In this document: one piece after another, positions 1 to 64,000 of the stretch
Position numbering within the stretch: position 1 is the stretch's first letter
Layout of the letters: the number at the start of each line of letters is the position of its first letter
Assembly: GCF_055900595.2 (NCBI RefSeq)
Contig: NZ_CM148325.1
Length of the DNA: 64,000 nt
Strand: one strand, 5' to 3'
Program-made: the position numbers and the translations under genes
The notes under the pieces: generated by a model
The model's input: the letters and a program-made list of their open reading frames with translations, nothing else
Database searches by the model: none
What the model was told of the DNA's origin: nothing

Positions 1-159
1 TGCCCGCCTAACGCCTTTAATTCCGGCACCGATTTATTATTACTGGAACCAGGAAAAACGCATCGCCTGTTTTTTAATATTCACGGGCAGCACAATTAAT
101 TTCATTAAGAAAAAAACGAGATCATTGTTTAGGGTTGTATTTACACAACAGGAAATATT

Positions 160-1035
160 ATGGACTTTTTTACGTTATTTTCGCCAGATGGGGCCATGCT
201 GGAAACAAACGTGGTATGTATCGTTATCGCGTTGATGTTTCTTTATACCTTTGTGGGGATATGCGCGGGATTTGGTGGCGGTTTAACCACCATGCCACTC
301 GTCACGTTAATGCTCCCCGTAAAAATGGCAACACCACTTTCGGTAATTGTCGGCACCGCAACCGCCTTGTACGCCACCTGGCTATCACGCAAAGAAACGG
401 ATTGGCGCTCGGCAATGGTGCTGATTATTTTCTCATTTTTGGGAATACCCGTCGGTTTATATGCGCTGTCGTATTTACCCGACCATTTTATGAAAGTGGG
501 CTTAGGTGGATTTCTTATCCTCTACTCCTTTTACAGCATGTTTATTCCTCGCTTGCCGATTTATGACCGTAACTGGATCGCCGCACCTATCGGCGCAGTA
601 GCTGGCGCATTAGGCGCGGCGTTCTCAACCAACGGGCCGCCGATGGTTATCTACGGGATGCTACGTAACTTAGGTCCGGCGGCATTTCGCGGCACACTGA
701 ACGCCTTCTTCACCGCAAACAACATCGCGGTGATCGGCGGGCTGGCGACCAGCGGAATTTTGACTGTTTCTATCTTTAAACTGGTGCTGTTTTGTATTCC
801 CACCATGATCCTCGGTTCACTGATTGGACAATATGTGCATAAACGCATTTCGGTCAAAGTGTTTCGTGTGATGGTCTTTTTATTGTTGATTGCCTCCGGT
901 TCTATGTTGATAAAAGGTGCGTTGGGAATTCCCGCTGCTGCCGCACTTCTGCCTCCGTTTACCTTGTTAGTTATACTGCAACTGGCATTTGGTAAAAAAG
1001 TGGCGGCAATCCGCCGGGCTGAAGAAAGTAAATAA
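160..1035 (+). CDS. TauE/SafE (DUF81) family membrane anion exporter, sulfite/sulfonate-exporter-like
   Basis: 291-aa hydrophobic ORF with two internal halves, each carrying a Gly-rich helix motif (AGFGGG near the N-terminus; GAVAGALGAAFSTNGPP in the second half). AGGA lies 7 nt upstream of the ATG. An internal alternative start is possible. Confidence 0.6.
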   Translation: MDFFTLFSPDGAMLETNVVCIVIALMFLYTFVGICAGFGGGLTTMPLVTLMLPVKMATPLSVIVGTATALYATWLSRKETDWRSAMVLIIFSFLGIPVGLYALSYLPDHFMKVGLGGFLILYSFYSMFIPRLPIYDRNWIAAPIGAVAGALGAAFSTNGPPMVIYGMLRNLGPAAFRGTLNAFFTANNIAVIGGLATSGILTVSIFKLVLFCIPTMILGSLIGQYVHKRISVKVFRVMVFLLLIASGSMLIKGALGIPAAAALLPPFTLLVILQLAFGKKVAAIRRAEESK

Positions 1036-1141
1036 TCATTATGCGGGTTTTAATTTATACCTTCACACATTCTTTAATTAATGAAACCTGTAATAACAGG
1101 ATGGCATGAAATATTAGTTTTATACTCTATGGAGATTATTT

Positions 1142-3178
1142 ATGGATACGCCACGCCCACAGTTATTAGATTTTCAATTTCATCAGAATAACGACAGTTT
1201 TACTCTACGTTTTCAAGACCGTCTTATTTTAATCCATAGCAAAGATAATCCTTGCTTATCGATTGGCTCAGGTATAGCGGATATCGATATGTTCCGCGGT
1301 AATTTCAGCATTAAAGATAAATTGCAGGAGAAAATTGCGCTGACCGACGCCATCGTCAGCCAGTCACCGGATGGCTGGTTAATCCATTTCTGCCGTGGTT
1401 CTGACATTAGCGCCACGCTGCATATCTCTACTGACGAACAAGGCCGTTTAGTGCTGAAACTGCAAAACGATGATCGTCACCATAACCGCATCTGGCTGCG
1501 TCTCGCCGCACAACCAGAGGACCATATCTACGGCTGCGGCGAACAATTCTCCTACTTTGATCTGCGCGGCAAACCGTTCCCGCTATGGACCAGTGAACAA
1601 GGCGTTGGTCGCAACAAACAAACCTATGTCACCTGGCAGGCCGACTGCAAAGAGAACGCGGGCGGCGACTATTACTGGACTTTCTTCCCGCAGCCTACTT
1701 TTGTCAGCACGCAGAAGTATTACTGCCATGTCGATAACAGCTGCTATATGAACTTCGACTTCAGTGCTCCGGAATACCATGAACTGGCATTGTGGGAAGA
1801 CAATGCCACCCTGCGTTTTGAATGTGCGGACACATACATCTCCCTGTTGGAAAAATTAACCGCCCTGCTGGGACGTCAGCCAGAACTGCCCGACTGGATT
1901 TATGACGGGGTAACGCTAGGTATTCAGGGCGGGACAGATGTATGCCAGAAGAAACTGGACACCATGCGTAACGCGGGCGTGAAGGTCAACGGCATCTGGG
2001 CGCAGGACTGGTCCGGGATCCGTATGACCTCTTTTGGCAAACGTGTGATGTGGAACTGGAAGTGGAACAGTGAAAACTACCCACAGTTAGATTCCCGCAT
2101 CAAGCAATGGAAAGAAGAAGGCGTGCAGTTCCTCGCCTACATCAACCCGTATGTTGCCAGCGATAAAGATCTCTGCGAAGAAGCGGCGCAACATGGCTAT
2201 CTGGCAAAAGATGCCTCTGGCGGTGACTATCTGGTGGAATTTGGGGAGTTTTACGGCGGCGTTGTCGATTTGACCAATCCTGAAGCCTATTCCTGGTTTA
2301 AAGAGGTCATCAAGAAAAACATGATCGAATTGGGCTGCGGCGGCTGGATGGCAGATTTTGGCGAATATTTGCCGACCGATACGTATCTGCATAACGGCGT
2401 TAGCGCCGAAATTATGCATAACGCCTGGCCCGCACTGTGGGCGAAATGTAACTACGAAGCCCTTGAAGAAACGGGCAAGCTTGGCGAGATCCTTTTCTTT
2501 ATGCGCGCCGGTTCTACCGGTAGCCAGAAATACTCCACCATGATGTGGGCGGGCGACCAGAACGTCGACTGGAGTCTGGACGATGGCCTGGCGTCGGTTG
2601 TTCCGGCGGCGCTCTCGCTGGCGATGACCGGGCATGGCCTGCATCACAGTGACATTGGCGGTTACACCACCCTGTTTGAGATGAAGCGCAGCAAAGAGCT
2701 GCTGCTGCGCTGGTGCGATTTCAGCGCCTTCACGCCGATGATGCGCACCCACGAAGGTAACCGTCCTGGCGACAACTGGCAGTTTGACGGCGACGCGGAA
2801 ACCATCGCCCATTTTGCCCGTATGACCACCGTCTTCACCACCCTGAAACCTTACCTCAAAGACGCCGTCGCGCAGAACGCGAAGTCCGGTCTGCCCGTTA
2901 TGCGCCCGCTGTTCCTGCATTACGAAGACGATGCACACACCTACACCCTGAAATATCAGTACCTGCTGGGCCGCGACATTCTGGTCGCTCCGGTGCACGA
3001 GCAAGGTCGCAGCGACTGGACGCTCTATCTGCCAGAGGATAACTGGGTCCACACCTGGAGCGGAGAAACCTTCCACGGCGGAGAAGTCACCGTTGAAGCG
3101 CCCATCGGCAAACCGCCGGTCTTTTATCGCGCCGACAGCGAATGGGCTGCACTGTTCGCCTCGTTAAAAAGCATCTAA
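1142..3178 (+). CDS. yihQ: Sulfoquinovosidase (GH31 alpha-glucosidase family)
   Basis: 678-aa ORF matching my recollection of E. coli YihQ in length and sequence; GGAG precedes the ATG. Confidence 0.9.
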   Translation: MDTPRPQLLDFQFHQNNDSFTLRFQDRLILIHSKDNPCLSIGSGIADIDMFRGNFSIKDKLQEKIALTDAIVSQSPDGWLIHFCRGSDISATLHISTDEQGRLVLKLQNDDRHHNRIWLRLAAQPEDHIYGCGEQFSYFDLRGKPFPLWTSEQGVGRNKQTYVTWQADCKENAGGDYYWTFFPQPTFVSTQKYYCHVDNSCYMNFDFSAPEYHELALWEDNATLRFECADTYISLLEKLTALLGRQPELPDWIYDGVTLGIQGGTDVCQKKLDTMRNAGVKVNGIWAQDWSGIRMTSFGKRVMWNWKWNSENYPQLDSRIKQWKEEGVQFLAYINPYVASDKDLCEEAAQHGYLAKDASGGDYLVEFGEFYGGVVDLTNPEAYSWFKEVIKKNMIELGCGGWMADFGEYLPTDTYLHNGVSAEIMHNAWPALWAKCNYEALEETGKLGEILFFMRAGSTGSQKYSTMMWAGDQNVDWSLDDGLASVVPAALSLAMTGHGLHHSDIGGYTTLFEMKRSKELLLRWCDFSAFTPMMRTHEGNRPGDNWQFDGDAETIAHFARMTTVFTTLKPYLKDAVAQNAKSGLPVMRPLFLHYEDDAHTYTLKYQYLLGRDILVAPVHEQGRSDWTLYLPEDNWVHTWSGETFHGGEVTVEAPIGKPPVFYRADSEWAALFASLKSI

Positions 3179-3223
3179 TCACGTCCGCCCGTGGGGAAAC
3201 TCACGGGCACAGGGAGAACAACG

Positions 3224-4609
3224 ATGAGTCACATCACAACGGAAGATCCGGCTACTTTACGCCTGCCCTTTAAAGAGAAACTCTCTTACGGTATCGGCGA
3301 TCTGGCCTCTAACATCCTGCTGGATATCGGCACGCTTTATCTTTTGAAGTTTTATACCGACGTTCTGGGGCTGCCCGGTACCTATGGCGGCATTATCTTT
3401 TTGATTTCGAAGTTCTTTACTGCGTTTACCGATATGGGTACCGGCATCATGCTCGATTCCCGACGCAAGATCGGTCCAAAAGGTAAGTTCCGTCCTTTTA
3501 TTCTGTATGCGTCATTCCCGGTCACCTTACTGGCGATCGCCAACTTTGTCGGCACACCGTTTGATGTCACCGGTAAAACGGTGATGGCCACTATCCTGTT
3601 TATGCTCTACGGGCTGTTTTTCAGCATGATGAACTGCTCTTATGGCGCAATGGTCCCCGCTATTACCAAAAACCCCAACGAACGCGCATCACTGGCGGCA
3701 TGGCGTCAGGGTGGCGCTACATTGGGCCTGCTGCTTTGTACGGTGGGATTCGTGCCGGTTATGAATCTTATCGAGGGTAATCAGCAACTTGGCTATATCT
3801 TCGCCGCCACGCTGTTTTCACTGTTCGGCCTGCTGTTTATGTGGATCTGCTATTCGGGCGTGAAAGAGCGTTATGTCGAAACGCAACCTGCAAATCCGGC
3901 GCAAAAGCCAGGCTTGTTGCAGTCTTTCCGCGCAATTGCCGGTAACCGCCCGCTGTTCATTTTGTGCATTGCTAACCTCTGTACCTTAGGGGCATTTAAC
4001 GTCAAGCTCGCCATTCAGGTCTATTACACCCAGTACGTGCTTAACGATCCCATCCTGTTGTCATATATGGGATTTTTCAGCATGGGCTGTATTTTCATCG
4101 GCGTGTTCCTGATGCCTGGTGCAGTCAGACGTTTTGGTAAGAAGAAGGTCTATATCGGCGGCCTGCTGATTTGGGTGCTGGGCGATCTGCTCAACTATTT
4201 CTTCGGCGGCGGCTCGGTCAGTTTTGTGGCGTTCTCCTGCCTGGCATTCTTCGGCTCGGCGTTTGTTAACAGCCTGAACTGGGCACTGGTTTCCGACACC
4301 GTCGAGTACGGCGAGTGGCGCACCGGCGTTCGTTCGGAAGGTACGGTCTACACCGGCTTCACCTTCTTTCGCAAAGTATCTCAGGCGCTGGCAGGTTTCT
4401 TCCCAGGCTGGATGCTGACGCAAATCGGCTATGTGCCAAACGTGGCGCAGGCTGACCATACCATCGAAGGTTTACGCCAGCTGATCTTCATCTACCCAAG
4501 CGCACTGGCGGTAGTCACCATTGTTACGATGGGTTGCTTCTACAGTCTGAACGAGAAAATGTACGTCCGCATTGTTGAAGAAATAGAAGCCCGTAAACGC
4601 ACGGCATAA
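3224..4609 (+). CDS. yihP: GPH-family sugar:cation symporter (putative DHPS/sulfoquinovose transporter)
   Basis: Start placed at internal ATG (MSHITTEDP) preceded by GGGAG; 461 aa, multi-TM, paralogous to the next gene. Confidence 0.85.
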   Translation: MSHITTEDPATLRLPFKEKLSYGIGDLASNILLDIGTLYLLKFYTDVLGLPGTYGGIIFLISKFFTAFTDMGTGIMLDSRRKIGPKGKFRPFILYASFPVTLLAIANFVGTPFDVTGKTVMATILFMLYGLFFSMMNCSYGAMVPAITKNPNERASLAAWRQGGATLGLLLCTVGFVPVMNLIEGNQQLGYIFAATLFSLFGLLFMWICYSGVKERYVETQPANPAQKPGLLQSFRAIAGNRPLFILCIANLCTLGAFNVKLAIQVYYTQYVLNDPILLSYMGFFSMGCIFIGVFLMPGAVRRFGKKKVYIGGLLIWVLGDLLNYFFGGGSVSFVAFSCLAFFGSAFVNSLNWALVSDTVEYGEWRTGVRSEGTVYTGFTFFRKVSQALAGFFPGWMLTQIGYVPNVAQADHTIEGLRQLIFIYPSALAVVTIVTMGCFYSLNEKMYVRIVEEIEARKRTA

Positions 4610-4617
4610 ATAATAAA

Positions 4618-4636
4618 CAACGCCCTGCGGGGCGTT
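4618..4636 (+). terminator. Short GC stem-loop between yihP and yihO (weak terminator/attenuator)
   Basis: aacgccctgcggggcgtt inverted repeat immediately after the yihP stop; no strong T-tract follows. Confidence 0.3.
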
Positions 4637-4649
4637 ATAAGGAGTGATT

Positions 4650-6053
4650 ATGTCTGACCATAATCCACTGACATTAAAACTGAATCTGCGGGAAAAAATC
4701 GCTTATGGCATGGGCGACGTCGGTTCGAATTTAATGCTTAGCATCGGCACTCTGTATCTCCTCAAATTTTATACCGATGAATTAGGGATGCCTGCTTACT
4801 ATGGCGGGATTATCTTTCTGGTGGCAAAATTCTTTACCGCGTTTACCGATATGCTCACCGGATTTTTACTCGACTCGCGGAAAAATATTGGGCCTAAAGG
4901 CAAATTTCGTCCCTTTATTTTATATGCAGCGGTTCCGGCGGCGTTAATTGCAACGCTCCAGTTTATCGCCACCACTTTTAGTTTGCCGATTAAAACGACG
5001 ATTGCCACCGCGCTGTTTATGATGTTTGGACTTTCATACAGTCTGATGAACTGCTCGTATGGCGCGATGATTCCAGCAATTACCAAAAACCCCAATGAGC
5101 GCGCGCAGCTTGCGGCTTACCGCCAGGGTGGTGCAACCATAGGGCTATTGATTTGTACCGTAGCATTTATTCCACTGCAGTCGCTTTTTTCTGACTCCAC
5201 TGTCGGTTATGCCTGCGCGGCACTGATGTTCTCCATTGGTGGCTTTATTTTTATGATGCTGTGCTACAGAGGCGTCAAAGAGCATTATGTGGACACGACG
5301 CCAACCGGACATAAAGCCAGTATTCTCAAATTTTTTTGCGCGATATTTCGTAATCCGCCATTGCTGGTTTTATGCATTGCTAACCTGTGTACCCTGGCGG
5401 CATTTAATATCAAACTGGCAATTCAGGTCTATTACACCCAGTATGTGCTGAATGATATTAATTTATTGTCGTGGATGGGATTCTTCAGTATGGGATGCAT
5501 CCTCATCGGCGTATTGCTGGTGCCATTAACTGTAAAATGTTTTGGTAAAAAACAGGTTTATTTAGCTGGCATGGTGCTGTGGGCGGTGGGGGATATCCTG
5601 AATTATTTCTGGGGCAGTAACTCTTTCACTTTCGTCATGTTCTCTTGTGTCGCCTTTTTTGGTACGGCCTTTGTGAACAGCCTGAACTGGGCGTTAGTTC
5701 CTGACACCGTAGATTACGGTGAATGGAAAACCGGTATTCGTGCCGAAGGTTCTGTTTATACTGGTTATACCTTCTTTCGTAAAATTTCTGCCGCACTTGC
5801 TGGCTTCTTGCCAGGCATTATGCTGACGCAAATCGGTTATGTTCCCAACATCGCGCAAAGCGATGCAACATTACAGGGTTTGCGTCAGCTCATTTTTATT
5901 TGGCCTTGTGCGCTGGCGATAATTGCTGCATTGACGATGGGATTCTTTTACACGCTCAATGAAAAACGTTTTGCGTTAATTATTGAGGACATCAACCAAC
6001 GTAAAAATAAAGAGATTGAGACAAAAGAAAAAACTGCTTCCGTAACGTTATAA
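4650..6053 (+). CDS. yihO: GPH-family sulfoquinovose transporter
   Basis: 467 aa from ATG at 4650 (MSDHNPL) with AAGGAG 6 nt upstream; the ORF track begins at an in-frame GTG at 4644. Confidence 0.85.
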   Translation: MSDHNPLTLKLNLREKIAYGMGDVGSNLMLSIGTLYLLKFYTDELGMPAYYGGIIFLVAKFFTAFTDMLTGFLLDSRKNIGPKGKFRPFILYAAVPAALIATLQFIATTFSLPIKTTIATALFMMFGLSYSLMNCSYGAMIPAITKNPNERAQLAAYRQGGATIGLLICTVAFIPLQSLFSDSTVGYACAALMFSIGGFIFMMLCYRGVKEHYVDTTPTGHKASILKFFCAIFRNPPLLVLCIANLCTLAAFNIKLAIQVYYTQYVLNDINLLSWMGFFSMGCILIGVLLVPLTVKCFGKKQVYLAGMVLWAVGDILNYFWGSNSFTFVMFSCVAFFGTAFVNSLNWALVPDTVDYGEWKTGIRAEGSVYTGYTFFRKISAALAGFLPGIMLTQIGYVPNIAQSDATLQGLRQLIFIWPCALAIIAALTMGFFYTLNEKRFALIIEDINQRKNKEIETKEKTASVTL

Positions 6054-6120
6054 ATGTCAATAGCCGCTATTTCCATCCTGATGGGTGGCGGCCCCCCTAC
6101 GTTAAAAAAATGGACTTATT

Positions 6121-6813
6121 ATGAAAAAGATTAATGCAATAATTTTATTATCTTCTCTGACCTCTGCCTCGGTATTTGCTGGCGCATACGTCGAAAACAG
6201 GGAGGCATATAATCTCGCCTCCGATCAGGGCGAGGTTATGCTACGTGTGGGTTATAACTTCGATATGGGCGCGGGTATCATGTTAACCAATACCTACAAC
6301 TTTCAGCGCGAAGATGAACTAAAACATGGATATAACGAAATTGAAGGCTGGTATCCGTTATTTAAACCAACCGATAAATTAACCATCCAGCCCGGTGGAT
6401 TAATTAATGATAAGAGCGCCGGTTCCGGTGGTGCAGTATATCTGGACGTCAACTATAAATTTGTACCATGGTTTAATCTGACAGTGCGAAATCGCTATAA
6501 CCATAATAACTACAGTTCAACAGATTTGAACGGGGAGCTGGATAATAATGACACCTATGAAATTGGTACCTACTGGAATTTCAAAATCACCGATAAATTC
6601 TCCTATACATTTGAGCCACATTATTTTATACGCGTAAATGACTTTAATAGCAGCAATGGAAAAGATCATCATTGGGAAATCACTAATACCTTCCGTTACC
6701 GTATTAATGAACACTGGCTGCCTTATTTCGAATTACGCTGGTTAGACCGCAACGTCGAGCCGTATCACCGCGAGCAAAACCAGATTCGTATCGGAACGAA
6801 GTATTTCTTCTGA
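6121..6813 (+). CDS. ompL: Outer membrane porin L
   Basis: 230-aa ORF with N-terminal signal peptide (MKKINAIILLSSLTSASVFA) and C-terminal aromatic residue typical of beta-barrel proteins. Confidence 0.85.
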   Translation: MKKINAIILLSSLTSASVFAGAYVENREAYNLASDQGEVMLRVGYNFDMGAGIMLTNTYNFQREDELKHGYNEIEGWYPLFKPTDKLTIQPGGLINDKSAGSGGAVYLDVNYKFVPWFNLTVRNRYNHNNYSSTDLNGELDNNDTYEIGTYWNFKITDKFSYTFEPHYFIRVNDFNSSNGKDHHWEITNTFRYRINEHWLPYFELRWLDRNVEPYHREQNQIRIGTKYFF

Positions 6814-7025
6814 TGTGAAAATGTAAAAAGTCGCTGATATGGACTGCCCCCCATAAAGTTGGACAGTTCAGGTTAAGCGGCTTTTTACACAGATATTCAC
6901 AATATAAATAACTCCCCATAATTATATAACCACGTTGATTATAAAATATTCCTCGTCCTCTCTATCAAAGTCATTGACTACCAGGTAAGATCTTTTCCAC
7001 CGCAACACTCACAAGGAATGAGAAA

Positions 7026-7874
7026 ATGGAAAAGAAATTTTTTATGGATTGGGATAATGAAATCCCGCAAGAAGAGTTTATTAACAATATTTTAGCCGAT
7101 GAAGACCTGCCTAAAATCCGCTCTCTGATTATTGGTCGTTGGGGGGAGTGCTGGGATGAGGAAAGTTGCCAACCAATAATCGACATGTTTGTTGAACATG
7201 CCGAACGCTTTGCTCATCTCGAATCCCTATTTATCGGCGATATGGAAAGCGAAGAGTGTGAAATTTCGTGGATAAAACAAGGGGATTATTCTCGTCTGTA
7301 TGCTGCGCTGCCGAACCTCAAAAAGCTGACAATTAAAGGTACTCAGGGCCTGGAACTGGGAGAAATCGCCCATGACAAACTGGAGCATCTGGAAATTATC
7401 TCTGGCGGTACGCCGTGTGACGTGTTCGCCTCATTGCAAAATGCCCAACTGCCTGCGTTAAAAACACTTATCGTTTATATTGGCGTTGAGAATTATGGTT
7501 TTGATGCATCGCTGGATATCGTAATGAAGCTGGCGTCGAAATCCCTCTTCCCGAGCCTGACGCATCTTGGCCTGGTGAACAGCGAAGAGCAAAACGAAAT
7601 CGTCCGCCGCGTGCTGGAAAGCGACATTCTGCCGCAACTGGAAGTGCTGGCACTCTCCTGCGGTACGCTTACCGACGAAGGTGCAGAGCATCTTCTCAAA
7701 CATGCCGATCGCCTTAGCCATCTGAAACTGCTGGATTTGTACCATCATTACCTGACAGAAGAGATGCAGAAAAAACTGCAAAAAACACTGACATGTACTC
7801 TCGAATTATCAGAAGCGCTAACGCCTGAAGTCTATGATGACGAAATTTATATGCATGCGATGTATACCGAATAA
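7026..7874 (+). CDS. Leucine-rich-repeat-like acidic cytoplasmic protein (I recall the family being labelled STM4015-like)
   Basis: 282-aa ORF with no signal peptide; repeated L-P-x-L-K-x-L / L-x-x-L-x-L segments (LPNLKKLTIKG, LEHLEIISGG, LPALKTLIVYIG, FPSLTHLGLVNS, LPQLEVLALSCG, LSHLKLLDL); AAGGA 8 nt upstream of ATG. Confidence 0.7.
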   Translation: MEKKFFMDWDNEIPQEEFINNILADEDLPKIRSLIIGRWGECWDEESCQPIIDMFVEHAERFAHLESLFIGDMESEECEISWIKQGDYSRLYAALPNLKKLTIKGTQGLELGEIAHDKLEHLEIISGGTPCDVFASLQNAQLPALKTLIVYIGVENYGFDASLDIVMKLASKSLFPSLTHLGLVNSEEQNEIVRRVLESDILPQLEVLALSCGTLTDEGAEHLLKHADRLSHLKLLDLYHHYLTEEMQKKLQKTLTCTLELSEALTPEVYDDEIYMHAMYTE

Positions 7875-7934
7875 ATGACATTTATTGGGAGAGAGTCATC
7901 TCTCCCATTATTTATCACAGAAAAGGAATTCTTC

Positions 7935-8921
7935 GTGATTACGCTAATTGGTCATCCTGAAAGCAAACGCACATTTTATTTTTGCCAGGCAGCGTCACGC
8001 TTACAGGAACATATCAACGTAGTGAGCTATGATCAAGCACTTACCCTGCTCTTAAATAAAGGCATGGTAAAAATCGATCCCCCCTTACATCAGGAAACAG
8101 ATATTCGCTTAATTAATACGGTTAGCCAAAACTATATTACTTTTTTACAAAAAATGGCTACCAGAAGGGAGATCCGTTTTATTAACTCACCAGAAGGTAT
8201 TATTCATCTTCTGGATAAACGCCACTGTAAGCAACGATTAGTCGAACACGCGATCCCGACACCGCCAATATTAGCGGATGATATCCGTAGCTACGATCAA
8301 CTGATCGCCTGTATGCGCAGCGAAAAGGTTTATCGCGTGTTTATTAAGCCGAATTTCGGATCAGGGGCCGCCGGGGTGCTGGCTTTGAGTCTACATCCCG
8401 GCGATAACCGTCAGGTGCTTTATTGCGCCATCCAGGTTGCAGGTGACAGGCTGGTGAACAGTAAACATATTATCCGCTATGAAAACAGCGGTGATATTAC
8501 GTTGATTGTGAATGCTATTTTACAACAAGACAATATTATCGAACGCTGGCTGGCAAAAGCCAGAGTGGGCAATAAAAGCTACGATTTACGCATCGTGTAC
8601 GTTAATGGTGAAATCGTCTGGCGGGTTGTCAGAACATCATCACAGCCGATCACCAATTTACATTTACAAAATGAAGCTATCCGTTTTGCCGATCTTAATT
8701 TACCCGTAGAAAAAGTAGCTGAAATTGATACGCTTTGTCTCAACGCCATGACCCTCTATCCGGACGTACACATTGCCGGGCTTGACGTATTACTCACGCA
8801 AAATTTAACACCCTATATTATCGAAATTAACGGCCAGGGCGATCTTATTTATCAGGACACCTGCGAAAAAAACAAAATTTATCAACGCCAGATTCAGGTA
8901 ATGAGAGAACATCATGTATAA
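7935..8921 (+). CDS. ATP-grasp-like protein (I recall the family being labelled STM4014-like)
   Basis: ORF 7875-8921; start placed at in-frame GTG 7935 because AAGGA lies 7 nt upstream, but the ATG at 7875 immediately after the preceding stop is an alternative. The ATP-grasp assignment is by resemblance only. Confidence 0.55.
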   Translation: MITLIGHPESKRTFYFCQAASRLQEHINVVSYDQALTLLLNKGMVKIDPPLHQETDIRLINTVSQNYITFLQKMATRREIRFINSPEGIIHLLDKRHCKQRLVEHAIPTPPILADDIRSYDQLIACMRSEKVYRVFIKPNFGSGAAGVLALSLHPGDNRQVLYCAIQVAGDRLVNSKHIIRYENSGDITLIVNAILQQDNIIERWLAKARVGNKSYDLRIVYVNGEIVWRVVRTSSQPITNLHLQNEAIRFADLNLPVEKVAEIDTLCLNAMTLYPDVHIAGLDVLLTQNLTPYIIEINGQGDLIYQDTCEKNKIYQRQIQVMREHHV

Positions 8922-9786
8922 CGTAACAGACGAAGTACCGGAAAATACCCGCACGGCAATCCATTCCTGCGATGGCGAAATCAATCTGAATGATTTAATT
9001 GCCAGGGAAGCCAATATCCTGTTTGTGGTGCTTGATTCCCTGCGTTTTGATATTGCGTTTCAGGAACAAGAGGCGGGAAATACACCAAATATTAACCGCT
9101 ATGGTCGCTGGATAAAGTGTGAAGCCGCTGGCAATTTTACCTGGCCTTCGCATCATTCGATGTTCTCTGGTTTTATGCCTAAGCCGCTGGAAGCTGCACC
9201 TGGTCATTCAATGCTCTTTTTCCCGAAAGATATTGGTTTAGGTCGTTTAGGGCCAAAAAATGCGTTCGCGTTCAGCGAAGAGACGTGGATTAAAGGGCTG
9301 GAAAACAAAGGTTACCGCACTATCTGCGTGGGTGGCGTCTCCTTTTTTAATAACCGCTCAGGGATGGGAAAAGTGTTCCCGGCGATGTTTAAAGAGAGTT
9401 ACTGGTATCCTAATTTCTCCTGCACGGTGAAAGAGAGCATGGATAATCAGCTCACCTTAATTAACAAAAAGGTGAACGCTGAACAGCCGCTGATGATGTA
9501 TATCAATATCGACACCATTCATTATCCGAATCATTTTTATATTGAAAATGCCAAACCTGGCGATACGGTAGAAACTCACGCCGCTGCCCTGCATTATATT
9601 GATGCCAGAATCGAAAAACTTTTCGATATCTTTCGGCAAACCGGGCGGGAGACGTTAGTTATTCTCTGTTCCGATCATGGCACCTGCTACGGGGAAGACG
9701 GTAAATATTTCCACAGTTTTAACCATCCGATTGTGAATACCGTACCCTATTTTCACTTTGTGTTAGACGGCAAAGACCATGAATAA
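8914..9786 (+). CDS. Alkaline-phosphatase-superfamily metallo-hydrolase (phosphodiesterase/phosphomutase/sulfatase-like core)
   Basis: 290-aa ORF with N-terminal FVVLDSLRFD motif typical of AlkP-core metal-binding enzymes; start overlaps the upstream stop by 8 nt. Confidence 0.7.
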   Translation: MYNVTDEVPENTRTAIHSCDGEINLNDLIAREANILFVVLDSLRFDIAFQEQEAGNTPNINRYGRWIKCEAAGNFTWPSHHSMFSGFMPKPLEAAPGHSMLFFPKDIGLGRLGPKNAFAFSEETWIKGLENKGYRTICVGGVSFFNNRSGMGKVFPAMFKESYWYPNFSCTVKESMDNQLTLINKKVNAEQPLMMYINIDTIHYPNHFYIENAKPGDTVETHAAALHYIDARIEKLFDIFRQTGRETLVILCSDHGTCYGEDGKYFHSFNHPIVNTVPYFHFVLDGKDHE

Positions 9787-11017
9787 TGAATCGATTTATC
9801 AGCAATATATGTACAGTTACCCGCATAAGACCGCTTATCGGGAATTAAACAATATTGCTTTTGCGGATGTGAAATCGCGTATTTACGAGCATAAAACACA
9901 TCTCTATATTCATATGCCTTTTTGCCAGAGCCGCTGCGGGTTTTGTAATCTCTTTACCTGCACGGGGGCAGACAATGCCTTTATCGACAACTACATAGAA
10001 GCAATTATTATCCAGGCCCGGCAAATGCAACTTGCGCCTGTAGACTGGGCCAGTTTTACCATTGGCGGCGGTACGCCACTACTGCTTAATACCGGGCAAC
10101 TGTCACGGTTGTTTCGCGGGGTGTTTGACGAATTACAGGTCGATGCGCAGATTTTTAAGGCAATTGAAACATCGCCTTCCGATACCACCGCCGAAAAGGT
10201 CGCGTTATTGCGCCAGCTTGCGGTAAACCGCGTCAGTATTGGCATTCAGAGTTTTAACGATCTGGAACTTGCCACATTACACCGCCGCCATAGTGCGGAA
10301 AATGCCCATCGGGCGCTGGAGCTACTGCGCAGGGGTAATTTCCCGATAATCAATATTGATATTATTTACGGTATTCCTGGTCAAACAGCCGCAAGTTTAA
10401 TGGCGTCGCTTAATCAAGCATTAGATTATCAGCCTGACGAACTGTTTCTGTACCCGCTATATAACATGCCGCGTCAGCCGGATATGTATAGCCTCTATAT
10501 TGAAGCCCGCGATCGCTTATTGCATGAAGGTTATACGCAAACGTCAATGCGCCGTTTTGTGCGGGTGAATAATGATTCGGCGGCTGAAAGTTGTGGCTTT
10601 GAAAATTCGCTGGCGCTTGGCGCGGGCGGGCGCAGTTATCTTGGCAATTTACATTACTGCACGCCGTGGTCGCAAAACCAGCCCGCATCGCGGCAAATTG
10701 TCACGGATTTTATCGCCCGGCCAGATAAGACCCAGATTCACCACGGCTATGTACTTTCACAAGCAGAAATGAAGCGGCGTTTTATTATCAAGAATCTCTT
10801 TTTCTATAAGGGGCTTTCGTTACGGGATTATCAGCACCAGTTCTTCTCTGAGGTATTAAGCGATTTTCCCCTGCTGGGCGATTTCATCAAACAAGATTAC
10901 TGCCACCAGCAGGATAATCGTATTCTGCTCACCGCGCAGGGTTTAGCGCTTTCGGACCAGCTTGGCCCGCTGTTTATCTCCCCGGAAGTTCGCAGGCTGG
11001 AGACGCATAAACGATGA
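9779..11017 (+). CDS. HemN/HemW-like radical SAM protein
   Basis: 412-aa ORF with YIHMPFCQSRCGFC (C49-x3-C53-x2-C56) radical SAM motif in HemN-like context; start overlaps the upstream stop. Confidence 0.8.
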   Translation: MNNESIYQQYMYSYPHKTAYRELNNIAFADVKSRIYEHKTHLYIHMPFCQSRCGFCNLFTCTGADNAFIDNYIEAIIIQARQMQLAPVDWASFTIGGGTPLLLNTGQLSRLFRGVFDELQVDAQIFKAIETSPSDTTAEKVALLRQLAVNRVSIGIQSFNDLELATLHRRHSAENAHRALELLRRGNFPIINIDIIYGIPGQTAASLMASLNQALDYQPDELFLYPLYNMPRQPDMYSLYIEARDRLLHEGYTQTSMRRFVRVNNDSAAESCGFENSLALGAGGRSYLGNLHYCTPWSQNQPASRQIVTDFIARPDKTQIHHGYVLSQAEMKRRFIIKNLFFYKGLSLRDYQHQFFSEVLSDFPLLGDFIKQDYCHQQDNRILLTAQGLALSDQLGPLFISPEVRRLETHKR

Positions 11018-11871
11018 CGCTCAAGCAGATCCAGACGCTGATTTATCGCGGCGAGATAAAGTCGTGTAATTATCGCTGTGGTTATTGCCCTTTTCATAAA
11101 CAAGACCGCAATGATAAACAGCAGGATGAAGTGGCATTATGGCGCATGGTTGAACATTTACCGGCGCAGGGTTCACCATTAAATGTATTTATTACGCCCT
11201 ACGGCGAAGCATTGCGTTATCGTTATTATATGGCGGCGATGGCGGAAATCAGCCGCTATTCCCATGTGCAGGCGGTGGGTATTCAGACCAACGCCTCTTT
11301 TAATTTATCCACCTTAGTCGCGACTTTTCAGCACTCTCAGGGCGATTTAGCAAAGCTGCGGCTGTGGTGTTCGTTTCATCCTTCCCAGGCAAGTAAAGAA
11401 GTTTTCCTTAAACAGTTACTGGCAATTAAGGACACGGGGATTACCTGTTCTGTGGGGGCCGTCGCCAGCGTAGCCGACTATGACGAATTACAGTGGTTAC
11501 GCGCGCATCTTCCTCCCGATATCTATTTCTGGCTAAACGCCAATGAGCGCGATAAAAGGCCCACCAGCGACGAAAGAAATAGCCAGTTTCAGTTGCTGGA
11601 CCCGCTTTATTATCTGGAAACCAGCCTCTGGCCTGCCAATGTCGAGTTTTGTCTGGGCGGCAAAAAGAGCGTGTTTATGAATGCTGATGGCGATCTCTTC
11701 GCCTGTAATATCAGCAAAATTAAGATTGGCAATTTATATCAACAGCAACTTTCATCTCCGTCTTGTATGTCCAGGCACTGTCACTGTTATCTGGCTTATC
11801 ACCTGCGTGAGGATATTCCGGCCCTCTCACAATTTGATGCTGAACGCTGCTTTCGGATCTTCTCGTTATGA
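11014..11871 (+). CDS. Small radical SAM protein with C-terminal Cys/His cluster
   Basis: 285-aa ORF; CNYRCGYC (C18-x3-C22-x2-C25) near N-terminus; C231, C251, C256, C258 near C-terminus; ATGA overlap with upstream stop. Confidence 0.75.
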   Translation: MTLKQIQTLIYRGEIKSCNYRCGYCPFHKQDRNDKQQDEVALWRMVEHLPAQGSPLNVFITPYGEALRYRYYMAAMAEISRYSHVQAVGIQTNASFNLSTLVATFQHSQGDLAKLRLWCSFHPSQASKEVFLKQLLAIKDTGITCSVGAVASVADYDELQWLRAHLPPDIYFWLNANERDKRPTSDERNSQFQLLDPLYYLETSLWPANVEFCLGGKKSVFMNADGDLFACNISKIKIGNLYQQQLSSPSCMSRHCHCYLAYHLREDIPALSQFDAERCFRIFSL

Positions 11872-12563
11872 TCTGGCGGTTAATCGCGCTCGATTTAGAC
11901 GGCACATTGCTGAACAGCAAGAAGATGATTTCCCCTGCGTCTGTTTCGGCACTGCAAAGCGCACAACAGGCAGGTGTGAAAATTATCCTCGCCACCGGAC
12001 GTTCGCACAGCGAAGCCCTGCCTTATTACCAACAATTGCAGTTAACCGAGCCGATGATTTGCTGTAACGGCAGCTATCTTTATCATCCGCGCCAGCGGCA
12101 AATATTGCGTCCGCTGGCGCTTGATATCCACAAGGTGGAAAGGCTACGACTCTGGTTTTCACAACAAATATTGCAGCCAAATATTTATACGTACGATGAT
12201 TTTGTTTTGCAGATTAGCCTGATACACCGCAAGGCTTCGTTATTGCGCCAGACAGAGGAATTTGCCCGACAAGAATTATCGCTGGCCTGTAGCTGGTCCT
12301 GGCATCATCAACTGGATATTACACAGGTGGGGTGTGAGAAAGGCAAAAGTCTGGCCTGGTATGCCCGACAGCAAAATATCGTGCTGGATGAAATCATCGC
12401 CTTTGGCGATAACGATAATGATGCGGGGATGCTGCGGATGGTAGGCAAAGGGATTGCGATGGGCAATGGCAGTTCGCTGGCAAAAGTCAGTGCTGACCGC
12501 GTTATTGGTCACAACAACACAGATGCTATTGCGGATTTTCTTGATGCGCAGGGTTTCAGATGA
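11868..12563 (+). CDS. HAD-superfamily Cof-type phosphatase
   Basis: 231-aa ORF with N-terminal ALDLDGTLL motif (HAD motif I) and GDNDND near the C-terminus; ATGA overlap with upstream stop. Confidence 0.8.
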   Translation: MIWRLIALDLDGTLLNSKKMISPASVSALQSAQQAGVKIILATGRSHSEALPYYQQLQLTEPMICCNGSYLYHPRQRQILRPLALDIHKVERLRLWFSQQILQPNIYTYDDFVLQISLIHRKASLLRQTEEFARQELSLACSWSWHHQLDITQVGCEKGKSLAWYARQQNIVLDEIIAFGDNDNDAGMLRMVGKGIAMGNGSSLAKVSADRVIGHNNTDAIADFLDAQGFR

Positions 12564-12564
12564 C

Positions 12565-12600
12565 GCCTGATGCGATGCTGACGCATCTTATCAGGCCTAC
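12565..12600. repeat. REP (repetitive extragenic palindromic) element
   Basis: gcctgatgcgatgctgacgcatcttatcaggcctac, the typical enterobacterial REP palindrome. Confidence 0.75.
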
Positions 12601-12604
12601 AAAA

Positions 12605-12637
12605 GCAAAAAACCTGCCATCGCTGGCAGGTTTTTTA
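12605..12637. terminator. Bidirectional rho-independent terminator (typA and the upstream operon)
   Basis: A-tract, cctgccatcgctggcagg hairpin, then TTTTTT, between convergent genes. Confidence 0.8.
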
Positions 12638-12653
12638 TGACTAAAAAACGAAA

Positions 12654-14477
12654 TTAATCGTCTTTCGGTGCGCGGTTGGCGCGACGACGATCGTTTTCCG
12701 TCAGGTGACGTTTACGAATACGGATAGAGGTCGGAGTCACTTCTACCAGTTCGTCATCATCGATGAACTCCAGCGCTTGTTCCAGCGTCATGCGGATAGG
12801 CGGAACCAGAACAACGGCTTCGTCAGTACCGGAAGCACGCATGTTGGTCAGTTTCTTACCGGTCAGACAGTTTACAGTCAGGTCGTTAGAACGGCTGTGA
12901 ATACCGATAATCTGACCTTCGTAAACTTCTGCACCGTGACCGAGGAACAGCTTACCGCGATCCTGCAGACCGAACAGCGCGAACGCGACCGCTTTACCCT
13001 GACCGTTAGAGATCAGTACGCCGTTCTGACGCTGACCCACTTCACCCGGACGCACGTCGTCGTAGTGGCTGAAGGTGGAGTACAACAGACCCGTACCAGA
13101 GGTCATGGTCATGAACTCAGAACGGAAGCCAATCAGACCACGGCTTGGGATCACGTAGTCGAGACGTACGCGGCCTTTACCGTCTGGATTCATGTTTTTC
13201 AGGTCGCCTTTACGTTCGCCCAGCGCCTGCATCACAGAACCCTGATGCTGTTCTTCAACGTCCAGCGTCACGTTTTCATACGGCTCTTGTTTACGACCGT
13301 CGATTTCACGGAAGATAACTTTCGGACGGGATACCGCCAGTTCGAAACCTTCACGACGCATGTTTTCGATCAGAACAGACAGGTGCAGTTCGCCACGACC
13401 AGAAACGCGGAACGCATCGGCGTCTTCAGTTTCTTCTACGCGCAGCGCAACGTTGTGTACCAGTTCTTTGTTCAGACGATCCAGAATCTGACGAGACGTT
13501 ACGAACTTACCTTCTTTACCGCAGAACGGCGAGGTGTTAACGCAGAAGAACATAGAAACGGTCGGCTCATCAACGGAGAGTGCCGGCAGCGCTTCAACGT
13601 TTTGCGTGTCGCAAACGGTGTCAGAAATGTTCAGTTCGCCCAGGCCCGTGATCGCCACGATATCGCCAGCTTCCGCCAGATCGGTTTCGATACGTTCCAG
13701 ACCGAGGTGGCCCAGCACTTTACCGACTTTCGCGTTGCGGGTTTTGCCTTCGCTATCGATGATAGTAACTTGCTGGTTCGGCTTCACTTTACCGCGCTTG
13801 ATGCGGCCAATGCCGATAACGCCAACATAGCTGTTGTAATCGAGCTGAGAAATCTGCATCTGGAACGGACCGTCAAGGTCAACGTCCGGCGCAGGAACGT
13901 GGTCAACAATTGCCTGATACAGCGGGGTCATGTCTTCCGCCATATCTTCGTGGTCCAGACCGGCGATACCGTTCAGCGCAGAAGCGTAAACGATCGGGAA
14001 GTCCAGCTGCTCGTCGGTCGCGTCGAGGTTAACGAACAGGTCGAATACCTGATCCACAACCCAGTCAGGACGCGCGCCAGGGCGGTCAACTTTGTTGATA
14101 ACAACAATTGGCTTCAGGCCGTAAGCAAACGCTTTTTTGGTTACGAAGCGCGTTTGCGGCATCGGGCCGTCAAATGCGTCAACCACCAGCAGCACTGAGT
14201 CTACCATGGACATTACACGTTCAACTTCACCACCGAAGTCGGCGTGCCCCGGGGTATCAACGATGTTGATACGGTAATCATTCCATTTGATAGCGGTGTT
14301 TTTCGCGAGGATGGTAATCCCACGCTCTTTCTCCAAATCGTTGGAGTCCATCACGCGCTCTTGGGTTTCGGCACGAGAGTCGAACGTACCGGATTGTTGG
14401 AGCAGCTTGTCTACCAGGGTGGTTTTACCATGGTCTACGTGCGCGATGATGGCGATATTACGCAATTTTTCGATCAC
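12654..14477 (-). CDS. typA: Ribosome-associated translational GTPase BipA/TypA
   Basis: 607-aa ORF with G-domain motifs ([18 protein letters not shown]). Confidence 0.95.
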
Positions 14478-14626
14478 AACTTTGCCTCAGGCATTAGAAA
14501 TAGCGCGTTATTGTACACGGATTAATCGCACTACAAAACAGGATCACAAACATCCTCCGCAAACAAGTATTGCAGAGTCCCTTTGTGATCGCTTTCACGG
14601 AGCATAAAAAGGGTTATCCAAAGGTC

Positions 14627-14720
14627 ATTGCACCAATATGGTGCTTAATGTTTCCATTGAAGCACTATATTGGTGCAATATTCACATCGTGGTGCAGCCC
14701 TTTTGCACGATGGTGCGCAT
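14627..14720 (+). promoter_or_regulatory. NtrC (NRI) enhancer binding sites upstream of glnA
   Basis: Repeated TGCACC-N5-GGTGCA-like dyads (tgcaccaatatggtgc, gcactatattggtgca, ggtgcagcccttttgcac). Confidence 0.7.
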
Positions 14721-14749
14721 GATAACGCCTTTTAGGGGCAATTTAAAAG

Positions 14750-14766
14750 TTGGCACAGTTTTCGCT
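14750..14766 (+). promoter_or_regulatory. Sigma-54 promoter glnAp2
   Basis: tTGGCACagttttCGCt matches the -24 GG / -12 GC sigma-54 consensus about 85 bp upstream of glnA. Confidence 0.8.
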
Positions 14767-14849
14767 TTATCTTTTTTACGGCGACACGGCCAAAATAATT
14801 GCAGATTTCGTTACCACGACGACCATGACCAATCCAGGAGAGTTAAAGT

Positions 14850-16259
14850 ATGTCCGCTGAACACGTACTGACGATGCTGAACGAGCACGAAGTGAAGTTT
14901 GTTGATTTGCGCTTCACCGATACCAAAGGTAAAGAACAGCACGTCACTATCCCTGCTCATCAGGTGAATGCTGAATTCTTCGAAGAAGGCAAAATGTTTG
15001 ACGGCTCCTCGATTGGCGGCTGGAAAGGCATTAACGAATCCGACATGGTGCTGATGCCAGACGCATCCACCGCAGTGATTGACCCGTTCTTCGCGGACTC
15101 TACCCTGATTATCCGTTGCGATATCCTTGAACCAGGCACCCTGCAAGGCTATGACCGTGACCCGCGTTCCATCGCGAAGCGCGCTGAAGATTACCTGCGT
15201 TCTACTGGCATTGCCGACACCGTACTGTTCGGGCCAGAACCTGAATTCTTCCTGTTCGATGACATCCGTTTCGGCGCGTCTATCTCCGGTTCTCATGTTG
15301 CCATCGACGATATCGAAGGTGCATGGAACTCCTCCACCAAATATGAAGGTGGTAACAAAGGTCACCGTCCGGCAGTGAAAGGCGGTTACTTCCCGGTTCC
15401 GCCGGTAGACTCTGCTCAGGATATCCGTTCTGAAATGTGTCTGGTGATGGAACAGATGGGACTGGTAGTTGAAGCCCATCACCACGAAGTAGCGACTGCT
15501 GGTCAGAACGAAGTGGCTACCCGCTTCAATACCATGACCAAAAAAGCTGACGAAATTCAGATCTACAAATATGTTGTGCACAACGTAGCACACCGCTTCG
15601 GTAAAACCGCGACCTTTATGCCAAAACCGATGTTCGGTGATAACGGCTCCGGTATGCACTGCCACATGTCACTGTCTAAAAACGGCGTCAACCTGTTCGC
15701 TGGCGACAAATATGCAGGTCTGTCTGAGCAGGCGTTGTACTACATTGGCGGCGTAATCAAACACGCTAAAGCAATTAACGCCCTGGCAAACCCGACCACC
15801 AACTCTTACAAGCGTCTGGTCCCGGGCTACGAAGCACCGGTAATGCTGGCTTACTCTGCGCGCAACCGTTCTGCGTCTATCCGTATTCCAGTGGTTTCTT
15901 CTCCGAAAGCACGTCGTATCGAAGTCCGTTTCCCGGACCCAGCGGCTAACCCGTACCTGTGCTTTGCTGCCCTGCTGATGGCCGGTCTTGATGGTATCAA
16001 GAACAAGATCCACCCAGGCGAAGCCATGGACAAAAACCTGTATGACCTGCCGCCAGAAGAAGCGAAAGAGATCCCACAGGTTGCAGGCTCTCTGGAAGAA
16101 GCACTGAACGAACTGGATCTGGACCGCGAGTTCCTGAAAGCCGGTGGCGTGTTCACTGACGAAGCCATTGATGCGTACATCGCTCTGCGTCGCGAAGAAA
16201 ATGACCGCGTGCGTATGACTCCGCATCCGGTAGAGTTTGAGCTGTACTACAGCGTCTAA
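14850..16259 (+). CDS. glnA: Glutamine synthetase
   Basis: 469-aa ORF recognised as E. coli GlnA. Confidence 0.95.
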
Positions 16260-16320
16260 TAGTTGAAGTTGTACTACCCGGTGCTAAGAAGGCCGGGATT
16301 TAGTTGCCGTGGAAACTTTC

Positions 16321-16346
16321 AGCCCATCTCTGCATGGGCTTTTTTC
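16321..16346 (+). terminator. glnA rho-independent terminator
   Basis: agcccatctctgcatgggct hairpin followed by TTTTTT. Confidence 0.75.
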
Positions 16347-16390
16347 TCCGTAACTTCTTTGATGCTTCGCGCTTTTTATCCGTAAAAAGC

Positions 16391-16412
16391 TATAATGCAC
16401 TAAAATGGTGCA
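16391..16412 (+). promoter_or_regulatory. glnL promoter -10 with overlapping NtrC site
   Basis: TATAAT immediately followed by gcactaaaatggtgca dyad. Confidence 0.6.
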
Positions 16413-16433
16413 ACCTGTTCAGGAGACTGCTTT

Positions 16434-17483
16434 ATGGCAACAGGCACGCAGCCCGATGCTGGGCAGATCCTCAACTCGCTGATTAACAGTATTTTGTTAA
16501 TTGATGACAACCTGGCGATCCATTACGCCAACCCCGCCGCACAACAACTGCTCGCTCAAAGCTCCCGCAAATTGTTTGGTACACCGTTACCGGAACTGTT
16601 GAGCTACTTCTCATTAAATATCGAGCTGATGCAAGAAAGTCTTGAGGCGGGGCAAGGTTTTACCGATAACGAAGTGACGCTGGTCATCGACGGGCGCTCG
16701 CATATCCTTTCTGTGACGGCCCAGCGTATGCCGGACGGCATGATCCTGCTGGAGATGGCACCGATGGATAACCAGCGCCGCTTAAGTCAGGAACAGCTAC
16801 AGCACGCCCAGCAGGTTGCTGCCCGTGATTTAGTGCGCGGCCTGGCGCATGAGATTAAAAATCCGCTTGGCGGTTTACGTGGCGCGGCCCAGTTGCTCAG
16901 CAAAGCATTACCTGACCCGTCACTGCTCGAATATACCAAAGTGATTATCGAACAGGCGGACCGGCTGCGAAATCTGGTCGACCGTCTGTTGGGGCCGCAG
17001 CTGCCTGGTACGCGCGTTACCGAAAGTATTCACAAAGTGGCTGAACGCGTGGTGACGTTGGTGTCGATGGAACTGCCGGACAACGTGCGGTTGATTCGTG
17101 ATTACGACCCCAGCCTGCCGGAACTGGCGCACGACCCGGATCAAATTGAACAGGTATTGCTGAATATTGTGCGCAATGCACTTCAGGCGCTGGGGCCGGA
17201 AGGTGGTGAAATCATTCTGCGTACCCGCACCGCGTTTCAACTGACTTTACACGGCGAGCGCTATCGGCTGGCGGCGCGGATTGATGTGGAAGATAACGGG
17301 CCAGGCATTCCGCCTCATTTGCAGGATACGCTGTTTTACCCGATGGTCAGCGGCCGCGAAGGTGGCACCGGGCTTGGCTTATCCATCGCCCGTAATTTGA
17401 TTGATCAGCATTCAGGCAAAATTGAATTTACCAGTTGGCCAGGTCATACCGAGTTCTCGGTTTACCTGCCTATCAGGAAATAA
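16434..17483 (+). CDS. glnL: Nitrogen regulation sensor histidine kinase NtrB
   Basis: 349-aa ORF with H-box ([11 protein letters not shown]) and ATPase motifs. Confidence 0.95.
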
Positions 17484-17494
17484 AGGTGACGTTT

Positions 17495-18904
17495 ATGCAA
17501 CGAGGGATAGTCTGGGTAGTCGATGACGATAGTTCCATCCGTTGGGTGCTTGAACGTGCGCTCGCTGGAGCAGGTTTAACCTGTACGACGTTTGAGAACG
17601 GCGCGGAAGTGCTGGAGGCGCTGGCGAGCAAAACACCGGATGTACTGCTGTCGGATATCCGTATGCCGGGAATGGACGGGCTTGCGCTGCTCAAGCAGAT
17701 TAAACAGCGCCATCCGATGCTTCCGGTCATCATTATGACCGCACATTCCGATCTGGATGCTGCCGTCAGCGCCTATCAACAAGGGGCGTTTGATTATCTG
17801 CCTAAACCATTTGATATCGACGAAGCCGTGGCGCTGGTTGAGCGCGCCATCAGCCATTATCAGGAACAGCAGCAACCGCGTAATGTTCAGCTTAACGGCC
17901 CGACGACCGATATCATCGGCGAAGCGCCAGCCATGCAGGACGTGTTCCGGATTATCGGTCGGCTTTCACGTTCTTCTATTAGTGTGCTGATTAACGGCGA
18001 GTCCGGTACCGGTAAAGAATTGGTCGCTCATGCCCTGCATCGCCACAGTCCGCGAGCCAAAGCGCCGTTTATCGCGCTGAATATGGCGGCTATCCCGAAG
18101 GATTTGATCGAATCAGAACTGTTCGGTCACGAGAAAGGCGCGTTTACCGGCGCGAATACCATTCGTCAGGGGCGTTTTGAACAGGCCGATGGCGGCACGT
18201 TATTCCTCGATGAAATTGGCGATATGCCGCTCGATGTACAGACGCGTTTGCTGCGCGTGCTGGCAGACGGTCAGTTTTATCGCGTTGGCGGTTATGCGCC
18301 GGTGAAAGTGGATGTGCGGATTATCGCTGCGACCCACCAGAATCTCGAACAGCGGGTACAGGAAGGCAAGTTCCGTGAGGATTTGTTCCACCGCCTGAAC
18401 GTTATCCGCGTTCATCTGCCGCCATTGCGCGAGCGTCGGGAAGATATTCCCCGTCTGGCACGCCATTTTTTACAGGTTGCCGCGCGCGAACTGGGCGTAG
18501 AAGCGAAGTTGCTGCATCCGGAAACCGAAGCCGCGCTGACGCGTCTGGCATGGCCGGGTAACGTGCGCCAGCTGGAAAACACCTGCCGCTGGCTAACGGT
18601 GATGGCCGCCGGGCAGGAAGTGTTGATTCAGGATTTGCCAGGCGAACTGTTTGAATCAACCGTAGCGGAAAGCCCTTCGCAATTACAGCCGGACAGTTGG
18701 GCAACGCTGTTAGCGCAGTGGGCAGACAGAGCGCTACGTTCCGGTCATCAAAACCTGCTTTCCGAAGCGCAGCCTGAGCTTGAGCGGACATTACTGACAA
18801 CCGCGTTGCGACATACGCAGGGGCATAAACAGGAAGCGGCGCGGCTACTCGGCTGGGGGCGTAACACACTGACGCGGAAGTTAAAAGAGCTGGGGATGGA
18901 GTGA
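17495..18904 (+). CDS. glnG: Nitrogen regulation response regulator NtrC (sigma-54 activator)
   Basis: 469 aa from the [12 protein letters not shown] start; receiver domain, AAA+ [14 protein letters not shown] motif and C-terminal HTH. The ORF track's upstream extension is rejected. Confidence 0.95.
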
Positions 18905-18940
18905 TTCACGGCTTGTGTGTAAAGATTGATTATTGAGCGC

Positions 18941-18968
18941 AAATTGCTGGTATTTTGCGCTTTACTGT
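18941..18968 (+). terminator. Possible weak terminator after glnG
   Basis: agcgcaaattgctggtattttgcgct hairpin followed by a T-containing stretch. Confidence 0.35.
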
Positions 18969-19015
18969 TCCGATAAGTTCAGTATGATCTTGCCCGGAAA
19001 ACGGGGAGAGTCATT

Positions 19016-19126
19016 ATGCTGGAATCAATAATTAATCTCGTATCGAGTGGCGCAGTTGACAGCCACACACCACAAACTGCTGTTGCTGCTGTTCTGTGTG
19101 CCGCGATGATTGGGCTGTTTAGCTGA
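19016..19126 (+). CDS. yshB: Small hydrophobic protein (36 aa), YshB-like
   Basis: ATG preceded by GGGGAGAG; MLESIINLVSSGAVDSHTPQTAVAAVLCAAMIGLFS; I recall a small ORF of this kind between glnG and hemN. Confidence 0.55.
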   Translation: MLESIINLVSSGAVDSHTPQTAVAAVLCAAMIGLFS

Positions 19127-19140
19127 AGCTCGTTGTTTAT

Positions 19141-19244
19141 GCCGGATGCGGAGAAAGTCGTAGGCCTGATAAGACGCGACCAGCGTCGCATCAGGCATCA
19201 TGCTCAGATGCCGGATGCAGCGTAAACGCCTTATCCGGCCTACA
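19141..19244. repeat. REP/BIME cluster
   Basis: Several gccggatgcg...cgcatccggc / gcctgataagacgcg...cgtcgcatcaggc palindromic units. Confidence 0.75.
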
Positions 19245-19354
19245 AAAGCAATAATTTCAACAGGTTTTCTTAACCAGCGCATCAAGCAATCTTGTTCTCA
19301 GCACATTGATGGCGCTTTCGTTTTCTACTTTGTAAACGAAGCGCCATTCACCAT

Positions 19355-20728
19355 TTAAATCACCCGTGAGAACTGCTGCATCCGCGCTTTCTGGCGCAGA
19401 TAGGTATCAAAGCACATGCAAATGTTGCGGATCAGCAGGCGACCTTTCGCCGTTACCTGAATCCCCTTCTCATCCACATCCACCAGCCCATCTTTTGCTA
19501 ACGGGGCGAGCAGCTTGAGATCTTCTGCAAAGTAGTCAGCGAAGAGCAAATCCCACTGTTGCTCAATAGGGGCGTAATCCAGACGGAAGTTGCAGATGAG
19601 CGACTTAATCACATCGCGGCGAATACAGTCATCACGCGTTAGCGCAATACCACGCCACAGCGCATTGCCTTGTTCATCCACTTGCTGATAGTACTGCTTC
19701 AACTCTTTCTGGTTCTGCGCGTAGCAGTCGCCAATCATGCTGATGGCGGAAACGCCCATCCCCAGCAGATCGGTATCGCCCTGAGTGGTGTAGCCCTGGA
19801 AGTTACGATGCAGCACGCCTTCACGCTGGGCCACCGCCAGCTCGTCATCCGGACGGGCAAAGTGATCCATACCGATAAACTGATAGCCCGATTGTGTCAG
19901 GAAGGCGATGGTTTCCTGCAGGATATCGAGTTTTTGCTGCGGACTCGGCAGGTCAGCATCTTTGATTTTACGCTGAGCAGCAAAAATGGTCGGCAAATGC
20001 GCGTAGTTAAAGACACTCAGGCGATCGGGGTTAAGTTCCGCCACGCGTTTCAGGGTAAAGGCGAAACTCTCCGGCGTTTGTTTCGGCAGGCCGTAAATCA
20101 GGTCGATGTTGGTGGAGGTAAAGCCAATCTCACGCGCATGGTTAAGCAGTGCAAAGATGAACTCTTCATCCTGCTCGCGGTTAACCAGACGTTGCACTTC
20201 TTTGTTGAAGTCCTGCACGCCCATGCTCAGGCGATTAAAGCCTTCGGCGCGTAAATGATCGAGTACATCCAGTTCGATTTCCCGCGGATCGACTTCGATC
20301 GAGATCTCCGCATCGGCATTGAACTGGAAGTTTTCGCGCAGCAGCTTCATCAGACGGCTGATTTGCGCTTTATTCAGATACGTCGGCGTTCCTCCGCCCC
20401 AGTGCAATTGGCTGACGTGACGCCCGGCGAACAGCGGTGCACGATGGACGATTTCTTGCTCCAGCGCGTCCAGATACTGATCGGCCTTGTGCTGCTGGCG
20501 AGTAACAATCTTATTGCAACCGCAGAAGTAACAAAGCTTATGGCAGAACGGGATATGTACGTAGAGAGATAATGGACGCTCAGGATAGCGCGCCACGGCT
20601 TGTAAAAACGCCTGTTCGCCGAAGTCTTCTGAAAACTCCAGCGCGGTTGGGTACGAGGTGTATCGTGGCCCGGAATAGTTATATTTCTGGATCAGGGCCA
20701 GATCCCAGTCGATTTGCTGTACAGACAT
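19355..20728 (-). CDS. hemN: Oxygen-independent coproporphyrinogen III oxidase (radical SAM)
   Basis: 457 aa from MSVQQIDW; YVHIPFCHKLCYFCGC radical SAM motif including the fourth Cys. Confidence 0.95.
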   Translation of the reverse strand: MSVQQIDWDLALIQKYNYSGPRYTSYPTALEFSEDFGEQAFLQAVARYPERPLSLYVHIPFCHKLCYFCGCNKIVTRQQHKADQYLDALEQEIVHRAPLFAGRHVSQLHWGGGTPTYLNKAQISRLMKLLRENFQFNADAEISIEVDPREIELDVLDHLRAEGFNRLSMGVQDFNKEVQRLVNREQDEEFIFALLNHAREIGFTSTNIDLIYGLPKQTPESFAFTLKRVAELNPDRLSVFNYAHLPTIFAAQRKIKDADLPSPQQKLDILQETIAFLTQSGYQFIGMDHFARPDDELAVAQREGVLHRNFQGYTTQGDTDLLGMGVSAISMIGDCYAQNQKELKQYYQQVDEQGNALWRGIALTRDDCIRRDVIKSLICNFRLDYAPIEQQWDLLFADYFAEDLKLLAPLAKDGLVDVDEKGIQVTAKGRLLIRNICMCFDTYLRQKARMQQFSRVI

Positions 20729-20916
20729 GCTCACTCCTTCCGATGGCGTCTCTGGCGGCTACGGCGTACCGGCGGATGCCCGTTTCGGGTCATCAACCGG
20801 TTGCGCAGCCACTTTTGTCGCCGCGACAACCGCTGTAGTTTAACGAATAACCACACCAGATAACATATAACCGGAAGGGTTATCAGCAGAACGGGAAGGC
20901 CCACGGCGGCAATCCG

Positions 20917-21426
20917 TTAGTTGCCCCGCAGCAGACGCATCATGTCTTCTTGCTTCTCGTCTTCTTCCTCTTCTTCGTCATCGTCATAAGAGAGGCCGAG
21001 TTTCTGCATCAACTCATCAATACGATCCAGTTTGGCATCCACCCAGGATTGCTCTTCGGCGCTCAGGGTTTCGCCTGCCTCCAGACGTTCCAGCAGCGCA
21101 TCCAGACGCTCATCCGTTTCCAGTAACTCCAACTCCGCCTGCGGTGAAAGCATAGGTTTCTCACTCTTCGGTTTGTGCTGTTTGGTGACTTTTTCAGTCA
21201 CGCCCAATGGAATAGGGGTTTTACTGCCAATACGTGGATCTTTCGGTGCGTTCTGGCCTTTGCTGCCTGACGTGGTGTTACCGCCCGCTGCGCGGCTGCC
21301 CGGCGCATGACCACGACGTTTTTTCTGACGCTTACGGTCACGAGCTTCCTGATCCAGCTCCTCGCGTGTTTTTCGACGCGCTTTTGCATGACCTTTGCTG
21401 CGTGAGTTTGAAGATGATGGTTTCAT
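20917..21426 (-). CDS. yihI: Der GTPase-activating protein YihI
   Basis: 169 aa from [19 protein letters not shown]; basic N-terminus and acidic C-terminus. The ORF track's upstream extension overlaps csrC and is rejected. Confidence 0.9.
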
Positions 21427-21492
21427 AATGGTTCGTCTTTTAGCCGTTTTATTCAGTATAGATTTGCGGCGGAATCTAACAGAAAGCAAGCA

Positions 21493-21737
21493 AAGAAAAA
21501 AGGCGACAGATTACTCTGTCGCCTTTTTTCCTGACTCATAACCCTTAACGGGTCTTACAATCCTTGCAGGCCGCCAACACACCCTGTTTTTCCATTAGCC
21601 GGAACAATCCGTGTTGATTCCATTTCCGTTTAATTACGTCTCCGGACGTTTGTCTTCCTGACAATCCTCTGTCTTCGCCTCCTGGCGCTCCTGACCCTCA
21701 TCCTGAGTCATTGTTCCTGTTAGCGTCCTCGCTCTAT
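21493..21737 (-). ncRNA. csrC: CsrC small RNA (CsrA-sequestering)
   Basis: - strand begins ATAGAGCGAGGACGCTAACAGG, carries many GGA motifs (AGGATGAGGGTCAGGAGCGCCAGGAGG...) and ends in the ggcgacagagtaatctgtcgcc hairpin plus T-tract. Confidence 0.8.
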
Positions 21738-22007
21738 GGGTGCTACTTTACGCCTTTGCTTTAAACAAACAATCAACCGCCATCAGTATTTGCACATTTT
21801 CAGAGTTTTATATAAAAGCAATTAACTGATTTATATAGCTTATTTGACATGCATCGCAGAATTTTCTCTGCTATTTCGCATAAAGACTATCGGCAATGTC
21901 TCACAAAGCGTATGGCTTTTACTTACAACGCTCACGCCGAAAAATCCGCCTTTTATTATGGTTCAGGTATAATCACCGCAAAGCTTTGACTGACGGAGAC
22001 GACCGCT

Positions 22008-22640
22008 TTGACTAATTTGAATTATCAACAGACGCATTTTGTGATGAGTGCGCCTGATATTCGCCACCTACCTTCCGATACCGGAATTGAAGTGGCTTTT
22101 GCAGGCCGTTCCAACGCAGGTAAATCCAGCGCGCTGAACACGCTGACTAACCAGAAAAGCCTGGCGCGGACCTCAAAAACCCCAGGGCGCACCCAGCTTA
22201 TCAACCTGTTTGAAGTGGCTGACGGCAAGCGTCTGGTTGACCTGCCCGGCTATGGCTACGCGGAAGTCCCGGAAGAGATGAAGCGCAAATGGCAACGCGC
22301 GCTCGGCGAGTACCTCGAAAAACGTCAGAGCCTGCAAGGCCTGGTGGTACTCATGGATATTCGCCATCCGCTGAAAGATTTGGATCAGCAGATGATTGAG
22401 TGGGCGGTAGACAGTAATATCGCCGTACTGGTGCTGCTGACCAAAGCGGACAAACTGGCAAGCGGCGCACGTAAAGCACAATTGAATATGGTGCGTGAAG
22501 CAGTGCTGGCGTTTAACGGTGATGTGCAGGTTGAAACGTTCTCTTCGCTGAAGAAGCAAGGCGTGGACAAGCTGCGGCAGAAACTGGATACCTGGTTTAG
22601 CGAGATGCAGCCTGTAAAAGAAACGCAGGACGGCGAATAA
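22008..22640 (+). CDS. engB: Ribosome biogenesis GTP-binding protein EngB/YihA
   Basis: 210-aa ORF beginning at a TTG codon (MTNLNYQQ); G-motifs GRSNAGKSS and DLPGYG. Confidence 0.9.
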
Positions 22641-22650
22641 TTTTCTTGCC

Positions 22651-22740
22651 TTAATGCTTGTGCCGGATGTGGCGTATCCGGCCCGTAAATTCAATAGATT
22701 ACACTTCTACCGTTGGCCTGATAATCAGTGCGCATCAGGC
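22651..22740. repeat. REP elements
   Basis: gccggatgtggcgtatccggcc and ggcctgataatcagtgcgcatcaggc palindromes. Confidence 0.7.
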
Positions 22741-22765
22741 ATTACGGATCTTTTCTTTCGCCCAA

Positions 22766-22874
22766 TAAAAAACGCCCCAGTCATTACTGACTGGGGCGGC
22801 TAAAATATTCAGCCAAATCCGATTACGTGAAGTAAAAGGTCTGAAAGATAGAACATCTTACCTCTGTACCCTAC
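22766..22874 (-). ncRNA. spf: Spot 42 small RNA
   Basis: - strand reads GTAGGGTACAGAGGTAAGATGTTCTATCTTTCAGACC...GCCCCAGTCAGTAATGACTGGGGCGTTTTTTA, which I recognise as Spot 42 including its terminator. Confidence 0.9.
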
Positions 22875-23021
22875 GCGACTAACTTTACTCTTTTTTGTTC
22901 AGTTCAGAAAGCATTTTTTGTAATTTTTTTTCAGTTGTTGCATAGGAATTTCTAATAGCCATCACAAAACGTGACAGCTTATGTTGCTTACTTACGAAAA
23001 AAGGGCATGTTCAGGCGAATC

Positions 23022-25808
23022 TTAGTGCGCCTGATCCCAGTTTTCGCCACTCCCCACTTCCACCAGCAACGGCACATCCAGACGGGTACAGTTTTCCATC
23101 AGTTGATGAATCTGCTTCGCGACGGCATCGACATCATCTTTATGAACTTCAAATACCAGTTCATCGTGTACCTGCATAATCATACGCACACGCGGTTGCT
23201 CAGCTTGTAACCACGCATCAACGGCAATCATCGCTCGTTTGATAATGTCGGCGGCGGTTCCCTGCATTGGCGCGTTAATGGCTGCACGTTCAGCCGCTGC
23301 ACGACGAGCACCATTGCTGGATTTGATATCCGGCAGATACAGACGGCGTCCGTCCAGCGTTTCAACGTAGCCCTGTTCTTTCGCCTGCGCACGGGTGCGC
23401 TCCATATACTCCAGCACGCCTGGGTAGCGTTCGAAGTAAAGGTCCATGTACTTCTGCGCTTCTTTACGTGGAATGTTCAATTGTCGCGCCAGACCGAAAG
23501 CACTCATGCCATAAATCAGACCAAAGTTGATCGCTTTCGCGCTACGACGTTGCTCGCTGGTGACGGTTTCCAGTGGCAAACCAAACACTTCTGCCGCCGT
23601 AGCCCGGTGGATATCTTTTCCTTCCGCGAATGCGGTCAGCAAGCCTTTGTCACGCGAGAGATGCGCCATAATGCGCAGTTCAATCTGCGAGTAGTCCGCC
23701 GAGACAATCACATAATCCTCTGGCGCAATAAACGCCTGGCGGATACGACGACCTTCTTCGTTACGCACCGGAATGTTTTGCAGGTTAGGATCGGTTGACG
23801 ATAAACGTCCCGTTGCGGTTACTGCCTGGTGATAAGAGGTATGTACACGCCCGGTTTTCGGGTTGATCATCAGCGGCAGCTTGTCGGTGTAGGTCGATTT
23901 CAGCTTCGCCAGACCACGATACTCCAGAATCACTTTTGGCAACGGATAGTCCAGCGCCAGTTCTTCCAGTACCTCTTCCGACGTTGACGGCGCACCACCC
24001 GGCGTTTTCTTCAGCGGTTTAATGCCCTGTTTTTCAAACAGAATGGTTTGTAACTGCTTGGTGGAAGAAAGGTTAAATTCTTCACCTGCAATTTCATGCG
24101 CTTTCTTTTCCAGCTCAGCCAGACGTAGAGTGAGCTCTTCAGAATGATTATGAAGCACTTTCGGATCGATCTTCACACCGTTACGTTCAATGCGTGAAAG
24201 CACCGGCACCAGCGGCATTTCGATGTTCTCGAAGACGTTCAACGGCCCTTTGTGTTTTTGCAGATCCGGCCACATTTTCAGATGCAGCTGCAAGGTGACA
24301 TCGGCATCTTCGGCTGCGTAACGTCCGGCCTCTTCGAGGGCAATCTGGTTAAAGGTCAGTTGATTTTTGCCTTTACCGGCAATCTCTTCAAAAGTGATGG
24401 TTTTGTGCTTCAACCAACGTTCCGCGAGGCTGTCCATATCGTGACGCCCGGCAACGCTATTGAGAATGTAGGATTCAAGCATGGTATCAAACGCAATCCC
24501 ACGCAGCTCAATGCCGTAATTCGCCAGAATACCGCGATCGTATTTTAGGTTTTGCCCAACCTTCAGCGCCTTTTCATCTTCCAGCAGCGGTTTTAGCAAC
24601 TCGAGTGCACGCCCGCGAGAGATTTGATCGGGCGCATCAAGATAATCATGAGCAACCGGAATATATGCCGCTACGCCTGGCTCGATAGCAAAAGAAAGCC
24701 CGACCAGGTTGGCAGAGATGTTATCGAGGCTGTCGGTTTCGGTATCAAATGCAAATACCGGCGCTTTTTCCAGCTTCGCAATCCACGCTTTCAGTATTTC
24801 TTCATCAAGGATGGTGACGTAGTTGTCATAAGAAATCACCGTTGCCGTCACTTCTGGCGCTTCGTCTGCAACACTGGTTTCCTGCGGCCTGGCTGCGGGT
24901 TTCGCCCCTTTAGCCTGTAACCATTTGCCCGCTTCGACATCAGCAGTCCAGCGTTTGAACTCATACTTTTTGAACAGCCCCAACAACTCTTCCGCCGCCG
25001 GTTGCTGCACTTCCAGTTGTTCACAGGTCAGCTCCAGTTCAACGTCGGTTTTAATCGTCGCCAGCTGGTATGAGAGATAAGCAACTTCTTTGTTTTGCTC
25101 GAGCTTCGCTGCCATTGTTTTCGCGCCACGGAAGCTCAACCCAGCAATTTTTTCTGGCTCGGCATACAGCGTATCCAGCCCGCCAAGACCTTGCAGCAAT
25201 GCCTGCGCGGTTTTTTCACCGACGCCCGGTACGCCAGGGATGTTATCAGAGGAGTCACCCATCAGCGCCAGGAAGTCGATGATCAGTTCTGGCGGCACGC
25301 CGTACTTATTCACCACCTCTTCCGGGCCGAGGATGGTATTCGTCATGGTATTGATAAGCGTAATATTTGGCGTCACCAGCTGCGCCATATCTTTATCGCC
25401 AGTGCTGATCAGCACCGGACGCCCGGCTTTTTCGGCTTCGCGCGCCAGAGTACCGATAACGTCGTCCGCTTCTACGCCAGAAACCGCCAGCAGCGGCAGT
25501 CCCATCGCTTTGACCATCGCGTGCAGAGGTCCGATTTGTGCTCGCAGATCGTCCGGCATTGGCGGGCGATGTGATTTGTAATGTTCAAACAGTTCATCAC
25601 GAAAGGTTTTTCCCTTGGCGTCAAAGACCACCGCTGCATGCGTCGGTTTATATTGCATGATTAGACTGCGCAGCATGTTGAGGACACCATACATCGCACC
25701 GGTCGGCTCGCCTGCGCTGTTAGTCAGCGGGGGAAACGCGTGATATGCGCGATAAAGATAAGATGAACCATCTACAAGGATAAGTGGATTTTGGGGGATC
25801 TGAACCAT
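23022..25808 (-). CDS. polA: DNA polymerase I
   Basis: 928-aa ORF with 5'-3' exonuclease, 3'-5' exonuclease and polymerase domains. Confidence 0.95.
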
Positions 25809-25931
25809 AATGTCCGTGCCTGTTTATCAGATTATGGGTAAAGGATGCCACAGACAGGATGAAAACATGAGTTTTTCACCGCTTTTCGTGAAAATCTTTT
25901 GTAGATCTTCTGGATCGCTCGCAAATCGTCA

Positions 25932-25940
25932 TGTGGATAA
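25932..25940 (-). promoter_or_regulatory. DnaA box upstream of polA
   Basis: + strand tgtggataa is TTATCCACA on the polA strand, about 125 bp upstream of the polA start. Confidence 0.4.
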
Positions 25941-26171
25941 CTTTGTGCATAAATTATTTACATCACTTTTAATTTATTATCATGCTTTTTACAGCATGAT
26001 GTTTGTCTTTGCTTTTCATACAGTTAAATATAAAGCCATCCCTAATAATTGTGATAATGGGATTTTTTCTAATGTGGATAGATATGAATTATTTTTCTCC
26101 TTAAGGATCATCCGTTATTTGGGGCGTTTTCTGCTAAAATCGGCGCCTTGCGCTTCTTTAGCGCACTGTCT

Positions 26172-27104
26172 ATGGCTAACCTTTTGAATAAATTCATTAT
26201 GACGAGAATACTCGCTGCGATAACCCTTTTGCTGAGTATCGTATTGACCATTTTGGTCACTATTTTTTGCTCCGTCCCGATCATCATTGCCGGGATTGTA
26301 AAACTATTGCTACCTGTGCCAGTCATTTGGCGAAAGGTTTCGCGTTTTTGTGATTTTATGATGTATTGCTGGTGTGAAAGTCTGGCGGTATTACTGCATC
26401 TGAACCCACACCTGCAATGGGAAGTTCACGGGCTGGAAGGGTTAAGTAAGAAGAACTGGTATCTGCTTATTTGTAACCACCGTAGTTGGGCAGATATTGT
26501 CGTACTGTGCGTGCTGTTTCGTAAGCACATTCCGATGAATAAATATTTCCTCAAGCAGCAGCTTGCCTGGGTGCCATTTCTTGGCCTGGCATGCTGGGCG
26601 CTGGATATGCCGTTTATGAAGCGTTATTCCCGCGCTTATTTATTACGTCATCCGGAACGACGTGGTAAAGATGTTGAAACCACCCGGCGTTCTTGTGAAA
26701 AGTTTCGCCTGCACCCCACCACCATTGTCAATTTCGTTGAAGGCTCCCGTTTCACGCAAGAAAAACATCAGCAAACCCACTCCACTTTTCAAAACTTGTT
26801 GCCACCAAAGGCGGCAGGCATTGCGATGGCGCTAAATGTACTGGGTAAACAATTCGATAAACTGCTTAATGTTACGCTGTGTTATCCGGACAATAACCGT
26901 CAGCCGTTCTTCGATATGTTAAGCGGTAAACTGACGCGAATTGTCGTACATGTGGATTTGCAGCCTATTGCCGATGAGTTACATGGCGACTACATCAATG
27001 ACAAAAGCTTTAAGCGCCATTTTCAGCAATGGCTGAACTCACTGTGGCAGGAAAAAGACCGGCTTCTGACGTCGTTGATGTCATCACAGCGGCAGGACAA
27101 GTAA
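26172..27104 (+). CDS. yihG: Membrane acyltransferase (PlsC-like)
   Basis: 310 aa from MANLLNKF; HRSWAD acyltransferase motif. Confidence 0.85.
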
Positions 27105-27144
27105 ATTTTGCTCGCCTCTGAATGAGCAGAGGCGAGTGAGTATT

Positions 27145-28575
27145 TTAATGAACAAAACGTCCGGCACGAGACATAAATTCTTCTTCGCTCATCTCCTGTC
27201 CGTTAAAAACAACTTTACCCGGTGTATAACGCAGTTGCAGCGAGGCGGTATTGTTGTCAATCGTGATTAACTGAAACATCTGACCTAATGTCATCATCCC
27301 GCTGATTTGTTTATCAGCCTGCTTTTGCGCTTTTTCCGCATCCATGCCTTCAGATAAATTAAGCTGTTTTGCGGTTTCTGTGACAACATTAAGCGGTAAC
27401 TTCACGTCAAAATTGAGCGATTTAATATCTTTGTTTGTGGATGATGAAGATTTGGCTGGGTCGGCAATACTGATATCCAGATTGGCATTTAGTTCGCCGA
27501 GTGCGTTCTTCCATCTTACCGGTTGTTTAATGGTCGGCTCACTTTTTTGTAATAACGGTAAATACTCTTTGAACAATGCAGCATTCACTTCTTGCAGAGC
27601 AACTTCATCGTTTGCTAACTCAGGGTGTGCAGCAAGCTGCTTCTGCATCGCAATGTTATACTGAATGATAAATTGGCGCACCGCTGAGGGATCAATAGAT
27701 TCCGCAATCAAGGACCACTCACCACTACCGAGTTGCTGATTCCCTTTTGTTAACTTATCAAGTTCGTAGGTCAGATTGACATTGATATAATCTTTGTCTT
27801 TAACGCGATCCAGCCTGGTTTTTGCAACGAAAGCATCGATTTGGGCAACGTCTTCTCCCTGATTGATAATGTTAATCTGATTGAATTTCGACTCGCTTTC
27901 GCCAACCGGAAATTTCTTTTCTTCTAATCGCGTCAGAGAATCAATGGTAAAACTTTTCGCCGTTACTTTGTTCAATGGCGATAATTCCAGAACAATATCT
28001 TCGACTTTGCCTTCAATATCCAGGTTAGACAATGAGCTACCATCACCATTAAAAGTAAACTGGCCTTCACCAAAAGAAAACTTTCCATATTTTGCAGGGG
28101 CAACATCTAATGTCGTGGAGAATGAGCCACCAAACGCGAATCGCAATGTCGCTTCCACAGGAGATTTATTTTTTGCGGCGATAAATAGCGGTTGTGTCAG
28201 TTCATTATCCACTAATTTCACTTTTGCCGCTGCCAGTGCGGGGATGACATTACCACGCATTAACATTGTGATGGGTAACGGACCGTGCTCAACATCCACA
28301 TCAAACGCAACTTTCTGGCCAGGTTTGATATTGAGATCAGGTGCACCGTTATCAAATGTCATTTGCATTTGAAAACGAGAATTAAAAAAGCCTTTGTCAA
28401 AATTTTTATAACTTAACGTCATATCGTAGACATGTTCACCTTTCTTTTTAGCATCGTTAAAATCTTTAATAAACTTTTCGACACCAGGCTGAATTTGCGT
28501 ACCTGTGTACCATGTGCCACCACCCCAGATTACGGCTAACGCAACAATAACACCTGTAGCTGACTTACGTATCAT
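27145..28575 (-). CDS. yihF: DUF945-family periplasmic protein
   Basis: 476 aa from MIRKSATGVIVALAV with N-terminal signal anchor. Confidence 0.85.
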   Translation of the reverse strand: MIRKSATGVIVALAVIWGGGTWYTGTQIQPGVEKFIKDFNDAKKKGEHVYDMTLSYKNFDKGFFNSRFQMQMTFDNGAPDLNIKPGQKVAFDVDVEHGPLPITMLMRGNVIPALAAAKVKLVDNELTQPLFIAAKNKSPVEATLRFAFGGSFSTTLDVAPAKYGKFSFGEGQFTFNGDGSSLSNLDIEGKVEDIVLELSPLNKVTAKSFTIDSLTRLEEKKFPVGESESKFNQINIINQGEDVAQIDAFVAKTRLDRVKDKDYINVNLTYELDKLTKGNQQLGSGEWSLIAESIDPSAVRQFIIQYNIAMQKQLAAHPELANDEVALQEVNAALFKEYLPLLQKSEPTIKQPVRWKNALGELNANLDISIADPAKSSSSTNKDIKSLNFDVKLPLNVVTETAKQLNLSEGMDAEKAQKQADKQISGMMTLGQMFQLITIDNNTASLQLRYTPGKVVFNGQEMSEEEFMSRAGRFVH

Positions 28576-28682
28576 ATAAATATTCCCTGATAAAACAGCA
28601 AAACTTTGAATATCCACTTATGCTGAAATAATGTCCAGCGGCAGGACGCATTATCAGAATGTATTTATATTTATTAAATAAT

Positions 28683-28712
28683 AAAAAAGCCCGTGAATAT
28701 TCACGGGCTTTA
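28683..28712 (-). terminator. dsbA rho-independent terminator
   Basis: gcccgtgaatattcacgggc hairpin followed by a T-tract on the - strand. Confidence 0.8.
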
Positions 28713-28728
28713 TGTAATTTACATTGAA

Positions 28729-29355
28729 TTATTTTTTCTCGGACAGATATTTCACAGTATCAGCATACTGCTGAACAAAAACATCCATATTGCTGGTATC
28801 CATACCCTGCGGATTCAGCTGATATTTACCGTTAACAAACATCGCCGGAACGCCACGCAATTGCACGTCAGCTGCAGCTTTTTCCTGCTGAGCGACCAGG
28901 GATTTCACCACGAAGCTGTTCCACGCCGCGTCGTACTCTTCACCTTTAATACCTGCGTTGATAAATACATCGCGGATATCAGATGCTGAACGAATGGTCT
29001 GGGTTTTCTGTACGCCTTCAAACAGCGGAACAGTGACTTTGTCTTCCACGCCCAGTGCCATCGCCACTGCCCATGCCTGAGTCAGATCTTTGCCCAGGTC
29101 ACCCCCCATGAAGTTGACGTGGTATTTAGTCATCTTCACGCCTTCCGGCAGTTTTTTCTTCACGTTATCAGAAATATGCAGAACTTCTTCAAACTGATAG
29201 CAGTGCGGGCAGAAGAAAGAGAAAAACTCCAGCACTTGCGGCGCGCCAGCTACCGGTTTTTCCAGGGTAGTGTACTGTTTACCATCTTCATACTGCGCCG
29301 CCGATGCGCTAAACGCTAAAACTAAACCAGCCAGCGCCAGCCAAATCTTTTTCAT
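28729..29355 (-). CDS. dsbA: Periplasmic thiol:disulfide oxidoreductase
   Basis: 208-aa ORF with signal peptide and CPHC active site. Confidence 0.95.
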
Positions 29356-29371
29356 GATCTACTCTCTCCGA

Positions 29372-30358
29372 TTAATACATAGGTGTTAATTGCAAAGGGG
29401 GTTCTTGTAGAACTTTTGCCTGTTCTATAAAAGTCGCCGTCTGTCGCAGCCAGTAATCTTCCCCGGTTAACCACGGGAAATTTTTCGGGAACGCGGGATC
29501 AGCCCAACGCCGCATTAGCCAGGCAAGATAATAAACCAAACGCATGGCGCGTAAAGGTTCAATCAGTCCGATTTCAGCGGTGTCGAACTCGCTAAATTCT
29601 TCATAAGCTTCAATAATAGTTTCCAGTTGCATCCGCTGCTCGGCTTTATCGCCATTGAGCAACATCCACAAATCCTGAATAGCCGGACCATTACGTGCAT
29701 CATCCAGATCAACAAACATTGGACCATCGCGCCAGAGGATATTCCCGGCGTGGCAGTCTCCATGTAGCCGCAGAACGGTGAAATCTTCCCGCCAGTGTGC
29801 TGTAACGGCGGCGATCAGCTCATCTGTCGCTTTCAGGAATGCCGCTTTCAACCCGGAAGGTATCAGTGTGGCGTCCTCAAACAGCTTGCGTGGCTCAATG
29901 AGATATTCATTCAGACCGATGGTCGGGCGATGGATAAAAAGCTGTTTGCGCCCCGTCTGGTGCATACGCCCTAAATAACGCCCAACAGCTTCCATCTGAT
30001 CGATATTATCAGCTTCGAACTGGCGACCACCGACGCTTGGAAAAACAGCGAAATAAAATCCCTGATGATTCAATAAAGTCTGACCGTTAAAGGCCACAGG
30101 CGCTGCGACCGGAACTTCATCGTTAACCAGCTGCAACGCAAATTGATGTTCTTCGAGGATTTGATCGGCTGTCCAACGTTCAGGGCGATAAAATTTGACG
30201 ACAAAACGTCGACGATCTTCGTCCTGAAATTGATAGACACGGTTTTCATAGCTGTTAAGCGGGGTAAGACCGGAATCCACCCGGATCCCATGCTCAAACA
30301 GAGCGTCCATGATGGTATCCGGGTGTAGTGTCTGGAAAGTAAAAGCGCTGTTGTTCAT
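29372..30358 (-). CDS. srkA: Stress-response Ser/Thr protein kinase
   Basis: 328-aa ORF matching YihE/SrkA; directly upstream of dsbA on the same strand. Confidence 0.9.
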   Translation of the reverse strand: MNNSAFTFQTLHPDTIMDALFEHGIRVDSGLTPLNSYENRVYQFQDEDRRRFVVKFYRPERWTADQILEEHQFALQLVNDEVPVAAPVAFNGQTLLNHQGFYFAVFPSVGGRQFEADNIDQMEAVGRYLGRMHQTGRKQLFIHRPTIGLNEYLIEPRKLFEDATLIPSGLKAAFLKATDELIAAVTAHWREDFTVLRLHGDCHAGNILWRDGPMFVDLDDARNGPAIQDLWMLLNGDKAEQRMQLETIIEAYEEFSEFDTAEIGLIEPLRAMRLVYYLAWLMRRWADPAFPKNFPWLTGEDYWLRQTATFIEQAKVLQEPPLQLTPMY

Positions 30359-30434
30359 CCCATCATCCGGAAAACATTACGAATGATGAAGGATATCATT
30401 TCACGATGATTTTGGTGGCACCGCTTACAAGCTT

Positions 30435-30704
30435 TTACTCTTTAATTACGCCGCGAGCGCGTAACAGCGCCGTTTTGAAATCTTCTTCATAATCTTTCTG
30501 CAAACCCGGGATCACCGCATCTTTCGCGGAATCACGCATTTTCAGGTGATAGATCAGAATGTCATCCGTCAAATCCGCCAGTTCGCCGTCAAAACCTGAC
30601 TCTTTCGCCAGTTTCTGCAAAAATTGCAGCAGGTTAAGGTCTGGCTCTTTTTGCCAGGCTGGCTGGAGGAGTTCAATAACTTCATTCAGACGTTTACATT
30701 TCAT
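30435..30704 (-). CDS. yihD: DUF1040 protein YihD
   Basis: 89 aa from [14 protein letters not shown]. Confidence 0.85.
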
Positions 30705-30773
30705 AGTAATGCTCCTTACTCTTGAGACAGACACGTTAGCAGGGTCAATCCCACAATAAAAGAGGCGATATCG

Positions 30774-31358
30774 GTGAATCTGATGACGACGATAACAGGC
30801 GTTGTGCTGGCGGGCGGTAAAGCCAGACGAATGGGCGGCGTAGATAAAGGATTGCTTGAATTAAACGGCAAACCATTATGGCAACATGTCGCTGACGCGC
30901 TTATGACGCAGCTCTCTCACGTCGTGGTTAATGCTAATCGTCATCAGGAAATCTATCAGGCAAGCGGTCTGAAAGTGATTGAAGATACACTGGCGGATTA
31001 CCCAGGCCCTCTGGCAGGAATGCTTTCAGTAATGCAGCAGGAAGCGGGGGAGTGGTTTTTGTTTTGCCCATGCGATACGCCTTACATTCCCCCTGATTTA
31101 GCTGCCCGGCTTAATCATCAGCGCAAAGATGCGCCTGTCGTGTGGGTCCACGACGGTGAACGCGATCACCCGACTATTGCTCTGGTAAACCGCGCAATTG
31201 AGCCTTTATTACTGGAATATCTGCAAGCAGGAGAACGCCGGGTAATGGCATTTATGCGTCTGGCTGGCGGTCACGCGGTCGATTTCAGCGATCATAAAGA
31301 TGCATTTGTAAACGTGAATACGCCAGAGGAGCTTGCCCGATGGCAGGAAAAACGATGA
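30774..31358 (+). CDS. mobA: Molybdenum cofactor guanylyltransferase
   Basis: 194-aa ORF with GTG start; [11 protein letters not shown] motif. Confidence 0.9.
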
Positions 31359-31858
31359 TACCGTTACTCGCCTTTGCCGCGTGGAGCGGCACTGGAAAAA
31401 CTACGCTGCTGAAAAAACTGATCCCGGCATTATGCGCCAGAGGGATCCGTCCAGGGCTGATTAAGCATACGCACCATGATATGGATGTTGATAAACCGGG
31501 CAAAGATAGCTATGAGCTGCGCAAGGCTGGCGCGGCACAAACCATCGTTGCCAGCCAGCAGCGATGGGCCTTGATGACGGAAACACCAGACGAAGAAGAG
31601 CTGGATCTACATTTTCTCGCAAGTCGAATGGATACCTCAAAGCTGGATTTGATTCTGGTCGAAGGGTTTAAGCATGAAGAGATCGCAAAGATTGTGCTGT
31701 TTCGCGATGGAGCCGGACATCGACCGGAAGAATTAGTGATAGACAGACATGTTATTGCTGTAGCCAGTGATGTGCCGCTTAATCTTGATGTCGCGTTACT
31801 GGATATTAATGATGTTGAGGGGCTGGCTGATTTTGTGGTGGAGTGGATGCAAAAGTAG
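31340..31858 (+). CDS. mobB: Molybdopterin-guanine dinucleotide biosynthesis adapter protein
   Basis: P-loop GTGKTT; start at 31340 or 31355, both overlapping the mobA end. Confidence 0.85.
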
Positions 31859-31904
31859 GCTGGATAAGATGCGCCAGCGTCGCATCCGGCATGATTTTCT
31901 GCAC

Positions 31905-31940
31905 CAATGCAAAAAGGCCATCCGTCAGGATGGCCTTTCG
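31905..31940 (-). terminator. rRNA operon terminator
   Basis: aggccatcctgacggatggcct hairpin followed by TTTTT downstream of 5S rRNA. Confidence 0.8.
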
Positions 31941-31949
31941 CTTAATTTG

Positions 31950-32070
31950 ATGCCTGGCAGTTCCCTACTCTCGCATGGGGAGACCCCACACTACCATCGG
32001 CGCTACGGCGTTTCACTTCTGAGTTCGGCATGGGGTCAGGTGGGACCACCGCGCTAAGGCCGCCAGGCAA
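31950..32070 (-). rRNA. rrfA: 5S ribosomal RNA
   Basis: Reverse complement matches E. coli 5S rRNA (TGCCTGGCGGC...GGAACTGCCAGGCAT). Confidence 0.95.
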
Positions 32071-32162
32071 ATTCTGTTTCATCAGACCGCTTCTGCGTTC
32101 TGATTTAATCTGTATCAGGCTGAAAATCTTCTCTCAATCCGCCAAAACATCTTCGGCGTTGT

Positions 32163-35067
<2,905 letters not shown>

Positions 35068-35250
35068 TCACAACCCGAAGATGTTTCTTTCGATTCATCA
35101 TCGTGTTGCGAAAATTTGAGAGACTCACGAACAACTTTCGTTGTTCAGTGTTTCAATTTTCAGCTTGATCCAGATTTTTAAAGAGCAAAACTTCGCAGTG
35201 AACCTTTGCAGGTACACTCTGAAGTATTTTTTATTTAATCACTACAGAGA

Positions 35251-35326
35251 TGGTGGAGCTATGCGGGATCGAACCGCAGACCTCCTGCGTGCAAAGCAGG
35301 CGCTCTCCCAGCTGAGCTATAGCCCC
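35251..35326 (-). tRNA. alaT: tRNA-Ala (UGC)
   Basis: Reverse complement is GGGGCTATAGCTCAGCTGGGAGAGCGCCTGCTTTGCACGCAGGAGGTCTGCGGTTCGATCCCGCATAGCTCCACCA. Confidence 0.95.
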
Positions 35327-35368
35327 ATAACATGTAGTTAAAACCTCTTCAAATTTGCGGTGCAAATT

Positions 35369-35445
<77 letters not shown>

Positions 35446-35513
35446 GTAGAGGTTTTACTGCTCATTCTCATCAGACAATCTGTGTGAGCACTGCAAAGAA
35501 CAGTTCTTTCAGG

Positions 35514-37055
<1,542 letters not shown>

Positions 37056-37236
37056 AAAAGTTTGATGCTCAAAGAATTAAACTTCGTAATGAATTACATG
37101 TTCACTCTTGAGACTTGGTATTCATTTTTCGTCTTGCGACGTTAAGAATCCGTATCTTCGAGTGCCCACACAGATTGTCTGATAAATTGTTAAAGAGCAG
37201 TGCCGCTTCGCTTTTTCTCAGCGGCGCGGGGTGTGC

Positions 37237-37264
37237 ATAATACGCTTTCCCGCTTCAGAGTCAA
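37237..37264 (-). promoter_or_regulatory. rRNA operon promoter P2
   Basis: - strand TTGACT-N17-TATTAT followed by GC-rich discriminator. Confidence 0.8.
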
Positions 37265-37354
37265 GCATTTTTTTGCTTTTCTCTGTCGAGATTCTCAGGA
37301 GAATCTCGCTGACCCGGCGGCGTGTTTGCCGTTGTTCCGTGTCAGTGGTGGCGC

Positions 37355-37382
37355 ATTATAGGGAGTTATTCCGGCCTGACAA
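37355..37382 (-). promoter_or_regulatory. rRNA operon promoter P1
   Basis: - strand TTGTCA-N16-TATAAT with an AT-rich UP-element-like stretch immediately upstream (37383-37430). Confidence 0.8.
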
Positions 37383-37431
37383 GAGGAAATTTAAAATAAT
37401 TTTCCGACCGCGCATTTTTTACTCTTTATGC

Positions 37432-37977
37432 TTATTTCAGCGTCGGTTTGTCGGTTAAATGGGCGATTTCTCGGGCGAAATTCGCCACCTGCTGCCAATC
37501 GGTATAGACAACTTCTTTGCGCGTATCCGTTTCACCGCCTGACATCTTCATAATCAGCTTGATCATAAAGCGGTCGTACCAGCGGTAACGTGGATAACGT
37601 AGCGCCCCGGCAATGACGGCACAGCGATCGGGACGCCATTGTGAACTCATCAGAAACTTCCGCGCGTAGCTGTTGGTCTGTGGAGTACGCTTCTCCGGTT
37701 TACGCGCCACCAGGTTTACGGAGTAAAAGGCGCTCGGCATCGAATTCAGCCGCGTCGCATGCTTTTTGACAAATTCCTGGAACGCAGAGTGGTAGTGACC
37801 ATAGCGAATAGAAGCACCAATGACCACGCGATCGTAGTTTTCCCACTGGGGTTCTTCAATGCGATGCACATTAGCGACATCTGCCTGGATCCCCAGTTCT
37901 TTCAGTTCCGAAGCCAGGTAGGCGGCAATCTCGCGCGTTTGTCCGTCCCTTGTTGAGAAAAGAATTAATGTTTTCAC
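37432..37977 (-). CDS. hemG: Protoporphyrinogen oxidase (flavodoxin-like)
   Basis: 181-aa [17 protein letters not shown] flavodoxin fold. Confidence 0.9.
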
Positions 37978-37988
37978 GTATTACTCCA

Positions 37989-39440
37989 TCATTCACGCCA
38001 GAAAGTCGGGGTAAAGAGCACCAGCAATGTAAAGACCTCGAGACGACCAAACAGCATATTGGCAATCAGGATCCATTTAGCCACCGGGTTCATACTGGTA
38101 AAGTTATCAGCAACCACGCCAAGCCCTGGCCCCAGGTTATTCAATGTCGCAACAACCGAGGCAAAGGCAGAAAAGTCATCCACACCCGTGGCGATAATCG
38201 CCAGCATACTGACGATAAACACCAGGGCATAAGCGGAGAAAAATCCCCAAACAGCTTCGAGGATACGTTCCGGCAGTGCGCGATTCCCCAGCTTAATGCT
38301 GTAAACGGCGTTCGGATGCACCAGTCGTTTCAGCTCACGGTTCCCCTGCTTAAACAGCAGCAGAATGCGGATCACTTTCAGGCCACCGCCCGTAGACCCG
38401 GCGCAACCGCCAATAAATGCTGAACATAAAAGCAGTACCGGCAAAAAGAGCGGCCAGCGGGCAATGCTGTCAGTCGTAAACCCGGCGGTTGTCGCCATCG
38501 ACACCACCTGGAAAAACGCCTGGTTAATTGTCATCAGCGCCGAACTATAGACATTATGAAACCACAGCACGAGGGTACAAATAACCACCAGCGTAAACTG
38601 TACGCCGATAAACATGCGAAATTCCGGATCGCGCCAATAAACCTTCAGACTACGCCCACTTAACAGCGAAAAGTGCAGACCGTAGTTACAGCCGGAGATC
38701 AGCAGGAAGATAGCAATGATAGTGTTAATAGTCGGGCTGTCGAAATAACCGATACTGGCATCATGTGTCGAGAAGCCGCCAATAGCGATAGTCGCAAAGC
38801 TATGGCCGATGGCATCAAAGGCATCCATTCCGGCAAACCACAACGCCAGCGCACAGGCGACGGTCAGCAAGACATAAATCAACCACAGGGTTTTCGCCGT
38901 TTCCGCAATTCGCGGGCGCATTTTGTTATCTTTCAGCGGGCCGGGCATTTCCGCGCGATAGAGCTGCATCCCACCCACGCCGAGGATAGGCAGTATCGCA
39001 ACCGCCAACACGATGATCCCCATCCCGCCAAACCATTGCAGCATCTGGCGATAAAAGAGGATTGCGTGAGGAAGTGTATCCAGTCCCACCAGCGTAGTGG
39101 CCCCCGTGGTAGTCAGACCGGAGAAAGATTCAAAAAACGCATCGGTAATCGTGAGGTTTGGGCTTTCCGAAAAGATAAAAGGGAGCGCACCGACGCTACC
39201 CAACACGGTCCAGAACAGCACCACTATCAGAAACCCTTCACGGGATTTCAGTTCGCCCTTTTCTTTACGGTTCGGCCACCACAGCATAGAACCAATGGCA
39301 AGGGCGACAAAAAAGGTCTGGGTAAAGGCGCGGCCCGCACCATCCCGGTAGATGAGTGCTACCAGCCCAGGGATAATCATGGTCCCTGAAAATAAGATGA
39401 CCAGTAGTCCAACAATTCGGGTAATGGCGCGAAAATGCAT
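37989..39440 (-). CDS. trkH: Trk system potassium uptake protein
   Basis: 483-aa polytopic membrane ORF. Confidence 0.9.
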   Translation of the reverse strand: MHFRAITRIVGLLVILFSGTMIIPGLVALIYRDGAGRAFTQTFFVALAIGSMLWWPNRKEKGELKSREGFLIVVLFWTVLGSVGALPFIFSESPNLTITDAFFESFSGLTTTGATTLVGLDTLPHAILFYRQMLQWFGGMGIIVLAVAILPILGVGGMQLYRAEMPGPLKDNKMRPRIAETAKTLWLIYVLLTVACALALWFAGMDAFDAIGHSFATIAIGGFSTHDASIGYFDSPTINTIIAIFLLISGCNYGLHFSLLSGRSLKVYWRDPEFRMFIGVQFTLVVICTLVLWFHNVYSSALMTINQAFFQVVSMATTAGFTTDSIARWPLFLPVLLLCSAFIGGCAGSTGGGLKVIRILLLFKQGNRELKRLVHPNAVYSIKLGNRALPERILEAVWGFFSAYALVFIVSMLAIIATGVDDFSAFASVVATLNNLGPGLGVVADNFTSMNPVAKWILIANMLFGRLEVFTLLVLFTPTFWRE

Positions 39441-39478
39441 CTCTGCCGCTTCCTTAGTTCTGCAAAATGAAGTGGGGA

Positions 39479-40096
39479 TTATTCTTCAATCGCTAACAAT
39501 TGCAATGAACCACGGCTAAAATCCGCCAGTTTTGCGGAAAATTCAGCCACTTTCGCCGCCGGAAGCGCCACCCGCAGCAGAACGAATGTCTGATAATCAC
39601 TGTTGATAATTTTGCCGCCACACTGCCCCAGCAATGCTTCAATGCCGGTTAACTGACTATATTCACATTGCAAAGTATATTCGGTTAATGGCGTCTTGCG
39701 TTGGGTCGTTAGCTGGCGCAGTGCCTGATTCACGCCGCCGCCATACGCTTTCACTAACCCACCGGTGCCCAGCAATATGCCGCCGTAGTAGCGCACCACC
39801 ACGGCGGTAATTTCCCCGACGCCGCTGCCCATAAGTTGGGCGAGCATCGGTTTACCTGCCGTTCCCGCGGGTTCCCCGTCATCAGAGAAACCCAGTTGTT
39901 GAGAATCATCCGGTGCGCCAGCTACCCACGCCACGCAATGGTGGCGGGCATCAGGGTGTTCTGCCCGCACCGATTCAACAAACGCTTTCGCCGCCTCGAC
40001 GCCATCGGTATGCGCCAACAGCGTAATGAAGCGGCTTTTTTTGATCTCTTCAACAACCGTGACCGGTGCCGCAGGAATTAACCAGCTTTCCATCAC
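39479..40096 (-). CDS. yigZ: IMPACT-family protein
   Basis: 205-aa ORF whose start overlaps the pepQ stop by 4 nt. Confidence 0.85.
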
Positions 40097-41424
40097 GCCA
40101 GTTTCAGATCCCGGGTCATGTTTTCCACGTTGTTTTCGTGGATCACCACGTTGTCTTCGATACGAATACCGCCGAACGGTTTCAGTGCTTCAATTTTCTG
40201 CCAGTTGAAGTGTTTGCTGAACTGCCCTTCACGCCACGGTGCCAGCAGCGATTCGATGAAGTAGATACCCGGTTCGATGGTTAAGACCATGCCCGGCTGG
40301 AGAATACGGGTGCAGCGCAGGTACGGATATTTTGCCGGTGCCGCGAGGTGCGTACCGCTATCATCCTGCATAAAACCGGCCACGTCATGCACCTGCAGGC
40401 CCAGCGGATGGCCGATACCGTGCGGCATAAACGGTCCGGTAAGATCATTTTCGACCATCGCCTCTTCACTCATATCGGTGATGATTTGATGTTTACGCAG
40501 CAGTTTGGCGATACGCTGATGGAACTGGATGTGGTAATCCACATAGCTGACGCCTGCTTTCATGGTGGCGATCAGCGCCAGTTGTTCATCATTTACGTCT
40601 TTCACCAGCTGTGCATAGTCGTTGTCGCTTTTTGCCGACCAGGTACGAGTCAGGTCAGCCGCATAGCCGTTATATTCGGCCCCGGCATCCAGCAGGAAGC
40701 TGCGCATCTCTTCCGGTGCCTGATGGTCGAGTTTGGTGTAATGCAGTACCGCAGCGTGTTCGTTGAGCGCCACAATGTTGCTGTAAGGCACGTCGGTATC
40801 ACGATGACCGGTCGCGGTCAGATAGGCAATGTTGATATCGAACTCGCTCATGCCAGAACGGAACGCTTCTTCTGCCGCGCGATGACCGTTGACCGCCATT
40901 TTCTGCGCTTCACGCATACAGGCCAGTTCGTACTCGGTTTTGAAGGAGCGGTAGTAATGCAGGTAGTCGATCACCCCTTTCGGGTTGATATTGCTGGCCT
41001 CAATACCCAGTTGCAGCGCACGTTCCGGCACCGGACCGATATAACCGATATTGCCGCGCGCAGCTGGCAACAGGCTACCAATGCCATCGGCTTTCGGCAA
41101 CGCAATTACTTCCACGTCCTCAGTCCAGAAGGAGGTCGGCAGTGGTTCAACGTTGTGCCAGTAATCAACCGGCAGATAAAACCACAGTTTCGGCTTGTTC
41201 ACGCCATCTACCAGCAACCAGCAGTTTGGCACCTGGGTTACCGGCACCCACGCTTTGAATTGCGGGTTCACTTTAAAAGGATAGGGATGATCGTCGAGAA
41301 AAACGTTGAACAGTTCGCCGGAGTGAATAAGTAACGCATCCAGCTTGAAGCGCGCCAGCGCATCGCGAGTCCGTTCCTGTAAGGTAGCTATATGATTTTT
41401 ATAGAGCGAGGCCAGTGATTCCAT
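40093..41424 (-). CDS. pepQ: Xaa-Pro dipeptidase (prolidase)
   Basis: 443-aa ORF with M24 metallopeptidase motifs ([13 protein letters not shown]). Confidence 0.9.
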
Positions 41425-41570
41425 TTTTTACCCTTCTGTTTTTTGACCTTAAGTCTCCGCATCTTAGCACAACGTTAATACAGAGCGTGATTTCTGCCGA
41501 GCGTGATCAGATTGGCATTTCTTTAATCTTTTATTTGCATATTTTTAACACAAAATACACACTTCGTCTC

Positions 41571-41587
41571 ATCTGGTACGACCAGAT
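41571..41587 (+). promoter_or_regulatory. FadR operator in the fadB promoter
   Basis: atctggtacgaccagat palindrome about 25 bp upstream of the fadB start. Confidence 0.75.
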
Positions 41588-41612
41588 CACCTTGCGGATT
41601 CAGGAGACTGAC

Positions 41613-43802
41613 ATGCTTTACAAAGGCGACACCCTGTACCTTGACTGGCTGGAAGATGGCATTGCCGAACTGGTATTTGATGCCCCAGGTTCAGTTAATA
41701 AACTCGACACTGCGACCGTCGCCAGCCTCGGCGAGGCCATCGGCGTGCTGGAACAGCAATCAGATTTAAAAGGGCTGCTGCTGCGTTCGAATAAAGCAGC
41801 CTTTATCGTCGGTGCTGATATCACCGAATTCTTGTCCCTGTTCCTCGTTCCTGAAGAACAGTTAAGCCAGTGGCTGCATTTTGCCAATAGCGTGTTTAAT
41901 CGCCTGGAAGATCTGCCGGTGCCGACCATTGCTGCCGTCAACGGCTATGCGCTGGGCGGTGGCTGCGAATGTGTGCTGGCGACCGATTATCGTCTGGCGA
42001 CGCCAGATCTGCGCATCGGTCTGCCGGAAACCAAACTGGGCATCATGCCGGGCTTTGGCGGTTCTGTACGTATGCCACGTATGCTCGGTGCTGATAGTGC
42101 GCTGGAAATCATTGCTGCCGGTAAAGATGTCGGCGCGGATCAGGCGCTGAAAATCGGTCTGGTGGATGGCGTAGTCAAAGCAGAAAAACTGGTTGAAGGC
42201 GCGAAGGCGATTTTACGTCAGGCCATTAACGGCGACCTCGACTGGAAAGCGAAACGTCAGCCGAAGCTGGAACCGCTAAAACTGAGCAAGATTGAAGCCA
42301 CCATGAGCTTCACCATCGCTAAAGGAATGGTCGCACAAACAGCAGGGAAACATTACCCCGCGCCCATCACCGCAGTAAAAACCATTGAAGCGGCTGCCCG
42401 TTTTGGTCGTGAAGAAGCATTAAATCTGGAAAACAAAAGTTTTGTCCCGCTGGCGCATACCAACGAAGCTCGCGCACTGGTCGGCATTTTCCTTAACGAT
42501 CAATATGTAAAAGGCAAAGCGAAGAAACTCACCAAAGACGTTGAAACCCCAAAACAGGCCGCTGTGCTGGGCGCAGGCATTATGGGCGGCGGCATTGCTT
42601 ACCAGTCTGCGTGGAAAGGCGTGCCGGTTGTCATGAAAGATATCAATGACAAGTCGTTAACCCTCGGTATGACTGAAGCCGCAAAACTGCTGAACAAGCA
42701 GCTTGAGCGCGGCAAGATCGACGGTCTGAAACTGGCTGGCGTGATCTCCACGATTCATCCAACGCTCGACTACGCCGGGTTTGACCGCGTGGATGTTGTG
42801 GTAGAAGCGGTTGTCGAAAACCCGAAAGTGAAAAAAGCCGTACTGGCAGAAACCGAGCAGAAAGTACGCCCGGATACCGTGCTGGCGTCTAACACTTCAA
42901 CCATTCCTATCAGCGAACTGGCCAACGCGCTGGAACGTCCGGAAAACTTCTGCGGGATGCACTTCTTTAACCCGGTCCACCGGATGCCGTTGGTAGAAAT
43001 AATTCGCGGCGAGAAAAGCTCCGACGAAACCATCGCGAAAGTCGTCGCCTGGGCGAGCAAGATGGGCAAAACGCCGATTGTGGTTAACGACTGCCCCGGC
43101 TTCTTTGTTAACCGCGTGCTGTTCCCCTATTTCGCCGGTTTCAGCCAGCTGCTGCGCGACGGCGCGGATTTTCGCAAGATCGACAAAGTGATGGAAAAAC
43201 AGTTCGGCTGGCCGATGGGTCCGGCATACTTGCTGGATGTCGTGGGCATTGATACCGCGCATCACGCCCAGGCAGTGATGGCAGCAGGTTTCCCGCAGCG
43301 GATGCAGAAAGATTATCGCGATGCCATCGACGCACTGTTTGATGCCAACCGTTTTGGTCAGAAGAACGGCCTTGGTTTCTGGCGTTATAAAGAAGACAGC
43401 AAAGGTAAGCCGAAGAAAGAAGAAGATGCCGCCGTTGACGACCTGCTGGCAGAAGTCAGCCAGCCGAAGCGCGATTTCAGCGAAGAAGAGATTATCGCCC
43501 GCATGATGATCCCGATGGTCAACGAAGTGGTGCGTTGTCTGGAGGAAGGCATTATCGCCACTCCGGCAGAAGCCGATATGGCACTGGTCTACGGCCTGGG
43601 CTTCCCTCCGTTCCACGGCGGCGCGTTCCGCTGGCTGGACACCCTCGGTAGCGCAAAATACCTCGATATGGCACAACAATATCAGCACCTCGGCCCGCTG
43701 TATGAAGTGCCGGAAGGTCTGCGTAATAAAGCGCGTCATAACGAACCGTACTATCCCCTGGTTGAGCCAGCCCGTCCGGTTGGCGACCTGAAAACGGCTT
43801 AA
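41613..43802 (+). CDS. fadB: Fatty acid oxidation complex alpha subunit
   Basis: 729 aa from [12 protein letters not shown] with CAGGAG upstream. The ORF track's 66-codon upstream extension is rejected. Confidence 0.95.
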
Positions 43803-44975
<1,173 letters not shown>

Positions 44976-44980
44976 CCACT

Positions 44981-45097
44981 TGCCGGATGCGGCGTAAACG
45001 CCTTATCCGGTCTACCGATCCTGCGCCCATGTGGGCCTGATAAGACGCGCAAGCGTCGCATCAGGCATCGTGTGCCGAATGCCGGATGCGACATAGA
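44981..45097. repeat. REP/BIME cluster
   Basis: Three REP-like palindromes (tgccggatgcggcgtaaacgccttatccgg; gcctgataagacgcgcaagcgtcgcatcaggc; gccggatgcgac). Confidence 0.75.
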
Positions 45098-45127
45098 TCT
45101 AAATGCCACTGTATAAAGTTTTAGTTG

Positions 45128-45155
45128 CCGTTCTTCCCGCCTGTCAGGGGCGGGT
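45128..45155 (+). terminator. fadBA terminator
   Basis: cccgcctgtcaggggcggg hairpin followed by TTTTTT. Confidence 0.75.
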
Positions 45156-45165
45156 TTTTTATATC

Positions 45166-45867
45166 TCAGATAAATGCAAACGCATCGCCAAACAGGCGAT
45201 CTTCCCGCGCATTACGCTCACTGCAAAACAGGTCACGGGCAATTTTCGCCATCTCAAAACGTCCGGCAATATAGATATCATGCTCTGCCAGCGTGCCGTG
45301 ATCCTGCAATACCGCCGTTAACACGGTGCCAGTACGCCCACGCCAACCCGCTTCCGGTTGTTCAACCACCGGCACCACTTGCAGACCAGGATGCTTCAGC
45401 GAAAGCGCCTCAAGCTCGGAGAGATCATAAAGATGCTGCTCTTCACGCCCGCCCCAGTAAATGGTGATATCACGGTTTGGGTTACGCGCCAGCGCCGTCA
45501 GCAAAATCGAGCGCGCATAAGAGAACCCGGTGCCACCCGCAATCAAAATCATCGGACGTTCTTCATCATCGCGCAGCCACGCTTCTCCGTGGGGAATATC
45601 GACCACGATTTGATGATCTTTGAGAATACGGTCCATAACGGCTTTCGCGTAAAGGTTAATTTCAGAAGCGCCAATATGCAGCTCGATGAAACCTTTTTCA
45701 TCCGGCGTCGAGGCCATTGAAAACGGACGTTTGTCGCGCTCATCCATCACTACCATCAAATACTGACCAGCACGAAAAGAAAAGGCCGCGTCTGGTACGA
45801 TTCGGACACGGTATACGGTATCCGTGATAGCTTCTACCGAGGTCACTTTACAGCTTAAGGTTGTCAT
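45166..45867 (-). CDS. fre: NAD(P)H-flavin reductase
   Basis: 233 aa from [17 protein letters not shown]; RAGQYL flavin-binding motif. Confidence 0.9.
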
Positions 45868-45912
45868 GCGCTTTCTCTGTCGGATCGATAAATAGGGCAA
45901 AACAAACGCGCA

Positions 45913-47406
45913 TCAGGCGCTTTTACCGTTGTTAAAGATGGCCAGTTCATCCCAGATGGCGTCAATATGCGCGACAACATCCGGATCTTTTTTGATGGGA
46001 CGTCCCCATTCACGCTGGGTTTCCCCTGGCCATTTATTCGTGGCATCCAGCCCCATTTTTGAACCCAGCCCGGACACAGGCGAGGCAAAATCCAGATAAT
46101 CAATAGGCGTATTTTCTACCAGAACAGTATCCCGCGCCGGGTCCATACGGGTGGTAATCGCCCAAATCACATCGTTCCAGTCGCGTGCGTTGACGTCATC
46201 ATCGCAAACGATCACAAATTTAGTGTACATAAACTGGCGTAAGAACGACCAGACGCCCATCATGACGCGCTTCGCGTGTCCGGCGTACTGTTTTTTGATC
46301 GTCACTACCGCCAGGCGATAAGAGCAGCCTTCCGGCGGCAGGTAAAAATCGACAATTTCCGGGAACTGTTTTTGCAGAATCGGCACAAACACTTCGTTCA
46401 GTGCGACACCCAGCACCGCAGGTTCATCCGGCGGACGCCCGGTATAGGTGGAATGATAAATCGCATCTTCACGCTGGGTAATATGCGTCACAGTAAATAC
46501 CGGGAAACTATCGACTTCGTTATAGTAACCGGTGTGGTCGCCATACGGCCCTTCCGGCGCCGTTTCACCTTGTTCGATATACCCTTCCAGCACAATCTCC
46601 GCACTGGCGGGCACTTCAAGGTCATTGGAGATACACTTCACCACTTCGGTCTTGGTGCCGCGCAGCAATCCGGCAAACGCATATTCTGAAAGTGTATCCG
46701 GAACGGGCGTTACCGCACCGAGAATCGTGGCGGGATCAGCACCCAGCGCCACAGAAACCGGGAAACGTTCGCCCGGATGCGCCGCGCACCACTCCTGATA
46801 ATCCAGCGCGCCGCCGCGATGCGACAGCCAACGCATAATCAGTTTGTTTTTACCAATCAGCTGCTGGCGATAAATACCCAGATTCTGCCGTTCTTTATTC
46901 GGGCCGCGCGTTACGGTCAGCCCCCAGGTAATCAGCGGCGCGGCATCTTCCGGCCAGCAGGTCATAATGGGAATGCGGTTAAGATCGACGTCATCGCCAG
47001 AGACGATTTTTTGTTGGCAGGGCGCACCACGCAGTCGCTTTGTCGGCATGTTCAATACTTGTTTAAACTGCGGCAGTTTATCAAACAGGTCGCGGAAACC
47101 TTTTGGCGGCTCCGGCTCTTTCAGAAAAGCCAATAATTTACCCACTTCACGCAGCGCCGAAACATCTTCCTGCCCCATGCCCATCGCCACGCGCTTCGGC
47201 GTACCGAACAGGTTGCAAAGCACCGGCATTGAGTACCCTTTAGGGTTTTCGAATAACAGCGCAGGCCCACCGGCACGCAAAGTGCGGTCAGCAATTTCAG
47301 TGATTTCCAGATGCGGATCCACCGGGAGCGTGATACGTTTTAGCTCACCCTGCTGTTCAAGCAGCGTCAGGAAGTCGCGTAAATCGTTATATTTCATGGC
47401 ATCCAT
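45913..47406 (-). CDS. ubiD: 4-hydroxy-3-polyprenylbenzoate decarboxylase
   Basis: 497-aa ORF. Confidence 0.9.
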
Positions 47407-47527
47407 TGTAGCCTCTTAATCTGCGCCCATTATACGGCGTTCATCTTTGCGATGCTGTAAATTTGTTAAATTAGCGTGAACTCTGACGGTATAACGCAAA
47501 CCGGGGAATATAATTAACTTAGCGTAA

Positions 47528-48840
<1,313 letters not shown>

Positions 48841-48881
48841 CCTGTACTCCATATGACAACCGCCCTGACGGGCGGTTGAAT

Positions 48882-49658
48882 TTATTCTTCAGTTTTTTCG
48901 CTTTCTGCTTCAGCGTCGTTTTCCTCTTCCCGGTTTCGACCCTTACCAACGTAAAAGCGTGAGAAGAAGACACCGATTTCAAACAGGCAGTACATCGGGA
49001 TCGCCAGCAGCGTTTGCGAGAAGACATCCGGCGGCGTCAGCAGCATCCCGACAACAAATGCGCCAACCAGCACATACGGACGTTTTTTGCGTAAGTCTTC
49101 TGGCGAGGTAATTCCCATCCAGCACAGCAACACAATTGCCACCGGCACTTCAAAGGAGACACCAAACGCCATAAACAGCGCCATAACGAAGCTTAAATAG
49201 CTGGCGATGTCGGTGGATACCTGTACCCCTTCCGGCGCGGTATTGGCAAGGAAGCCAAATGCCAGAGGAAAGACCACAAAGTAGGCGAACGCCATGCCGA
49301 TATAAAACAGCAGAGAGCTGGAAACCAGCAGCGGCACCACCAGGCGACGTTCGTGCTTATACAATGCTGGGGCGATAAACGCCCACACCTGATAGAGAAT
49401 CACCGGCGCTGATAGAATCAGCGACACCATAAAGGTTAGCTTGATCGGCGTAAAGAACGGCGAGGCCACGTCAGTGGCGATCATCGTTGAGCCTTGCGGT
49501 AACTGCTTGATCAATGGCGCGGATACCAGGTGATAGATGTCATTGGCGAAATAGACCAGACACAGGAATATCACGATCACCGCGATAATGCAGTTCAGCA
49601 GACGCTTACGCAGCTCAATCAGATGCGTGATAAGCGGTTGAGTATCTTCTACAGACAT
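48882..49658 (-). CDS. tatC: Twin-arginine translocase subunit TatC
   Basis: 258-aa polytopic ORF. Confidence 0.95.
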
Positions 49659-49660
49659 GT

Positions 49661-50176
49661 TTACGGTTTATCACTCGACGAAGGGGAAGGTGCAGCGGTT
49701 TTCGGTTCAGCGTCCGCAGCAGGTTTTACCACCGGCTCTGGCGTGGTTTCTGGCTTCTGTTCTGGCGAACTGGCCTGCGTTTGTGCAGCGGCAGGCGTTA
49801 CGCCTTCATGCGCAGCTTCATTATCTTTCACCACCGGATTATGGATGGTGTGCGCTTCATCGCTCGCCTTTTCAGGATCGTTTGCAACGTAGGAACGCTT
49901 CATCGACTCCGCGGCCTGGCGTAGTTCATCCATCGACGCTTTCAGTTCGGGCGTCAGGTTAGTGAGGCTCGCCTTTTCAACCTTTTTCAGGCTGTCCTGA
50001 AACTCCTGGAGTTTTAACTCCTGGGTCAGTTCGTTCTGCACCGTTGTCGCCAGTGAACGCAACGCGCGAATCCAGCCCGCTACCGTTTTTACCGCCACAG
50101 GCAGTCGTTGCGGCCCCAGAACGACGAGGCCGATGATGAACACCAATAGCAGTTCGCTAAAACCGATATCAAACAC
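49661..50176 (-). CDS. tatB: Twin-arginine translocase subunit TatB
   Basis: 171-aa ORF beginning [26 protein letters not shown]. Confidence 0.95.
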
Positions 50177-50179
50177 GGA

Positions 50180-50449
50180 TTACACCTGCTCTTTATCGTG
50201 GCGCTTTGCGTCTTCTGTTTTAGCCTGTTCCTGATTCGTATCCGCCTGCTTATCGGCGATAGTTTTCGCAGTAAAATCAGCATCCTGACTGGTTTTATCC
50301 TGCTTTGGTTCATCATCGCTCATTGCTTTTTTAAAGCCTTTGATCGACGCACCAAGATCGGAACCGATGGAGCCGAGCTTTTTGGTGCCAAAAAGCAGTA
50401 CAACGATGACGGCAATAATCAATAACTGCCAAATACTGATACCACCCAT
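50180..50449 (-). CDS. tatA: Twin-arginine translocase subunit TatA
   Basis: 89 aa from [25 protein letters not shown]. Confidence 0.95.
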
Positions 50450-50527
50450 ACATGTTCCTCTGTGGTAGATGATGATTAAACAAGGCCGCATTATACGTTA
50501 CACGGCCCGCCTTGAGCGATGAAAAAA

Positions 50528-52770
<2,243 letters not shown>

Positions 52771-52783
52771 TTCCGGTCTCCTG

Positions 52784-53539
52784 TCAGAACTTATAACCAC
52801 GATGCAGCGCCACAACCCCTGCCGTCAGGTTGTAATAGTCGACACTTTCGAATCCAGCATCCTGCATCATAGCTTTCAGGGTGTCCTGATCGGGATGCAT
52901 GCGGATAGATTCAGCAAGATAACGGTAGCTGTCAGCGTCGTTCGCGACCAGTGAGCCAATACGCGGCAGCACATGGAAGGAGTAAGCGTCATAGGCCTTA
53001 CTTAACGGCTCGATAATCGGCTTCGAGAACTCAAGCACCAGCAGTCGGCCGCCAGGTTTCAGAACGCGATACATTGAACGCAGAGCTTTATCTTTGTCAG
53101 TGACGTTACGCAGACCAAACGAAATGGTGATGCAATCAAAGGTGTTATCCGGGAACGGCAGCGCCTCAGCGTTCGCCTGAACATACTCAACGTTGCCAAT
53201 CACACCAATATTACGCAGCTTCTCGCGGCCCATTTTGAGCATGGATTCATTGATATCAGCAAGGACCACTTTGCCAGTTTCACCCACCAGGCGGGAGAAT
53301 TTCGCTGTCAGGTCGCCAGTACCGCCTGCCAGATCCAGCACGGTCTGCCCACGGCGTACGCCGCTGCAATCAATCGTGAAGCGTTTCCACAAACGATGTA
53401 TGCCAAAAGACATCAAATCATTCATGACATCGTATTTCGATGCCACGGAATGGAAAACGTGAGCGACCATATCCGCTTTTTGTTCCTTCGCGACGGTCTG
53501 AAAACCAAAGTGCGTCGTTTCTTGTGACTTATCCACCAT
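52784..53539 (-). CDS. ubiE: Ubiquinone/menaquinone C-methyltransferase
   Basis: 251-aa ORF with SAM-binding LDLAGGTGD. Confidence 0.95.
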
Positions 53540-53633
53540 CTCAATGCCTGCTCATCAAAAAATTGTTCCAGAAGTGTAACAGATTGGGCGTCGATGCCCT
53601 AGATTTCTACCCGGCTTAACTACCCCCAATGGG

Positions 53634-55061
53634 CTAGCGCGACTGCTGATTATATTCATCATCGCGTTGATAAGCTTCATCATTCGGCTGCTCCGGAACC
53701 GACCGCAGTCGATACTCTTCATCCTGGCTCACCGCTTGTTCAGCCAAATCCGGATTAATCTCGCGTTTAATTTCTACCCCTAAACCGCGAAACGCTTCTG
53801 CTTGCGCCAGCACATTTCCGCGACCTGAAGAGAGTTTTTTCATTGCCTGACGATAGTTGTCCTGTGCTTTGTCCAGACTTTGACCAATCGCGGACATATC
53901 ATCGACAAACAAGCGCATTTTGTCGTACAACTTGCTGGCGCGATCGGCTATTTTCTGGGCGTTACGACTTTGATGCTCATAGCGCCAGAGGTTGGCGATA
54001 GTGCGCAGCGCCACCAGCAGCGTGGTCGGGCTAACCAGCATGATATTGTTTTTCAACGCTTCGGTGATCAGCTCCGGCTGGCGGTCAAGCGCCAGTAAAA
54101 AAGCGGGTTCAACGGGAATAAACATCAGCACGTAATCCAGGGTTCGCAGCCCCGGCAGCTGTTGATAATCTTTGCGTCCCAGCAAACGGATATGGTTACG
54201 CACCGACGCGATATGTTCCTGTAGCGCGCTTTCGCGGGTGTAGTCGTCTTCTGCGTTGAAATAGCGTTCATAGGCGACCAGCGTCATTTTTGCGTCGATC
54301 ACCACAACTTTGCCCTGCGGCAGCCGCACGATGACATCCGGCTGCATCCGCGAGCGGGCGTCATTTTCGATGCTGACCTGGGTTTCATATTCATACCCTT
54401 CACGCAGACCGGAAGCCTCCAGCACACGCGTCAATACTACCTCGCCCCAGTTGCCCTGGGTTTTATTGTCGCCTTTCAGCGCACGCGTCAGGTTGATCGC
54501 TTCCTGGGCCATTTGCGCGTTGAGCTGCTGGAGATTGCGTATTTCGTGAGTCAGGGTATGGCGTTCTTGTGCTTCTTTACCGAAACTGTCCTGAACCTGA
54601 CGACGAAAACCGTCCAGTTGTTCACGTAGTGGCGACAACAGGCTGTTCAGACTCTGACGGTTTTGCTCATCAACCCGGCGATTGCTGTGCTCGAAAATAC
54701 GGTTGGCGAGGTTTTCAAACTGCTCACTGAGGCGCTGTTCGCTGTTGATCATTTGGCGAATTTTATCGTCAGCATGTTGCTGTACGGCCTCCATTCGCGT
54801 GGTGACCTCACGCAGATCCGCCTCCAGCGAGGTGTTAATGCTTTGCAGACTGCGCACTTCATTATTGAGTAACTCGCACTCAGCACGCCAATGTTCGCTT
54901 TGGGTAATTTGTTGTTTTGCCGCACTTAACTCCGCGACCATCTCTTCACGTTCAGCGAATTGCTCGGCTTTTTGCTGCGCATGCTGATAACTGGCAATCA
55001 GCCAGCCAATCGCCACGCTCACCAACGCAATAACTGCGTAAACCATGATTGAGATATCCAC
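53634..55061 (-). CDS. rmuC: DNA recombination protein RmuC
   Basis: 475 aa from a GTG start preceded by GGAGG; N-terminal TM helix and coiled coil. Confidence 0.85.
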   Translation of the reverse strand: MDISIMVYAVIALVSVAIGWLIASYQHAQQKAEQFAEREEMVAELSAAKQQITQSEHWRAECELLNNEVRSLQSINTSLEADLREVTTRMEAVQQHADDKIRQMINSEQRLSEQFENLANRIFEHSNRRVDEQNRQSLNSLLSPLREQLDGFRRQVQDSFGKEAQERHTLTHEIRNLQQLNAQMAQEAINLTRALKGDNKTQGNWGEVVLTRVLEASGLREGYEYETQVSIENDARSRMQPDVIVRLPQGKVVVIDAKMTLVAYERYFNAEDDYTRESALQEHIASVRNHIRLLGRKDYQQLPGLRTLDYVLMFIPVEPAFLLALDRQPELITEALKNNIMLVSPTTLLVALRTIANLWRYEHQSRNAQKIADRASKLYDKMRLFVDDMSAIGQSLDKAQDNYRQAMKKLSSGRGNVLAQAEAFRGLGVEIKREINPDLAEQAVSQDEEYRLRSVPEQPNDEAYQRDDEYNQQSR

Positions 55062-55179
55062 AACGCCTCCAGCCTCATTACTTACCCGCACAAAATAGAA
55101 TTGTGCTGTACAAACGTCCAGTTTGAAAGAAGTTTCCTGCGAGGCGCTACGCAAAACGATCCTTAATTTTTATTATTTT

Positions 55180-55215
55180 ATCCCACAATATGAGACGTAG
55201 TTTATATTGTGGGAT
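55180..55215. promoter_or_regulatory. Perfect 12-bp inverted repeat (candidate IclR-type operator)
   Basis: atcccacaatat (55180-55191) and atattgtgggat (55204-55215) are exact reverse complements separated by 12 bp, about 60 bp upstream of the IclR-family gene. Confidence 0.5.
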
Positions 55216-55276
55216 ATATCACCTTTTCCCCACGTCATTATGTGGAACACTTCAGCAATATCATCAGGAGAAACGT

Positions 55277-56044
55277 ATGGCAGATACCTCTTCAACCACC
55301 GCTGGCGCACAAACGTTATTACGCGGGCTGGCGGTTCTTAATGCTGTTTATAACGGCTGCCATGACCTGAAAAGTATCGGCGAGTTCACCGGCACGACCC
55401 GGAGCACAACCCATCGTTTAGTCACCGTTCTGGTGGAACAACGCTACCTGCGCCACGTCCCAACGCAGGGCTACCAACTGGGCGCCAAACTGATCGAATT
55501 CGGTGCCAGAGCACTGGAAAGCACCTCGCTGTACGAAGTTGCGCTGCCCGTTTTGCAGCGTCTGGCCCGTTACACCCTGGACACCGTGCATCTGGGGATC
55601 GTTGAAGGCGGCGAAGTGCTGTATCTGGAGAAGATCAACAGTCAGCGTGGGCTGGAAATGCGCTCACGCCCAGGCCATCGCATGCCACTGGCAATCACCG
55701 GCATCGGCAAGGCATTGATCCTCAACCGAACAGAAGAAGAGTGGCGCACGCTGTTTAAGACCTGTGGTGATGAAACAAAACTGGGCACATTTATTCAGAA
55801 CATGCGTCGTTATGCCGCCAGTGGTTTTGCTTTTGATCTGGAAGAGAACGAGCCGACTATCCGTTGCGTTGCAGCGCCGGTTTACAACGCCCGGGATGAA
55901 ATTGTGGCGGCTATTTCTGTCGCCAGTACCACTACGTATATGTCACTGGCGCGTCTGGAAGAACTGGCACCTTACGTCAAATCCTGTGCAGAAGAGATAT
56001 CCGCTGAACTGGGCTGGGGTAAGCACGTCCACAAAAATAAATAA
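55277..56044 (+). CDS. IclR-family transcriptional regulator
   Basis: 255 aa from MADTSS with CAGGAG upstream; N-terminal HTH and C-terminal effector domain. Confidence 0.85.
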   Translation: MADTSSTTAGAQTLLRGLAVLNAVYNGCHDLKSIGEFTGTTRSTTHRLVTVLVEQRYLRHVPTQGYQLGAKLIEFGARALESTSLYEVALPVLQRLARYTLDTVHLGIVEGGEVLYLEKINSQRGLEMRSRPGHRMPLAITGIGKALILNRTEEEWRTLFKTCGDETKLGTFIQNMRRYAASGFAFDLEENEPTIRCVAAPVYNARDEIVAAISVASTTTYMSLARLEELAPYVKSCAEEISAELGWGKHVHKNK

Positions 56045-56067
56045 ACCATGACTAAAGGAAACGGCTA

Positions 56068-57072
56068 ATGTCGGGAAACACCTCATTTATTGCCCTGGAC
56101 TGGGGAACGTCATCGCTTCGGGCATGGCGTTTTGGCGACTCACCCAATCCACAAGAAAAACGTGAATTCCCGTGGGGGATCATGAAATTACCCTCCCAGG
56201 CAGCAACACGTGAGGACGCTTTCCACGATACGTTTTTACGTGTCTGCGGCGACTGGCTGGCACAATCCCAATGCCCGGTTCTGGCTTGCGGCATGATCGG
56301 CAGTGCGCAAGGGTGGCAACCCGCAGCTTATTTACCTTGCCCGGTCACTCTCGAGGGTCTGGCAAAGCAGTTGACGCCTGTTATCTACCAGCAGCAGACA
56401 ATGCTGCACATCATTCCCGGCGTGATTAAAGAAGGTGAAATGCCCGAAGTGATGCGTGGCGAAGAGACACAAATCTTCGGTGCTATCTCGATGGAACCGG
56501 CCCTGCAAAACGCGATCCGCCAGGGTATGCCTGTGCTGATTGGCTTACCTGGCACACATGCGAAATGGGCGGTAGTTGAAAACAACACCATTACCGATTT
56601 CCGAACCTTTATGACAGGCGAGTTATTTGATGTTTTATCCCGCCATTCGATTCTCGGTGCCACCATGCGTTCGGGAGATGAACCGCACTGGGATGCCTTC
56701 ACCCATGGGCTGAAATCAGCACAAGAGCATCATCAGACCGGATTATTATCGACGCTGTTTTCGACCCGTTCGCGCCTGCTGACCAGTAATCTTACGCCGT
56801 CCTCGCAGGGGGATTACCTTTCAGGATTACTGATAGGCCATGAATTATGCGGTCTGGCATCCAGTTTGCTACGTGATTTACCCGCCACAACACCGATCGC
56901 CTTAATCGGTAGCGCCACTCTGAACAGCCGCTATTCACAAGCATTCAGCCACGTTTTTCCCGACAGACAGCTACACGCCATTCCTAATGCCACTGAACAG
57001 GGGTTATGGCGAATCGCCCACGCTGCCGGGCTACTCTCCACCAACGCCAGGGAATGTACTCATGCCATTTAA
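56068..57072 (+). CDS. 2-dehydro-3-deoxygalactonokinase (DgoK)-like sugar-acid kinase
   Basis: 334-aa ORF; N-terminal FIALDWGTSSLRAW resembles the DgoK family start. Confidence 0.7.
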   Translation: MSGNTSFIALDWGTSSLRAWRFGDSPNPQEKREFPWGIMKLPSQAATREDAFHDTFLRVCGDWLAQSQCPVLACGMIGSAQGWQPAAYLPCPVTLEGLAKQLTPVIYQQQTMLHIIPGVIKEGEMPEVMRGEETQIFGAISMEPALQNAIRQGMPVLIGLPGTHAKWAVVENNTITDFRTFMTGELFDVLSRHSILGATMRSGDEPHWDAFTHGLKSAQEHHQTGLLSTLFSTRSRLLTSNLTPSSQGDYLSGLLIGHELCGLASSLLRDLPATTPIALIGSATLNSRYSQAFSHVFPDRQLHAIPNATEQGLWRIAHAAGLLSTNARECTHAI

Positions 57073-57691
57073 TACGCTTTTGCAAAAAACCGGGTTAGTC
57101 GCCATTTTACGCGGCGTGAAACCGGATGAGATTGTCGCCATCGGTGAAAAGCTGTATGCCGCTGGATTTCGCCTGATTGAGATTCCCATGAACTCGCCGG
57201 AGCCGTTGCAAAGTATCAGTTTACTGCGCGACGCCCTGCCTAAGGACTGCCTGGTCGGAGCCGGAACTGTGCTTTCGGTGGAGCAAGTCGTCGCGGTTAA
57301 AGAGGCTGGAGGCCAGATTATCGTAATGCCGCATTGCGATACTGCGGTGATCCGTCGTGCCCGTGCGCTGGGTATGTATTGTGCGCCTGGCGTCGCTACG
57401 CCCACCGAAGCTTTTGCTGCCATTGAACATGGCGCCAATGCCATCAAGCTGTTCCCGGCTGAACAAATTACGCCTGAAGTCACCAAAGCCTGGCGTGCGG
57501 TTATTCCACAATCCGTTCCGATGTTACCGGTTGGCGGTATCACTCCAGACACAATGGCGCGTTATCTGAGCCACGGCGCAAACGGCTTTGGCCTCGGTTC
57601 TGCGCTATATCGCCCCGGCATGACGCCAGAGCAAGTCTATGAAAATGCAGTACTGTTTATGAACGCATGGAACAATTTAAATAGCAAATAA
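57062..57691 (+). CDS. 2-dehydro-3-deoxy-6-phosphogalactonate/KDPG-type aldolase (DgoA/Eda-like)
   Basis: 209 aa from MPFNTLLQKTGLVAILRG; start overlaps the kinase gene stop. Confidence 0.75.
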   Translation: MPFNTLLQKTGLVAILRGVKPDEIVAIGEKLYAAGFRLIEIPMNSPEPLQSISLLRDALPKDCLVGAGTVLSVEQVVAVKEAGGQIIVMPHCDTAVIRRARALGMYCAPGVATPTEAFAAIEHGANAIKLFPAEQITPEVTKAWRAVIPQSVPMLPVGGITPDTMARYLSHGANGFGLGSALYRPGMTPEQVYENAVLFMNAWNNLNSK

Positions 57692-57715
57692 CTGATAAAT
57701 AAGGATATAAAAGCA

Positions 57716-58690
57716 ATGATAAAACATCTTACCTTACCGAAAAAAATGGCTGCAATGGTACTTCTTGCCGGCGCTGCCCTCAGCACTGCGCCTGTGCAGG
57801 CGGCCTCCTGGCCAACCAAACAGATCGAGTTAGTCGTACCCTACGCGGCCGGAGGCGGTACGGATCTGGTTGCCCGTGCCTTTGCTGATGCCGCCAAAAA
57901 CCATTTGCCCGTCAGCATCGGGGTTATCAATAAACCTGGCGGTGGCGGCGCTATCGGCCTGAGTGAAATCGCCGCTGCCCGCCCTAACGGTTACAAAATG
58001 GGTTTAGGCACGGTTGAACTGACCACCCTTCCCAGTCTCGGAATGGTGCGTTTTAAAACCAGCGACTTTAAACCCATTGCCCGTCTGAATGCGGATCCGG
58101 CTGCTATCACCGTCCGTGCCGATGCACCGTGGAATAGCTATGAAGAATTTATGACTTACGCCAAAGCGAATCCCGGAAAAGTACGCATTGGTAACTCAGG
58201 CACCGGAGCAATCTGGCATCTGGCGGCAGCTGCACTGGAAGACAAAACGGGCGTGAAGTTTTCTCATGTCCCATATGACGGCGCAGCCCCTGCCATTACA
58301 GGCCTGTTAGGCGGGCATATTGAAGCGGTTTCCGTAAGCCCAGGTGAAGTTATCAATCATGTGAAAGGCGGCAAGCTGAAGACACTGGTAGTGATGGCGG
58401 ATGAACATATGAAAACCATGCCTGACGTACCGACGTTAAAAGAGAAAGGCGTTGATCTCTCCATCGGCACCTGGCGCGGCCTGATTGTGTCGCAAAAAAC
58501 GCCGCAGGATGTGGTGGATGTTCTGGCAAAGGCAGCAAAAGAGACGGCTGAAGAGCCTGCATTCCAGGATGCGCTGCAAAAGTTGAATCTCAACTATGCA
58601 TGGCTTGATGGTGCCAGCTTCCAGACCCAAATCAACGAGCAGGAAAAGTACTTTGACGAGCTGCTGACTCGCCTGGGCCTGAAAAAATAA
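57716..58690 (+). CDS. Tripartite tricarboxylate transporter substrate-binding protein (TctC/Bug family)
   Basis: 324-aa ORF with signal peptide; Bug-family-like. Confidence 0.8.
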   Translation: MIKHLTLPKKMAAMVLLAGAALSTAPVQAASWPTKQIELVVPYAAGGGTDLVARAFADAAKNHLPVSIGVINKPGGGGAIGLSEIAAARPNGYKMGLGTVELTTLPSLGMVRFKTSDFKPIARLNADPAAITVRADAPWNSYEEFMTYAKANPGKVRIGNSGTGAIWHLAAAALEDKTGVKFSHVPYDGAAPAITGLLGGHIEAVSVSPGEVINHVKGGKLKTLVVMADEHMKTMPDVPTLKEKGVDLSIGTWRGLIVSQKTPQDVVDVLAKAAKETAEEPAFQDALQKLNLNYAWLDGASFQTQINEQEKYFDELLTRLGLKK

Positions 58691-58706
58691 TCCCGAGGTA
58701 CGGTCG

Positions 58707-59213
58707 ATGAACACAAAACAGTCTGTTGCTCAACTCGCCGTACCGCACCGCAAGCGCCTTTCATCCACTGTGGTGGTGGCGCTGTTACTTTGTGTGGTTG
58801 CTGGCGCGGTGATAATTAATGCCGCTGATTTTCCAGCAACTGCCATTGAAACGGATCCCGGTGCAAGTGCCTTCCCTACTTTCTATGCCTGCGCTCTGAT
58901 TGTGCTCGCTGTCTTACTTGTGATACGCGATCTTTTGCTGGCAAAACCAGTCCCTTGCGCCAACGCACAGGAAAAACCGGCATTCAGGAAAACGGCAACA
59001 GGAATTGCGGCAACCGCGTTTTATATCGTGGCAATGAGCTACTGCGGTTATCTCATTACTACTCCTGTTTTCCTCATCGTCATTATGGCATTGATGGGCT
59101 ACAGGCGATGGGTACTCACACCGGGTATTGCGCTGCTGTTAACGGCAATCCTCTGGTTGCTGTTTGTCGAAGCGTTACAGGTGCCATTGCCTGTCGGCAC
59201 ATTTTTCGAATAA
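58707..59213 (+). CDS. Tripartite tricarboxylate transporter small membrane subunit (TctB-like)
   Basis: 168-aa ORF with four predicted TM segments, positioned between TctC-like and TctA-like genes. Confidence 0.7.
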   Translation: MNTKQSVAQLAVPHRKRLSSTVVVALLLCVVAGAVIINAADFPATAIETDPGASAFPTFYACALIVLAVLLVIRDLLLAKPVPCANAQEKPAFRKTATGIAATAFYIVAMSYCGYLITTPVFLIVIMALMGYRRWVLTPGIALLLTAILWLLFVEALQVPLPVGTFFE

Positions 59214-59225
59214 CAGGGGCCTGCA

Positions 59226-60716
59226 ATGTTTGAAAGTGAACTTTTAACTCAGGGGTTTTCGACATTACTCAGTAATCCTCAGGCGCTGCTGTTTGCCACG
59301 TTTGGAGTGATGCTGGGTATTATGATTGGCGCTCTGCCTGGCCTGACAGCGACCATGGGTGTGGCGATTTTGCTGCCTTTCACCTACGGCATGGAGCCTG
59401 TTTCTGGCTTGTTGATGATTTGCGGTGTCTTTTTTGGTGGTGTGTATGGTGGTTCTATCACCGCAATTTTGCTCAAAATTCCCGGTACGCCTGCCGCCGC
59501 TGCCACCGCCATTGACGGATATGAGCTGACGAAGCAGGGAAAAGCCGGGCTGGCGTTAAGTGCCGCCACGTTCTCTTCTTTTAGCGGTGGAACGCTCAGC
59601 ATTATCGTATTGATGTTTCTCTCTCCGGTACTTGCCAGTTGGGCGTTGAAATTTAGTGCCTCGGAGTCCTTCGCCCTGGCAACCTTCGGACTGAGCATTA
59701 TTGCCAGTATTTCCGGTGAGTCACTGATTAAAGGGCTGATTGCCGGGGTTGGCGGATTGCTTATCGCAACGATAGGCCTTGATCCAATGGGCGGTTTTCC
59801 ACGCTTTACAGGTGGATTTGTGGAGCTGATGAATGTGCCATTTATCCCGGTGATGATTGGTTTATTTGCTGCTTCAGAAGCATTCCGCTCTATGGAGCAA
59901 AACCAGCAAATTCGTCAGGGGGCGAAGGTGGCTATCGGCAGTCTGTTACTGCCCTGGCAAACACTACGCCGCATCGCATTAACCATTTTGCGCTCATCAG
60001 GATTAGGGGTTTTTATCGGCATGATCCCCGGTGCGGGGGCAGATATTGCAGCTTTTGTTGCCTATAACGAAACTCGTCGTTTCAGTAAGACGCCTGAAAA
60101 CTTTGGTAAGGGTGAGATTAAGGCGGTGGCCTCCTGTGAGGCAGGCGCGAATGGCTGCACCGGTGGCGCATTGTTACCTATGCTGACGTTGGGGATCCCA
60201 GGCGATGCGGTAACTGCCATCATGCTGGGCGCGTTAACGTTACAAGGGATGCAGCCAGGCCCACTTATGTTTACCGACCACGGCGATATGGTTTATACGC
60301 TGTTTGTCGGCATGATCTTTTGTTACTTCATGCTGCTAGTTCTTGGACTGCTCTCTTTGAAAGTCATCGGTAACGTGGTGAAGATCCCCGGCAATATTCT
60401 CACGCCGATGATCCTCGCACTTTGTGTGGTCGGGACTTATGCGCTGAACAATAGCCTGTTTGATGTTGGCATTATGCTGATTGCAGGCGTGGTGGGCTAT
60501 TTCATGCAAAAAGGGGGGTATCCGGCATCACCCGTAGTGCTGGCATTGATTATGGGGCCAATGGCGGAAAGTAATTTTCGCCGTGCGCTGTCGCTTTCTG
60601 GTGGGTCACTCGACTTTCTGTATACCCGACCGATAACCCTGGCATTGCTGACACTGGCAGCCTTTACGCTACTGACGCCAATAATACGCAAAATTATGCG
60701 CTTACGGCGTCAGTAA
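59226..60716 (+). CDS. Tripartite tricarboxylate transporter large permease (TctA-like)
   Basis: 496-aa polytopic ORF. Confidence 0.8.
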   Translation: MFESELLTQGFSTLLSNPQALLFATFGVMLGIMIGALPGLTATMGVAILLPFTYGMEPVSGLLMICGVFFGGVYGGSITAILLKIPGTPAAAATAIDGYELTKQGKAGLALSAATFSSFSGGTLSIIVLMFLSPVLASWALKFSASESFALATFGLSIIASISGESLIKGLIAGVGGLLIATIGLDPMGGFPRFTGGFVELMNVPFIPVMIGLFAASEAFRSMEQNQQIRQGAKVAIGSLLLPWQTLRRIALTILRSSGLGVFIGMIPGAGADIAAFVAYNETRRFSKTPENFGKGEIKAVASCEAGANGCTGGALLPMLTLGIPGDAVTAIMLGALTLQGMQPGPLMFTDHGDMVYTLFVGMIFCYFMLLVLGLLSLKVIGNVVKIPGNILTPMILALCVVGTYALNNSLFDVGIMLIAGVVGYFMQKGGYPASPVVLALIMGPMAESNFRRALSLSGGSLDFLYTRPITLALLTLAAFTLLTPIIRKIMRLRRQ

Positions 60717-60770
60717 TTGATATCGCTCCCCGACGTTGGGGAGTATGAGACTGATGACAAACGCTAAATT

Positions 60771-60871
60771 GCCTGATGCGCTGCGCTTATCAGGCCTACC
60801 ACAGAAATGCAATATATTGAATTTGCATGCTTTTGTAGGCCGGATAAGGCGATCACGCCGCATCCGGCATG
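60771..60871. repeat. REP elements
   Basis: gcctgatgcgctgcgcttatcaggcctac and gtaggccggataaggcgatcacgccgcatccggcatg. Confidence 0.7.
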
Positions 60872-60901
60872 AACAAAGCACACGTTAACAACAATCGGAA
60901 T

Positions 60902-60928
60902 GCTCCCCTAAGCCAGGGAGCGTTTTTT
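60902..60928 (+). terminator. Rho-independent terminator, + strand orientation
   Basis: gctccc ... gggagc hairpin followed by TTTTTT; the T-tract overlaps the udp stop codon. Confidence 0.6.
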
Positions 60929-61691
60929 ATTTCAGCAGACGACGCGCCGCTTCCACCACGATTTTCACCGCATGGCTTTCGGTTTGTTTCATCGTCTCAG
61001 CATTCGGGATCTCTTGTTGGGTACGATTGACGATAACGCCCGCCACCATACCGGCACGAAGGCCCTGGCTTGCACACATGGTCAGCAGGGTTGCAGATTC
61101 CATTTCATAGTTCATTACGCCCATCGCCTGCCACTCTTCCATAGAACCTTTAAAGTGACGAACTACGCGACCAGAGTAAGTATCGTAACGTTCCTGACCT
61201 GGGTAGAAGGTATCAGAAGAAGCCGTCACGCCAACGTGAGTCGTCGCGCCGATGGATTTCGCAGCCTCAACCAGCGCGGTCGTACATTCGAAATCAGCGA
61301 CAGCCGGGAATTCCAGCGGTGCGAAGTGCAGGCTCGCGCCATCCAGACGAACAGACGCCGTGGTAACCAGGACATCGCCAACATTAATATGCGGCTGAAT
61401 AGCGCCCGTTGTACCGATACGCAGGAAGGTGCGAATGCCCAGCTGTGCCAGCTCTTCAACTGCAATAGAGGTAGACGGGCCGCCGATACCGGTAGAGCAG
61501 ACGATAACAGGTTTACCATCCAGCTCTGCACGCCAGGTGGTGAATTCGCGGTGAGATGCCAGCTTAACCGGCTTATCCATCAGCGCGGCGATCTTTTCCA
61601 CACGATCCGGGTCGCCAGGGACGATGGCAAGCGTAGCCCCTTGTAAATCGTTTTTAGTGAGGCCGAGATGAAAAACATCAGACTTGGACAT
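60927..61691 (-). CDS. udp: Uridine phosphorylase
   Basis: 253 aa from [28 protein letters not shown]. Confidence 0.95.
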
Positions 61692-61765
61692 ATACAACTC
61701 CTCTGTGAATCGGTTTAGTCAGAAGAAGCAAAAAGACACTTTACCGAAGGGTTTAACATTTTTTC

Positions 61766-61832
61766 GTGACACTCATCACCTTGATGCAAATGCGTTGCAT
61801 AAATTTACCCAGCAAAAGTGATGCGAATCACA
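61766..61832 (-). promoter_or_regulatory. udp promoter CRP-CytR-CRP array
   Basis: Two CRP-like sites (gtgacactcatcac at 61766-61779; gtgatgcgaatcaca at 61818-61832) flank a tgcaaatgcgttgca CytR-like repeat at 61784-61799. Confidence 0.65.
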
Positions 61833-61952
61833 TAAATCACTCTTCATTCTGCATGACTGCATAAAAGATGAGCCGATTCAGGCAATGTGATTTGTTGCAT
61901 GCTGACTATAGTTAACATTGCGCAACATTTTTATAAGGGTACGGAGAATACC

Positions 61953-62768
61953 ATGGCAACAACACAACAATCTGGATTTGCACCTGCTGCATCACCTCTC
62001 GCTTCGACCATCGTTCAGACCCCGGATGACGCGATTGTAGCAGGCATCACCTCTATCCCTTCACAAGGGGATAACATGCCTGCTTACCATGCCAGACCAA
62101 AGCAGAGCGATGGCCTACTACCAGTGGTCATTGTAGTGCAGGAAATTTTTGGCGTGCATGAACATATCCGCGATATTTGTCGCCGTCTGGCGCTGGAGGG
62201 GTATCTGGCTATCGCACCTGAACTTTACTTCCGCGAAGGCGATCCGAATGATTTTGCCGATATCCCTACGCTGCTTAGCGGTCTGGTAGCAAAAGTGCCT
62301 GACTCGCAGGTGCTGGCCGATCTCGATCATGTCGCCAGTTGGGCGTCACGCAACGGCGGCGATGTTCATCGCTTAATGATCACCGGATTTTGCTGGGGTG
62401 GGCGCATCACCTGGCTGTATGCTGCGCATAATCCACAACTGAAAGCAGCGGTGGCATGGTACGGCAAATTAACCGGCGATAAGACGCTGAATTCACCGAA
62501 ACAACCTGTTGATATCGCAACCGATCTTAACGCTCCGGTTCTCGGCTTATATGGCGGCCAGGATAACAGCATTCCGCAGGAGAGCGTTGAAACCATGCGC
62601 CAGGCGCTGCGGGCTGCTAATGCGAAAGCAGAGATTATCGTCTACCCGGATGCCGGGCATGCATTCAACGCCGATTATCGCCCGAGCTATCATGCCGAAT
62701 CTGCGAAAGATGGCTGGCAGCGAATGCTGGAGTGGTTCAGGCTGTATGGTGGGAAGAAGTCGCTGTAA
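61953..62768 (+). CDS. ysgA: Dienelactone hydrolase family protein
   Basis: 271 aa from MATTQQSG with GGAG upstream. The ORF track's upstream extension is rejected. Confidence 0.8.
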
Positions 62769-62775
62769 TGAGAAA

Positions 62776-62805
62776 AGACCGGGTGGTATTACCACCCGGT
62801 TTGGA
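62776..62805. terminator. Bidirectional terminator between ysgA and metE
   Basis: accgggtggtattaccacccggt hairpin flanked by A/T-rich stretches on both sides. Confidence 0.7.
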
Positions 62806-62807
62806 TT

Positions 62808-64000
62808 TTACCCCCGACGCAAATTCTGCGCCGCCTGCACCATGTTCGCCAGTGCCGCGCGGGTTTCTGGCCAGCCGCGCGTTTTCAGACCACAGTCCGG
62901 GTTGACCCACAGACGCTCTGCCGGAATGCGTTTTGCCGCTTTCTTCAGCAGGGACTCAATCCATTCCACGCTCGGTACGTTTGGCGAGTGAATGTCATAG
63001 ACGCCAGGACCGATTTCATTCGGATAATCAAACTCTTCAAACGACTCCAGCAACTCCATGTCGGAACGCGAGGTTTCGATTGTGATGACGTCAGCATCCA
63101 GCGCCGCAATCGAATCCATGATGTCGTTGAACTCGCAGTAACACATGTGAGTGTGGATTTGCGTGTCATCTTTCGCTACGGCAGCGTTGATACGGAAAGC
63201 CTCCACGCCCCACTGAAGATAGGCATCCCAGTCGCTGCGACGCAGCGGTAAACCTTCGCGTAGCGCCGGTTCATCAATCTGGATGATGCCAATTCCAGCC
63301 GCTTCCAGATCGGCCACTTCATCACGCAGCGCCAGCGCAATTTGTTTGGCGATGGTTTCACGGCTGACATCTTCACGCGGGAACGACCAGCAGAGAATGG
63401 TCACCGGACCAGTCAGCATCCCTTTCACCGGTTTGTCGGTCAGCGATTGCGCATACTTCGCCCACTCCACAGTAATCGGTGCCGGGCGGCTAACGTCACC
63501 AATGACAATCGGTGGCTTCACGCAGCGGGAACCGTAGCTCTGTACCCAACCGTTTTGCGTAAAGACAAAGCCATCCAGGTGCTCGCCAAAGTATTCCACC
63601 ATGTCATTACGCTCGGCCTCACCATGCACCAGCACATCCAGACCCAGACGTTCCTGCTCAACAATGGCCTGCTTGATATGTTCTGCAATGCCCGTACGAT
63701 AGTTGTTGGCGTCGAGATTACCCTTTTTGAAATCCAGACGCAGGGTACGGATTTCTGTGGTTTGCGGGAAAGAGCCAATCGTGGTGGTCGGCCAGGCTGG
63801 CAGTTTAAAACGCGCACGCTGGGCTTCAGCACGCACTTCATAAACGTTCGCACGCTGACTGTCCTGGGCGGTGATCGCCGACAGACGCTTTTCTACTGCC
63901 GGATTATGTACACGAGTAGAGTGACGACGCGCCTGAATCGGAGCGCTCCACCCTGCCAGAGCTGCCGTATCACCACTGTTCAGCGCATCGCGCAGCAATG
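62808..64000 (-). CDS. metE: Cobalamin-independent methionine synthase, C-terminal part (5' end beyond window)
   Basis: - strand frame ends ...[15 protein letters not shown]; the frame stays open to the window edge. Confidence 0.9.

What the first reader, a model, noticed from the sequence alone, without database searches (positions are those of the whole stretch)
160..1035. TauE/SafE-type exporter gene immediately upstream of the sulfoquinovosidase gene
In the K-12 sulfoglycolysis cluster as I remember it, yihR lies next to yihQ. Here the neighbour is a DUF81/TauE-SafE-like membrane protein, a family linked to sulfite and sulfonate export. If it is co-regulated with yihQ, the sulfoquinovose pathway in this genome may export a different sulfur end-product or have a rearranged gene set. 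Only about 1.1 kb upstream of yihQ is visible, so the wider context is unknown.
Basis: partly seen in the sequence, partly recalled or inferred. Interest (0 to 1): 0.45.

Follow-up and report, generated by a model that had tools for sequence, protein, structure and literature searches.

The report
Extra sulfonate-transporter gene in sulfoquinovose cluster
This E. coli strain carries an eleventh gene, a TauE/TSUP-type membrane transporter, between yihR and yihQ of its sulfoquinovose-degradation cluster; the gene is absent from K-12 but common elsewhere, always sits in sulfoquinovose clusters, and is most likely an exporter of the sulfonate waste product.

Summary
Window 160..1035 (+) encodes an intact 291-aa TauE/SafE (TSUP, PF01925) membrane protein, 106 bp upstream of yihQ.

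yihR is not displaced: its 3' end is at window 1..99, so the order is yihR-TSUP-yihQ-yihP-yihO-ompL. This is the K-12 gene set plus one gene.

- **Frequency.** K-12 has 151 bp of unrelated DNA where this strain has 993 bp. The gene is in 1,296 of 5,426 complete E. coli genomes, including O157:H7. It is at the same position in Salmonella.
- **Context.** Orthologues (65-99% identity) in 28 species all lie inside a sulfoglycolysis cluster: 17 sulfo-EMP (yih) and 11 sulfo-ED-type. The gap to the upstream gene is 2-47 bp in 21 of them.
- **Family.** It is one tight clade; the nearest other TSUPs are at most 38% identical. dN/dS is 0.01-0.04.
- **End product.** No desulfonating enzyme is linked, and an SLA-reductase gene is in all 28 clusters. 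A change of end product to sulfite is therefore unsupported.

The most likely role is an SQ-co-expressed exporter of DHPS/sulfolactate (inferred, untested). The literature I could read is K-12-centred and does not mention the gene.

Verdict: real, ordinary in kind, moderately interesting.

The parts
1..99 (+). 3' end of yihR (sulfoquinovose mutarotase / aldose-1-epimerase), stop codon at 97-99
   Evidence: Translation ends ...FNIHGQHN*. 90% nucleotide identity to the K-12 yihR end. Annotated yihR in the identical genome.
91..1083 (.). Segment with no counterpart in K-12: 993 bp here against 151 bp of unrelated sequence in K-12. It carries the whole transporter gene.
   Evidence: blastn of the K-12 yihR-yihQ junction against the window: homology ends at about window 90 and resumes at about 1084.
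100..159 (+). yihR-TSUP intergenic region (60 bp) with Shine-Dalgarno AGGA at 150-153. No terminator-like hairpin on the + strand.
160..1035 (+). Sulfoglycolysis-associated TSUP (TauE/SafE family) transporter gene, 291 aa, intact
   Evidence: Pfam PF01925 E 2.4e-35. AlphaFold pLDDT 92.6 with a 4+4 helix repeat plus one extra C-terminal helix. dN/dS 0.01-0.04. 28 of 28 orthologues lie in sulfoglycolysis clusters.
1036..1141 (+). TSUP-yihQ intergenic region (106 bp). Contains the palindrome CCTGTAATAACAGG at 1087-1100, which K-12 also has upstream of yihQ.
1142..3178 (+). yihQ, sulfoquinovosidase (GH31)
3224..4609 (+). yihP, GPH/MFS_2 transporter (the literature's putative DHPS exporter)
   Evidence: 64% identical to YihO.
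4650..6053 (+). yihO, GPH/MFS_2 transporter (putative SQ importer)
6121..6813 (+). ompL, KdgM-family porin, last gene of the cluster

Best explanation
The gene encodes an inner-membrane secondary transporter of the TSUP (TauE/SafE, DUF81) family that belongs to the sulfoquinovose (SQ) catabolic cluster. It is most likely transcribed together with yihR and yihQ when SQ derepresses the cluster. It most likely exports the C3-sulfonate end product: 2,3-dihydroxypropanesulfonate (DHPS) from YihU, and possibly sulfolactate. The cell keeps the DHAP half of SQ and discards the sulfonated half. Shown here: family membership, an intact gene under strong purifying selection, strict genomic linkage to two different sulfoglycolysis pathways, and an operon-like arrangement. 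Inferred: the substrate, the direction of transport and SQ induction. K-12 and about two thirds of cluster-bearing E. coli lack the gene. In E. coli it is therefore an accessory, and probably ancestral, component and not an essential one.
For: (1) Pfam TauE E 2.4e-35. The AlphaFold model has pLDDT 92.6 with two 4-helix repeats, each containing a broken helix at the conserved GFGGG (37-41) or NGPP (158-161) motif.
(2) In all 28 species where the scan found an orthologue (65-99% identity), it lies inside a sulfoglycolysis cluster. 17 are sulfo-EMP (yih) clusters and 11 are sulfo-ED-type clusters. Hafnia and Salmonella were confirmed independently.
(3) What the two pathways share is the substrate SQ and a C3-sulfonate product. 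All 28 clusters carry an SLA-reductase gene, either yihU or a YihU-like gene.
(4) The ED-type clusters contain only one other transporter (SSF family). Two yih clusters (L021, L031) contain only a YihO-like permease plus this gene and no YihP. In those, an importer plus this protein is the whole linked transport set.
(5) Same strand, with 2-47 bp to the upstream gene in 21 of 28 loci.
(6) Enterobacter sp. ENT03 has both clusters side by side with a single copy of this gene.
(7) dN/dS is 0.013-0.039 within Escherichia, and the gene is 291 codons in all eight sequences compared.
(8) TauE-type proteins are the predicted SL/DHPS exporters in other sulfoglycolysis clusters: SftE (PMC7491151) and Arthrobacter AK04 (PMC8873060).
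(9) The 50%-identity representative library holds only one full-length relative above 38% identity. The two next-best TSUPs whose context I read are in unrelated contexts. The clade is therefore specialised.
Against: There is no experimental evidence for the substrate, the direction of transport or induction. K-12 excretes DHPS without this gene (PMC6278857), so another exporter exists, either YihP or an unlinked one. 2,634 genomes have the K-12-type junction without the gene. The family is named partly after an uptake system (TsaS), so import is not excluded. In this window the flanking gaps (60 and 106 bp) are longer than in other genera. No motif resembling the TGTCA/TGACA boxes of the yihV-yihU regulatory region was seen next to the gene. 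In the nearest complete genome yihT carries an internal stop, so the pathway may be broken in this lineage.
Confidence: 0.6

Rival explanations
1. It is an uptake permease for SQ, an SQ glycoside or another sulfonate, supplementing YihO/YihP or the SSF transporter.
For: The TSUP family takes its name from 4-toluenesulfonate uptake (PMC8873060). Strict linkage to SQ clusters fits an importer as well as an exporter.
Against: Every cluster already encodes a sugar-type cation symporter (GPH YihO/YihP or SSF) suited to SQ import. In K-12 a yihO deletion abolishes growth on SQ (PMC6278857). A roughly 250-residue TSUP core has been proposed so far for small anions, not sugars.
Confidence: 0.14
2. It is a sulfite exporter, as the RefSeq product name suggests. 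Strains that carry it would desulfonate SQ carbon and excrete sulfite.
For: C. necator TauE was described as a sulfite exporter (title of Weinitschke 2007, cited in PMC8873060). The RefSeq product name says the same.
Against: No C-S-cleaving enzyme was seen among the cluster genes identified in the 28 loci, nor in the annotation that covers the rest of the window; unidentified flanking ORFs in other species were not examined. The gene set equals that of K-12 plus this gene, and yihU is retained. The product name is a family-level label, and no NCBIfam model matches the protein.
Confidence: 0.06
3. It is a relief valve that expels a toxic sulfonated intermediate, such as sulfolactaldehyde or excess SQ/sulfofructose, and not the end product.
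For: It is accessory in E. coli. Linkage to both pathways also fits SLA, which both pathways produce.
Against: There is no specific evidence. Conservation as the only non-symporter transporter in ED-type clusters argues for a routine role and not an emergency one.
Confidence: 0.1
4. It is a passenger gene with no role in SQ metabolism, kept at this spot by chance or hitch-hiking.
For: Two thirds of cluster-bearing E. coli do without it. One strain has replaced it with an unrelated ORF.
Against: 28 of 28 linkage across two unrelated cluster types and three gene positions. dN/dS is 0.01-0.04. The spacing is operon-like.
Confidence: 0.04

Closest known systems
TauE-type predicted sulfolactate/DHPS exporters of other sulfoglycolysis clusters (SftE of the sulfo-TAL pathway in Bacillus aryabhattai and gut Firmicutes, PMC7491151; the TauE permease of Arthrobacter sp. 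AK04 sulfo-EMP, PMC8873060; from my own memory, not checked here, the TauE-like exporter drawn in the Pseudomonas putida SQ1 sulfo-ED cluster, Felux 2015)
   Same: Same Pfam family (PF01925). Encoded inside an SQ catabolic cluster next to an SQ importer. Proposed to export the C3-sulfonate product. None has been characterised biochemically.
   Different: This clade is separate in sequence. The only full-length relative above 38% identity among 1.84 billion cluster representatives belongs to the clade itself. It has an extra C-terminal helix (residues 264-290) that the roughly 240-aa relatives lack. It sits in the E. coli/Salmonella yih cluster, whose published description has ten genes and assigns export to YihP. 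Direct sequence comparison with SftE or the P. putida protein was not done because I had no sequences.
TauE of Cupriavidus necator H16 and SafE (founding members of the TauE/SafE family; TSUP family, TC 2.A.102)
   Same: Family-level homology. An anionic sulfur compound is the presumed substrate, and the presumed direction is export.
   Different: Those proteins are linked to C2-sulfonate (taurine, sulfoacetate) degradation, which releases sulfite. Here no desulfonation step is encoded. Orthology was not tested.
YihP of E. coli K-12 (annotated 'putative 2,3-dihydroxypropane-1-sulfonate export protein')
   Same: Same cluster, and the same proposed job of DHPS export.
   Different: A different fold and family (GPH/MFS_2, 12 TM). 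YihP is 64% identical to the presumed SQ importer YihO. Its exporter role is a proposal ('most likely', PMC6278857). Two yih clusters have the TSUP gene and no yihP.
Long and short yih cassettes of E. coli (Kaznadzey et al. 2025, PMC12608037)
   Same: The same locus and the same theme: the yih cassette is structurally polymorphic within E. coli.
   Different: That survey used K-12 genes as queries and reports only the long (10-gene) and short (yihTUVW) forms. A text search of the paper finds no mention of TauE, SafE or an exporter. The form here is a third one: long plus the TSUP gene, 11 genes, in 1,296 of about 4,000 long-cassette genomes.

Membership tests
TSUP / TauE-SafE family (Pfam PF01925, DUF81) | Significant full-length match to the family HMM | tested here: met
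   E 2.4e-35, residues 23-248, model positions 2-235 of 237.
TSUP / TauE-SafE family (Pfam PF01925, DUF81) | Eight transmembrane helices arranged as two 4-helix repeats (family description recalled from Shlykov 2012, cited in PMC8873060) | tested here: met
   AlphaFold model, pLDDT 92.6. Helices 16-36, 40-49/54-75, 82-105, 108-128, then 138-155, 159-168/173-198, 203-227, 232-255, plus an extra helix at 264-290. BLASTP of the two halves against each other shows no significant similarity, so the repeat is seen only in the predicted structure.
TSUP / TauE-SafE family (Pfam PF01925, DUF81) | Transport of sulfite or an organosulfonate | not testable with these tools
   No experimental data. There is no solved structure of any relative.
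Sulfo-EMP (yih) gene cluster | Encoded within the cluster, on the same strand as the catabolic genes | tested here: met
   Lies between yihR and yihQ. The same position is found in Salmonella, Citrobacter, Mangrovibacter, Superficieibacter and E. whittamii. It lies between yihQ and yihP/yihO in 11 further species.
Sulfo-EMP (yih) gene cluster | Member of the published 10-gene K-12 cluster (ompL, yihO-W) | tested here: not met
   K-12 has a 198-bp yihR-yihQ spacer with no remnant of the gene.
Sulfo-EMP (yih) gene cluster | Induced by sulfoquinovose / repressed by CsqR | not testable with these tools
   Only indirect evidence: operon-like spacing in other genera. No obvious operator-like motif was found next to the gene in this strain.
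Orthologue of characterised TauE (C. necator) or SafE | Close sequence relationship to the characterised protein | tested here: inconclusive
All full-length relatives outside the clade are at most 38% identical, so orthology to any characterised TSUP is unlikely.

The most novel reading that the evidence does not exclude
This TSUP protein is the ancestral, dedicated C3-sulfonate (DHPS/sulfolactate) exporter of enterobacterial sulfoglycolysis. YihO and YihP, which are 64% identical paralogues of a sugar-symporter family, would then both be importers, for example of SQ and SQ-glycerol. On this reading K-12, the model organism for the pathway, is a natural deletion variant that exports DHPS by a stand-in, so the textbook assignment 'YihP = DHPS exporter' would be wrong.
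Probability: 0.3. Interest if true: 0.55.

Novelty: new member of a known kind. Interest (0 to 1): 0.4.

Why it matters
[quoted passage not shown] Excreted DHPS and sulfolactate feed sulfite-respiring gut bacteria such as Bilophila and Desulfovibrio, which make H2S (PMC6278857, PMC7491151). The pathway model rests on K-12, which lacks this gene. About a third of E. coli with the full cluster (O157:H7 among them) and Salmonella carry it. A tight, easily recognised transporter clade found only in SQ clusters is a clean candidate for the exporter. It gives a simple experiment: delete or complement the gene with and without yihP and measure DHPS efflux. It also adds a third, overlooked structural form of the E. 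coli yih cassette.

Tried and rejected
- **Remnant in K-12.** I looked for a remnant of the gene in the K-12 yihR-yihQ spacer. blastn with word size 7 found nothing beyond chance.
- **Shared operator.** I looked for a motif shared between the yihV-yihU regulatory region and the two spacers flanking the gene. Only AT-rich chance matches turned up, and no TGTCA/TGACA-type boxes. Alignments of the spacers across genera show only the RBS and start codon conserved.
- **Promoter/terminator scan.** The consensus scan of 1..1300 gave nothing informative. There was no + strand promoter, and the + strand 'terminators' lie inside the coding sequence.
- **NCBIfam.** No model matches.
- **PDB.** No relative by sequence. 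By fold, nothing at E <= 0.001; the best match is BacA/UppP at TM 0.43-0.45.
- **Internal repeat.** BLASTP of the two halves was not significant.
- **Next-nearest TSUPs.** The contexts of P0127 and P0131 are unrelated to sulfonates.
- **SLA dehydrogenase in ED clusters.** A search for an Aldedh gene next to the ED-type clusters outside Hafnia gave no hits with a partial query. This is inconclusive because the loci end there.
- **Literature.** No held paper mentions a TauE gene in the E. coli or Salmonella yih cluster. Denger 2014 and Felux 2015 are not held, so I cannot exclude that their figures show it.
- **Third common allele rejected.** The MLI104K2-type 720-bp ORF is a one-genome oddity, and the other odd cases are IS insertions.

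Full report
**What is there.** Window 160..1035 (+) is an ATG-initiated ORF of 291 codons that ends in TAA. Its product matches Pfam TauE (PF01925) over almost the whole model, with E 2.4e-35. RefSeq annotates the identical sequence as 'sulfite exporter TauE/SafE family protein'. An AGGA Shine-Dalgarno lies six bases before the ATG. The RBS and the first codons (ATGGAyTTyTT) are conserved in seven other genera, so the start is secure. yihQ (sulfoquinovosidase) begins 106 bp downstream on the same strand, followed by yihP, yihO and ompL.

Window 1..99 translates to ...FNIHGQHN* and is 90% identical to the end of K-12 yihR. yihR has therefore not been replaced; the gene sits between yihR and yihQ. 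The nearest complete genome is NZ_CP098223.1, which is 100% identical over window 1..15142 and 99.96% over the rest. It supplies the missing upstream context in K-12 order: csqR and yihV on one strand, and yihU, yihT, yihS and yihR on the other. The cluster is the K-12 set plus one gene and is not rearranged.

**Comparison with K-12.** K-12 has a 198-bp yihR-yihQ spacer. Homology with the window stops at about position 90 and resumes at about 1084. In between, K-12 has 151 bp of unrelated sequence where the window has 993 bp, and no remnant of the gene is detectable.

**How common the gene is in E. coli.** The counts below come from 5,426 complete E. coli genomes.

| Feature | Genomes |
|---|---|
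| yihS present | 4,017 |
| yihR-yihQ junction present | 4,002 |
| This segment (the TSUP gene) present | 1,296 |
| K-12-type spacer present | 2,634 |

- The genomes without yihS correspond to the 'short' yihTUVW cassette described by Kaznadzey et al. 2025 (PMC12608037).
- Genomes with the gene include O157:H7. The gene covers at least 80% of the query in 1,287 of the 1,296.
- The remaining cases are one-offs: IS insertions, a BL21 spacer deletion, and one strain in which an unrelated 720-bp ORF replaces most of the gene.

The gene is thus in about 24% of all complete genomes and about 32% of those with the long cassette. It is ordinary, but absent from the model strain.

**Selection.** The window allele differs from other E. 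coli alleles and from E. whittamii at 4.6-5.8% of nucleotides. Only 2-6 of these differences are non-synonymous (dN/dS 0.013-0.039, dS 0.19-0.24). All eight sequences compared are 291 codons long. The gene is functional and under strong constraint. The alleles are old: the whole yihQ-ompL block is 93.9% identical to K-12, against 98.8% for the adjacent typA.

**Genomic context in other species.** This is the strongest evidence bearing on function.

- A scan of one genome per species found 28 orthologues at 65-99% identity.
- I annotated their neighbours by BLASTP against the K-12 Yih proteins and against a Hafnia cluster. All 28 lie inside a sulfoglycolysis cluster.
- Seventeen are sulfo-EMP (yih) clusters. 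Six have the order yihR-TSUP-yihQ: E. whittamii, an uncultured enterobacterium, Citrobacter sp., Mangrovibacter, S. diarizonae and Superficieibacter. S. enterica has the same order. Eleven have the order yihQ-TSUP-yihP or yihQ-TSUP-yihO: Kluyvera, Pantoea, Atlantibacter, C. freundii, Lelliottia and others.
- Eleven are sulfo-ED-type clusters. Nine of them have the Hafnia order: LacI regulator, SSF symporter, dehydratase, HpcH aldolase, mutarotase, lactonase, YihU-like reductase and SDR dehydrogenase, with the TSUP gene last. Examples are Mixta, Leminorella, Edwardsiella, Buttiauxella and Vibrio owensii; Hafnia itself is. Aeromonas and the betaproteobacterium Craterilacuibacter carry the core ED genes with a different gene set or order.
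- The gene is always on the same strand as its upstream neighbour. The gap is 2-47 bp in 21 of 28 loci and 45-100 bp in the yihR-TSUP-yihQ type.
- Enterobacter sp. ENT03 has both clusters side by side and only one copy of this gene.

**How isolated the clade is.** HMMER against 1.84 billion 50%-identity representatives found one full-length relative (80% identity) plus fragments. Below that there is a gap down to proteins of about 240 aa at 29-38% identity. The two of those whose context I read are not in sulfonate-related neighbourhoods. No NCBIfam model matches. No PDB entry is related by sequence or convincingly by fold.

**Predicted structure.** An AlphaFold model built on an 80-sequence alignment is confident (pLDDT 92.6, pTM 0.88). 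It shows two four-helix repeats. In each, the second helix is broken after a conserved Gly/Pro motif (GFGGG at 37-41, NGPP at 158-161). There is also an extra C-terminal helix at 264-290 that the shorter relatives lack.

**Likely function.** The two pathways that host the gene share little beyond SQ as substrate, sulfolactaldehyde as intermediate and a C3-sulfonate that must leave the cell. An SLA-reductase gene is present in all 28 clusters.

- Every cluster already has a sugar-type cation symporter (GPH YihO/YihP or SSF) that fits the import role. A yihO deletion in K-12 cannot grow on SQ (PMC6278857).
- In the ED-type clusters, and in two yih clusters that lack yihP (L021, L031), the TSUP protein is the only other linked inner-membrane transporter.
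- TauE-type proteins are the predicted sulfolactate/DHPS exporters in sulfo-TAL and actinobacterial sulfo-EMP clusters (PMC7491151; PMC8873060).

I therefore consider export of DHPS, and possibly sulfolactate, co-expressed with the pathway, the best explanation (confidence about 0.6). Substrate, direction and induction are inferences. Nothing here tests them.

**Why the sulfite idea fails.** The cluster gene set equals that of K-12 plus this one gene, and no C-S-cleaving enzyme is among the cluster genes I identified in the 28 loci. The annotation of the near-identical genome for the rest of the window shows core genes only: glnALG, hemN, polA, an rrn operon, fadBA, tat and ubi. 'Sulfite exporter' in the product name is a family label.

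**Caveats.**
- K-12 excretes DHPS without this gene, so it is not the only route out.
- In this strain the flanking spacers are 60 and 106 bp. I found neither a + strand promoter or terminator nor a motif like the TGTCA/TGACA boxes of the yihV-yihU region.
- In the nearest genome yihT has an internal stop (LKLLVL*RSDE). The pathway may be broken in this lineage; yihT lies outside the window.

**Evolution (tentative).** In a neighbour-joining tree without support values, ED-linked copies are basal and paraphyletic. The EMP-linked copies form two clades that match the two gene positions. This suggests capture of the gene from sulfo-ED clusters by yih clusters. The shared yihR-TSUP-yihQ order in Escherichia, Salmonella and Citrobacter suggests that the K-12 state is a secondary loss.

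**Literature.**
- The papers I could read describe a ten-gene K-12 cluster with YihO and YihP as the permeases and YihP 'most likely' the DHPS exporter (PMC6278857, PMC8006165).
- One states that Salmonella is 'syntenic'. One says that import and export are 'poorly characterized'.
- The 2025 survey of yih cassette variants used K-12 genes as queries and does not mention this gene.
- YihP and YihO are 64% identical, which sits awkwardly with opposite roles for a sugar and a C3 acid.
- I could not read Denger 2014 or Felux 2015. Their comparative figures may show the gene, so I do not claim it is unreported.

**Verdict.** It belongs to a distinct, uncharacterised clade of a known kind: a TauE/TSUP transporter in a sulfoglycolysis cluster. 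It is common outside K-12. It is moderately interesting as the best candidate for the unassigned C3-sulfonate export step, and as a third form of the E. coli yih cassette that the K-12-based survey did not report.

Noticed in passing
window 7026-12563: Between ompL and typA this strain has six genes where K-12 has yihL-yihM-yihN. RefSeq names them STM4015, STM4014 (ATP-grasp), STM4013 (sulfatase-fold hydrolase), STM4012 and STM4011 (two radical SAM proteins) and a Cof-type HAD hydrolase. Salmonella has the same genes next to ompL (L005), whereas E. whittamii has yihN/yihM (L008). Their function is unknown. RefSeq flags STM4015 as frameshifted in the identical genome.
   Followed up: partly
L001 10895-11773 (NZ_CP098223.1; upstream of the window): yihT (sulfofructose-phosphate aldolase) has an internal stop codon (…LKLLVL*RSDE…) in the genome that is 100% identical to window 1-15142. 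The sulfo-EMP pathway may be inactive in this lineage even though the transporter gene is intact.
   Followed up: yes
window 1084-6823 compared with 12607-14884: The yihQ-ompL block is only 93.9% identical to K-12, while the adjacent typA is 98.8% identical. Synonymous divergence between E. coli alleles of the transporter gene is 0.19-0.24. The protein is 99% identical to that of E. whittamii, although the region as a whole is 92.4% identical. The yih locus carries old, mosaic haplotypes.
   Followed up: partly
E. coli complete-genome collection (no window coordinates): yihS, and the yihR-yihQ junction, are found in only about 4,000 of 5,426 complete E. coli genomes. The full cluster is therefore not strictly 'core'. 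This matches the short yihTUVW cassette reported in PMC12608037.
   Followed up: partly
window 100-116 and 1070-1086: A 17-nt imperfect inverted repeat (TTTCATTAAGAAAAAAA / TTCTTTAATTAATGAAA, 82% complementary) lies at the two edges of the segment that K-12 lacks. It is AT-rich and may be chance. It is partly kept in E. whittamii and not in Salmonella.
   Followed up: no
window 1087-1100: The perfect palindrome CCTGTAATAACAGG lies 42 bp upstream of the yihQ start. It is conserved in K-12 and E. whittamii but not in Salmonella or Citrobacter. It may be an Escherichia-specific regulatory site for yihQ.
   Followed up: no
window 3179-3223, 4610-4649 and 6054-6120: G+C-rich hairpins lie in the short yihQ-yihP and yihP-yihO spacers (for example AACGCCCTGCGGGGCGTT), and a GC-rich stretch lies before ompL (sequences). 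They may be intercistronic stabilisers or attenuators.
   Followed up: no
L002 2283-3002 (E. coli MLI104K2): In one genome, a 720-bp hypothetical ORF on the opposite strand replaces most of the transporter gene. Only the last ~118 bp before yihQ (the gene's 3' tip plus the spacer) are kept.
   Followed up: partly
L020 (Enterobacter sp. ENT03) and L018 (Citrobacter amalonaticus): In L020 a sulfo-ED-type cluster and a sulfo-EMP cluster lie next to each other with a single shared TSUP gene, and the EMP cluster has no yihR. L018 combines a sulfo-ED-type cluster with a short yihT-yihU-yihV-csqR set.
   Followed up: no
window about 55277-60716: By mapping to the near-identical genome, an accessory block lies between rmuC and udp. 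It comprises an IclR regulator, 2-dehydro-3-deoxygalactonokinase, KDPGal aldolase and a TctCBA tripartite tricarboxylate transporter.
   Followed up: no

What the first reader, a model, noticed from the sequence alone, without database searches (positions are those of the whole stretch)
3224..6053. Tandem paralogous transporters yihP and yihO differ sharply in base composition
The two proteins are clearly homologous (for example GIIFLISKFFTAFTDMGTGIMLDSRRKIGPKGKFRPFILYA versus GIIFLVAKFFTAFTDMLTGFLLDSRKNIGPKGKFRPFILYA), yet yihO is visibly more AT-rich than yihP. This suggests the pair did not arise by recent in-place duplication, or that they evolve under different expression regimes.
Basis: seen in the sequence. 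Interest (0 to 1): 0.3.

Follow-up and report, generated by a model that had tools for sequence, protein, structure and literature searches.

The report
Old transporter twins with different base composition
Two neighbouring sugar-transporter genes of the E. coli sulfoquinovose operon really do differ in base composition, but they are ancient duplicates with separate recombination histories and different evolutionary constraint, which is an ordinary finding.

Summary
yihP (3224-4609) has GC 0.518 and GC3 0.638; yihO (4650-6053) has GC 0.445 and GC3 0.488 (p=6e-6). The gap persists at conserved residues and is the largest between adjacent genes in the window. K-12 shows the same gap.

The two proteins are 64% identical GPH-family paralogues. 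Their duplication is ancient: the yihQ-yihP-yihO order and separate YihO and YihP clades occur across Enterobacterales.

Codon adaptation does not explain the gap. yihP is enriched in GC-ending codons even where AT-ending codons are optimal. Published RNA-seq shows both genes co-induced, about 1.3-fold apart.

Two things appear to contribute:
- **A conserved gene-specific regime.** yihO is AT-richer than yihP in 59 of 61 genomes. It has 2-3 times higher dN/dS and fewer AT-to-GC changes.
- **Mosaic ancestry in Escherichia.** yihP belongs to one operon haplotype, while yihS, yihR and yihO belong to another. The breakpoint lies in the last ~25 codons of yihP, where a GC3 change point also falls (4513-4594).

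The mosaic is not needed for the gap, because pure Salmonella haplotypes show the same ~0.15 difference. Interest is low to moderate.

The parts
3224..4609 (+). yihP. A GPH-family MFS transporter, reported as the likely DHPS exporter. GC3 is 0.638. In Escherichia it carries the haplotype-B allele.
   Evidence: Annotation. Matches PF13347 and TIGR00792 above their cut-offs. Composition. At diagnostic sites it matches B 15 times and A twice. Role as stated in PMC6278857.
4650..6053 (+). yihO. The paralogous GPH-family transporter and the reported SQ importer. GC3 is 0.488. It carries the haplotype-A allele and evolves faster than yihP.
   Evidence: At diagnostic sites it matches A 24 times and B once. 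dN/dS is 0.049 versus 0.024 in Escherichia and is higher than for yihP in 10 of 11 genera. A delta-yihO mutant fails to grow on SQ, as cited in PMC6278857.
4513..4600 (+). The GC3 change point and the inferred ancient recombination breakpoint, both in the last ~25 codons of yihP.
   Evidence: Change point at 4573 with a 2-lnL interval of 4513-4594. YihP residue 433 matches type B and residue 435 matches type A. The C-terminal KRTA and the yihO Shine-Dalgarno region match type A.
4619..4636 (+). Intercistronic GC-rich hairpin AACGCCC-TGCG-GGGCGTT. It lies between the yihP stop codon (4607-4609) and the yihO Shine-Dalgarno sequence (4639-4644).
   Evidence: Predicted folding energy is -17.9 kcal/mol, z=-3.4 against shuffles. 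A hairpin of at least 6 bp occurs at 43 of 55 yihP-yihO junctions, with compensatory stem changes. There is no Rfam match. Its function is only inferred.
1142..3178 (+). yihQ, the sulfoquinovosidase. GC3 is 0.639. It forms the GC3-rich side of the step together with yihP.
6121..6813 (+). ompL, a porin gene. GC3 is 0.452. It continues the GC3-poor domain that begins at yihO.
160..1035 (+). TauE/SafE-family gene between yihR and yihQ. It is the marker of operon haplotype A and is absent from K-12.

Best explanation
yihP and yihO are ancient tandem paralogues of the GPH transporter family in the sulfoquinovose operon. yihO is the reported SQ importer and yihP the likely DHPS exporter. The composition step at their junction is real. 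It reflects general GC-versus-AT pressure at silent sites, not codon adaptation. Two layers appear to produce it.

1. A long-standing gene-specific regime. yihO is under weaker purifying selection and fixes fewer AT-to-GC changes. Under the AT-biased mutation typical of bacteria, it therefore sits at a lower GC3 than yihP in nearly every genome that has both genes. The mechanistic link between weaker constraint and lower GC3 is my inference.

2. Separate ancestry in Escherichia. The operon circulates among Enterobacteriaceae as at least two deeply diverged haplotypes. Type A carries tauE and is AT-richer; type B lacks tauE and is GC-richer. Escherichia has type A alleles at yihS, yihR and yihO, and it also carries tauE, the marker gene of type A. 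It has a type B allele at yihP. An old homologous-recombination breakpoint lies in the last ~25 codons of yihP, where GC3 drops.

The duplication age, the GC-directional codon shift, the incongruent trees and the breakpoint location are shown by the analyses. The relative weight of the two layers is inferred.
For: Ancient duplication:
- The proteins are 64% identical and third positions are 44% identical.
- The tandem arrangement is conserved in 72 loci.
- YihO and YihP form two clades.

The shift is GC-directional:
- NNC versus NNT codons: 0.56 in yihP versus 0.35 in yihO (p=7e-4).
- AAG+GAG versus AAA+GAA: 0.47 versus 0.15 (p=0.007).
- GGC and CGC are also higher in yihP.

Conserved regime:
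- GC3 of yihP exceeds that of yihO in 59 of 61 genomes, with a mean gap of 0.050 and the largest gaps (0.15-0.19) in Escherichia.
- dN/dS is lower for yihP than for yihO in 10 of 11 genera.
- Among 7 Escherichia alleles, polarised AT-to-GC changes per AT site are 0.170 in yihP versus 0.052 in yihO (p=5e-4). The implied equilibrium GC3 is 0.39 versus 0.20.
- Across the operon genes, GC3 correlates with protein conservation (Spearman 0.77, p=0.009).

Mosaic ancestry:
- At diagnostic sites the window matches A at YihS 17 of 18 and YihR 9A:2B, matches B at YihP 15B:2A, and matches A at YihO 24A:1B.
- The YihO clade of Escherichia plus the A-type alleles has bootstrap 198/200. The YihP clade of A-type alleles excluding Escherichia has 199/200, and the alternative that includes Escherichia has 0/200.
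- Sliding-window identities switch at the gene junction.
- The YihP C-terminus and the yihO Shine-Dalgarno region are A-type, which coincides with the GC3 change point.
Against: - The mosaic is not needed to produce the gap. Both pure Salmonella haplotypes show about the same difference: type A 0.509 versus 0.365 and type B 0.661 versus 0.512. The share due to ancestry in Escherichia is therefore uncertain.
- The 61 genomes are not phylogenetically independent.
- Trees are neighbour-joining on corrected p-distances, not maximum likelihood. No formal recombination test (GARD or RDP) was run.
- Polarisation of substitutions used only 7 alleles, with a majority rule and E. whittamii as outgroup. 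Recombination among the alleles could distort the counts.
- yihO is essential for growth on SQ according to the literature, so "weaker constraint" does not mean it is less needed.
- The force that holds GC3 higher in yihP (selection on GC, biased gene conversion or mutational context) is not identified.
Confidence: 0.6

Rival explanations
1. Different expression levels. yihP would be translated more than yihO, so translational selection for optimal codons raises its GC3 and CAI.
For: CAI is 0.361 for yihP versus 0.284 for yihO. yihO has more rare codons, 18 versus 8. RNA counts decline along the operon: yihQ ~690, yihP ~208, yihO ~159, ompL ~19. A conserved hairpin between the two genes could uncouple their mRNA fates.
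Against: yihP is enriched in GC-ending codons even where AT-ending codons are optimal in E. coli: AAG/GAG 0.47 versus 0.15, with GGC over GGT and CGC over CGT. The mRNA levels differ only about 1.3-fold, and both genes are silent on glucose. Both CAI values lie within 1 sd of the window mean, 0.344 with sd 0.096.
Confidence: 0.1
2. Pure historical legacy. The yihO-ompL segment would be a fairly recent import from an AT-rich donor that has not yet drifted to the E. coli base composition.
For: There is a sharp change point at the junction. The low-GC3 domain continues through ompL and the strain-variable STM4015-4011 cluster. yihO has a different phylogenetic affinity from yihP. A-type alleles are AT-rich in Salmonella and in Citrobacter sp. 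wls619.
Against: Four-fold sites between Escherichia and every non-Escherichia allele are saturated at 0.27-0.52 for yihP and yihO, so no transfer is recent. Polarised changes show no AT-to-GC excess in yihO; its AT-to-GC rate is the lowest of the four genes. On the diagnostic sites, yihP rather than yihO is the odd gene within an otherwise A-type operon. The yihP-over-yihO gap recurs in 59 of 61 genomes and in both pure Salmonella haplotypes.
Confidence: 0.15
3. A regional effect unrelated to the genes themselves. The operon end next to a variable, AT-rich junction would sit in a nucleoid-protein-bound (H-NS-type) or low-recombination domain, which lowers GC3 in yihO and ompL.
For: GC3 falls stepwise toward the variable junction: yihQ 0.64, yihP 0.64, yihO 0.49, ompL 0.45, STM4014 0.43. 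At least three different gene contents follow ompL in E. coli strains. ompL is the GC3-poorest operon gene across species.
Against: No binding data were found; the literature search returned nothing. The yihP-over-yihO trend also holds in genomes where ompL is absent and the downstream context differs. This reading does not explain the higher dN/dS of yihO.
Confidence: 0.12
4. No real difference: sampling noise between two genes of ~460 codons.
For: None beyond the modest gene lengths.
Against: p=6e-6 for GC3 and p=2e-4 at conserved residues. The gap is reproduced in K-12 and five other alleles. 0 of 300 permutations reach the change-point score.
Confidence: 0.01

Closest known systems
E. coli K-12 yihO/yihP (b3876/b3877) of the sulfo-EMP (yih, csq) gene cluster
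   Same: Same genes, order and neighbours (yihQ upstream, ompL downstream). The proteins are 98-99% identical to K-12. The GC3 gap is the same, 0.655 versus 0.499.
   Different: The window allele is about 6% diverged in DNA from K-12 (dS ~0.25). It also carries tauE upstream of yihQ, and the STM4015-4011 cluster where K-12 has yihLMN.
Salmonella enterica SQ locus (STM4011-4015, ompL, yihO, yihP, yihQ, tauE-type)
   Same: The window has the same overall arrangement, including tauE and, by the RefSeq family names, the STM401x genes. The yihP-yihO GC3 gap is about the same, ~0.15.
   Different: Salmonella holds pure A and pure B haplotypes. Escherichia is A at yihS, yihR and yihO (and carries tauE) but B at yihP.
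GPH (glycoside-pentoside-hexuronide:cation symporter) family, e.g. MelB, UidB, YagG
   Same: Both proteins match TIGR00792 (536 and 527 bits against a cut-off of 231) and PF13347 end to end.
   Different: They score below the equivalog cut-offs for MelB, the glucuronide transporter and YagG. The assigned substrates, SQ and DHPS, are sulfonates. The assignments come from the literature, and the one for YihP is untested.
Mosaic operons formed by homologous recombination between diverged alleles; the 'evolutionarily labile yih cassette' of Kaznadzey et al. 2025
   Same: PMC12608037 reports long and short cassette forms scattered over the E. coli tree and invokes recombination. The haplotype mosaic seen here is the same kind of process.
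   Different: That paper deals with gene content in E. coli and Shigella. A term search of its main text found no mention of GC content, and the text returned did not describe A/B allele haplotypes or the yihP/yihO breakpoint.

Membership tests
GPH:cation symporter family (TIGR00792 / Pfam MFS_2 PF13347) | Full-length match to the family profile above the curated cut-off | tested here: met
   YihP scores 536.2 bits and YihO 526.9 bits against a cut-off of 231.35. PF13347 scores are 262 and 265 bits against a cut-off of 27, covering about positions 1-427 of the profile.
GPH:cation symporter family (TIGR00792 / Pfam MFS_2 PF13347) | Cation-coupled transport of a glycoside or related substrate | not testable with these tools
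   Only literature statements are available. YihO is called the SQ importer because a delta-yihO mutant does not grow on SQ. YihP is said to be 'most likely' the DHPS exporter (PMC6278857).
Sulfo-EMP (yih/csq) sulfoquinovose operon | Co-location with yihQ (sulfoquinovosidase), yihS, yihT, yihU, yihV and csqR | tested here: met
   [quoted passage not shown] The same order occurs in 60+ species.
Sulfo-EMP (yih/csq) sulfoquinovose operon | Induction by sulfoquinovose | not tested
   Shown for K-12 only, in published RNA-seq: log2 fold change of 5 or more for ompL, yihO and yihP (PMC12608037). Not tested for this strain.
Recent in-place tandem duplication | High nucleotide identity and unsaturated silent sites between the copies; duplication confined to one lineage | tested here: not met
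   Nucleotide identity is 66% and third-position identity 44%. Both copies occur across Enterobacterales as separate clades.
Recently acquired AT-rich genomic island (for yihO-ompL) | Atypical composition, a patchy presence limited to close relatives, and silent sites close to those of a donor | tested here: not met
   yihO GC3 is only 1.3 sd below the window mean. yihO is present wherever the long operon is. Four-fold sites against all non-Escherichia alleles are saturated. There is no AT-to-GC excess.

The most novel reading that the evidence does not exclude
The yihP/yihO junction may be a conserved module boundary of the sulfoquinovose operon. It carries a structured intercistronic hairpin, conserved with compensatory changes across Enterobacterales, that would separate the mRNA fates of yihQ-yihP and yihO-ompL. 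It is also where deeply diverged operon haplotypes (A and B) have been re-assorted. These haplotypes persist side by side within species such as Salmonella enterica: yihQ is nearly identical between them, while yihP, yihO and yihR are saturated at silent sites. That pattern would fit a long-lived trans-species polymorphism or repeated cross-species allele exchange in a nutrient-uptake operon.
Probability: 0.25. Interest if true: 0.45.

Novelty: already known. Interest (0 to 1): 0.25.

Why it matters
The genes and their operon are well known, and a GC3 gap of 0.15 between neighbours is within what E. coli genomes show. The value here is mainly corrective. The contrast is not evidence of a recent foreign insertion, nor of different expression. 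It marks an old paralogue pair with unequal constraint inside an operon reshuffled by recombination. For people working on sulfoquinovose catabolism, four by-products may be useful:
- the A and B operon haplotypes, with and without tauE;
- the breakpoint at the 3' end of yihP;
- natural yihP'-'yihO chimeras that leave a single transporter;
- a conserved hairpin in front of yihO.

These give handles for asking which transporter does what and how the distal genes are expressed.

Tried and rejected
- **Biopython tools.** The first tree script, using Biopython's neighbour-joining, timed out and I replaced it with a numpy version.
- **Clean O/P split.** An exact YihO/YihP bipartition was not recovered when all sequences were included (bootstrap 39 and 32 of 100). 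In the drawn tree the only visible misfit was one lone copy from a decaying Symbiopectobacterium genome, labelled YihO by best hit but grouping with YihP. I excluded it from the later single-gene trees and did not re-test the combined split.
- **A second E. coli yihO lineage.** I first read the "88% identical YihO" class in E. coli as a second allele lineage. The one genome of this kind that I examined has a yihP'-'yihO chimera whose size and expected identity fit that class, so I rejected that idea.
- **Recent transfer.** Four-fold-site identity to non-Escherichia alleles was examined as a test for recent transfer. The yihP and yihO values are at saturation, so it cannot date the events.
- **H-NS.** A literature search for ompL, yihO and H-NS together returned nothing.
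- **Rfam.** A scan of 3000-7100 at E-value up to 1 returned nothing.
- **Promoters and terminators.** The promoter scan found no more sites than shuffled sequence, and no + strand promoter-like site near the junction. The only terminator-like call at the junction is on the minus strand, and it is the same hairpin.
- **Searches that did not help.** The homologue search returned only YihO orthologues in its top 120 and gave no outgroup. I did not use the deep representative search or structure prediction, because the family assignment was not in doubt.
Full report
**What the window is.** Bases 3000-6900 are 99.9% identical to eight E. coli chromosomes, for example strain E400634. They are only 90-95% identical to most other E. 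coli genomes that carry the locus. RefSeq annotation of that genome, transferred to the window, gives the following genes:
- a TauE/SafE-family gene at 160-1035;
- yihQ at 1142-3178;
- yihP at 3224-4609;
- yihO at 4650-6053;
- ompL at 6121-6813;
- a cluster of STM4015- to STM4011-family genes plus a Cof-type hydrolase at 7026-12563;
- typA on the opposite strand.

K-12 has the same yihQ-yihP-yihO-ompL core. It lacks tauE and has yihLMN in place of the STM401x genes. The finding's coordinates match the two annotated genes exactly.

**Checking the observation.** The two proteins are 64% identical over 456 residues, and the quoted peptides are present. The composition figures are as follows.

| Measure | yihP | yihO | Test |
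|---|---|---|---|
| GC | 0.518 | 0.445 | p=1.4e-4 |
| GC1 | 0.508 | 0.448 | p=0.08 |
| GC2 | 0.408 | 0.398 | not significant |
| GC3 | 0.638 | 0.488 | p=6e-6 |
| GC3 at 284 conserved degenerate residues | 0.606 | 0.461 | 80 vs 39 discordant sites, p=2e-4 |

The last row rules out amino-acid content as the cause. Among 39 genes of the window from typA onward, GC3 averages 0.555 with sd 0.050. yihP exceeds all of them, and yihO lies 1.3 sd below the mean. The step of 0.150 is the largest of 49 adjacent-gene differences, whose median is 0.032. A maximum-likelihood single change point for third positions from yihQ to ompL falls at 4573, with a 2-lnL interval of 4513-4594. None of 300 permutations scored as well. 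The low-GC3 stretch continues through ompL and the STM401x genes. K-12 (0.655 versus 0.499) and five more Escherichia alleles show the same gap.

**Age of the duplication.** Third codon positions of the two genes are 44% identical, which is saturation. A scan of one genome per species returned 72 loci. Nearly all have yihQ-yihP-yihO in tandem, often followed by ompL. They span Escherichia, Salmonella, Citrobacter, Klebsiella, Enterobacter, Pantoea, Rahnella, Serratia, Yersinia, Hafnia, Pectobacterium and Budvicia, plus an Anaerobiospirillum genome. In a neighbour-joining tree the YihO and YihP sequences form two clades. The only visible exception is a lone copy in a decaying Symbiopectobacterium genome. 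The pair is therefore old, and both copies are kept under strong purifying selection, with dN/dS of 0.01-0.08. Both match the GPH symporter family above curated cut-offs. The literature calls YihO the SQ importer, because a delta-yihO mutant does not grow on SQ. It calls YihP the likely DHPS exporter (PMC6278857).

**Is it expression?** In K-12 the long cassette is silent on glucose and induced on SQ. Supplementary counts on SQ are yihQ 676/699, yihP 204/212, yihO 149/169 and ompL 25/13 (PMC12608037). The two genes have nearly equal length, so their mRNA levels differ about 1.3-fold. The codon shift is also not the one translational selection would make. yihP has more C-ending pyrimidine codons (0.56 versus 0.35). 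It also has more AAG+GAG (0.47 versus 0.15, p=0.007), GGC and CGC, although AAA, GAA, GGT and CGT are the optimal codons in E. coli. The lysine codons are striking: AAA:AAG is 9:9 in yihP and 23:0 in yihO. The difference is thus a general GC-versus-AT shift.

**A conserved tendency.** In 59 of 61 genomes with both genes, GC3 of yihP exceeds that of yihO. The mean gap is 0.050, and the largest gaps (0.15-0.19) are in Escherichia. These genomes are not independent samples, but the direction holds in many genera.
- YihO orthologues are less conserved: mean identity to the window protein is 77%, against 88.5% for YihP.
- dN/dS is higher for yihO in 10 of 11 genus-level comparisons, usually 2-3 times higher.
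- Across the operon genes, GC3 rises with protein conservation (Spearman 0.77, p=0.009).
- In seven Escherichia alleles, silent changes polarised with E. whittamii give AT-to-GC rates per AT site of 0.170 for yihP and 0.052 for yihO (p=5e-4). GC-to-AT rates are similar, 0.262 and 0.204.

There is therefore no sign that yihO is drifting up toward the genome average. The current substitution pattern maintains the gap.

**Mosaic ancestry.** Sliding-window protein identities showed that the nearest non-Escherichia relatives change at the gene junction. In YihP, E. coli is closest to the common Citrobacter, Klebsiella and Enterobacter type. In YihO, it is closest to Citrobacter sp. wls619 and the metagenome-assembled genome UBA5654.

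Two Salmonella enterica loci made the picture clearer. One carries tauE and is AT-rich, with yihP GC3 0.509 and yihO GC3 0.365; I call it type A. The other lacks tauE, with yihP 0.661 and yihO 0.512; I call it type B. Their yihQ genes are nearly identical (98% protein identity, four-fold-site identity 0.94). Their yihP, yihO and yihR genes, in contrast, are saturated at silent sites.

At amino-acid positions where A and B types differ consistently, the window matches as follows.

| Protein | Matches A | Matches B |
|---|---|---|
| YihS | 17 | 1 |
| YihR | 9 | 2 |
| YihP | 2 | 15 |
| YihO | 24 | 1 |

Bootstrapped trees agree. Escherichia YihO groups with the A-type alleles in 198 of 200 replicates. 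A-type YihP alleles form a clade that excludes Escherichia in 199 of 200 replicates, and they include Escherichia in 0 of 200.

The last diagnostic sites in YihP switch from B at residue 433 to A at residue 435. The C-terminal KRTA and the yihO ribosome-binding region also match type A. This places an old breakpoint at roughly 4520-4600, inside the GC3 change-point interval. Four-fold sites between Escherichia and all other genera are saturated for these genes, so the event is ancient and cannot be dated.

**Weighing the two layers.** The mosaic shows that the two genes have separate histories, and it explains why the step is so sharp and sits exactly at the junction. It is not required for the gap, however, because both pure Salmonella haplotypes show about 0.15 as well. 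I therefore rank the conserved gene-specific regime as the main cause and the ancestry switch as a contributor. The force that keeps GC3 higher in the more constrained gene is not identified here. It could be selection on GC, biased gene conversion or local context.

**Rivals.**
- Translational selection is contradicted by codon direction and by the RNA data.
- A recent AT-rich import is contradicted by silent-site saturation, by the lack of AT-to-GC excess, and by the fact that yihP, not yihO, is the odd gene within an otherwise A-type operon.
- A regional effect near the variable junction after ompL remains possible. I found no binding data, and it would not explain the higher dN/dS of yihO.
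- Chance is excluded.

**Verdict.** The genes and operon are already known, and the phenomenon (unequal constraint plus recombination mosaic) is ordinary. Interest is low to moderate. The by-products (A and B haplotypes, junction hairpin, natural chimeras) are modestly useful to people working on sulfoquinovose catabolism.

Noticed in passing
window 4619-4636 (junction 4610-4649): A GC-rich hairpin, AACGCCC-TGCG-GGGCGTT, sits between the yihP stop codon and the yihO Shine-Dalgarno sequence (-17.9 kcal/mol, z=-3.4). A hairpin of at least 6 bp is present at 43 of 55 yihP-yihO junctions across Enterobacterales, with compensatory stem changes (A-T/G-C swaps at stem positions 1, 2 and 6). Anaerobiospirillum has a hairpin plus a T-run at the same place. 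There is no Rfam match. It may be an mRNA-stability or attenuation element.
   Followed up: partly
L077 9001-10413 (E. coli 2014C-3051, NZ_CP027338.1): A single 470-aa transporter replaces the pair. Its first ~180 nt are yihP and the rest is yihO, so it is an unequal crossover in the conserved GGIIFL block. Its size and expected identity fit the class of E. coli proteins about 88% identical to YihO seen in the homologue search.
   Followed up: yes
window 160-1035: A TauE/SafE sulfite-exporter-family gene lies between yihR and yihQ. It is absent from K-12 but present in O157:H7 and in strains JNE25-005, 131 and A32. In other genera it sits either here or between yihQ and yihP.
   Followed up: partly
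window 7026-12563: Downstream of ompL the window has the Salmonella-like STM4015-STM4011 cluster (two radical-SAM proteins and a hydrolase) plus a Cof-type HAD hydrolase. K-12 and O157 have yihNML there, and strains 131 and A32 have nothing before typA. This makes three alternative contents at one junction. The STM4015-family gene is intact in the window (282 aa) but frameshifted in strain E400634.
   Followed up: no
window 1084-6823 versus 12607-16271: The SQ locus of this strain is 93.9% identical in DNA to K-12 (dS about 0.25, with proteins 96-99% identical), while the adjacent typA-glnA region is 98% identical. Only 8-10 of ~3,900 E. coli genomes carry this allele at 99% or more. The locus is a deeply diverged allele within the species.
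   Followed up: partly
L079 and L080 (Salmonella enterica loci): There are two operon haplotypes within one species. yihQ is nearly identical between them (four-fold-site identity 0.94), but yihP (0.43), yihO (0.51) and yihR (0.29) are saturated, and tauE is present in only one. GC3 of the tauE-type alleles is 0.10-0.15 lower.
   Followed up: partly
L065, L067, L070 (Chimaeribacter): After yihP, these genomes carry a third, distant family member (47-48% identical to YihP) where yihO would be. I used it as the outgroup.
   Followed up: no
window 27145-28575 (yihF): This gene has the lowest GC3 in the window (0.395; GC 0.415), lower than yihO or ompL. It is flanked by genes with ordinary composition.
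   Followed up: no
L001 5995-6873 (strain E400634; upstream of the window): yihT, the sulfofructose-phosphate aldolase gene, is annotated as a pseudogene with an internal stop in the genome 99.9% identical to the window. The pathway may therefore be broken in this lineage, although the transporters are intact.
   Followed up: no

What the first reader, a model, noticed from the sequence alone, without database searches (positions are those of the whole stretch)
6814..12637. typA-ompL interval behaves as a replacement hotspot; composition shifts inside the cluster
Conserved genes flank the cluster on both sides and the right boundary carries a REP element and a bidirectional terminator (12565-12637). 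By eye, the first three genes (about 7026-9786) are clearly more AT-rich than neighbouring core genes such as typA and glnA, while the radical SAM and HAD genes look near genome-average. That pattern fits horizontal acquisition or a mosaic origin. No integrase, transposase or direct repeats were seen.
Basis: partly seen in the sequence, partly recalled or inferred. Interest (0 to 1): 0.45.

Follow-up and report, generated by a model that had tools for sequence, protein, structure and literature searches.

The report
Swappable gene slot downstream of typA
The stretch between ompL and typA is a real gene-swapping slot in E. coli, and this strain fills it with a rare six-gene enzyme cassette of unknown function that Salmonella carries at the same place, so the locus is an ordinary hotspot and only the cassette is mildly intriguing.

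Summary
Window 7026-12563 carries six co-directional, overlapping genes between ompL and the 3' end of typA: STM4015-, STM4014-, STM4013-, STM4012- and STM4011-family proteins plus a Cof-type HAD phosphatase. They end at a REP (12565-12600) and typA's terminator (12606-12637). There is no integrase, transposase, tRNA or flanking repeat.

Among 5,426 complete E. coli genomes the slot holds yihLMN in 4,238, nothing in 840 and this cassette in 157 (the window's allele in 8). Each state occurs with either of two alternative left-hand sugar operons. It is a real hotspot without mobile elements.

Composition is weak evidence. The first three genes are 44% GC and the last three 48% (p=0.007). But ompL, yihO and K-12's yihLMN are equally AT-rich, codon usage is unremarkable, and Salmonella shows no step.

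The cassette is neither a recent import nor a mosaic. It has the same order at the same site in Salmonella, Superficieibacter and E. marmotae. These form one enterobacterial clade whose only other relatives found are gut Clostridia and Bacteroides. typA-yihLMN is shared with Citrobacter and Klebsiella, so yihLMN is probably the older occupant.

Function is unknown. An LRR protein with an invariant C-terminal Glu next to a RimK/LysX-like ATP-grasp hints, speculatively, at tail-directed modification.

The parts
6121..6813 (+). ompL (porin OmpL), the conserved left flank in this configuration
   Evidence: ORF and RefSeq annotation of the 99.9%-identical strain. GC 0.407.
6814..7025 (+). Intergenic region upstream of the cassette. 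It holds a hairpin (arms 6822-6835 and 6876-6889) split by a 32-bp insertion at 6841-6872, and a weak promoter-like site at 6896-6925. This sequence accompanies the cassette only when ompL is the left neighbour.
   Evidence: Junction comparison of the window, H2 allele, FDAARGOS_497, LF82 and E. marmotae. Inverted repeat I15. Promoter scan.
7026..7874 (+). STM4015-family protein, 282 aa. It is a ribonuclease-inhibitor-like leucine-rich-repeat protein with a flexible tail ending in M-Y-T-E-COOH.
   Evidence: NCBIfam NF038076, 323 bits against a cut-off of 275. AlphaFold2 pLDDT 92.5. PDB 2RA8 at 45% identity. C-terminal Glu in 113 of 114, 30 of 30 and 143 of 147 homologues.
7875..8921 (+). STM4014-family ATP-grasp ligase. 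The ORF starts at 7875; RefSeq relatives start at the equivalent of 7935. A hairpin at 7886-7907 lies in the spacer.
   Evidence: NF038074, 336.6 bits against 175, with weaker hits to MptN, RimK, LysX and CofF. Pfam ATP-grasp families. Model pLDDT 90.3; the best PDB folds are ArgX-LysW, PsnB, RimK and LysX. Hairpin.
8914..9786 (+). STM4013/SEN3800-family hydrolase. It has the alkaline-phosphatase-superfamily fold with a Thr-nucleophile motif F-T-W-P-S-H and a D-H-G metal motif, so it resembles a phosphodiesterase or phosphotransferase rather than a sulfatase.
   Evidence: NF038075, 351 bits against 250. Pfam Sulfatase and Phosphodiest. Invariant motifs in 15 homologues.
9779..11017 (+). STM4012-family HemN-like radical SAM protein (CQSRCGFC and GGGTP motifs)
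   Evidence: NF006067, 491.8 bits against 380. Below cut-off for HemW, HemN and ChuW. Pfam Radical_SAM and HemN_C.
11014..11871 (+). STM4011-family radical SAM protein (CNYRCGYCPF, plus a C-terminal Cys-rich region). In Clostridia and a Gram-negative metagenome genome it is fused to a HAD phosphatase.
   Evidence: NF038073, 299.5 bits against 200. Alignment of 14 homologues. Fusions of about 480-520 aa.
11868..12563 (+). Cof-type HAD-IIB phosphatase, 231 aa, the equivalent of Salmonella's sixth gene. Catalytic motifs are intact and the cap domain is short.
   Evidence: TIGR00099, 179 bits against 137. Alignment with Salmonella, Superficieibacter and YigL. The fusion to the STM4011 domain in other phyla marks it as part of the cassette.
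12565..12600 (.). REP element (palindromic dispersed repeat) at the right junction. It is also present in the 'empty' ompL-typA state.
12606..12637 (.). Bidirectional intrinsic terminator shared by typA and the cassette. The typA-proximal sequence from about 12607 onward is the only part of the interval common to all E. coli states.
   Evidence: 14-pair stem. (conserved in K-12, Nissle, AVS0575, AR_0086 and LF82).
12654..14477 (-). typA (bipA), the conserved right flank, convergent with the cassette
   Evidence: Protein identical to K-12's (WP_000570668.1).

Best explanation
The DNA just downstream of typA is a long-lived slot with alternative contents and no mobile-element machinery.

Shown:
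- In E. coli the slot holds yihLMN (78%), nothing (15%) or the six-gene STM4015-STM4010 cassette (2.9%).
- The segment to its left independently holds either the ompL-yihOPQRST sulfoquinovose operon or a different DeoR-regulated sugar operon. All six combinations exist.
- The window carries the rare combination that is also the standard Salmonella arrangement.
- The cassette is one conserved operon, not a patchwork. It has the same gene order in three enterobacterial genera and in gut Clostridia, overlapping start and stop codons, and purifying selection (dN/dS 0.05-0.27).
- Its modest AT-richness, and the GC step after the third gene, are features of the Escherichia lineage and of this chromosomal neighbourhood. 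They are not marks of recent foreign origin.

Inferred:
- yihLMN is the older occupant, because typA-yihLMN is also found in Citrobacter and Klebsiella.
- The cassette entered Enterobacteriaceae once, long ago, from a gut anaerobe.
- States are now exchanged or lost by ordinary homologous recombination in the conserved flanks and by deletion. typA's terminator is the fixed right edge, and REP or terminator hairpins lie at the junctions.

Speculative: the cassette is a self-contained enzyme set (ATP-grasp ligase, two radical SAM enzymes, an alkaline-phosphatase-fold phosphoesterase, a HAD phosphatase) working with or on the LRR protein STM4015.
For: Census:
- Cassette: 157 genomes, all chromosomal, one copy each; 8 at 99% identity or more, 148 at 90-95%.
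- yihLMN: 4,238.
- ompL|typA empty: 216.
- DeoR|typA empty: 624.
- 156 of the 157 carriers have the HAD gene abutting typA.

All six combinations: K-12, Nissle and S1-CAM-02-A, AVS0575, AR_0086, the window, strain S1-ESP-02-A and FDAARGOS_497, LF82.

Junctions:
- The typA terminator is common to every state.
- The cassette lies between ompL stop +10 nt and the REP.
- yihLMN lies between a REP and the terminator, with the same left edge (GGTTGATACGG) in K-12 and Nissle.

No mobile-element marks.

Same site and order elsewhere: Salmonella, Superficieibacter, E. marmotae, and an Escherichia assembly lacking both sugar operons.

typA-yihLMN is present in Citrobacter freundii and Klebsiella aerogenes. 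YihM identity falls with phylogenetic distance, and no Salmonella appears in the list.

Divergence:
- Enterobacterial STM4012 proteins are at least 70% identical to each other and at most 49% identical to all others.
- dS between the window and E. marmotae is 0.18-0.36 in the cassette, against 0.26 in glnA.

The GC step is absent in Salmonella and Superficieibacter. yihLMN, ompL and yihO are equally AT-rich.

Known framework: most E. coli hotspots lack tRNAs and integrases, and inserts can spread by homologous recombination in the flanks (PMC2617782; PMC5635113).
Against: - Cassette proteins are much more diverged between Escherichia and Salmonella (55-76% identity, dS saturated) than the neighbours yihQPO and ompL (85-88%) or typA and glnA (96-98%).
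- Salmonella and Superficieibacter are closer to each other (68-79%) than either is to Escherichia. This fits faster evolution in Escherichia, but equally fits separate imports of related cassettes into the same site.
- The direction of the deep transfer is inferred only from diversity and abundance. Enterobacterial sequences are not nested inside a sampled Clostridial clade.
- Recombination in the flanks was not measured formally. I saw only a mosaic of 87-100% identity along the cassette, and a left flank that is 94.4% identical to K-12 against 96-98% elsewhere.
- About 191 genomes were not classified.
- The one genome-collection scan missed Salmonella and E. marmotae because it needs exact 8-residue matches. 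Absence from other genera is therefore not established.
Confidence: 0.72

Rival explanations
1. The cassette, not yihLMN, is the ancestral occupant for the Escherichia-Salmonella lineage. Most E. coli lost it and later gained yihLMN.
For: The arrangement yihQPO-ompL | cassette | typA-glnALG is identical in Salmonella, Superficieibacter and the window. The cassette also lies next to typA in E. marmotae and another Escherichia assembly. Cassette dS against E. marmotae is similar to that of glnA.
Against: typA-yihLMN is found in Citrobacter and Klebsiella, with YihM identity tracking phylogeny: 80% for Citrobacter, 71-73% for Klebsiella, 66-69% for Serratia. The simplest reading is that yihLMN was already there first.
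Confidence: 0.15
2. Both gene sets once sat side by side (ompL - cassette - REP - yihNML - terminator - typA). Today's states arose by differential deletion, not replacement.
For: The two occupy different sub-sites relative to the REP, with the cassette on the ompL side and yihLMN on the typA side. Empty states retain REP plus terminator.
Against: In 156 of 157 carriers the HAD gene abuts typA. No locus examined in any genus carries both. The REPs at the two positions are different REP variants.
Confidence: 0.08
3. The cluster is a mosaic of two separately acquired halves (STM4015-4014-4013 and STM4012-4011-HAD), which would explain the GC step.
For: The GC step (0.442 against 0.481, p = 0.007) falls exactly at a boundary where the two gene groups are separated or rearranged in some distant loci (L011, L025). 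The second group occurs alone in L018, L029 and L032.
Against: The six genes are contiguous, with overlapping stop and start codons (8914/8921, 9779/9786, 11014/11017, 11868/11871). They are co-linear in three enterobacterial genera and most Clostridial loci. The step is absent in Salmonella (0.486, 0.500, 0.459 | 0.477, 0.491, 0.465) and Superficieibacter. Both halves show the same 35-54% identity to Clostridial homologues.
Confidence: 0.07
4. A recent foreign genomic island was inserted in this strain by a mobile element that has since decayed.
For: GC is below average, and the cassette is rare in E. coli (2.9%; the window's allele is in 8 genomes).
Against: No integrase, transposase, tRNA or direct repeats. 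Same site and order in other genera. Codon usage is not atypical. Allele diversity of 5-12% within Escherichia argues for long residence.
Confidence: 0.03

Closest known systems
Salmonella enterica STM4010-STM4015 locus (source of the NCBIfam family names)
   Same: The same six genes in the same order and orientation, at the same site between ompL and the 3' end of typA, with yihO, yihP, yihQ and glnALG around them. All five named proteins pass the curated NCBIfam cut-offs.
   Different: Only 55-76% protein identity and 59-73% nucleotide identity. Salmonella has its own terminator and no REP at the right junction. Its HAD is 244 aa against 231 aa here. Salmonella shows no GC step.
E. coli K-12 yihL-yihM-yihN (the alternative occupant)
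   Same: It lies in the same interval, bounded by the same typA terminator. GC is similarly low at 0.49, 0.44 and 0.45.
   Different: Unrelated genes (GntR regulator, sugar-phosphate isomerase/epimerase, MFS transporter). Opposite strand, co-directional with typA. It sits on the typA side of a REP rather than the ompL side.
MGE-independent integration or replacement hotspots of E. coli (Touchon et al. 2009, PMC2617782; Oliveira et al. 2017, PMC5635113)
   Same: Different gene content between the same conserved genes in different strains, no tRNA or integrase, and spread proposed to occur by homologous recombination in the flanks.
   Different: This locus is not named in the main text of those papers. 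It has few, discrete, old alternatives rather than a rapidly turning-over assortment, and the same alternatives segregate across genera.
RimK-S6 and LysX/ArgX-LysW (ATP-grasp ligases acting on the C-terminal Glu of a partner protein)
   Same: STM4014 has weak sequence matches to RimK, LysX, MptN and CofF. Its model's best PDB matches are ArgX-LysW, RimK and LysX. The adjacent STM4015 always ends in Glu. RimK adds Glu to the C-terminus of S6 (PMC10375531 abstract).
   Different: Scores are far below those families' cut-offs (37.6 against 143.4; 31.1 against 275.6). D-Ala-D-Ala ligases match nearly as well. The partner is a 282-aa LRR protein, not a small Zn-ribbon or ribosomal protein. Stand-alone relatives of STM4015 keep the terminal Glu without any neighbouring ATP-grasp.
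PDB 2RA8, uncharacterised protein Q64V53 of Bacteroides fragilis (structural genomics)
   Same: 45% identity and TM-score 0.87 to the STM4015 model. It ends in P-M-I-T-E before the tag.
   Different: It carries about 80 extra N-terminal residues, as in the WGR-fused homologues. The depositors' name for it is 'uncharacterized protein'.

Membership tests
STM4011-STM4015 conserved cassette (NCBIfam NF038076, NF038074, NF038075, NF006067, NF038073) | Each protein scores above the curated family cut-off | tested here: met
   323.1 against 275; 336.6 against 175; 351.1 against 250; 491.8 against 380; 299.5 against 200.
STM4011-STM4015 conserved cassette | Co-linear gene order 4015-4014-4013-4012-4011, followed by (or fused to) a HAD phosphatase | tested here: met
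   Window ORFs. The same order in Salmonella, Superficieibacter, E. marmotae and most Clostridial loci.
Integrase- or tRNA-associated genomic island | Integrase, recombinase or transposase gene | tested here: not met
   None of the six proteins has such a domain. No other ORF of 200 aa or more lies in the interval.
Integrase- or tRNA-associated genomic island | tRNA or tmRNA at an edge, and flanking direct repeats | tested here: not met
   No tRNA in 1-22000. Only short chance repeats.
Integrase- or tRNA-associated genomic island | Composition or codon usage distinct from the surrounding genome | tested here: inconclusive
   GC is 0.44-0.48 against 0.517 (sd 0.037), but ompL, yihO, yihF and K-12's yihLMN are equally low. 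Codon-usage deviation is within range.
MGE-independent recombination hotspot (Touchon 2009; Oliveira 2017) | Different gene content between the same conserved genes in different genomes of the species | tested here: met
   Three contents combined with two left-hand modules in 5,426 genomes.
MGE-independent recombination hotspot | Excess homologous recombination or diversity in the flanking core genes | tested here: inconclusive
   The left flank is 94.4% identical to K-12 against 96-98% elsewhere, and the cassette shows an allele mosaic. No formal recombination test was run.
REP (repetitive extragenic palindromic) element | Imperfect palindrome of about 35 nt, present in many copies per genome in intergenic positions | tested here: met
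   12565-12600. At least 40 places per genome (the reporting limit) in 5,425 of 5,426 genomes.
Intrinsic (rho-independent) terminator, bidirectional | GC-rich hairpin followed by a T-run on both strands | tested here: met
   14-pair stem at 12606-12637 with A6 to the left and T6 to the right. Activity was not tested.
Radical SAM superfamily (STM4012, STM4011) | CxxxCxxC cluster-binding motif | tested here: met
   CQSRCGFC in STM4012. CNYRCGYC is invariant in 14 STM4011 homologues. Pfam PF04055.
Formylglycine-dependent sulfatase (Pfam name of STM4013) | C/S-x-P-x-R formylglycine motif | tested here: not met
   The invariant motif is F-T-x-P-[ST]-H, with Thr at the nucleophile position, plus S-D-H-G. 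By my own knowledge of the superfamily this resembles nucleotide pyrophosphatase/phosphodiesterase and phosphoethanolamine transferases.
RimK/LysX-type protein-tail ATP-grasp system | ATP-grasp enzyme of the RimK/LysX family by curated score | tested here: not met
   RimK 37.6 against 143.4; LysX 31.1 against 275.6. The resemblance is at fold level only.
RimK/LysX-type protein-tail ATP-grasp system | Adjacent partner protein with a conserved C-terminal Glu | tested here: met
   STM4015 ends in Glu in 30 of 30 locus copies, 113 of 114 close homologues and 143 of 147 distant representatives. The trait also occurs without a neighbouring ATP-grasp.
RimK/LysX-type protein-tail ATP-grasp system | Demonstrated ATP-dependent ligation to the partner's C-terminus | not testable with these tools
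   Needs mass spectrometry or an enzyme assay.
Known anti-phage defence systems (PADLOC) | A match to a defence-system protein model | tested here: not met
   Only one weak hit, of the radical SAM core, to a candidate model (E = 9e-6).

The most novel reading that the evidence does not exclude
The cassette is a new protein-tail chemistry system of gut bacteria. The flexible, invariant C-terminal ...[P/A]-M-x-T-E tail of the LRR protein STM4015 would be the substrate or carrier arm on which the adjacent ATP-grasp ligase acts. That action could be RimK-like extension, LysW-like loading of an amino compound, or a graspetide-like ester or amide. The two radical SAM enzymes would tailor the product, and the phosphoesterase and HAD phosphatase would finish or release it. 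On this reading Salmonella and some E. coli (including LF82) carry an unrecognised post-translational modification or protein-templated metabolite pathway shared with Clostridia and Bacteroides.
Probability: 0.2. Interest if true: 0.7.

Novelty: new member of a known kind. Interest (0 to 1): 0.38.

Why it matters
At the locus level this is a clean, quantified example of a well-known phenomenon. It is a chromosomal slot whose alternative contents are shuffled without mobile elements, here with discrete alternatives old enough to be shared across genera. That is useful for pangenome annotation. It is also a caution that low GC alone does not mark foreign DNA, because the 'native' alternative and the conserved flanks are equally AT-rich.

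At the gene level, the cassette is a conserved, selected, entirely uncharacterised five-to-six-enzyme unit. It is present in Salmonella, in about 3% of E. coli complete genomes (including LF82) and in gut Clostridia and Bacteroides. One member already has a crystal structure (2RA8) with no assigned function. The invariant C-terminal Glu of its LRR protein gives a concrete hypothesis that can be tested cheaply.

Tried and rejected
- Defence system: the PADLOC scan of all six proteins gave nothing meaningful.
- Riboswitch or other RNA clue upstream: Rfam found only ES222 and naRNA4, both outside the interval.
- Link to sulfoquinovose catabolism by adjacency: rejected. The cassette occurs next to the alternative operon (LF82, E. 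marmotae) and next to yihX with neither operon present. In the Clostridial and Gram-negative metagenome loci no extra neighbour gene recurs.
- STM4011 as a maturase making formylglycine in a 'sulfatase' STM4013: rejected. STM4013 has a Thr-type nucleophile motif, not C/S-x-P-x-R.
- Extra conserved partners (transporter, regulator, precursor peptide): clustering of all neighbouring ORFs in 34 loci found none beyond the five core families.
- C-terminal Glu as a cassette-specific signal: weakened. 143 of 147 distant representatives keep it, and three of those I looked up sit without the cassette.
- Decay of the HAD gene: rejected. The short cap domain is shared with Salmonella, the catalytic motifs are intact, and dN/dS is 0.16-0.24.
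- Literature: only two passing mentions of STM4013 and STM4015, none for STM4010 or SEN3797-3802, and nothing on the locus as a hotspot. Iyer et al. 2009 on ATP-grasp neighbourhoods was not held.
- The single genome-collection scan returned Superficieibacter and 28 Clostridia but missed Salmonella and other Escherichia, because it needs exact 8-residue words. Those loci were recovered by exact-protein look-ups instead.

Full report
WHAT IS THERE

The window is E. coli, in the reverse of the K-12 orientation. The order is yihQ, yihP, yihO, ompL (6121-6813, +), then six + strand genes, then typA (12654-14477, -), glnA, glnL and glnG. The closest complete genome, strain Z0117EC0005, is 99.9% identical over the interval.

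All five named proteins pass NCBI's curated family cut-offs:
- STM4015 family, 7026-7874
- STM4014 family ATP-grasp, 7875/7935-8921
- STM4013/SEN3800 hydrolase, 8914-9786
- STM4012 HemN-like radical SAM, 9779-11017
- STM4011 radical SAM, 11014-11871

The sixth gene (11868-12563) is a Cof-type HAD-IIB phosphatase. Four of the five gene junctions overlap by 4-8 bases, which is typical of an operon. The interval ends with a REP (12565-12600) and a 14-pair hairpin flanked by an A-run and a T-run (12606-12637). That hairpin is typA's terminator, and the convergent cassette shares it. The REP belongs to a dispersed family with at least 40 places per E. coli genome.

CHECKING THE OBSERVATION

Every factual element holds.
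- GC is 0.457, 0.428 and 0.444 for the first three genes and 0.479, 0.476 and 0.493 for the last three. typA is 0.535, glnA 0.526, and 36 other genes of the window average 0.517 (sd 0.037).
- The step inside the cluster is real but small: 0.442 against 0.481, Mann-Whitney p = 0.007 on 99-bp blocks.
- There is no integrase, transposase, tRNA or meaningful flanking repeat.
- K-12 carries yihLMN here.

- The conserved neighbours ompL (0.407) and yihO (0.443) are at least as AT-rich. The compositional trough therefore begins inside the conserved flank and does not delimit the variable segment.
- The alternative occupant is just as AT-rich: K-12 yihN 0.450, yihM 0.439, yihL 0.491.
- Codon-usage deviation from the rest of the window (Karlin's B, 0.26-0.43) lies within the spread of ordinary genes (0.315, sd 0.078).

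Composition is therefore not evidence for or against foreign origin at this locus.

IS IT A REPLACEMENT HOTSPOT?

Yes. Counts among 5,426 complete E. coli genomes:

| Content downstream of typA | Genomes |
|---|---|
| yihLMN | 4,238 |
| Nothing, DeoR-family regulator gene next to typA | 624 |
| Nothing, ompL next to REP, terminator and typA | 216 |
| This cassette | 157 |
| Unclassified (for example IS-disrupted) | about 191 |

The 157 cassette copies are all chromosomal and single-copy.

The segment to the left is itself dimorphic. It is either the ompL-yihOPQRST sulfoquinovose operon, or a different operon encoding a DeoR regulator, a kinase, a reductase, an aldolase, an alcohol dehydrogenase, two MFS transporters and an epimerase.

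All six combinations exist:

| | yihLMN | Empty | Cassette |
|---|---|---|---|
| ompL-yihOPQRST operon | K-12 | AVS0575 | the window, strain S1-ESP-02-A and FDAARGOS_497 |
| Alternative DeoR operon | Nissle, S1-CAM-02-A | AR_0086 | LF82 |

In 156 of the 157 carriers the HAD gene directly abuts typA. Cassette and yihLMN are therefore alternatives, not neighbours.

JUNCTIONS

- The only sequence common to every state is typA's terminator (AAAAAACCTGCCATCGCTGGCAGGTTTTTT) and what lies to its right.
- The empty ompL state reads: ompL stop, about 10 nt, REP, terminator.
- The cassette lies between 'ompL stop + 10 nt' and that REP.
- yihLMN lies between a REP of a different variant and the terminator. 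Its left edge (GGTTGATACGG) is the same whether ompL or the DeoR gene is the neighbour.
- The roughly 190 bp upstream of STM4015 differs with the left neighbour. Only about 25 nt before the start codon are shared between the ompL-linked and DeoR-linked cassettes.
- The common E. coli allele has only half a REP.

None of this looks like site-specific integration. It fits deletion and homologous exchange among hairpin-rich intergenic ends. The literature describes this as the usual nature of E. coli hotspots. 83% of them have no tRNA at the edge, more than half have no integrase, and spread is thought to occur by recombination in homologous flanks (PMC2617782; PMC5635113).

HOW OLD IS THE CASSETTE, AND WHERE DID IT COME FROM?

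The same six genes lie at the same place in several lineages.
- Salmonella enterica: yihT...yihQPO-ompL | cassette | typA-glnALG, which is exactly the window's layout.
- Superficieibacter electus: the same layout.
- E. marmotae: next to typA, with the DeoR operon on the left.
- Another Escherichia assembly: next to typA, with yihX on the left and no sugar operon.

Divergence within Escherichia:
- The cassette is under purifying selection (dN/dS 0.05-0.27).
- Its dS against E. marmotae (0.18-0.36) is similar to that of glnA (0.26).
- The two main E. coli alleles differ by about 5-6%, in a patchwork of 87-100% identity along the cassette. This shows long residence and recombination within the cassette.
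- The window's allele is rare: 8 genomes at 99% identity or more.

Between genera the proteins are only 55-76% identical, against 85-88% for yihQPO and ompL and 96-98% for typA and glnA. Salmonella and Superficieibacter are closer to each other than either is to Escherichia. This fits faster evolution in Escherichia, or more than one import into the same site. I cannot separate the two.

Outside the family:
- The relatives I found were gut Clostridia (28 of 29 loci in the species-representative scan, 41-48% identity for STM4012), a Gram-negative metagenome genome, and Bacteroides fragilis.
- Enterobacterial STM4012 sequences form one tight group, at least 70% identical to each other and at most 49% identical to any other.

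The alternative occupant has a different history. typA-yihL-yihM-yihN is the arrangement in Citrobacter freundii and Klebsiella aerogenes. YihM identity declines smoothly with phylogenetic distance, and Salmonella is absent from the list.

The most economical reading is that yihLMN is the older occupant. The cassette is a single ancient import that displaced it in some lineages, and E. coli still segregates for both states and for loss.

IS THE CLUSTER A MOSAIC?

No, not in the sense proposed.
- The five core genes recur together in 26-31 of 34 loci, mostly in the same order.
- In Clostridia and the Gram-negative metagenome genome, STM4011 and the HAD phosphatase are fused into one protein of about 500 aa. 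This ties the sixth gene functionally to the rest.
- The GC step is seen in all Escherichia alleles but not in Salmonella (0.486, 0.500, 0.459 | 0.477, 0.491, 0.465) or Superficieibacter.

One coincidence is worth recording. The step falls where two sub-modules (4015-4014-4013 and 4012-4011-HAD) are separated in a few distant loci, and the second sub-module sometimes occurs alone.

WHAT MIGHT THE CASSETTE DO? (inference only)

STM4015:
- It is a ribonuclease-inhibitor-like LRR protein (AlphaFold2 pLDDT 92.5) with a low-confidence C-terminal tail.
- A homologue has a structural-genomics crystal structure, 2RA8, deposited as an uncharacterised protein.
- Every copy ends in Glu. The cassette-linked subfamily ends in [P/A]-M-[L/Y/F/I]-T-E in 113 of 114 database homologues and 29 of 30 locus copies, the remaining copy ending in S-E. 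Among distant representatives at no more than 50% mutual identity, 143 of 147 end in [S/T/G/A]-E.
- Some loci carry two or three tandem STM4015 copies, and some copies have an N-terminal WGR domain.

STM4014:
- It is an ATP-grasp enzyme with weak matches to RimK, LysX, MptN and CofF.
- Its model's best structural matches are ArgX bound to LysW, the peptide-modifying PsnB, RimK and LysX. D-Ala-D-Ala ligases score almost as well.

The other enzymes:
- STM4013 has a Thr-type nucleophile motif and a DHG motif, so it looks like a phosphodiesterase or phosphotransferase rather than a sulfatase.
- STM4012 and STM4011 have intact radical SAM motifs.

This suggests chemistry directed at the STM4015 tail. 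Against it, three distant stand-alone STM4015 relatives that keep the terminal Glu have no ATP-grasp or radical SAM neighbour. The Glu is therefore a family trait that does not depend on the cassette. I put the tail-modification reading at about 0.2.

No defence-system model, riboswitch, transporter, regulator or conserved extra neighbour was found.

VERDICT

The finding is correct as an observation and mostly correct as an interpretation, but it describes an ordinary kind of locus: a hotspot without mobile elements and with a few old alternatives. The composition argument does not carry weight. The cassette is already named by NCBI and is standard in Salmonella, but it is functionally uncharacterised. 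Its conserved LRR tail is the one feature that might repay an experiment.

Noticed in passing
window 55157-60928: A second segment absent from K-12, between rmuC and udp. It has five + strand ORFs. The first is an IclR/KdgR-like regulator. The others (334, 324, 168 and 496 aa) have no NCBIfam match at E <= 1e-10. GC is ordinary (0.51-0.53).
   Followed up: partly
window 6841-6872: A 32-bp insertion (GGACTGCCCCCCATAAAGTTGGACAGTTCAGG) splits the loop of a terminator-like hairpin just after ompL. It is present in the window and its 99.9% relative but not in the two other ompL-linked cassette carriers checked. It occurs only once in the window.
   Followed up: partly
window 1-6813, compared with loci L003, L006, L007, L043, L047, L049: The segment left of the slot is itself dimorphic in Escherichia and Citrobacter. 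It is either the ompL-yihOPQRST sulfoquinovose operon, or a different operon encoding a DeoR regulator, kinase, reductase, aldolase, alcohol dehydrogenase, two MFS transporters and an epimerase. The window's yihQ-ompL segment is 94.4% identical to K-12, against 96-98% for the rest of the window.
   Followed up: partly
window 7886-7907: A 9-pair hairpin followed by a T-rich stretch lies in the 60-nt spacer between the STM4015 stop and the likely STM4014 start. The 60-nt spacer is present in the other Escherichia cassettes but not in Salmonella, where the genes are 12 nt apart; whether the hairpin itself is conserved was not checked. It could lower read-through into the enzyme genes.
   Followed up: no
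L001 4213-5060; protein P0029: STM4015 is annotated as frameshifted in the closest relative, strain Z0117EC0005, although it is intact in the window. A Salmonella Typhi entry (319 aa) has a different C-terminus resembling the end of STM4014 and is the only close homologue not ending in Glu. This hints at occasional pseudogenisation.
   Followed up: no
window 14559-14666 (-) and 19163-19240 (-): Rfam matches above the gathering score: ES222 sRNA between typA and glnA, and naRNA4 between glnG and hemN.
   Followed up: no
window 16271-16321: The glnA-glnL intergenic region differs in length from K-12 by about 110 bp and from Salmonella by about 100 bp.
   Followed up: no
Salmonella LT2 STM4013 (literature): A ChIP-chip study lists a sigma-54 holoenzyme binding site inside STM4013, in the orientation opposite to the gene (PMC3844500). 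STM4015 appears in a list of Salmonella genes with a serotype-Typhi-specific positive-selection signal (PMC2784778).
   Followed up: no
proteins P0241-P0387; loci L051-L053: The STM4015-like LRR family is very large: 6,271 representatives at E <= 0.001 and 1,058 at E <= 1e-30. Most members are about 310 aa, end in ...Y-R-Y-x-A-V-[S/G]-E, and, in the three cases looked up, stand alone without the cassette. A terminal Glu conserved across such a family is unexplained.
   Followed up: partly

What the first reader, a model, noticed from the sequence alone, without database searches (positions are those of the whole stretch)
7026..12563. Uncharacterized six-gene operon with two radical SAM enzymes, an ATP-grasp-like protein and two phosphoesterases at the typA-ompL locus
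Six same-strand genes fill the interval between ompL and typA: an LRR-like protein, an ATP-grasp-like protein, an AlkP-superfamily hydrolase, a HemN-like radical SAM enzyme, a small radical SAM enzyme and a HAD phosphatase. As I recall it, K-12 carries the unrelated yihL-yihM-yihN here. I know of no experimentally assigned function for this combination, and I recall the families only as locus-tag-style names (STM4011-STM4015-like) in Salmonella annotations. The mix of an acyl-phosphate-forming ligase, two radical enzymes and two phosphoesterases suggests a multistep biosynthetic or modification pathway for a phosphorylated small molecule or a protein-bound residue; that is inference. No short precursor-peptide ORF was seen upstream, which argues against a classical RiPP layout.
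Basis: partly seen in the sequence, partly recalled or inferred. Interest (0 to 1): 0.9.

Follow-up and report, generated by a model that had tools for sequence, protein, structure and literature searches.

The report
Orphan radical-SAM cassette with tailed protein
A six-gene operon of unknown function, found in a few percent of E. coli, in Salmonella and in hundreds of gut and environmental bacteria, appears to be enzyme machinery that chemically modifies the invariant glutamate-ending tail of its own first gene product, a leucine-rich-repeat protein, and that chemistry has never been studied.

Summary
Six abutting or overlapping + strand genes (7026-12563) lie between ompL and typA. Five pass NCBIfam's curated cutoffs for the function-unknown families STM4015, STM4014, STM4013, STM4012 and STM4011. 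The sixth is a Cof-type HAD phosphatase. K-12 carries yihLMN at this site.

The cassette keeps its gene order in about 72 of 84 loci from Firmicutes, Bacteroidota, Spirochaetes, Planctomycetes and Proteobacteria, with no other conserved neighbour. The HAD domain is fused to the small radical SAM enzyme in about 58% of loci.

The main new result concerns the LRR protein. It ends in a conserved acidic linker and a tail whose last residue is Glu in 146 of 150 independent representatives. Its gene is always adjacent to the ATP-grasp gene (72/72). The ATP-grasp's nearest structural relatives are LysX/ArgX and RimK, ligases that act on a protein's C-terminal Glu. Some loci have three LRR paralogs and one enzyme set.

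The "sulfatase" has a Thr nucleophile, and g4 is not HemN. No function is published in the literature I could search. The mechanism is inferred, and AlphaFold docking of the tail onto the ATP-grasp was negative.

The parts
6814..7025 (+). Intergenic leader between ompL and g1. It presumably holds the promoter.
   Evidence: No Rfam family or riboswitch matched at E<=1. The only + strand ORF of 20 aa or more (7018-7095) is out of frame and overlaps g1. Only weak sigma-70-like matches were found, at chance frequency.
7026..7874 (+). g1 (L): STM4015-family LRR-like protein, 282 aa, pI 4.6. Proposed carrier or precursor protein.
   Evidence: NF038076 scores 323 bits against a cutoff of 275. PDB 2ra8, an uncharacterized B. 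fragilis protein, matches at E=1.6e-71. The family is acidic, with median pI 4.3.
7827..7871 (+). C-terminal tail of g1, EVYDDEIYMHAMYTE. The terminal Glu codon GAA is at 7869-7871, followed directly by the stop codon.
   Evidence: The terminal Glu is invariant in 25 aligned sequences, in all 72 cassette loci, and in 146 of 150 independent 50%-identity representatives. The penultimate residue is small: S, G, T or A.
7886..7907 (+). GC-rich hairpin followed by a T-rich tract, directly after the g1 stop codon. Candidate partial terminator or mRNA-stabilising element.
   Evidence: Found by the terminator scan. Folding z-score is -3.2 to -3.3. An equivalent hairpin with a different stem sequence is present in a Salmonella-like contig and in Superficieibacter.
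7935..8921 (+). g2 (G): STM4014-family ATP-grasp ligase. An alternative in-frame ATG lies at 7875.
   Evidence: NF038074 scores 337 bits. The ATP-grasp catalytic residues are invariant. The top Foldseek hits are ArgX/LysX-LysW and RimK-RpsF complexes. PGAP uses the GTG start, and Superficieibacter has ATG in the same alignment column.
8914..9786 (+). g3 (S): STM4013/SEN3800-family alkaline-phosphatase-superfamily enzyme with a Thr nucleophile.
   Evidence: NF038075 scores 351 bits. D41, T76, H80, N198, H203, D254, H255, H267 and H271 are invariant. T76 aligns to the sulfatase formylglycine Cys.
9779..11017 (+). g4 (N): STM4012-family HemN-like radical SAM enzyme.
   Evidence: NF006067 scores 492 bits, whereas the hemN model scores 124 bits against a cutoff of 325. 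The CX3CX2C and GGGTP motifs are invariant. It is 25% identical to the window's true HemN.
11014..11871 (+). g5 (R): STM4011-family small radical SAM enzyme with a C-terminal Cys-rich auxiliary-cluster (twitch/partial SPASM) domain.
   Evidence: NF038073 scores 300 bits. The CNYxCxYCPF motif is invariant, and C213, C231, C251, C256 and C258 are conserved. Pfam gives a partial SPASM match. The C-terminus resembles SkfB and BtrN.
11868..12563 (+). g6: Cof-type HAD-IIB phosphatase with a shortened cap domain.
   Evidence: TIGR00099 scores 179 bits. It falls below the cutoff for pyridoxal phosphatase and matches that model in two stretches. A HAD-IIB domain is fused to R in about 58% of loci.
12606..12637 (.). 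Symmetric, bidirectional intrinsic terminator between the convergent g6 and typA genes. It marks the operon end.
   Evidence: A 14-bp stem flanked by A and T runs. It overlaps a near-threshold STnc370 match.

Best explanation
The cassette is a self-contained, protein-templated modification or biosynthesis pathway.

Proposed roles:
- g1 is not an enzyme. It is an acidic LRR carrier or precursor protein that presents a flexible acidic linker and a conserved tail ending in a free C-terminal Glu.
- g2 is the adjacent RimK/LysX-like ATP-grasp ligase. It activates a carboxylate of that terminal Glu as an acyl-phosphate and ligates an amine to it (an amino acid or an amino-bearing phosphorylated metabolite).
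- g4 (HemN-like, probably binding two SAM molecules) and g5 (twitch/SPASM-like, with an auxiliary cluster) are the two radical SAM enzymes. They remodel the tethered group or the neighbouring aromatic and Met residues of the tail.
- g3 (a Thr-nucleophile alkaline-phosphatase-fold enzyme of the LtaS/EptA/NPP type) and g6 (a HAD-IIB phosphatase) transfer or remove a phosphoester group on the building block or an intermediate.
- The product either stays on the LRR protein as a new C-terminal modification or is released as a small molecule or cofactor.

Shown here: family memberships, intact catalytic residues, gene linkage, tail invariance and the R-HAD fusions.

Inferred: that the tail is the substrate, which carboxylate is used, the order of steps, and the chemistry.
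For: 1. The terminal Glu and the stop-codon position are fixed. This holds for all L proteins in 72 cassette loci, for invariant column E282, and for 146 of 150 independent representatives from an exhaustive search. The four exceptions are three giant generic LRR proteins and one truncated sequence.
2. L and G are adjacent in 72 of 72 loci and are never found one without the other, even where the cassette is rearranged. Tail class co-varies perfectly with the G active-site loop class: TE with GQGD in 66 loci, SE/GE with AFGD in 6.
3. G keeps all ATP-grasp catalytic residues. Its best structural matches are ArgX-LysW, LysX/ArgX-LysW and RimK-RpsF complexes, all of which ligate onto a protein's C-terminal Glu. 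Sequence profiles point to the same clade.
4. Several loci carry two to three tandem L paralogs, all with the tail, but only one enzyme set. This is the usual substrate or precursor arrangement.
5. L is strongly acidic (median pI 4.3; the tail carries about -7 net charge), while G and R are the most basic members. LysW systems show the same pattern.
6. In the enterobacterial versions examined, a structurally conserved hairpin follows the L stop codon. This fits higher expression of L than of the enzymes.
7. In AlphaFold chimeras the tail reaches pLDDT 57-63 and forms strands when tethered to R, against 37 for the linker.
8. The cassette has no conserved protease, transporter or regulator.
Against: - There is no experimental evidence of any kind.
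- The AlphaFold chimera of G plus the tail gave tail pLDDT of about 33, so no docking was predicted. The signal with R is weak, and model coordinates could not be inspected.
- The Foldseek margin of LysX/RimK over Ddl, DcsG and PsnB is only about two orders of magnitude in E-value.
- G scores far below the curated cutoffs for RimK and LysX.
- The HAD-IIB domain fused to R suggests a small phosphorylated substrate rather than a peptide. R's structural neighbours include nucleotide-acting enzymes such as viperin and MoaA as well as peptide-acting ones.
- LRR domains usually mediate protein binding, so L could be a scaffold or sensor whose tail is a docking motif.
- Some L-domain proteins are orphans, far from any cassette.
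- Co-variation of tail and G could simply reflect shared phylogeny of the whole cassette.
Confidence: 0.45

Rival explanations
1. This is a small-molecule or cofactor pathway that does not use the L tail as a substrate. R, N, S and the HAD convert a phosphorylated metabolite (a sugar phosphate or nucleotide). G ligates two small molecules. L is a scaffold, regulator or sensor whose tail is only a docking or autoinhibitory motif.
For: The HAD-IIB phosphatase domain is fused to R in about 58% of loci, and Cof-type HADs typically act on small phosphorylated metabolites (established knowledge). R's nearest folds include viperin-like enzymes, MoaA, BtrN and AbmM, which act on nucleotides or sugars. 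G did not dock the tail in AlphaFold. S, N and R occur without L and G in a few loci.
Against: This reading does not explain why the last residue and the stop position of L are fixed across phyla. It does not explain why L and G are inseparable, or why L is multiplied while the enzymes are not. The loci that contain only R have no alternative conserved partners.
Confidence: 0.25
2. This is a graspetide-like RiPP. The ATP-grasp forms side-chain ester or amide macrocycles within the L tail, and the radical SAM enzymes add further cross-links.
For: The graspetide ligase PsnB is among the structural matches. Tails are rich in Asp and Glu, and most cassette loci have Thr at position -1. SPASM-type radical SAM enzymes often accompany graspetide ATP-grasps (PMC8939145).
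Against: Position -1 is Gly or Ala in 48 of 146 representatives, so no hydroxyl is conserved there. No Lys is conserved in the tail. There is no leader peptide, protease or exporter. The graspetide survey text does not mention LRR, sulfatase or HemN.
Confidence: 0.1
3. This is an anti-phage or conflict system. The LRR (plus or minus WGR) protein senses an invader, and the radical SAM and phosphoesterase enzymes make a toxic or signalling nucleotide.
For: The cassette is variably present in E. coli (157 of 5,426 genomes) at a polymorphic site, and its GC content is lower than that of the flanks. 14 of 37 extended L homologs have a WGR domain. R resembles viperin-like folds. Some L homologs or cassettes lie beside AAA_21/RloB, SMI1_KNR4, bpX proteins, recombinases or a PemK toxin.
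Against: PADLOC gives no match apart from one marginal hit. The cassette sits at the same chromosomal position in E. coli, in a Salmonella-like contig and beside typA in Superficieibacter, and it is carried by a 2,701-member protein cluster. That pattern fits vertical inheritance. In most genomes the neighbours are ordinary housekeeping genes.
Confidence: 0.08
4. This is a heme or tetrapyrrole function. g4 would be an oxygen-independent coproporphyrinogen oxidase, heme chaperone or heme-degrading enzyme, as older annotations state, and the other genes would be accessory.
For: g4 aligns over its full length with HemN, including the HemN_C region. It has sub-threshold matches to HemW, HemN, ChuW and HemZ.
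Against: All heme-family scores are far below their curated cutoffs. HemN's fourth Cys is absent. The genome has a bona fide hemN 7 kb away, scoring 804.6 bits. No other heme gene is linked in any locus.
Confidence: 0.05
5. This is a sulfatase plus its anaerobic sulfatase-maturating enzyme. R would oxidise a Cys or Ser of S to formylglycine.
For: S matches Pfam Sulfatase and solved sulfatases. R has anSME among its structural neighbours, and the cassette lies next to the sulfoquinovose cluster.
Against: The residue at the formylglycine position is an invariant Thr, in a T-x-P/A-S/A-H motif instead of C/S-x-P-x-R. The anSME model scores 15 bits against a cutoff of 349. S is about 270 aa and lacks the sulfatase C-terminal subdomain.
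Confidence: 0.02

Closest known systems
LysW / amino-group carrier protein (AmCP) pathways (LysX/ArgX with LysW)
   Same: Both have an acidic carrier protein with a free C-terminal Glu and an adjacent RimK-family ATP-grasp that ligates onto it. Downstream enzymes then act on the tethered group. ArgX-LysW and LysX-LysW complexes are the best structural matches for g2.
   Different: The carrier here is a 280-aa LRR protein, sometimes with an N-terminal WGR domain, not a 54-aa zinc-ribbon protein. The tail is ...[AP]M[LI]TE or ...V[SG]E, not EDWGE. There are no LysZ/Y/J/K homologs. Instead the cassette has two radical SAM enzymes and two phosphoesterases. The LysX model scores 31 bits against a cutoff of 276.
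RimK and ribosomal protein S6 (C-terminal poly-glutamylation)
   Same: An ATP-grasp acts on the C-terminal Glu of a folded protein with an acidic tail. RimK-RpsF is among the top structural hits.
   Different: The substrate is not S6. The RimK family model scores 38 bits against a cutoff of 143. RimK works alone, whereas this ligase is locked to four or five other enzymes.
Radical-SAM peptide-derived cofactor and RiPP pathways (PQQ PqqA/PqqE; mycofactocin MftA/MftC; pearlins built on a carrier peptide)
   Same: In both, C-terminal residues of a ribosomal product are remodelled by a SPASM/twitch-type radical SAM enzyme. The tail contains conserved Glu and aromatic residues, as PqqA does. Several precursor-like genes can be served by one enzyme set.
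   Different: The 'precursor' here is a full-size folded protein. No RRE/PqqD-like chaperone, peptidase or exporter is linked. A HemN-like enzyme, an AlkP-fold enzyme and a HAD are not part of those pathways.
NCBIfam STM4011-STM4015 families (hypothetical equivalogs)
   Same: The window's g1-g5 are bona fide members, and PGAP annotates them as such in 157 E. coli genomes.
   Different: These are names only. No function, substrate or mechanism is attached to them.

Membership tests
NCBIfam STM4015 / STM4014 / STM4013 / STM4012 / STM4011 families | Whole-protein HMM score above the curated cutoff | tested here: met
   Scores are 323 (cutoff 275), 337 (175), 351 (250), 492 (380) and 300 (200) bits.
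LysW/AmCP system | Small zinc-ribbon carrier ending in EDWGE | tested here: not met
   g1 is a 282-aa LRR protein ending in HAMYTE. Only the terminal Glu and the acidity are shared.
LysW/AmCP system | LysX/ArgX equivalog ATP-grasp | tested here: not met
   TIGR02144 scores 31 bits against a cutoff of 276. The similarity is structural only.
LysW/AmCP system | LysZ kinase, LysY reductase, LysJ aminotransferase and LysK hydrolase in the cluster | tested here: not met
   None of these is among g1-g6, and none is among the conserved neighbours.
RimK / S6 glutamylation | RimK-family HMM above cutoff, with ribosomal protein S6 as substrate | tested here: not met
   TIGR00768 scores 37.6 bits against a cutoff of 143.4. 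The substrate could not be tested with these tools.
Classical RiPP cluster | Short leader-core precursor peptide with an RRE-containing maturase, a protease and/or an exporter | tested here: not met
   No small ORF is present. R starts directly with the radical SAM motif. No protease or exporter is conserved. The multi-copy L genes are RiPP-like.
Graspetides | Conserved Thr/Ser (or Lys) and Asp/Glu side chains forming macrocycles in the core | tested here: not met
   Position -1 is Gly or Ala in 48 of 146 representatives, and no Lys is conserved.
HemN (oxygen-independent coproporphyrinogen III oxidase) | TIGR00538 score above cutoff and the CX3CX2CXC four-Cys motif | tested here: not met
   g4 scores 124 bits against a cutoff of 325. 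Its motif is CQSRCGFCNL, without the fourth Cys. The true hemN is at 19355-20734.
Formylglycine sulfatase plus anSME | C/S-x-P-x-R motif in the hydrolase and an anSME equivalog maturase | tested here: not met
   An invariant Thr76 occupies the formylglycine position. TIGR03942 scores 15 bits against a cutoff of 349.
Thr-nucleophile alkaline-phosphatase superfamily (LtaS/EptA/NPP-like) | A metal-ligand Asp, a nucleophile Thr and a DH(G) motif are conserved | tested here: met
   D41, T76, D254 and H255 are invariant, along with N198, H203, H267 and H271. The C-terminal motif matches EptA, MCR and NPP. Catalytic activity was not tested.
Radical SAM with auxiliary cluster (twitch/SPASM) | A CX3CX2C motif plus C-terminal Cys ligands for a second Fe-S cluster | tested here: inconclusive
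   The CX3CX2C motif is invariant, and 4-5 C-terminal Cys residues are conserved. The SPASM match is only partial and weak (E=0.004). The C-terminus resembles SkfB and BtrN. Cluster content needs spectroscopy.
Known anti-phage defence systems (PADLOC-DB 2.0) | A match to a defence-system protein model | tested here: not met
   Five of the six proteins have no hit. g4 has one marginal hit, to PDC-M51A at E=9e-6.

The most novel reading that the evidence does not exclude
The STM4015 LRR proteins are a new class of full-size carrier or precursor proteins. Their invariant C-terminal Glu tail is ligated by a dedicated ATP-grasp and then rebuilt by two radical SAM enzymes and a phosphotransferase. 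The result would be a previously unknown protein C-terminal modification or a tail-derived cofactor. Several proteins with different N-terminal domains (WGR, TPR and others) would share it, and it would be widespread in gut bacteria, including Salmonella, Bacteroides and Lachnospiraceae.
Probability: 0.3. Interest if true: 0.85.

Novelty: new variant of a known kind. Interest (0 to 1): 0.7.

Why it matters
The cassette is one of the more widespread radical SAM gene clusters with no known function. It is present in Salmonella (a 2,701-member protein cluster), in the Crohn's-associated E. coli strain LF82, and in dominant human-gut Bacteroides and Lachnospiraceae.

If the tail-carrier reading is right, it would extend protein-templated chemistry of the LysW, RimK, PQQ and mycofactocin types to a folded LRR scaffold. 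It would also point to new radical SAM and ATP-grasp reactions.

The hypothesis is directly testable with one co-expression and mass-spectrometry experiment in a genetically tractable host. The analysis also corrects two misleading annotations that have been propagated: g4 as coproporphyrinogen oxidase and g3 as sulfatase.

Tried and rejected
1. AlphaFold2 chimera of G, a 24-residue GS linker and the cognate 20-residue L tail, with a locus-paired 23-sequence alignment. The ATP-grasp fold was confident (pLDDT about 92) but the tail scored about 33, so this gave no support for docking. The same design with R gave only an intermediate signal (57-63). Coordinates are not exposed, so contacts could not be checked.
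2. Search for extra conserved neighbours by all-against-all clustering of about 1,900 flanking ORFs. Only generic families appeared (histidine kinases, MATE transporters, AraC regulators).
3. Riboswitch or leader RNA upstream of g1: none found.
4. Small precursor ORFs upstream of g1: none found.
5. PADLOC defence models: negative.
6. Loci where R lacks L and G (L019, L021, L024, L033, L075, L080): their neighbours are unrelated housekeeping genes, which is uninformative.
7. Sulfatase/anSME pairing: rejected because of the invariant Thr.
8. HemN identity of g4: rejected.
9. Literature: seven full-text searches found only two papers that list STM4013 or STM4015 in tables. The 2009 ATP-grasp survey by Iyer et al. 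(PMC3268129), which might mention the neighbourhood, is not held.
10. Promoter scan: matches were at chance level.

Full report
OBSERVATION. All are on the + strand, between ompL (6121-6813) and the convergent typA (12654-14477). The g2/g3 and g3/g4 junctions overlap by 8 nt, and g4/g5 and g5/g6 by 4 nt, so a single translationally coupled operon is the natural reading. GC content is 38-50% across the cassette and 52-55% in typA and glnA. A symmetric terminator at 12606-12637 closes the operon.

g6 is a Cof-type HAD-IIB hydrolase. It falls below the pyridoxal phosphatase cutoff and aligns in two stretches, so its cap domain is shortened. The window is E. coli. The full cassette is in 157 of 5,426 complete genomes, always as a single chromosomal copy, and PGAP annotates it with these names. 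K-12 has bipA-yihL-yihM-yihN-ompL at this site.

LOCUS POLYMORPHISM. yihLMN matches 4,423 genomes and the cassette 157, which leaves about 850 with neither. The states seen are:
- ompL, cassette, typA (this window).
- ompL, yihNML, typA (K-12).
- ompL directly abutting typA (strain Q5).
- In B2 strains that lack ompL through yihS, yihW, cassette, typA (LF82) or yihW, yihNML, typA (Nissle).

The two inserts are therefore mutually exclusive occupants of one site in the genomes examined, but the site is not a two-state switch. E. coli alleles of the cassette differ by up to 6%. A Salmonella-like contig has the cassette at the same ompL-typA position. Together these suggest an old, vertically carried polymorphism.

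LINKAGE. Distant STM4011 homologs (26-48% identity) were found in metagenomes. I fetched 86 loci and searched them with iterated HMMs of the six proteins.

After setting aside the near-identical E. coli locus L001 and the duplicate L003, 84 loci remain. Of these, 72 contain L (g1), G (g2), S (g3), N (g4) and R (g5). Nearly all keep the order L-G-S-N-R. They come from Lachnospiraceae and other Clostridia, Bacteroides and Phocaeicola, Treponema, Planctomycetes, Saprospiraceae, Duganella and Superficieibacter. Many of the rest are truncated contigs or lie near a contig end.

Clustering about 1,900 flanking ORFs found no further conserved partner: no protease, transporter or regulator. The HAD belongs to the system. 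In 50 of the 86 loci a HAD-IIB domain is fused to the C-terminus of R, giving proteins of about 490 aa with PF04055 plus PF08282. Only the enterobacterial loci have it as a separate gene. In about 34 loci no HAD lies within the fetched flanks (up to 10 kb each side).

THE PROTEINS.
- G keeps the ATP-grasp catalytic set: K95, K138, the GSxAxG loop, E203, and the Mg ligands D284, E297 and N299. Profile searches hit LysX, RimK, cyanophycin synthetase and biotin carboxylase weakly. A confident AlphaFold model (pLDDT about 92) has as its best Foldseek matches ArgX-LysW (3vpb, 3e-14), LysX/ArgX-LysW (5k2m) and RimK-RpsF (5zk6), followed by Ddl, DcsG and PsnB.
- S belongs to the alkaline-phosphatase superfamily, with invariant D41, T76, H80, N198, H203, D254-H255, H267 and H271. 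T76 aligns to the sulfatase formylglycine Cys. S is therefore a Thr-nucleophile phosphoryl-transfer enzyme like LtaS, EptA or NPP, not a sulfatase. That removes the otherwise tempting sulfatase-plus-anSME reading of S and R.
- N is HemN-like over its full length but is not HemN. It scores 124 bits against a cutoff of 325 and has no fourth Cys, and the true hemN is at 19355-20734 with 804.6 bits.
- R has an invariant CNYxCxYCPF motif and conserved C213, C231, C251, C256 and C258. It has a partial SPASM match and resembles SkfB and BtrN in its C-terminal region. Its model (pLDDT about 95) sits equidistant (TM 0.43-0.5) from viperin-like enzymes, SkfB, MoaA, BtrN, anSME and EpeE, so its substrate class is open.
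- L is an LRR protein with a solved but uncharacterized homolog, 2ra8 from B. fragilis (E=1.6e-71).

THE KEY NEW OBSERVATION. Every L protein ends the same way: an acidic linker (D.SE..E.DEYDGE), an aromatic residue at position -7 and/or -5, and then [AP]M[LIY]TE-stop. Planctomycetes, Proteobacteria and Saprospiraceae have V[SG]E-stop instead. The window's g1 ends ...EVYDDEIYMHAMYTE, with GAA at 7869-7871 followed by TAA.

To remove the bias from R-seeded loci, I searched an L profile against 1.84 billion representative proteins. This gave 1,365 clusters at E<=1e-30. Of the best 150, 146 end in Glu, with S, G, T or A before it. The four exceptions are three eukaryote-sized generic LRR proteins and one sequence that stops two residues short. 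At 30-50% overall identity, a fixed last residue and a fixed stop position indicate selection on a free C-terminal Glu.

Further links between L and G:
- L and G are adjacent in 72 of 72 loci and never occur one without the other, even when the pair has moved or been inverted relative to S-N-R (loci L006, L037, L069, L074, L083).
- Tail class co-varies perfectly with the G active-site loop class.
- Loci seeded from divergent L proteins again contain G-S-N-R. These loci carry three tandem L paralogs, all with tails: RYVAIGE, RYVAVGE and RYMAVWE in L094, and three WGR-L genes on a JGI contig. Loci L017 and L083 have two.
- 14 of 37 extended L homologs carry an N-terminal WGR domain, and others have TPR, KOW or DUF1508. 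The LRR-plus-tail module is thus a constant C-terminal unit on variable N-termini.
- L is very acidic (median pI 4.3), while G and R are the most basic members.
- In E. coli, the Salmonella-like contig and Superficieibacter, a strong hairpin with different stem sequences follows the L stop codon, in a 50-60 nt non-coding gap before the real GTG/ATG start of G at 7935. This is the arrangement expected if L is needed in excess over the enzymes.

INTERPRETATION. The best-supported model is that L is a carrier or precursor protein. The adjacent LysX/RimK-like ligase acts on its terminal Glu, and the two radical SAM enzymes and the two phosphoesterases then elaborate the adduct or the tail.

The evidence is comparative only. 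The direct in-silico test failed for G: tail pLDDT was about 33. For R it was only suggestive: 57-63 with two short strands, against 37 for the linker.

The R-HAD fusion argues that at least one substrate or building block is a small phosphorylated molecule. This fits a LysW-like scheme, in which a metabolite is tethered to the carrier. It fits equally well the rival reading, in which L is merely a scaffold.

The other rivals are less likely:
- Defence system: PADLOC is negative and the chromosomal position is stable in enterobacteria, although a few L homologs sit in defence-island-like contexts.
- Heme function: see the points on N above.
- Graspetide: no hydroxyl or Lys is conserved in the tail.
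- Sulfatase plus anSME: refuted by the Thr nucleophile.

COMPARISON AND NOVELTY. The genes are bona fide members of NCBI's STM4011-4015 hypothetical-equivalog families, so the existence of the families is known. No function is attached to them. Seven full-text searches found only two incidental table entries, and one possibly relevant 2009 survey could not be read.

In its logic the system works most like LysW/AmCP or RimK-S6, combined with radical SAM tail chemistry of the PQQ or mycofactocin kind. It fails the membership tests for each of these. I therefore rate it a new variant of a known kind (protein-templated modification), with a 0.3 chance that it is a truly new C-terminal modification or cofactor system.

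The mechanism is inferred, and the families are already catalogued.

Noticed in passing
window 12601-12669 (-): The typA 3' end and terminator region matches the enterobacterial sRNA family STnc370 at 53.2 bits, just under the gathering score of 54. It overlaps the bidirectional terminator at 12606-12637. A weak naRNA4/REP-like match (E=0.024) lies at 12530-12597 (+), inside the 3' end of g6.
   Followed up: no
window 19355-20734 (-): The bona fide hemN (TIGR00538, 804.6 bits) lies only about 7 kb from the HemN-like g4. Old 'coproporphyrinogen oxidase' labels on g4-type genes are therefore misannotations.
   Followed up: yes
L001 6227-7074 (E. coli Z0117EC0005, 99.9% identical to the window): In the closest complete genome the STM4015 gene is annotated as a frameshifted pseudogene. 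It is intact in the window, in LF82 and in ST648-type strains.
   Followed up: partly
L089 (LF82) and L091 (Nissle 1917): B2 strains lack ompL through yihS of the sulfoquinovose cluster, so yihW directly flanks either the cassette (LF82) or yihNML (Nissle). Strain Q5 (L092) has an empty site, with ompL about 100 bp from typA.
   Followed up: partly
Salmonella LT2 STM4013 (PMC3844500, table): A sigma-54 holoenzyme ChIP-chip site with a predicted binding sequence lies inside STM4013 in antisense orientation. Its relevance is unknown.
   Followed up: no
L093 8001-10370 and L095 5130-8120: Giant orphan proteins (789 and 996 aa) carry the STM4015 LRR module at their C-terminus. They sit beside AAA_21/RloB pairs and SMI1_KNR4 immunity-like genes, with no cassette within 8 kb. 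P0088 keeps the YWYPMLTE tail, while P0138 has a degenerate one (...GQREIE).
   Followed up: partly
JGI contig of P0152 (no DNA held), genes at 9798-10417: A small gene and a PemK-family toxin gene (a probable toxin-antitoxin pair) are inserted between the G and S genes of a cassette that has three WGR-LRR paralogs.
   Followed up: no
L004 1-4826: One cassette variant lies directly downstream of large bpX0/bpX1/bpX3-domain proteins and next to recombinase, integrase and transposase genes. It is therefore on or near a mobile or conflict island.
   Followed up: no
L036, L045, L054 (Lachnospiraceae): The ATP-grasp ORF is 420-450 aa and the family profile matches it in separate stretches, which indicates an insertion of roughly 80-100 residues that other members lack.
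   Followed up: no
window 7875-7934: The in-frame ATG at 7875, directly after the g1 stop codon, is probably not the g2 start. The stretch has non-triplet indels between genera and contains the hairpin. A Shine-Dalgarno-like AAGGA precedes the conserved GTG/ATG at 7935.
   Followed up: yes

Follow-up and report, generated by a model that had tools for sequence, protein, structure and literature searches.

The stretch of DNA analysed here, 64,000 nucleotides long and called the window throughout, carries an operon on its plus strand whose six genes form what we refer to as the cassette (Table 1): a leucine-rich-repeat (LRR) protein, an ATP-grasp enzyme, an alkaline-phosphatase-type enzyme with a Thr nucleophile, two radical SAM enzymes and a HAD phosphatase. 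The profiles for STM4014, STM4013, STM4012 and STM4011 all score above their cut-offs directly downstream of STM4015. A preliminary description made from the letters alone had taken the first open reading frame for the head of an operon. It is indeed a real gene in that position, with ATG, TAA, an AAGGA upstream and coupled genes downstream: the STM4014 ATG at 7875 lies directly behind the STM4015 stop, and the junctions further along have overlaps of 8, 8, 4 and 4 nt. STM4014 could also start at a GTG at 7935 that has its own AAGGA, which is the choice made by PGAP in a 99.9%-identical strain (L001). The annotation of that strain labels its STM4015 gene “frameshifted”, and direct comparison with the window shows that this allele misses one G from the G6 homopolymer.

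Table 1. Positions in the window of the operon genes and of the features discussed in the text.
Feature	Position	Strand	Remarks
AAGGA ribosome-binding site	7013..7017	+	8 nt before the STM4015 ATG; read from sequence
STM4015-family gene	7026..7874	+	282 aa from ATG to TAA; heads the operon
G6 homopolymer in the STM4015 gene	7141..7146	+	codons W39-G40-E41
Codons of residues 68-89, LFIGDMESEECEISWIKQGDYS	7227..7292	+	most conserved block of the family
Codons of the C-terminal octapeptide YMHAMYTE	7848..7871	+	family motif [YW]xx[AP]M[LIFY]TE, Thr-Glu invariant at the end
STM4014-family ATP-grasp ligase	7875..8921	+	NF038074, 336.6 bits
STM4013/SEN3800-family enzyme, alkaline-phosphatase/sulfatase superfamily	8914..9786	+	NF038075, 351 bits
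STM4012-family HemN-like radical SAM enzyme	9779..11017	+	NF006067, 491.8 bits
STM4011-family small radical SAM enzyme	11014..11871	+	NF038073, 299.5 bits; Cys-rich C-terminus
Cof-type HAD-IIB phosphatase	11868..12563	+	TIGR00099, 179 bits; last gene of the operon
GC-rich hairpin CCTGCCA-TCGC-TGGCAGG	12613..12636	.	A-run and T-run at its sides; read from sequence

The hairpin behind the last gene is likely a bidirectional terminator serving both the operon and typA, which is convergent with it. Overlapping the hairpin is an STnc370-like match of 53.2 bits, where the gathering score is 54. Sulfoquinovose genes (yihO, yihP, yihQ and ompL) adjoin the operon. We judge this neighbourhood to be coincidental because the neighbours of the cassette are unrelated in other taxa; its flanking genes differ in every locus compared. 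Upstream of the cassette, no riboswitch or RNA leader was found in the window and in eight loci.

An acidic solenoid of a catalogued family

STM4015 is an acidic cytoplasmic LRR solenoid protein. It matches NF038076 (“STM4015 family protein”) with 323.1 bits against a cut-off of 275 (E 1.3e-96), its residues 4–281 aligning with positions 4–289 of the 290 in the model, and it has a profile match to PDB 2RA8 (E 1.5e-96), the structural genomics entry of the uncharacterised Bacteroides fragilis protein Q64V53. Since the family is catalogued and a structure has been solved, the open reading frame does not represent a novel type of gene. The literature on the STM4011–4015 system, including 2RA8/Q64V53, yielded incidental table entries only and no paper on function. 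2RA8 resembles STM4015 in its LRR solenoid, in its C-terminal ..PM[IL]TE and in having STM4014, STM4013, STM4012 and STM4011 as neighbours, as in the window. It differs in about 78 extra N-terminal residues ahead of the family match, which, by comparison with other long homologues, are probably a WGR domain.

The preliminary description had proposed an LRR fold and suggested fold prediction as a check. The AlphaFold model (pLDDT 92.3, pTM 0.92) bears the proposal out, and Foldseek superposes it on the crystal structure 2RA8 with a TM score of 0.91 and an rmsd of 1.9 Å. The model has nine short parallel beta-strands, each preceded by [LF]PxLxxLxI and starting at residues 33, 67, 100, 121, 147, 180, 207, 235 and 258, with repeats of 21–34 residues. 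The motif L..L.[LIV] also occurs nine times, against 1.52 ± 1.16 in shuffled sequences, none of 5000 reaching nine; repeats are therefore present as first described, but “at least six” was an under-count. All the remaining Foldseek matches are LRR proteins as well (TIR1, NLRC4, internalins, TLRs), and the family profile matches ribonuclease inhibitor at E 3e-5. Pfam LRR models reach STM4015 at sub-threshold level only (LRR_R13L1-DRL21 at E 0.24 being the best, and LRR_6 at E 1.2); LRR_14 or LRR_4 is matched in some homologues.

The strongly acidic composition noted earlier is evident from a pI of 4.61 and a net charge of −29 (D+E 18.4%, K+R 8.2%, Leu 14.9%), and acidity is general in the family: 198 homologues have a median pI of 4.39. 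A scan of hydropathy and charge detected no signal peptide and no membrane segment in STM4015, in agreement with the preliminary description: the first 30 residues have a net charge of −6 and a mean hydropathy of −0.87, and the top 19-residue window reaches 1.06.

A conserved loop and an invariant C-terminal glutamate

The C-terminus of STM4015 is strongly conserved. An alignment of 38 homologues shows no variation at T281 and E282 and hardly any at M279; the protein ends in TE in all 88 fetched loci and in 115 of 120 close homologues, the exceptions being fragments, and Glu is the last residue in 140 of 147 distant representatives obtained by 50% clustering. Family members end in ..PM[LIF]TE or in ..RYVAV[SG]E, the latter in a second subfamily that still scores above the NF038076 cut-off, and the residue before the terminal Glu varies by subfamily (TE versus SE, GE or AE). 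Long homologues carry additional Pfam domains (WGR, DUF1508, TPR/Sel1 or KOW), all of them N-terminal to the LRR region, so that the C-terminus stays free; in the long homologues checked, the LRR match extends to the C-terminus and no C-terminal extension was seen.

The other conserved element is the block of residues 68–89, in which L68, F69, G71, E76, E79, S81, W82, I83, Q85 and G86 are invariant in A1. The E, S and W of this block are invariant in subfamily B as well, while Cys78 is variable, being replaced by Gln in 2RA8 and by Ser or Asn in some homologues. The model has a pLDDT of 61 for residues 71–80, falling below 50 at 75–77, and of 60 for the last two residues of the protein; the two most conserved elements of STM4015 are its two parts of lowest model confidence. 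We read residues 68–89 as a conserved flexible loop and a candidate site of interaction or modification. Residues 261–280, just ahead of the terminal pair, are confidently modelled (pLDDT 93 and 88), and for this reason the tail may be a packed structural cap, unlike the flexible arm of LysW.

The enzymes of the cassette and its distribution

Sequence profiles leave the chemistry of STM4014 undefined, since its best characterised relatives, MptN, RimK, LysX and CofF, are matched weakly and far under their curated cut-offs (31.1 bits against 275.6 for LysX, TIGR02144; 37.6 against 143.4 for RimK, TIGR00768). In Foldseek, the closest structure to the modelled STM4014 domain is ArgX with LysW (3vpb, E 2.9e-13, TM 0.76). 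RimK with RpsF (5zk6, E 1.4e-11) is the fourth match overall and the second distinct ATP-grasp entry, LysX/ArgX with LysW-gamma-AAA (5k2m) follows at E 2.6e-11, and PsnB and MdnB are also among the structural neighbours. ArgX/LysX, acting on LysW, and RimK, acting on S6, are ligases that work on a protein C-terminal Glu. K138, the GSGAAG loop, D284, E297 and N299 are invariant in STM4014.

In STM4013, “FTWPSHH” aligns with the sulfatase “CAPSR” and places a Thr at the position of the formylglycine Cys. Its 71 homologues have the motif T-[YWLFC]-P-[SA]-H, with Thr for Cys and His for Arg, and T76, P78, S79, H80, D41, D254 and H255 are each at least 97% conserved among them. The idea that STM4013 is a genuine sulfatase, with the radical SAM enzymes as its maturases, was rejected, as the motif is Thr-x-P-S-His and not Cys/Ser-x-P-x-Arg. 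A weak similarity to phosphoethanolamine transferases was detected. Judged from their sequences, STM4014 and STM4013 both have intact catalytic motifs.

The nearest solved structures to STM4012 are HemN (1olt, E 1.3e-26) and the methyltransferase NocN (9p2u, E 7e-23). STM4011 matches Pfam Radical_SAM at E 8e-4 and SPASM weakly, below threshold, at E 0.004. The HAD phosphatase is part of the cassette system: in Bacillota, STM4011 is a fusion of about 500 aa with a HAD domain, and in one locus (L090) the HAD domain is fused to the ATP-grasp enzyme. The cassette contains no peptidase or amidase for product release.

The cassette recurs in Bacillota and in Beta- and Gammaproteobacteria. It is common in gut Lachnospiraceae, is also found in Bacteroides and Salmonella, and occupies a variable slot in 157 of 5426 complete E. 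coli genomes (about 3%). It is complete in 61 of the 88 loci, most of the others being cut by contig ends. Among loci with enough downstream sequence, the ATP-grasp gene comes next after the LRR gene except in L079, and the two genes overlap by 4 nt in about 50 loci. Their adjacency is kept despite a permuted gene order in L005, and also in six loci where the pair stands with the other enzymes not nearby. In L079, three tandem LRR paralogues, each with a PMITE end, have STM4013 directly 3′ of them and no adjacent ATP-grasp gene. L092 also lacks an adjacent ATP-grasp gene, its LRR gene, only 124 nt from the contig end, being followed by STM4013, STM4012 and STM4011. L093 is an orphan LRR copy that has kept the Glu end. 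In three near-identical Lachnospiraceae loci, and not at other loci, an nSTAND NTPase with TPR repeats adjoins the cassette. No conserved small open reading frame, hidden precursor peptide or other substrate candidate was found in the compared cassettes.

Proposed roles of STM4015 and comparison with known systems

Our tentatively favoured reading is that STM4015 serves the cassette as its dedicated protein substrate, or as a covalent carrier, given an invariant, free C-terminal Glu encoded beside a LysX/RimK-like ligase. The LRR body would act as a docking platform. STM4014 would activate a carboxylate of the terminal Glu as an acyl-phosphate and ligate an amine to it, either an amino acid or some other small molecule. 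STM4012 and STM4011, STM4013 and the HAD phosphatase would then remodel what has been appended, or else the nearby E-x-x-E-[IV]-S-W loop, in an order that we can only suppose, and the product may be retained on the protein or released. In favour of STM4015 as the substrate, the cassettes offer no rival candidate, its two most conserved elements are those modelled with least confidence, and its adjacency to the ATP-grasp gene survives where the other enzymes are not nearby. Multiplicity, in the form of tandem and orphan copies, is typical of substrates; hence we count the triplication in L079 and the orphan copy in the same direction.

Several observations count against this reading. Co-folding was attempted in AlphaFold with a single fusion of STM4014, a 30-Gly linker and STM4015 (21 paired sequences, no control): both halves folded and no confident complex was obtained, the pTM being 0.54 and the pLDDT of the tail 63. 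The confidently modelled residues 261–280, the lack of a releasing hydrolase, the scores of STM4014 far under the curated cut-offs, the two loci in which an ATP-grasp gene is not adjacent (L079 and L092) and the Glu end of the orphan in L093 also weigh against it. The preliminary description had suggested either a substrate or a scaffold or specificity subunit. The comparative evidence (terminal Glu, ATP-grasp adjacency, structural neighbours of the ligase, N-terminal placing of the extra domains, tandem copies) is consistent with that idea and sharpens it, but the fusion model did not add a confident complex to it.

The more specific idea of a covalent carrier, in which a solenoid of 30 kDa would be a giant functional analogue of LysW, seems to us unlikely. 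On this view, ATP-grasp ligation at the C-terminal Glu would build up a small molecule or a protein-derived cofactor, which the two radical SAM enzymes would transform and phospho-ester chemistry would trim. Such a protein-templated route of biosynthesis, if it exists, has so far gone unrecognised and would be widespread in gut Lachnospiraceae. Given how common the cassette is in gut bacteria, what it makes could be a metabolite, a cofactor or a modified protein that has been overlooked in the gut microbiota.

Alternatively, and this we regard as possible if rather doubtful, STM4015 could be a non-covalent scaffold or specificity subunit whose concave face presents a protein or ligand, or holds the enzymes together, the C-terminal motif being a structural cap or docking peptide and not a reaction site. 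LRR solenoids are classical recognition modules and all the structural neighbours are binding proteins (TIR1, NLRC4 and ribonuclease inhibitor, for example); the tail is confidently packed up to residue 280, the N-terminal fusions with WGR, TPR and KOW domains suit an adaptor, and STM4015 is kept in cassettes that have no adjacent ATP-grasp gene. However, a scaffold leaves unexplained why Glu is the last residue across subfamilies that differ in the residue before it, and it gives no account of the missing C-terminal fusions or of the triplication in L079. None of the cassettes examined contains a second conserved protein or peptide that might be the true substrate, and the AlphaFold fusion gave no complex of STM4015 with the ATP-grasp enzyme for this reading either. 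Should the substrate reading prove wrong, STM4015 would still be an LRR adaptor of a kind rarely met in the bacterial cytoplasm, one whose structure is known and whose enzyme partners are conserved.

It is distinctly improbable, in our view, that the modified site of a substrate STM4015 is instead in the loop E76-x-x-E79-[IV]-S81-W82, with the C-terminal Glu being only a recognition handle; STM4013 might, for instance, transfer a phospho-linked group onto Ser81, or a radical SAM enzyme might form a cross-link. In both subfamilies conservation is highest in this loop, and the pLDDT of the model is lowest there. STM4013 combines its Thr nucleophile with the weak similarity to phosphoethanolamine transferases, a group in which some members modify Ser/Thr residues of proteins. 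L079 and L092 retain the LRR gene and STM4013 (L092 both radical SAM genes too) with no adjacent ATP-grasp gene. Against such a site, Cys78 is not invariant, and the loop is also intact in the six loci that have the LRR and ATP-grasp pair without STM4013 or the radical SAM genes in the vicinity. Modification of the loop is compatible with STM4015 being the substrate or carrier and does not exclude it.

Lastly, we consider it very improbable that STM4015 works as sensor or regulator in a conflict/defence system or a small-molecule pathway, chemically uninvolved with the enzymes: LRR domains do sense in NLR-type immunity, NLRs are among the structural neighbours, the nSTAND NTPase adjoins three loci and the E. 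coli cassette sits in a variable slot, but the LRR protein has no PADLOC match, no effector or DNA-binding domain and no mobile-element context, the nSTAND gene does not recur at other loci and no riboswitch was found upstream. PADLOC models gave no match for five of the six cassette proteins and one weak radical SAM match for STM4012 (E 9e-6); an anti-phage defence system was rejected, as nothing relevant came from PADLOC.

Among known systems, the type III secreted effectors IpaH, SspH and SlrP of enterobacteria are likewise LRR proteins of Salmonella and E. coli. STM4015 differs from them in having neither a NEL ligase domain nor an N-terminus that resembles a secretion signal, in its irregular repeats (21–34 residues), which are partly like those of ribonuclease inhibitor and NLRs, and in belonging to a metabolic-type operon shared with gut Bacillota. 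We rejected a type III effector on the missing NEL domain, the acidic N-terminus and the metabolic operon context.

As a substrate, STM4015 would resemble those of peptide-derived cofactor and RiPP systems whose radical SAM enzymes act on C-terminal residues, such as PQQ (PqqA-PqqE) and mycofactocin (MftA-MftC), and those of the graspetide ATP-grasp ligases PsnB and MdnB, where an encoded substrate also heads an operon of radical SAM and/or ATP-grasp enzymes. Further points of likeness are the conservation of C-terminal residues, a Glu and an aromatic one among them, and the weak SPASM match of STM4011. Here, in contrast, the candidate precursor is a folded domain of 30 kDa and not a short peptide with a leader, and no RRE/PqqD domain or peptidase was detected in the cassettes examined.

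LysW, a small zinc-ribbon protein (about 54 aa) that ends in a flexible EDWGE tail, serves with LysX/ArgX in lysine and arginine biosynthesis in Thermus, Sulfolobus and Thermococcus; the pathway intermediate is joined to it covalently through a gamma-glutamyl link and set free by a LysK-like hydrolase. Both it and STM4015 are acidic, have a free conserved C-terminal Glu and are encoded next to an ATP-grasp ligase, and the best solved neighbours of the STM4014 model are ArgX and LysX bound to LysW. On the other hand, STM4015 is a 282-aa LRR solenoid whose tail, ..AMYTE, looks loose only in its last two residues; the downstream enzymes are of radical SAM, alkaline-phosphatase and HAD types and not ArgB/C/D/E-like; the cassette has no LysK-like releasing hydrolase, and the likeness of STM4014 to LysX is structural only.

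RimK adds glutamates to the C-terminus of S6 by poly-alpha-glutamylation. The chemistry proposed here resembles it in that an ATP-grasp ligase would take a folded acidic protein as substrate and act at its C-terminal Glu. It differs in that the neighbour is an LRR protein and not S6, that STM4014 is under the RimK cut-off and that RimK is partnered by neither radical SAM enzymes nor phosphatases. Proteins with an enzymatically extended C-terminal Glu include S6, LysW and, by analogy, Pup and tubulin. If STM4015 is indeed a substrate of its neighbours, a large folded LRR domain would join them, and the extension of a C-terminal Glu would become linked to two radical SAM enzymes.

The LRR protein and its operon

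The STM4015 gene is intact and encodes, at exactly the coordinates of the preliminary description, the acidic leucine-rich-repeat (LRR) protein that had been read there. Its product is strongly acidic (pI 4.61, D+E 18.4%, net charge −29) and contains 14.9% Leu. Nine L..L.[LIV] motifs were counted, where at least six LxxLxLxx-type repeats had been anticipated; 5000 composition-preserving shuffles gave 1.5 ± 1.2, and none of them reached nine. With an acidic, hydrophilic N-terminus and no 19-residue window that reaches the hydrophobicity of a membrane segment, the protein is predicted to be cytoplasmic and without a signal peptide, as had been supposed. Its position upstream of coupled enzyme genes also holds: the ATG of STM4014 directly follows the STM4015 stop, the four later junctions overlap by 8, 8, 4 and 4 nt, and STM4015 leads an operon of six tightly coupled genes.

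All six cassette products exceed curated NCBIfam cut-offs. STM4015 scores 323 bits against its own family (cut-off 275) and, therefore, the gene is already catalogued, as a ‘hypothetical equivalog’. Pfam LRR models gave sub-threshold matches only. A profile of 38 homologues matched PDB 2RA8 (E 1.5e-96), a Bacteroides fragilis protein that was solved by structural genomics and is uncharacterised; the next matches, at about 1e-5, were to ribonuclease inhibitor and NLR LRR domains. The AlphaFold model made from the 38-homologue alignment (pLDDT 92.3, pTM 0.92) has nine predicted short parallel strands spaced 21–34 residues apart; in Foldseek, it matched 2RA8 with TM 0.91 and rmsd 1.9 Å, and every remaining match was an LRR protein. 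A fold other than an LRR solenoid had been named in advance as counting against the LRR reading; the predicted fold is such a solenoid, and STM4015 belongs to the STM4015 family and to the LRR fold class.

Some alleles appear broken. At a G6 homopolymer within the gene, the 99.9%-identical E. coli strain NZ_CP098223.1 has G5, and its STM4015 gene is annotated as ‘frameshifted’. Shortened cluster representatives (229 and 222 aa) that are identical to the query across 81% and 79% of its length suggest that the broken allele recurs or that the G6 run is error-prone in sequencing. A Salmonella Typhi homologue (P0029, 319 aa) matches the query over 70% of its length, and its last residues, ..IYQAQIRAMRKQNV, are similar to the C-terminus of STM4014 ATP-grasp proteins; the STM4015 and STM4014 genes appear to have been fused here by a deletion or frameshift, leaving a Typhi pseudogene. 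STM4015 was flagged for Typhi-specific selection (PMC2784778).

Coordinates of the cassette and of features discussed in the text
Feature	Sequence	Coordinates	Strand	Remarks
Ribosome-binding site AAGGA	window	8 nt upstream of STM4015 ATG		read from sequence
STM4015	window	7026..7874	+	LRR; ATG to TAA, 282 aa
G6 homopolymer	window	7141-7146
STM4014	window	7875..8921	+	ATP-grasp
Alternative GTG start of STM4014	window	7935	+	60 nt downstream of ATG 7875
STM4013	window	8914..9786	+	STM4013/SEN3800 hydrolase
STM4012	window	9779..11017	+	HemN-like radical SAM
STM4011	window	11014..11871	+	radical SAM
HAD	window	11868..12563	+	Cof-type HAD-IIB phosphatase
Whole cassette	window	7026-12563	+	5.7 kb
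Region of REP-like element and GC hairpin	window	12530-12669		naRNA4 match of the REP-like element, E 0.024
GC hairpin	window	12613-12630		flanked by A- and T-runs
Three LRR paralogues	L079	1116-3756
Orphan LRR gene	L093	6324-7253
HAD–ATP-grasp fusion	L090	8083-9708
nSTAND NTPase	L002-L004	13960-16875
yihL-yihM-yihN (K-12)	NC_000913.3 (L096)	4060447-4063512

Distribution and gene linkage

The family is large: 964 clusters (50% identity) match at E ≤ 1e-30, and at least 424 species genomes encode a relative. Nearly all of the best-matching 80 loci are from Lachnospiraceae and other Clostridia; other hosts are Bacteroides (2RA8), Janthinobacterium and Enterobacteriaceae (E. coli, E. fergusonii, E. 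marmotae, Salmonella, Superficieibacter). In the window, the order on the E. coli chromosome is yihP, yihO, ompL, cassette, typA, glnA. The cassette is present in 157 of 5426 complete E. coli genomes, mostly at 90–95% identity to the window’s copy; in K-12, yihL-yihM-yihN takes its place between bipA/typA and ompL. Among the loci examined, the flanking genes of the full cassette differ at each recurrence, so the LRR, ATP-grasp, STM4013, STM4012, STM4011 and HAD genes form a self-contained module. In three near-identical Lachnospiraceae contigs, the cassette is directly followed by an nSTAND NTPase gene whose product has TPR repeats; none of the other loci examined has it and, therefore, the association is probably incidental.

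An ATP-grasp gene comes next after the LRR gene in all loci with enough downstream sequence except L079, and the two overlap by 4 nt (ATGA) in about 50 loci. The pair stays joined in L005 despite a permuted gene order, and six loci have it without other cassette enzymes nearby, the downstream genes being unrelated. L079, a Defluviitaleaceae contig, has three tandem LRR paralogues (287, 306 and 287 aa), each 46–48% identical to E. coli STM4015 and all ending in PMITE, with STM4013 directly after them and no ATP-grasp gene between. Locus L092 has no adjacent ATP-grasp gene. In L093, the orphan LRR gene, of the ..RYVAV[SG]E-type subfamily B, ends in ..RYIAVSE and so keeps the Glu; no cassette enzymes were found within about 5 kb, where proteins with a Lon substrate-binding domain and DUF309 are among those encoded.

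Partner enzymes

STM4014 retains the ATP-grasp catalytic set (K138, GSGAAG loop, D284, E297 and N299 invariant). After 2RA8 for the LRR half, the best solved neighbour of its modelled domain was ArgX with LysW (E 2.9e-13, TM 0.76), followed by RimK with ribosomal protein S6 (E 1.4e-11) and LysX/ArgX with LysW-gamma-aminoadipate (E 2.6e-11); DcsG, the graspetide ligase PsnB and D-Ala-D-Ala ligases are further structural neighbours. By sequence, the characterised families that STM4014 matches best are MptN, RimK, LysX and CofF, and it scores far below the cut-off of each. From these neighbours and relatives, the nearest known enzymes target a terminal-Glu carboxylate, in three cases the C-terminal Glu of a protein. 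The start of STM4014 is ambiguous between the first ATG, with no obvious ribosome-binding site, and the downstream GTG, preceded by AAGGA and chosen by PGAP, where the family model begins matching (residue 23 of the long ORF).

STM4013 is named ‘sulfatase-family hydrolase’. In the alignment, an invariant T76-x-P78-S79-H80 occupies the place of the sulfatase C-x-P-S-R motif, and 71 of 71 homologues examined keep T-x-P-[SA]-H; as Thr-Trp-Pro-Ser-His replaces Cys-x-Pro-x-Arg, a true sulfatase is rejected. By analogy with NPP and phosphoethanolamine transferases, the Thr motif and the conserved D41 and D254-H255 indicate that STM4013 is probably a phospho-esterase or phospho-transferase with a Thr nucleophile. 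STM4012 most resembles HemN and the class C methyltransferase NocN, and the small radical SAM enzyme STM4011 matches SPASM weakly.

A HAD phosphatase recurs in the cassette but can be swapped. In Bacillota it forms one ORF with STM4011, about 500 aa long (L002, L005, L007); in L090 a HAD of a different subfamily (type IA, YjjG-like) is joined to the ATP-grasp enzyme; and in E. coli it is free-standing (231 aa) and matches the Cof family model in two pieces with about 17–30 model positions missing. The REP-like element and the hairpin after it, which overlaps a minus-strand STnc370-like match (53.2 bits; gathering score 54), are probably a shared terminator or the 3′ end region of typA.

The C-terminal glutamate and the role of STM4015

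We tentatively propose that STM4015 serves the cassette enzymes as their protein substrate or carrier. Its LRR body would be a docking platform, and STM4014 would ligate an amine to the free C-terminal Glu, after which the adduct or a neighbouring site would be remodelled by the radical SAM, phospho-esterase and HAD enzymes. The 38-sequence alignment shows no variation at T281 or E282, and STM4015 ends in TE at 88 of 88 fetched loci (consensus [YW]xx[AP]M[LIM]TE) and in 115 of 120 close homologues, the five exceptions being fragments or frameshift fusions. Among the best distant representatives, 140 of 147 end in Glu; a second large subfamily there ends in ..RY[VI]AV[SG]E and is still above the NF038076 cut-off. 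Long homologues bear additional WGR, DUF1508, TPR/Sel1 or KOW domains; in those checked the LRR match reaches the C-terminus, which is thus free. The block L68-S89 (LFIGDMxxEECE[IV]SWIxQGDYS), the most conserved stretch in both subfamilies and the least confident part of the AlphaFold model, may be a second candidate modification site.

The strongest rival reading, in which STM4015 is a non-covalent adaptor or scaffold, is somewhat less likely in our judgement but stays credible on observations that weigh against a substrate or carrier. In the LRR-only model, residues 261–280 are confidently packed and only the last two are loose, so the conserved tail may largely be a structural cap. AlphaFold of an ATP-grasp-G30-LRR fusion (21 paired sequences) folded both halves and predicted no complex (pTM 0.54, tail pLDDT 63). 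The cassette has no releasing hydrolase, L079 and L092 have no adjacent ATP-grasp gene, and the orphan in L093 retains its Glu. Weakest is a defence or sensor role, which is unlikely.

We found no paper addressing the function of the family, which is mentioned only in table entries of a positive-selection screen and a sigma-54 ChIP study; the gene is known, and the functional hypothesis is new, specific, testable and unproven. Since tests for the LysW/AmCP, RimK-S6, RiPP-precursor and type III effector families each found defining features to be lacking, STM4015 lies outside all of them, and we reject it as a RiPP precursor or a type III effector. It is not a member of the first two systems, but it may work as LysW does with LysX and S6 with RimK.
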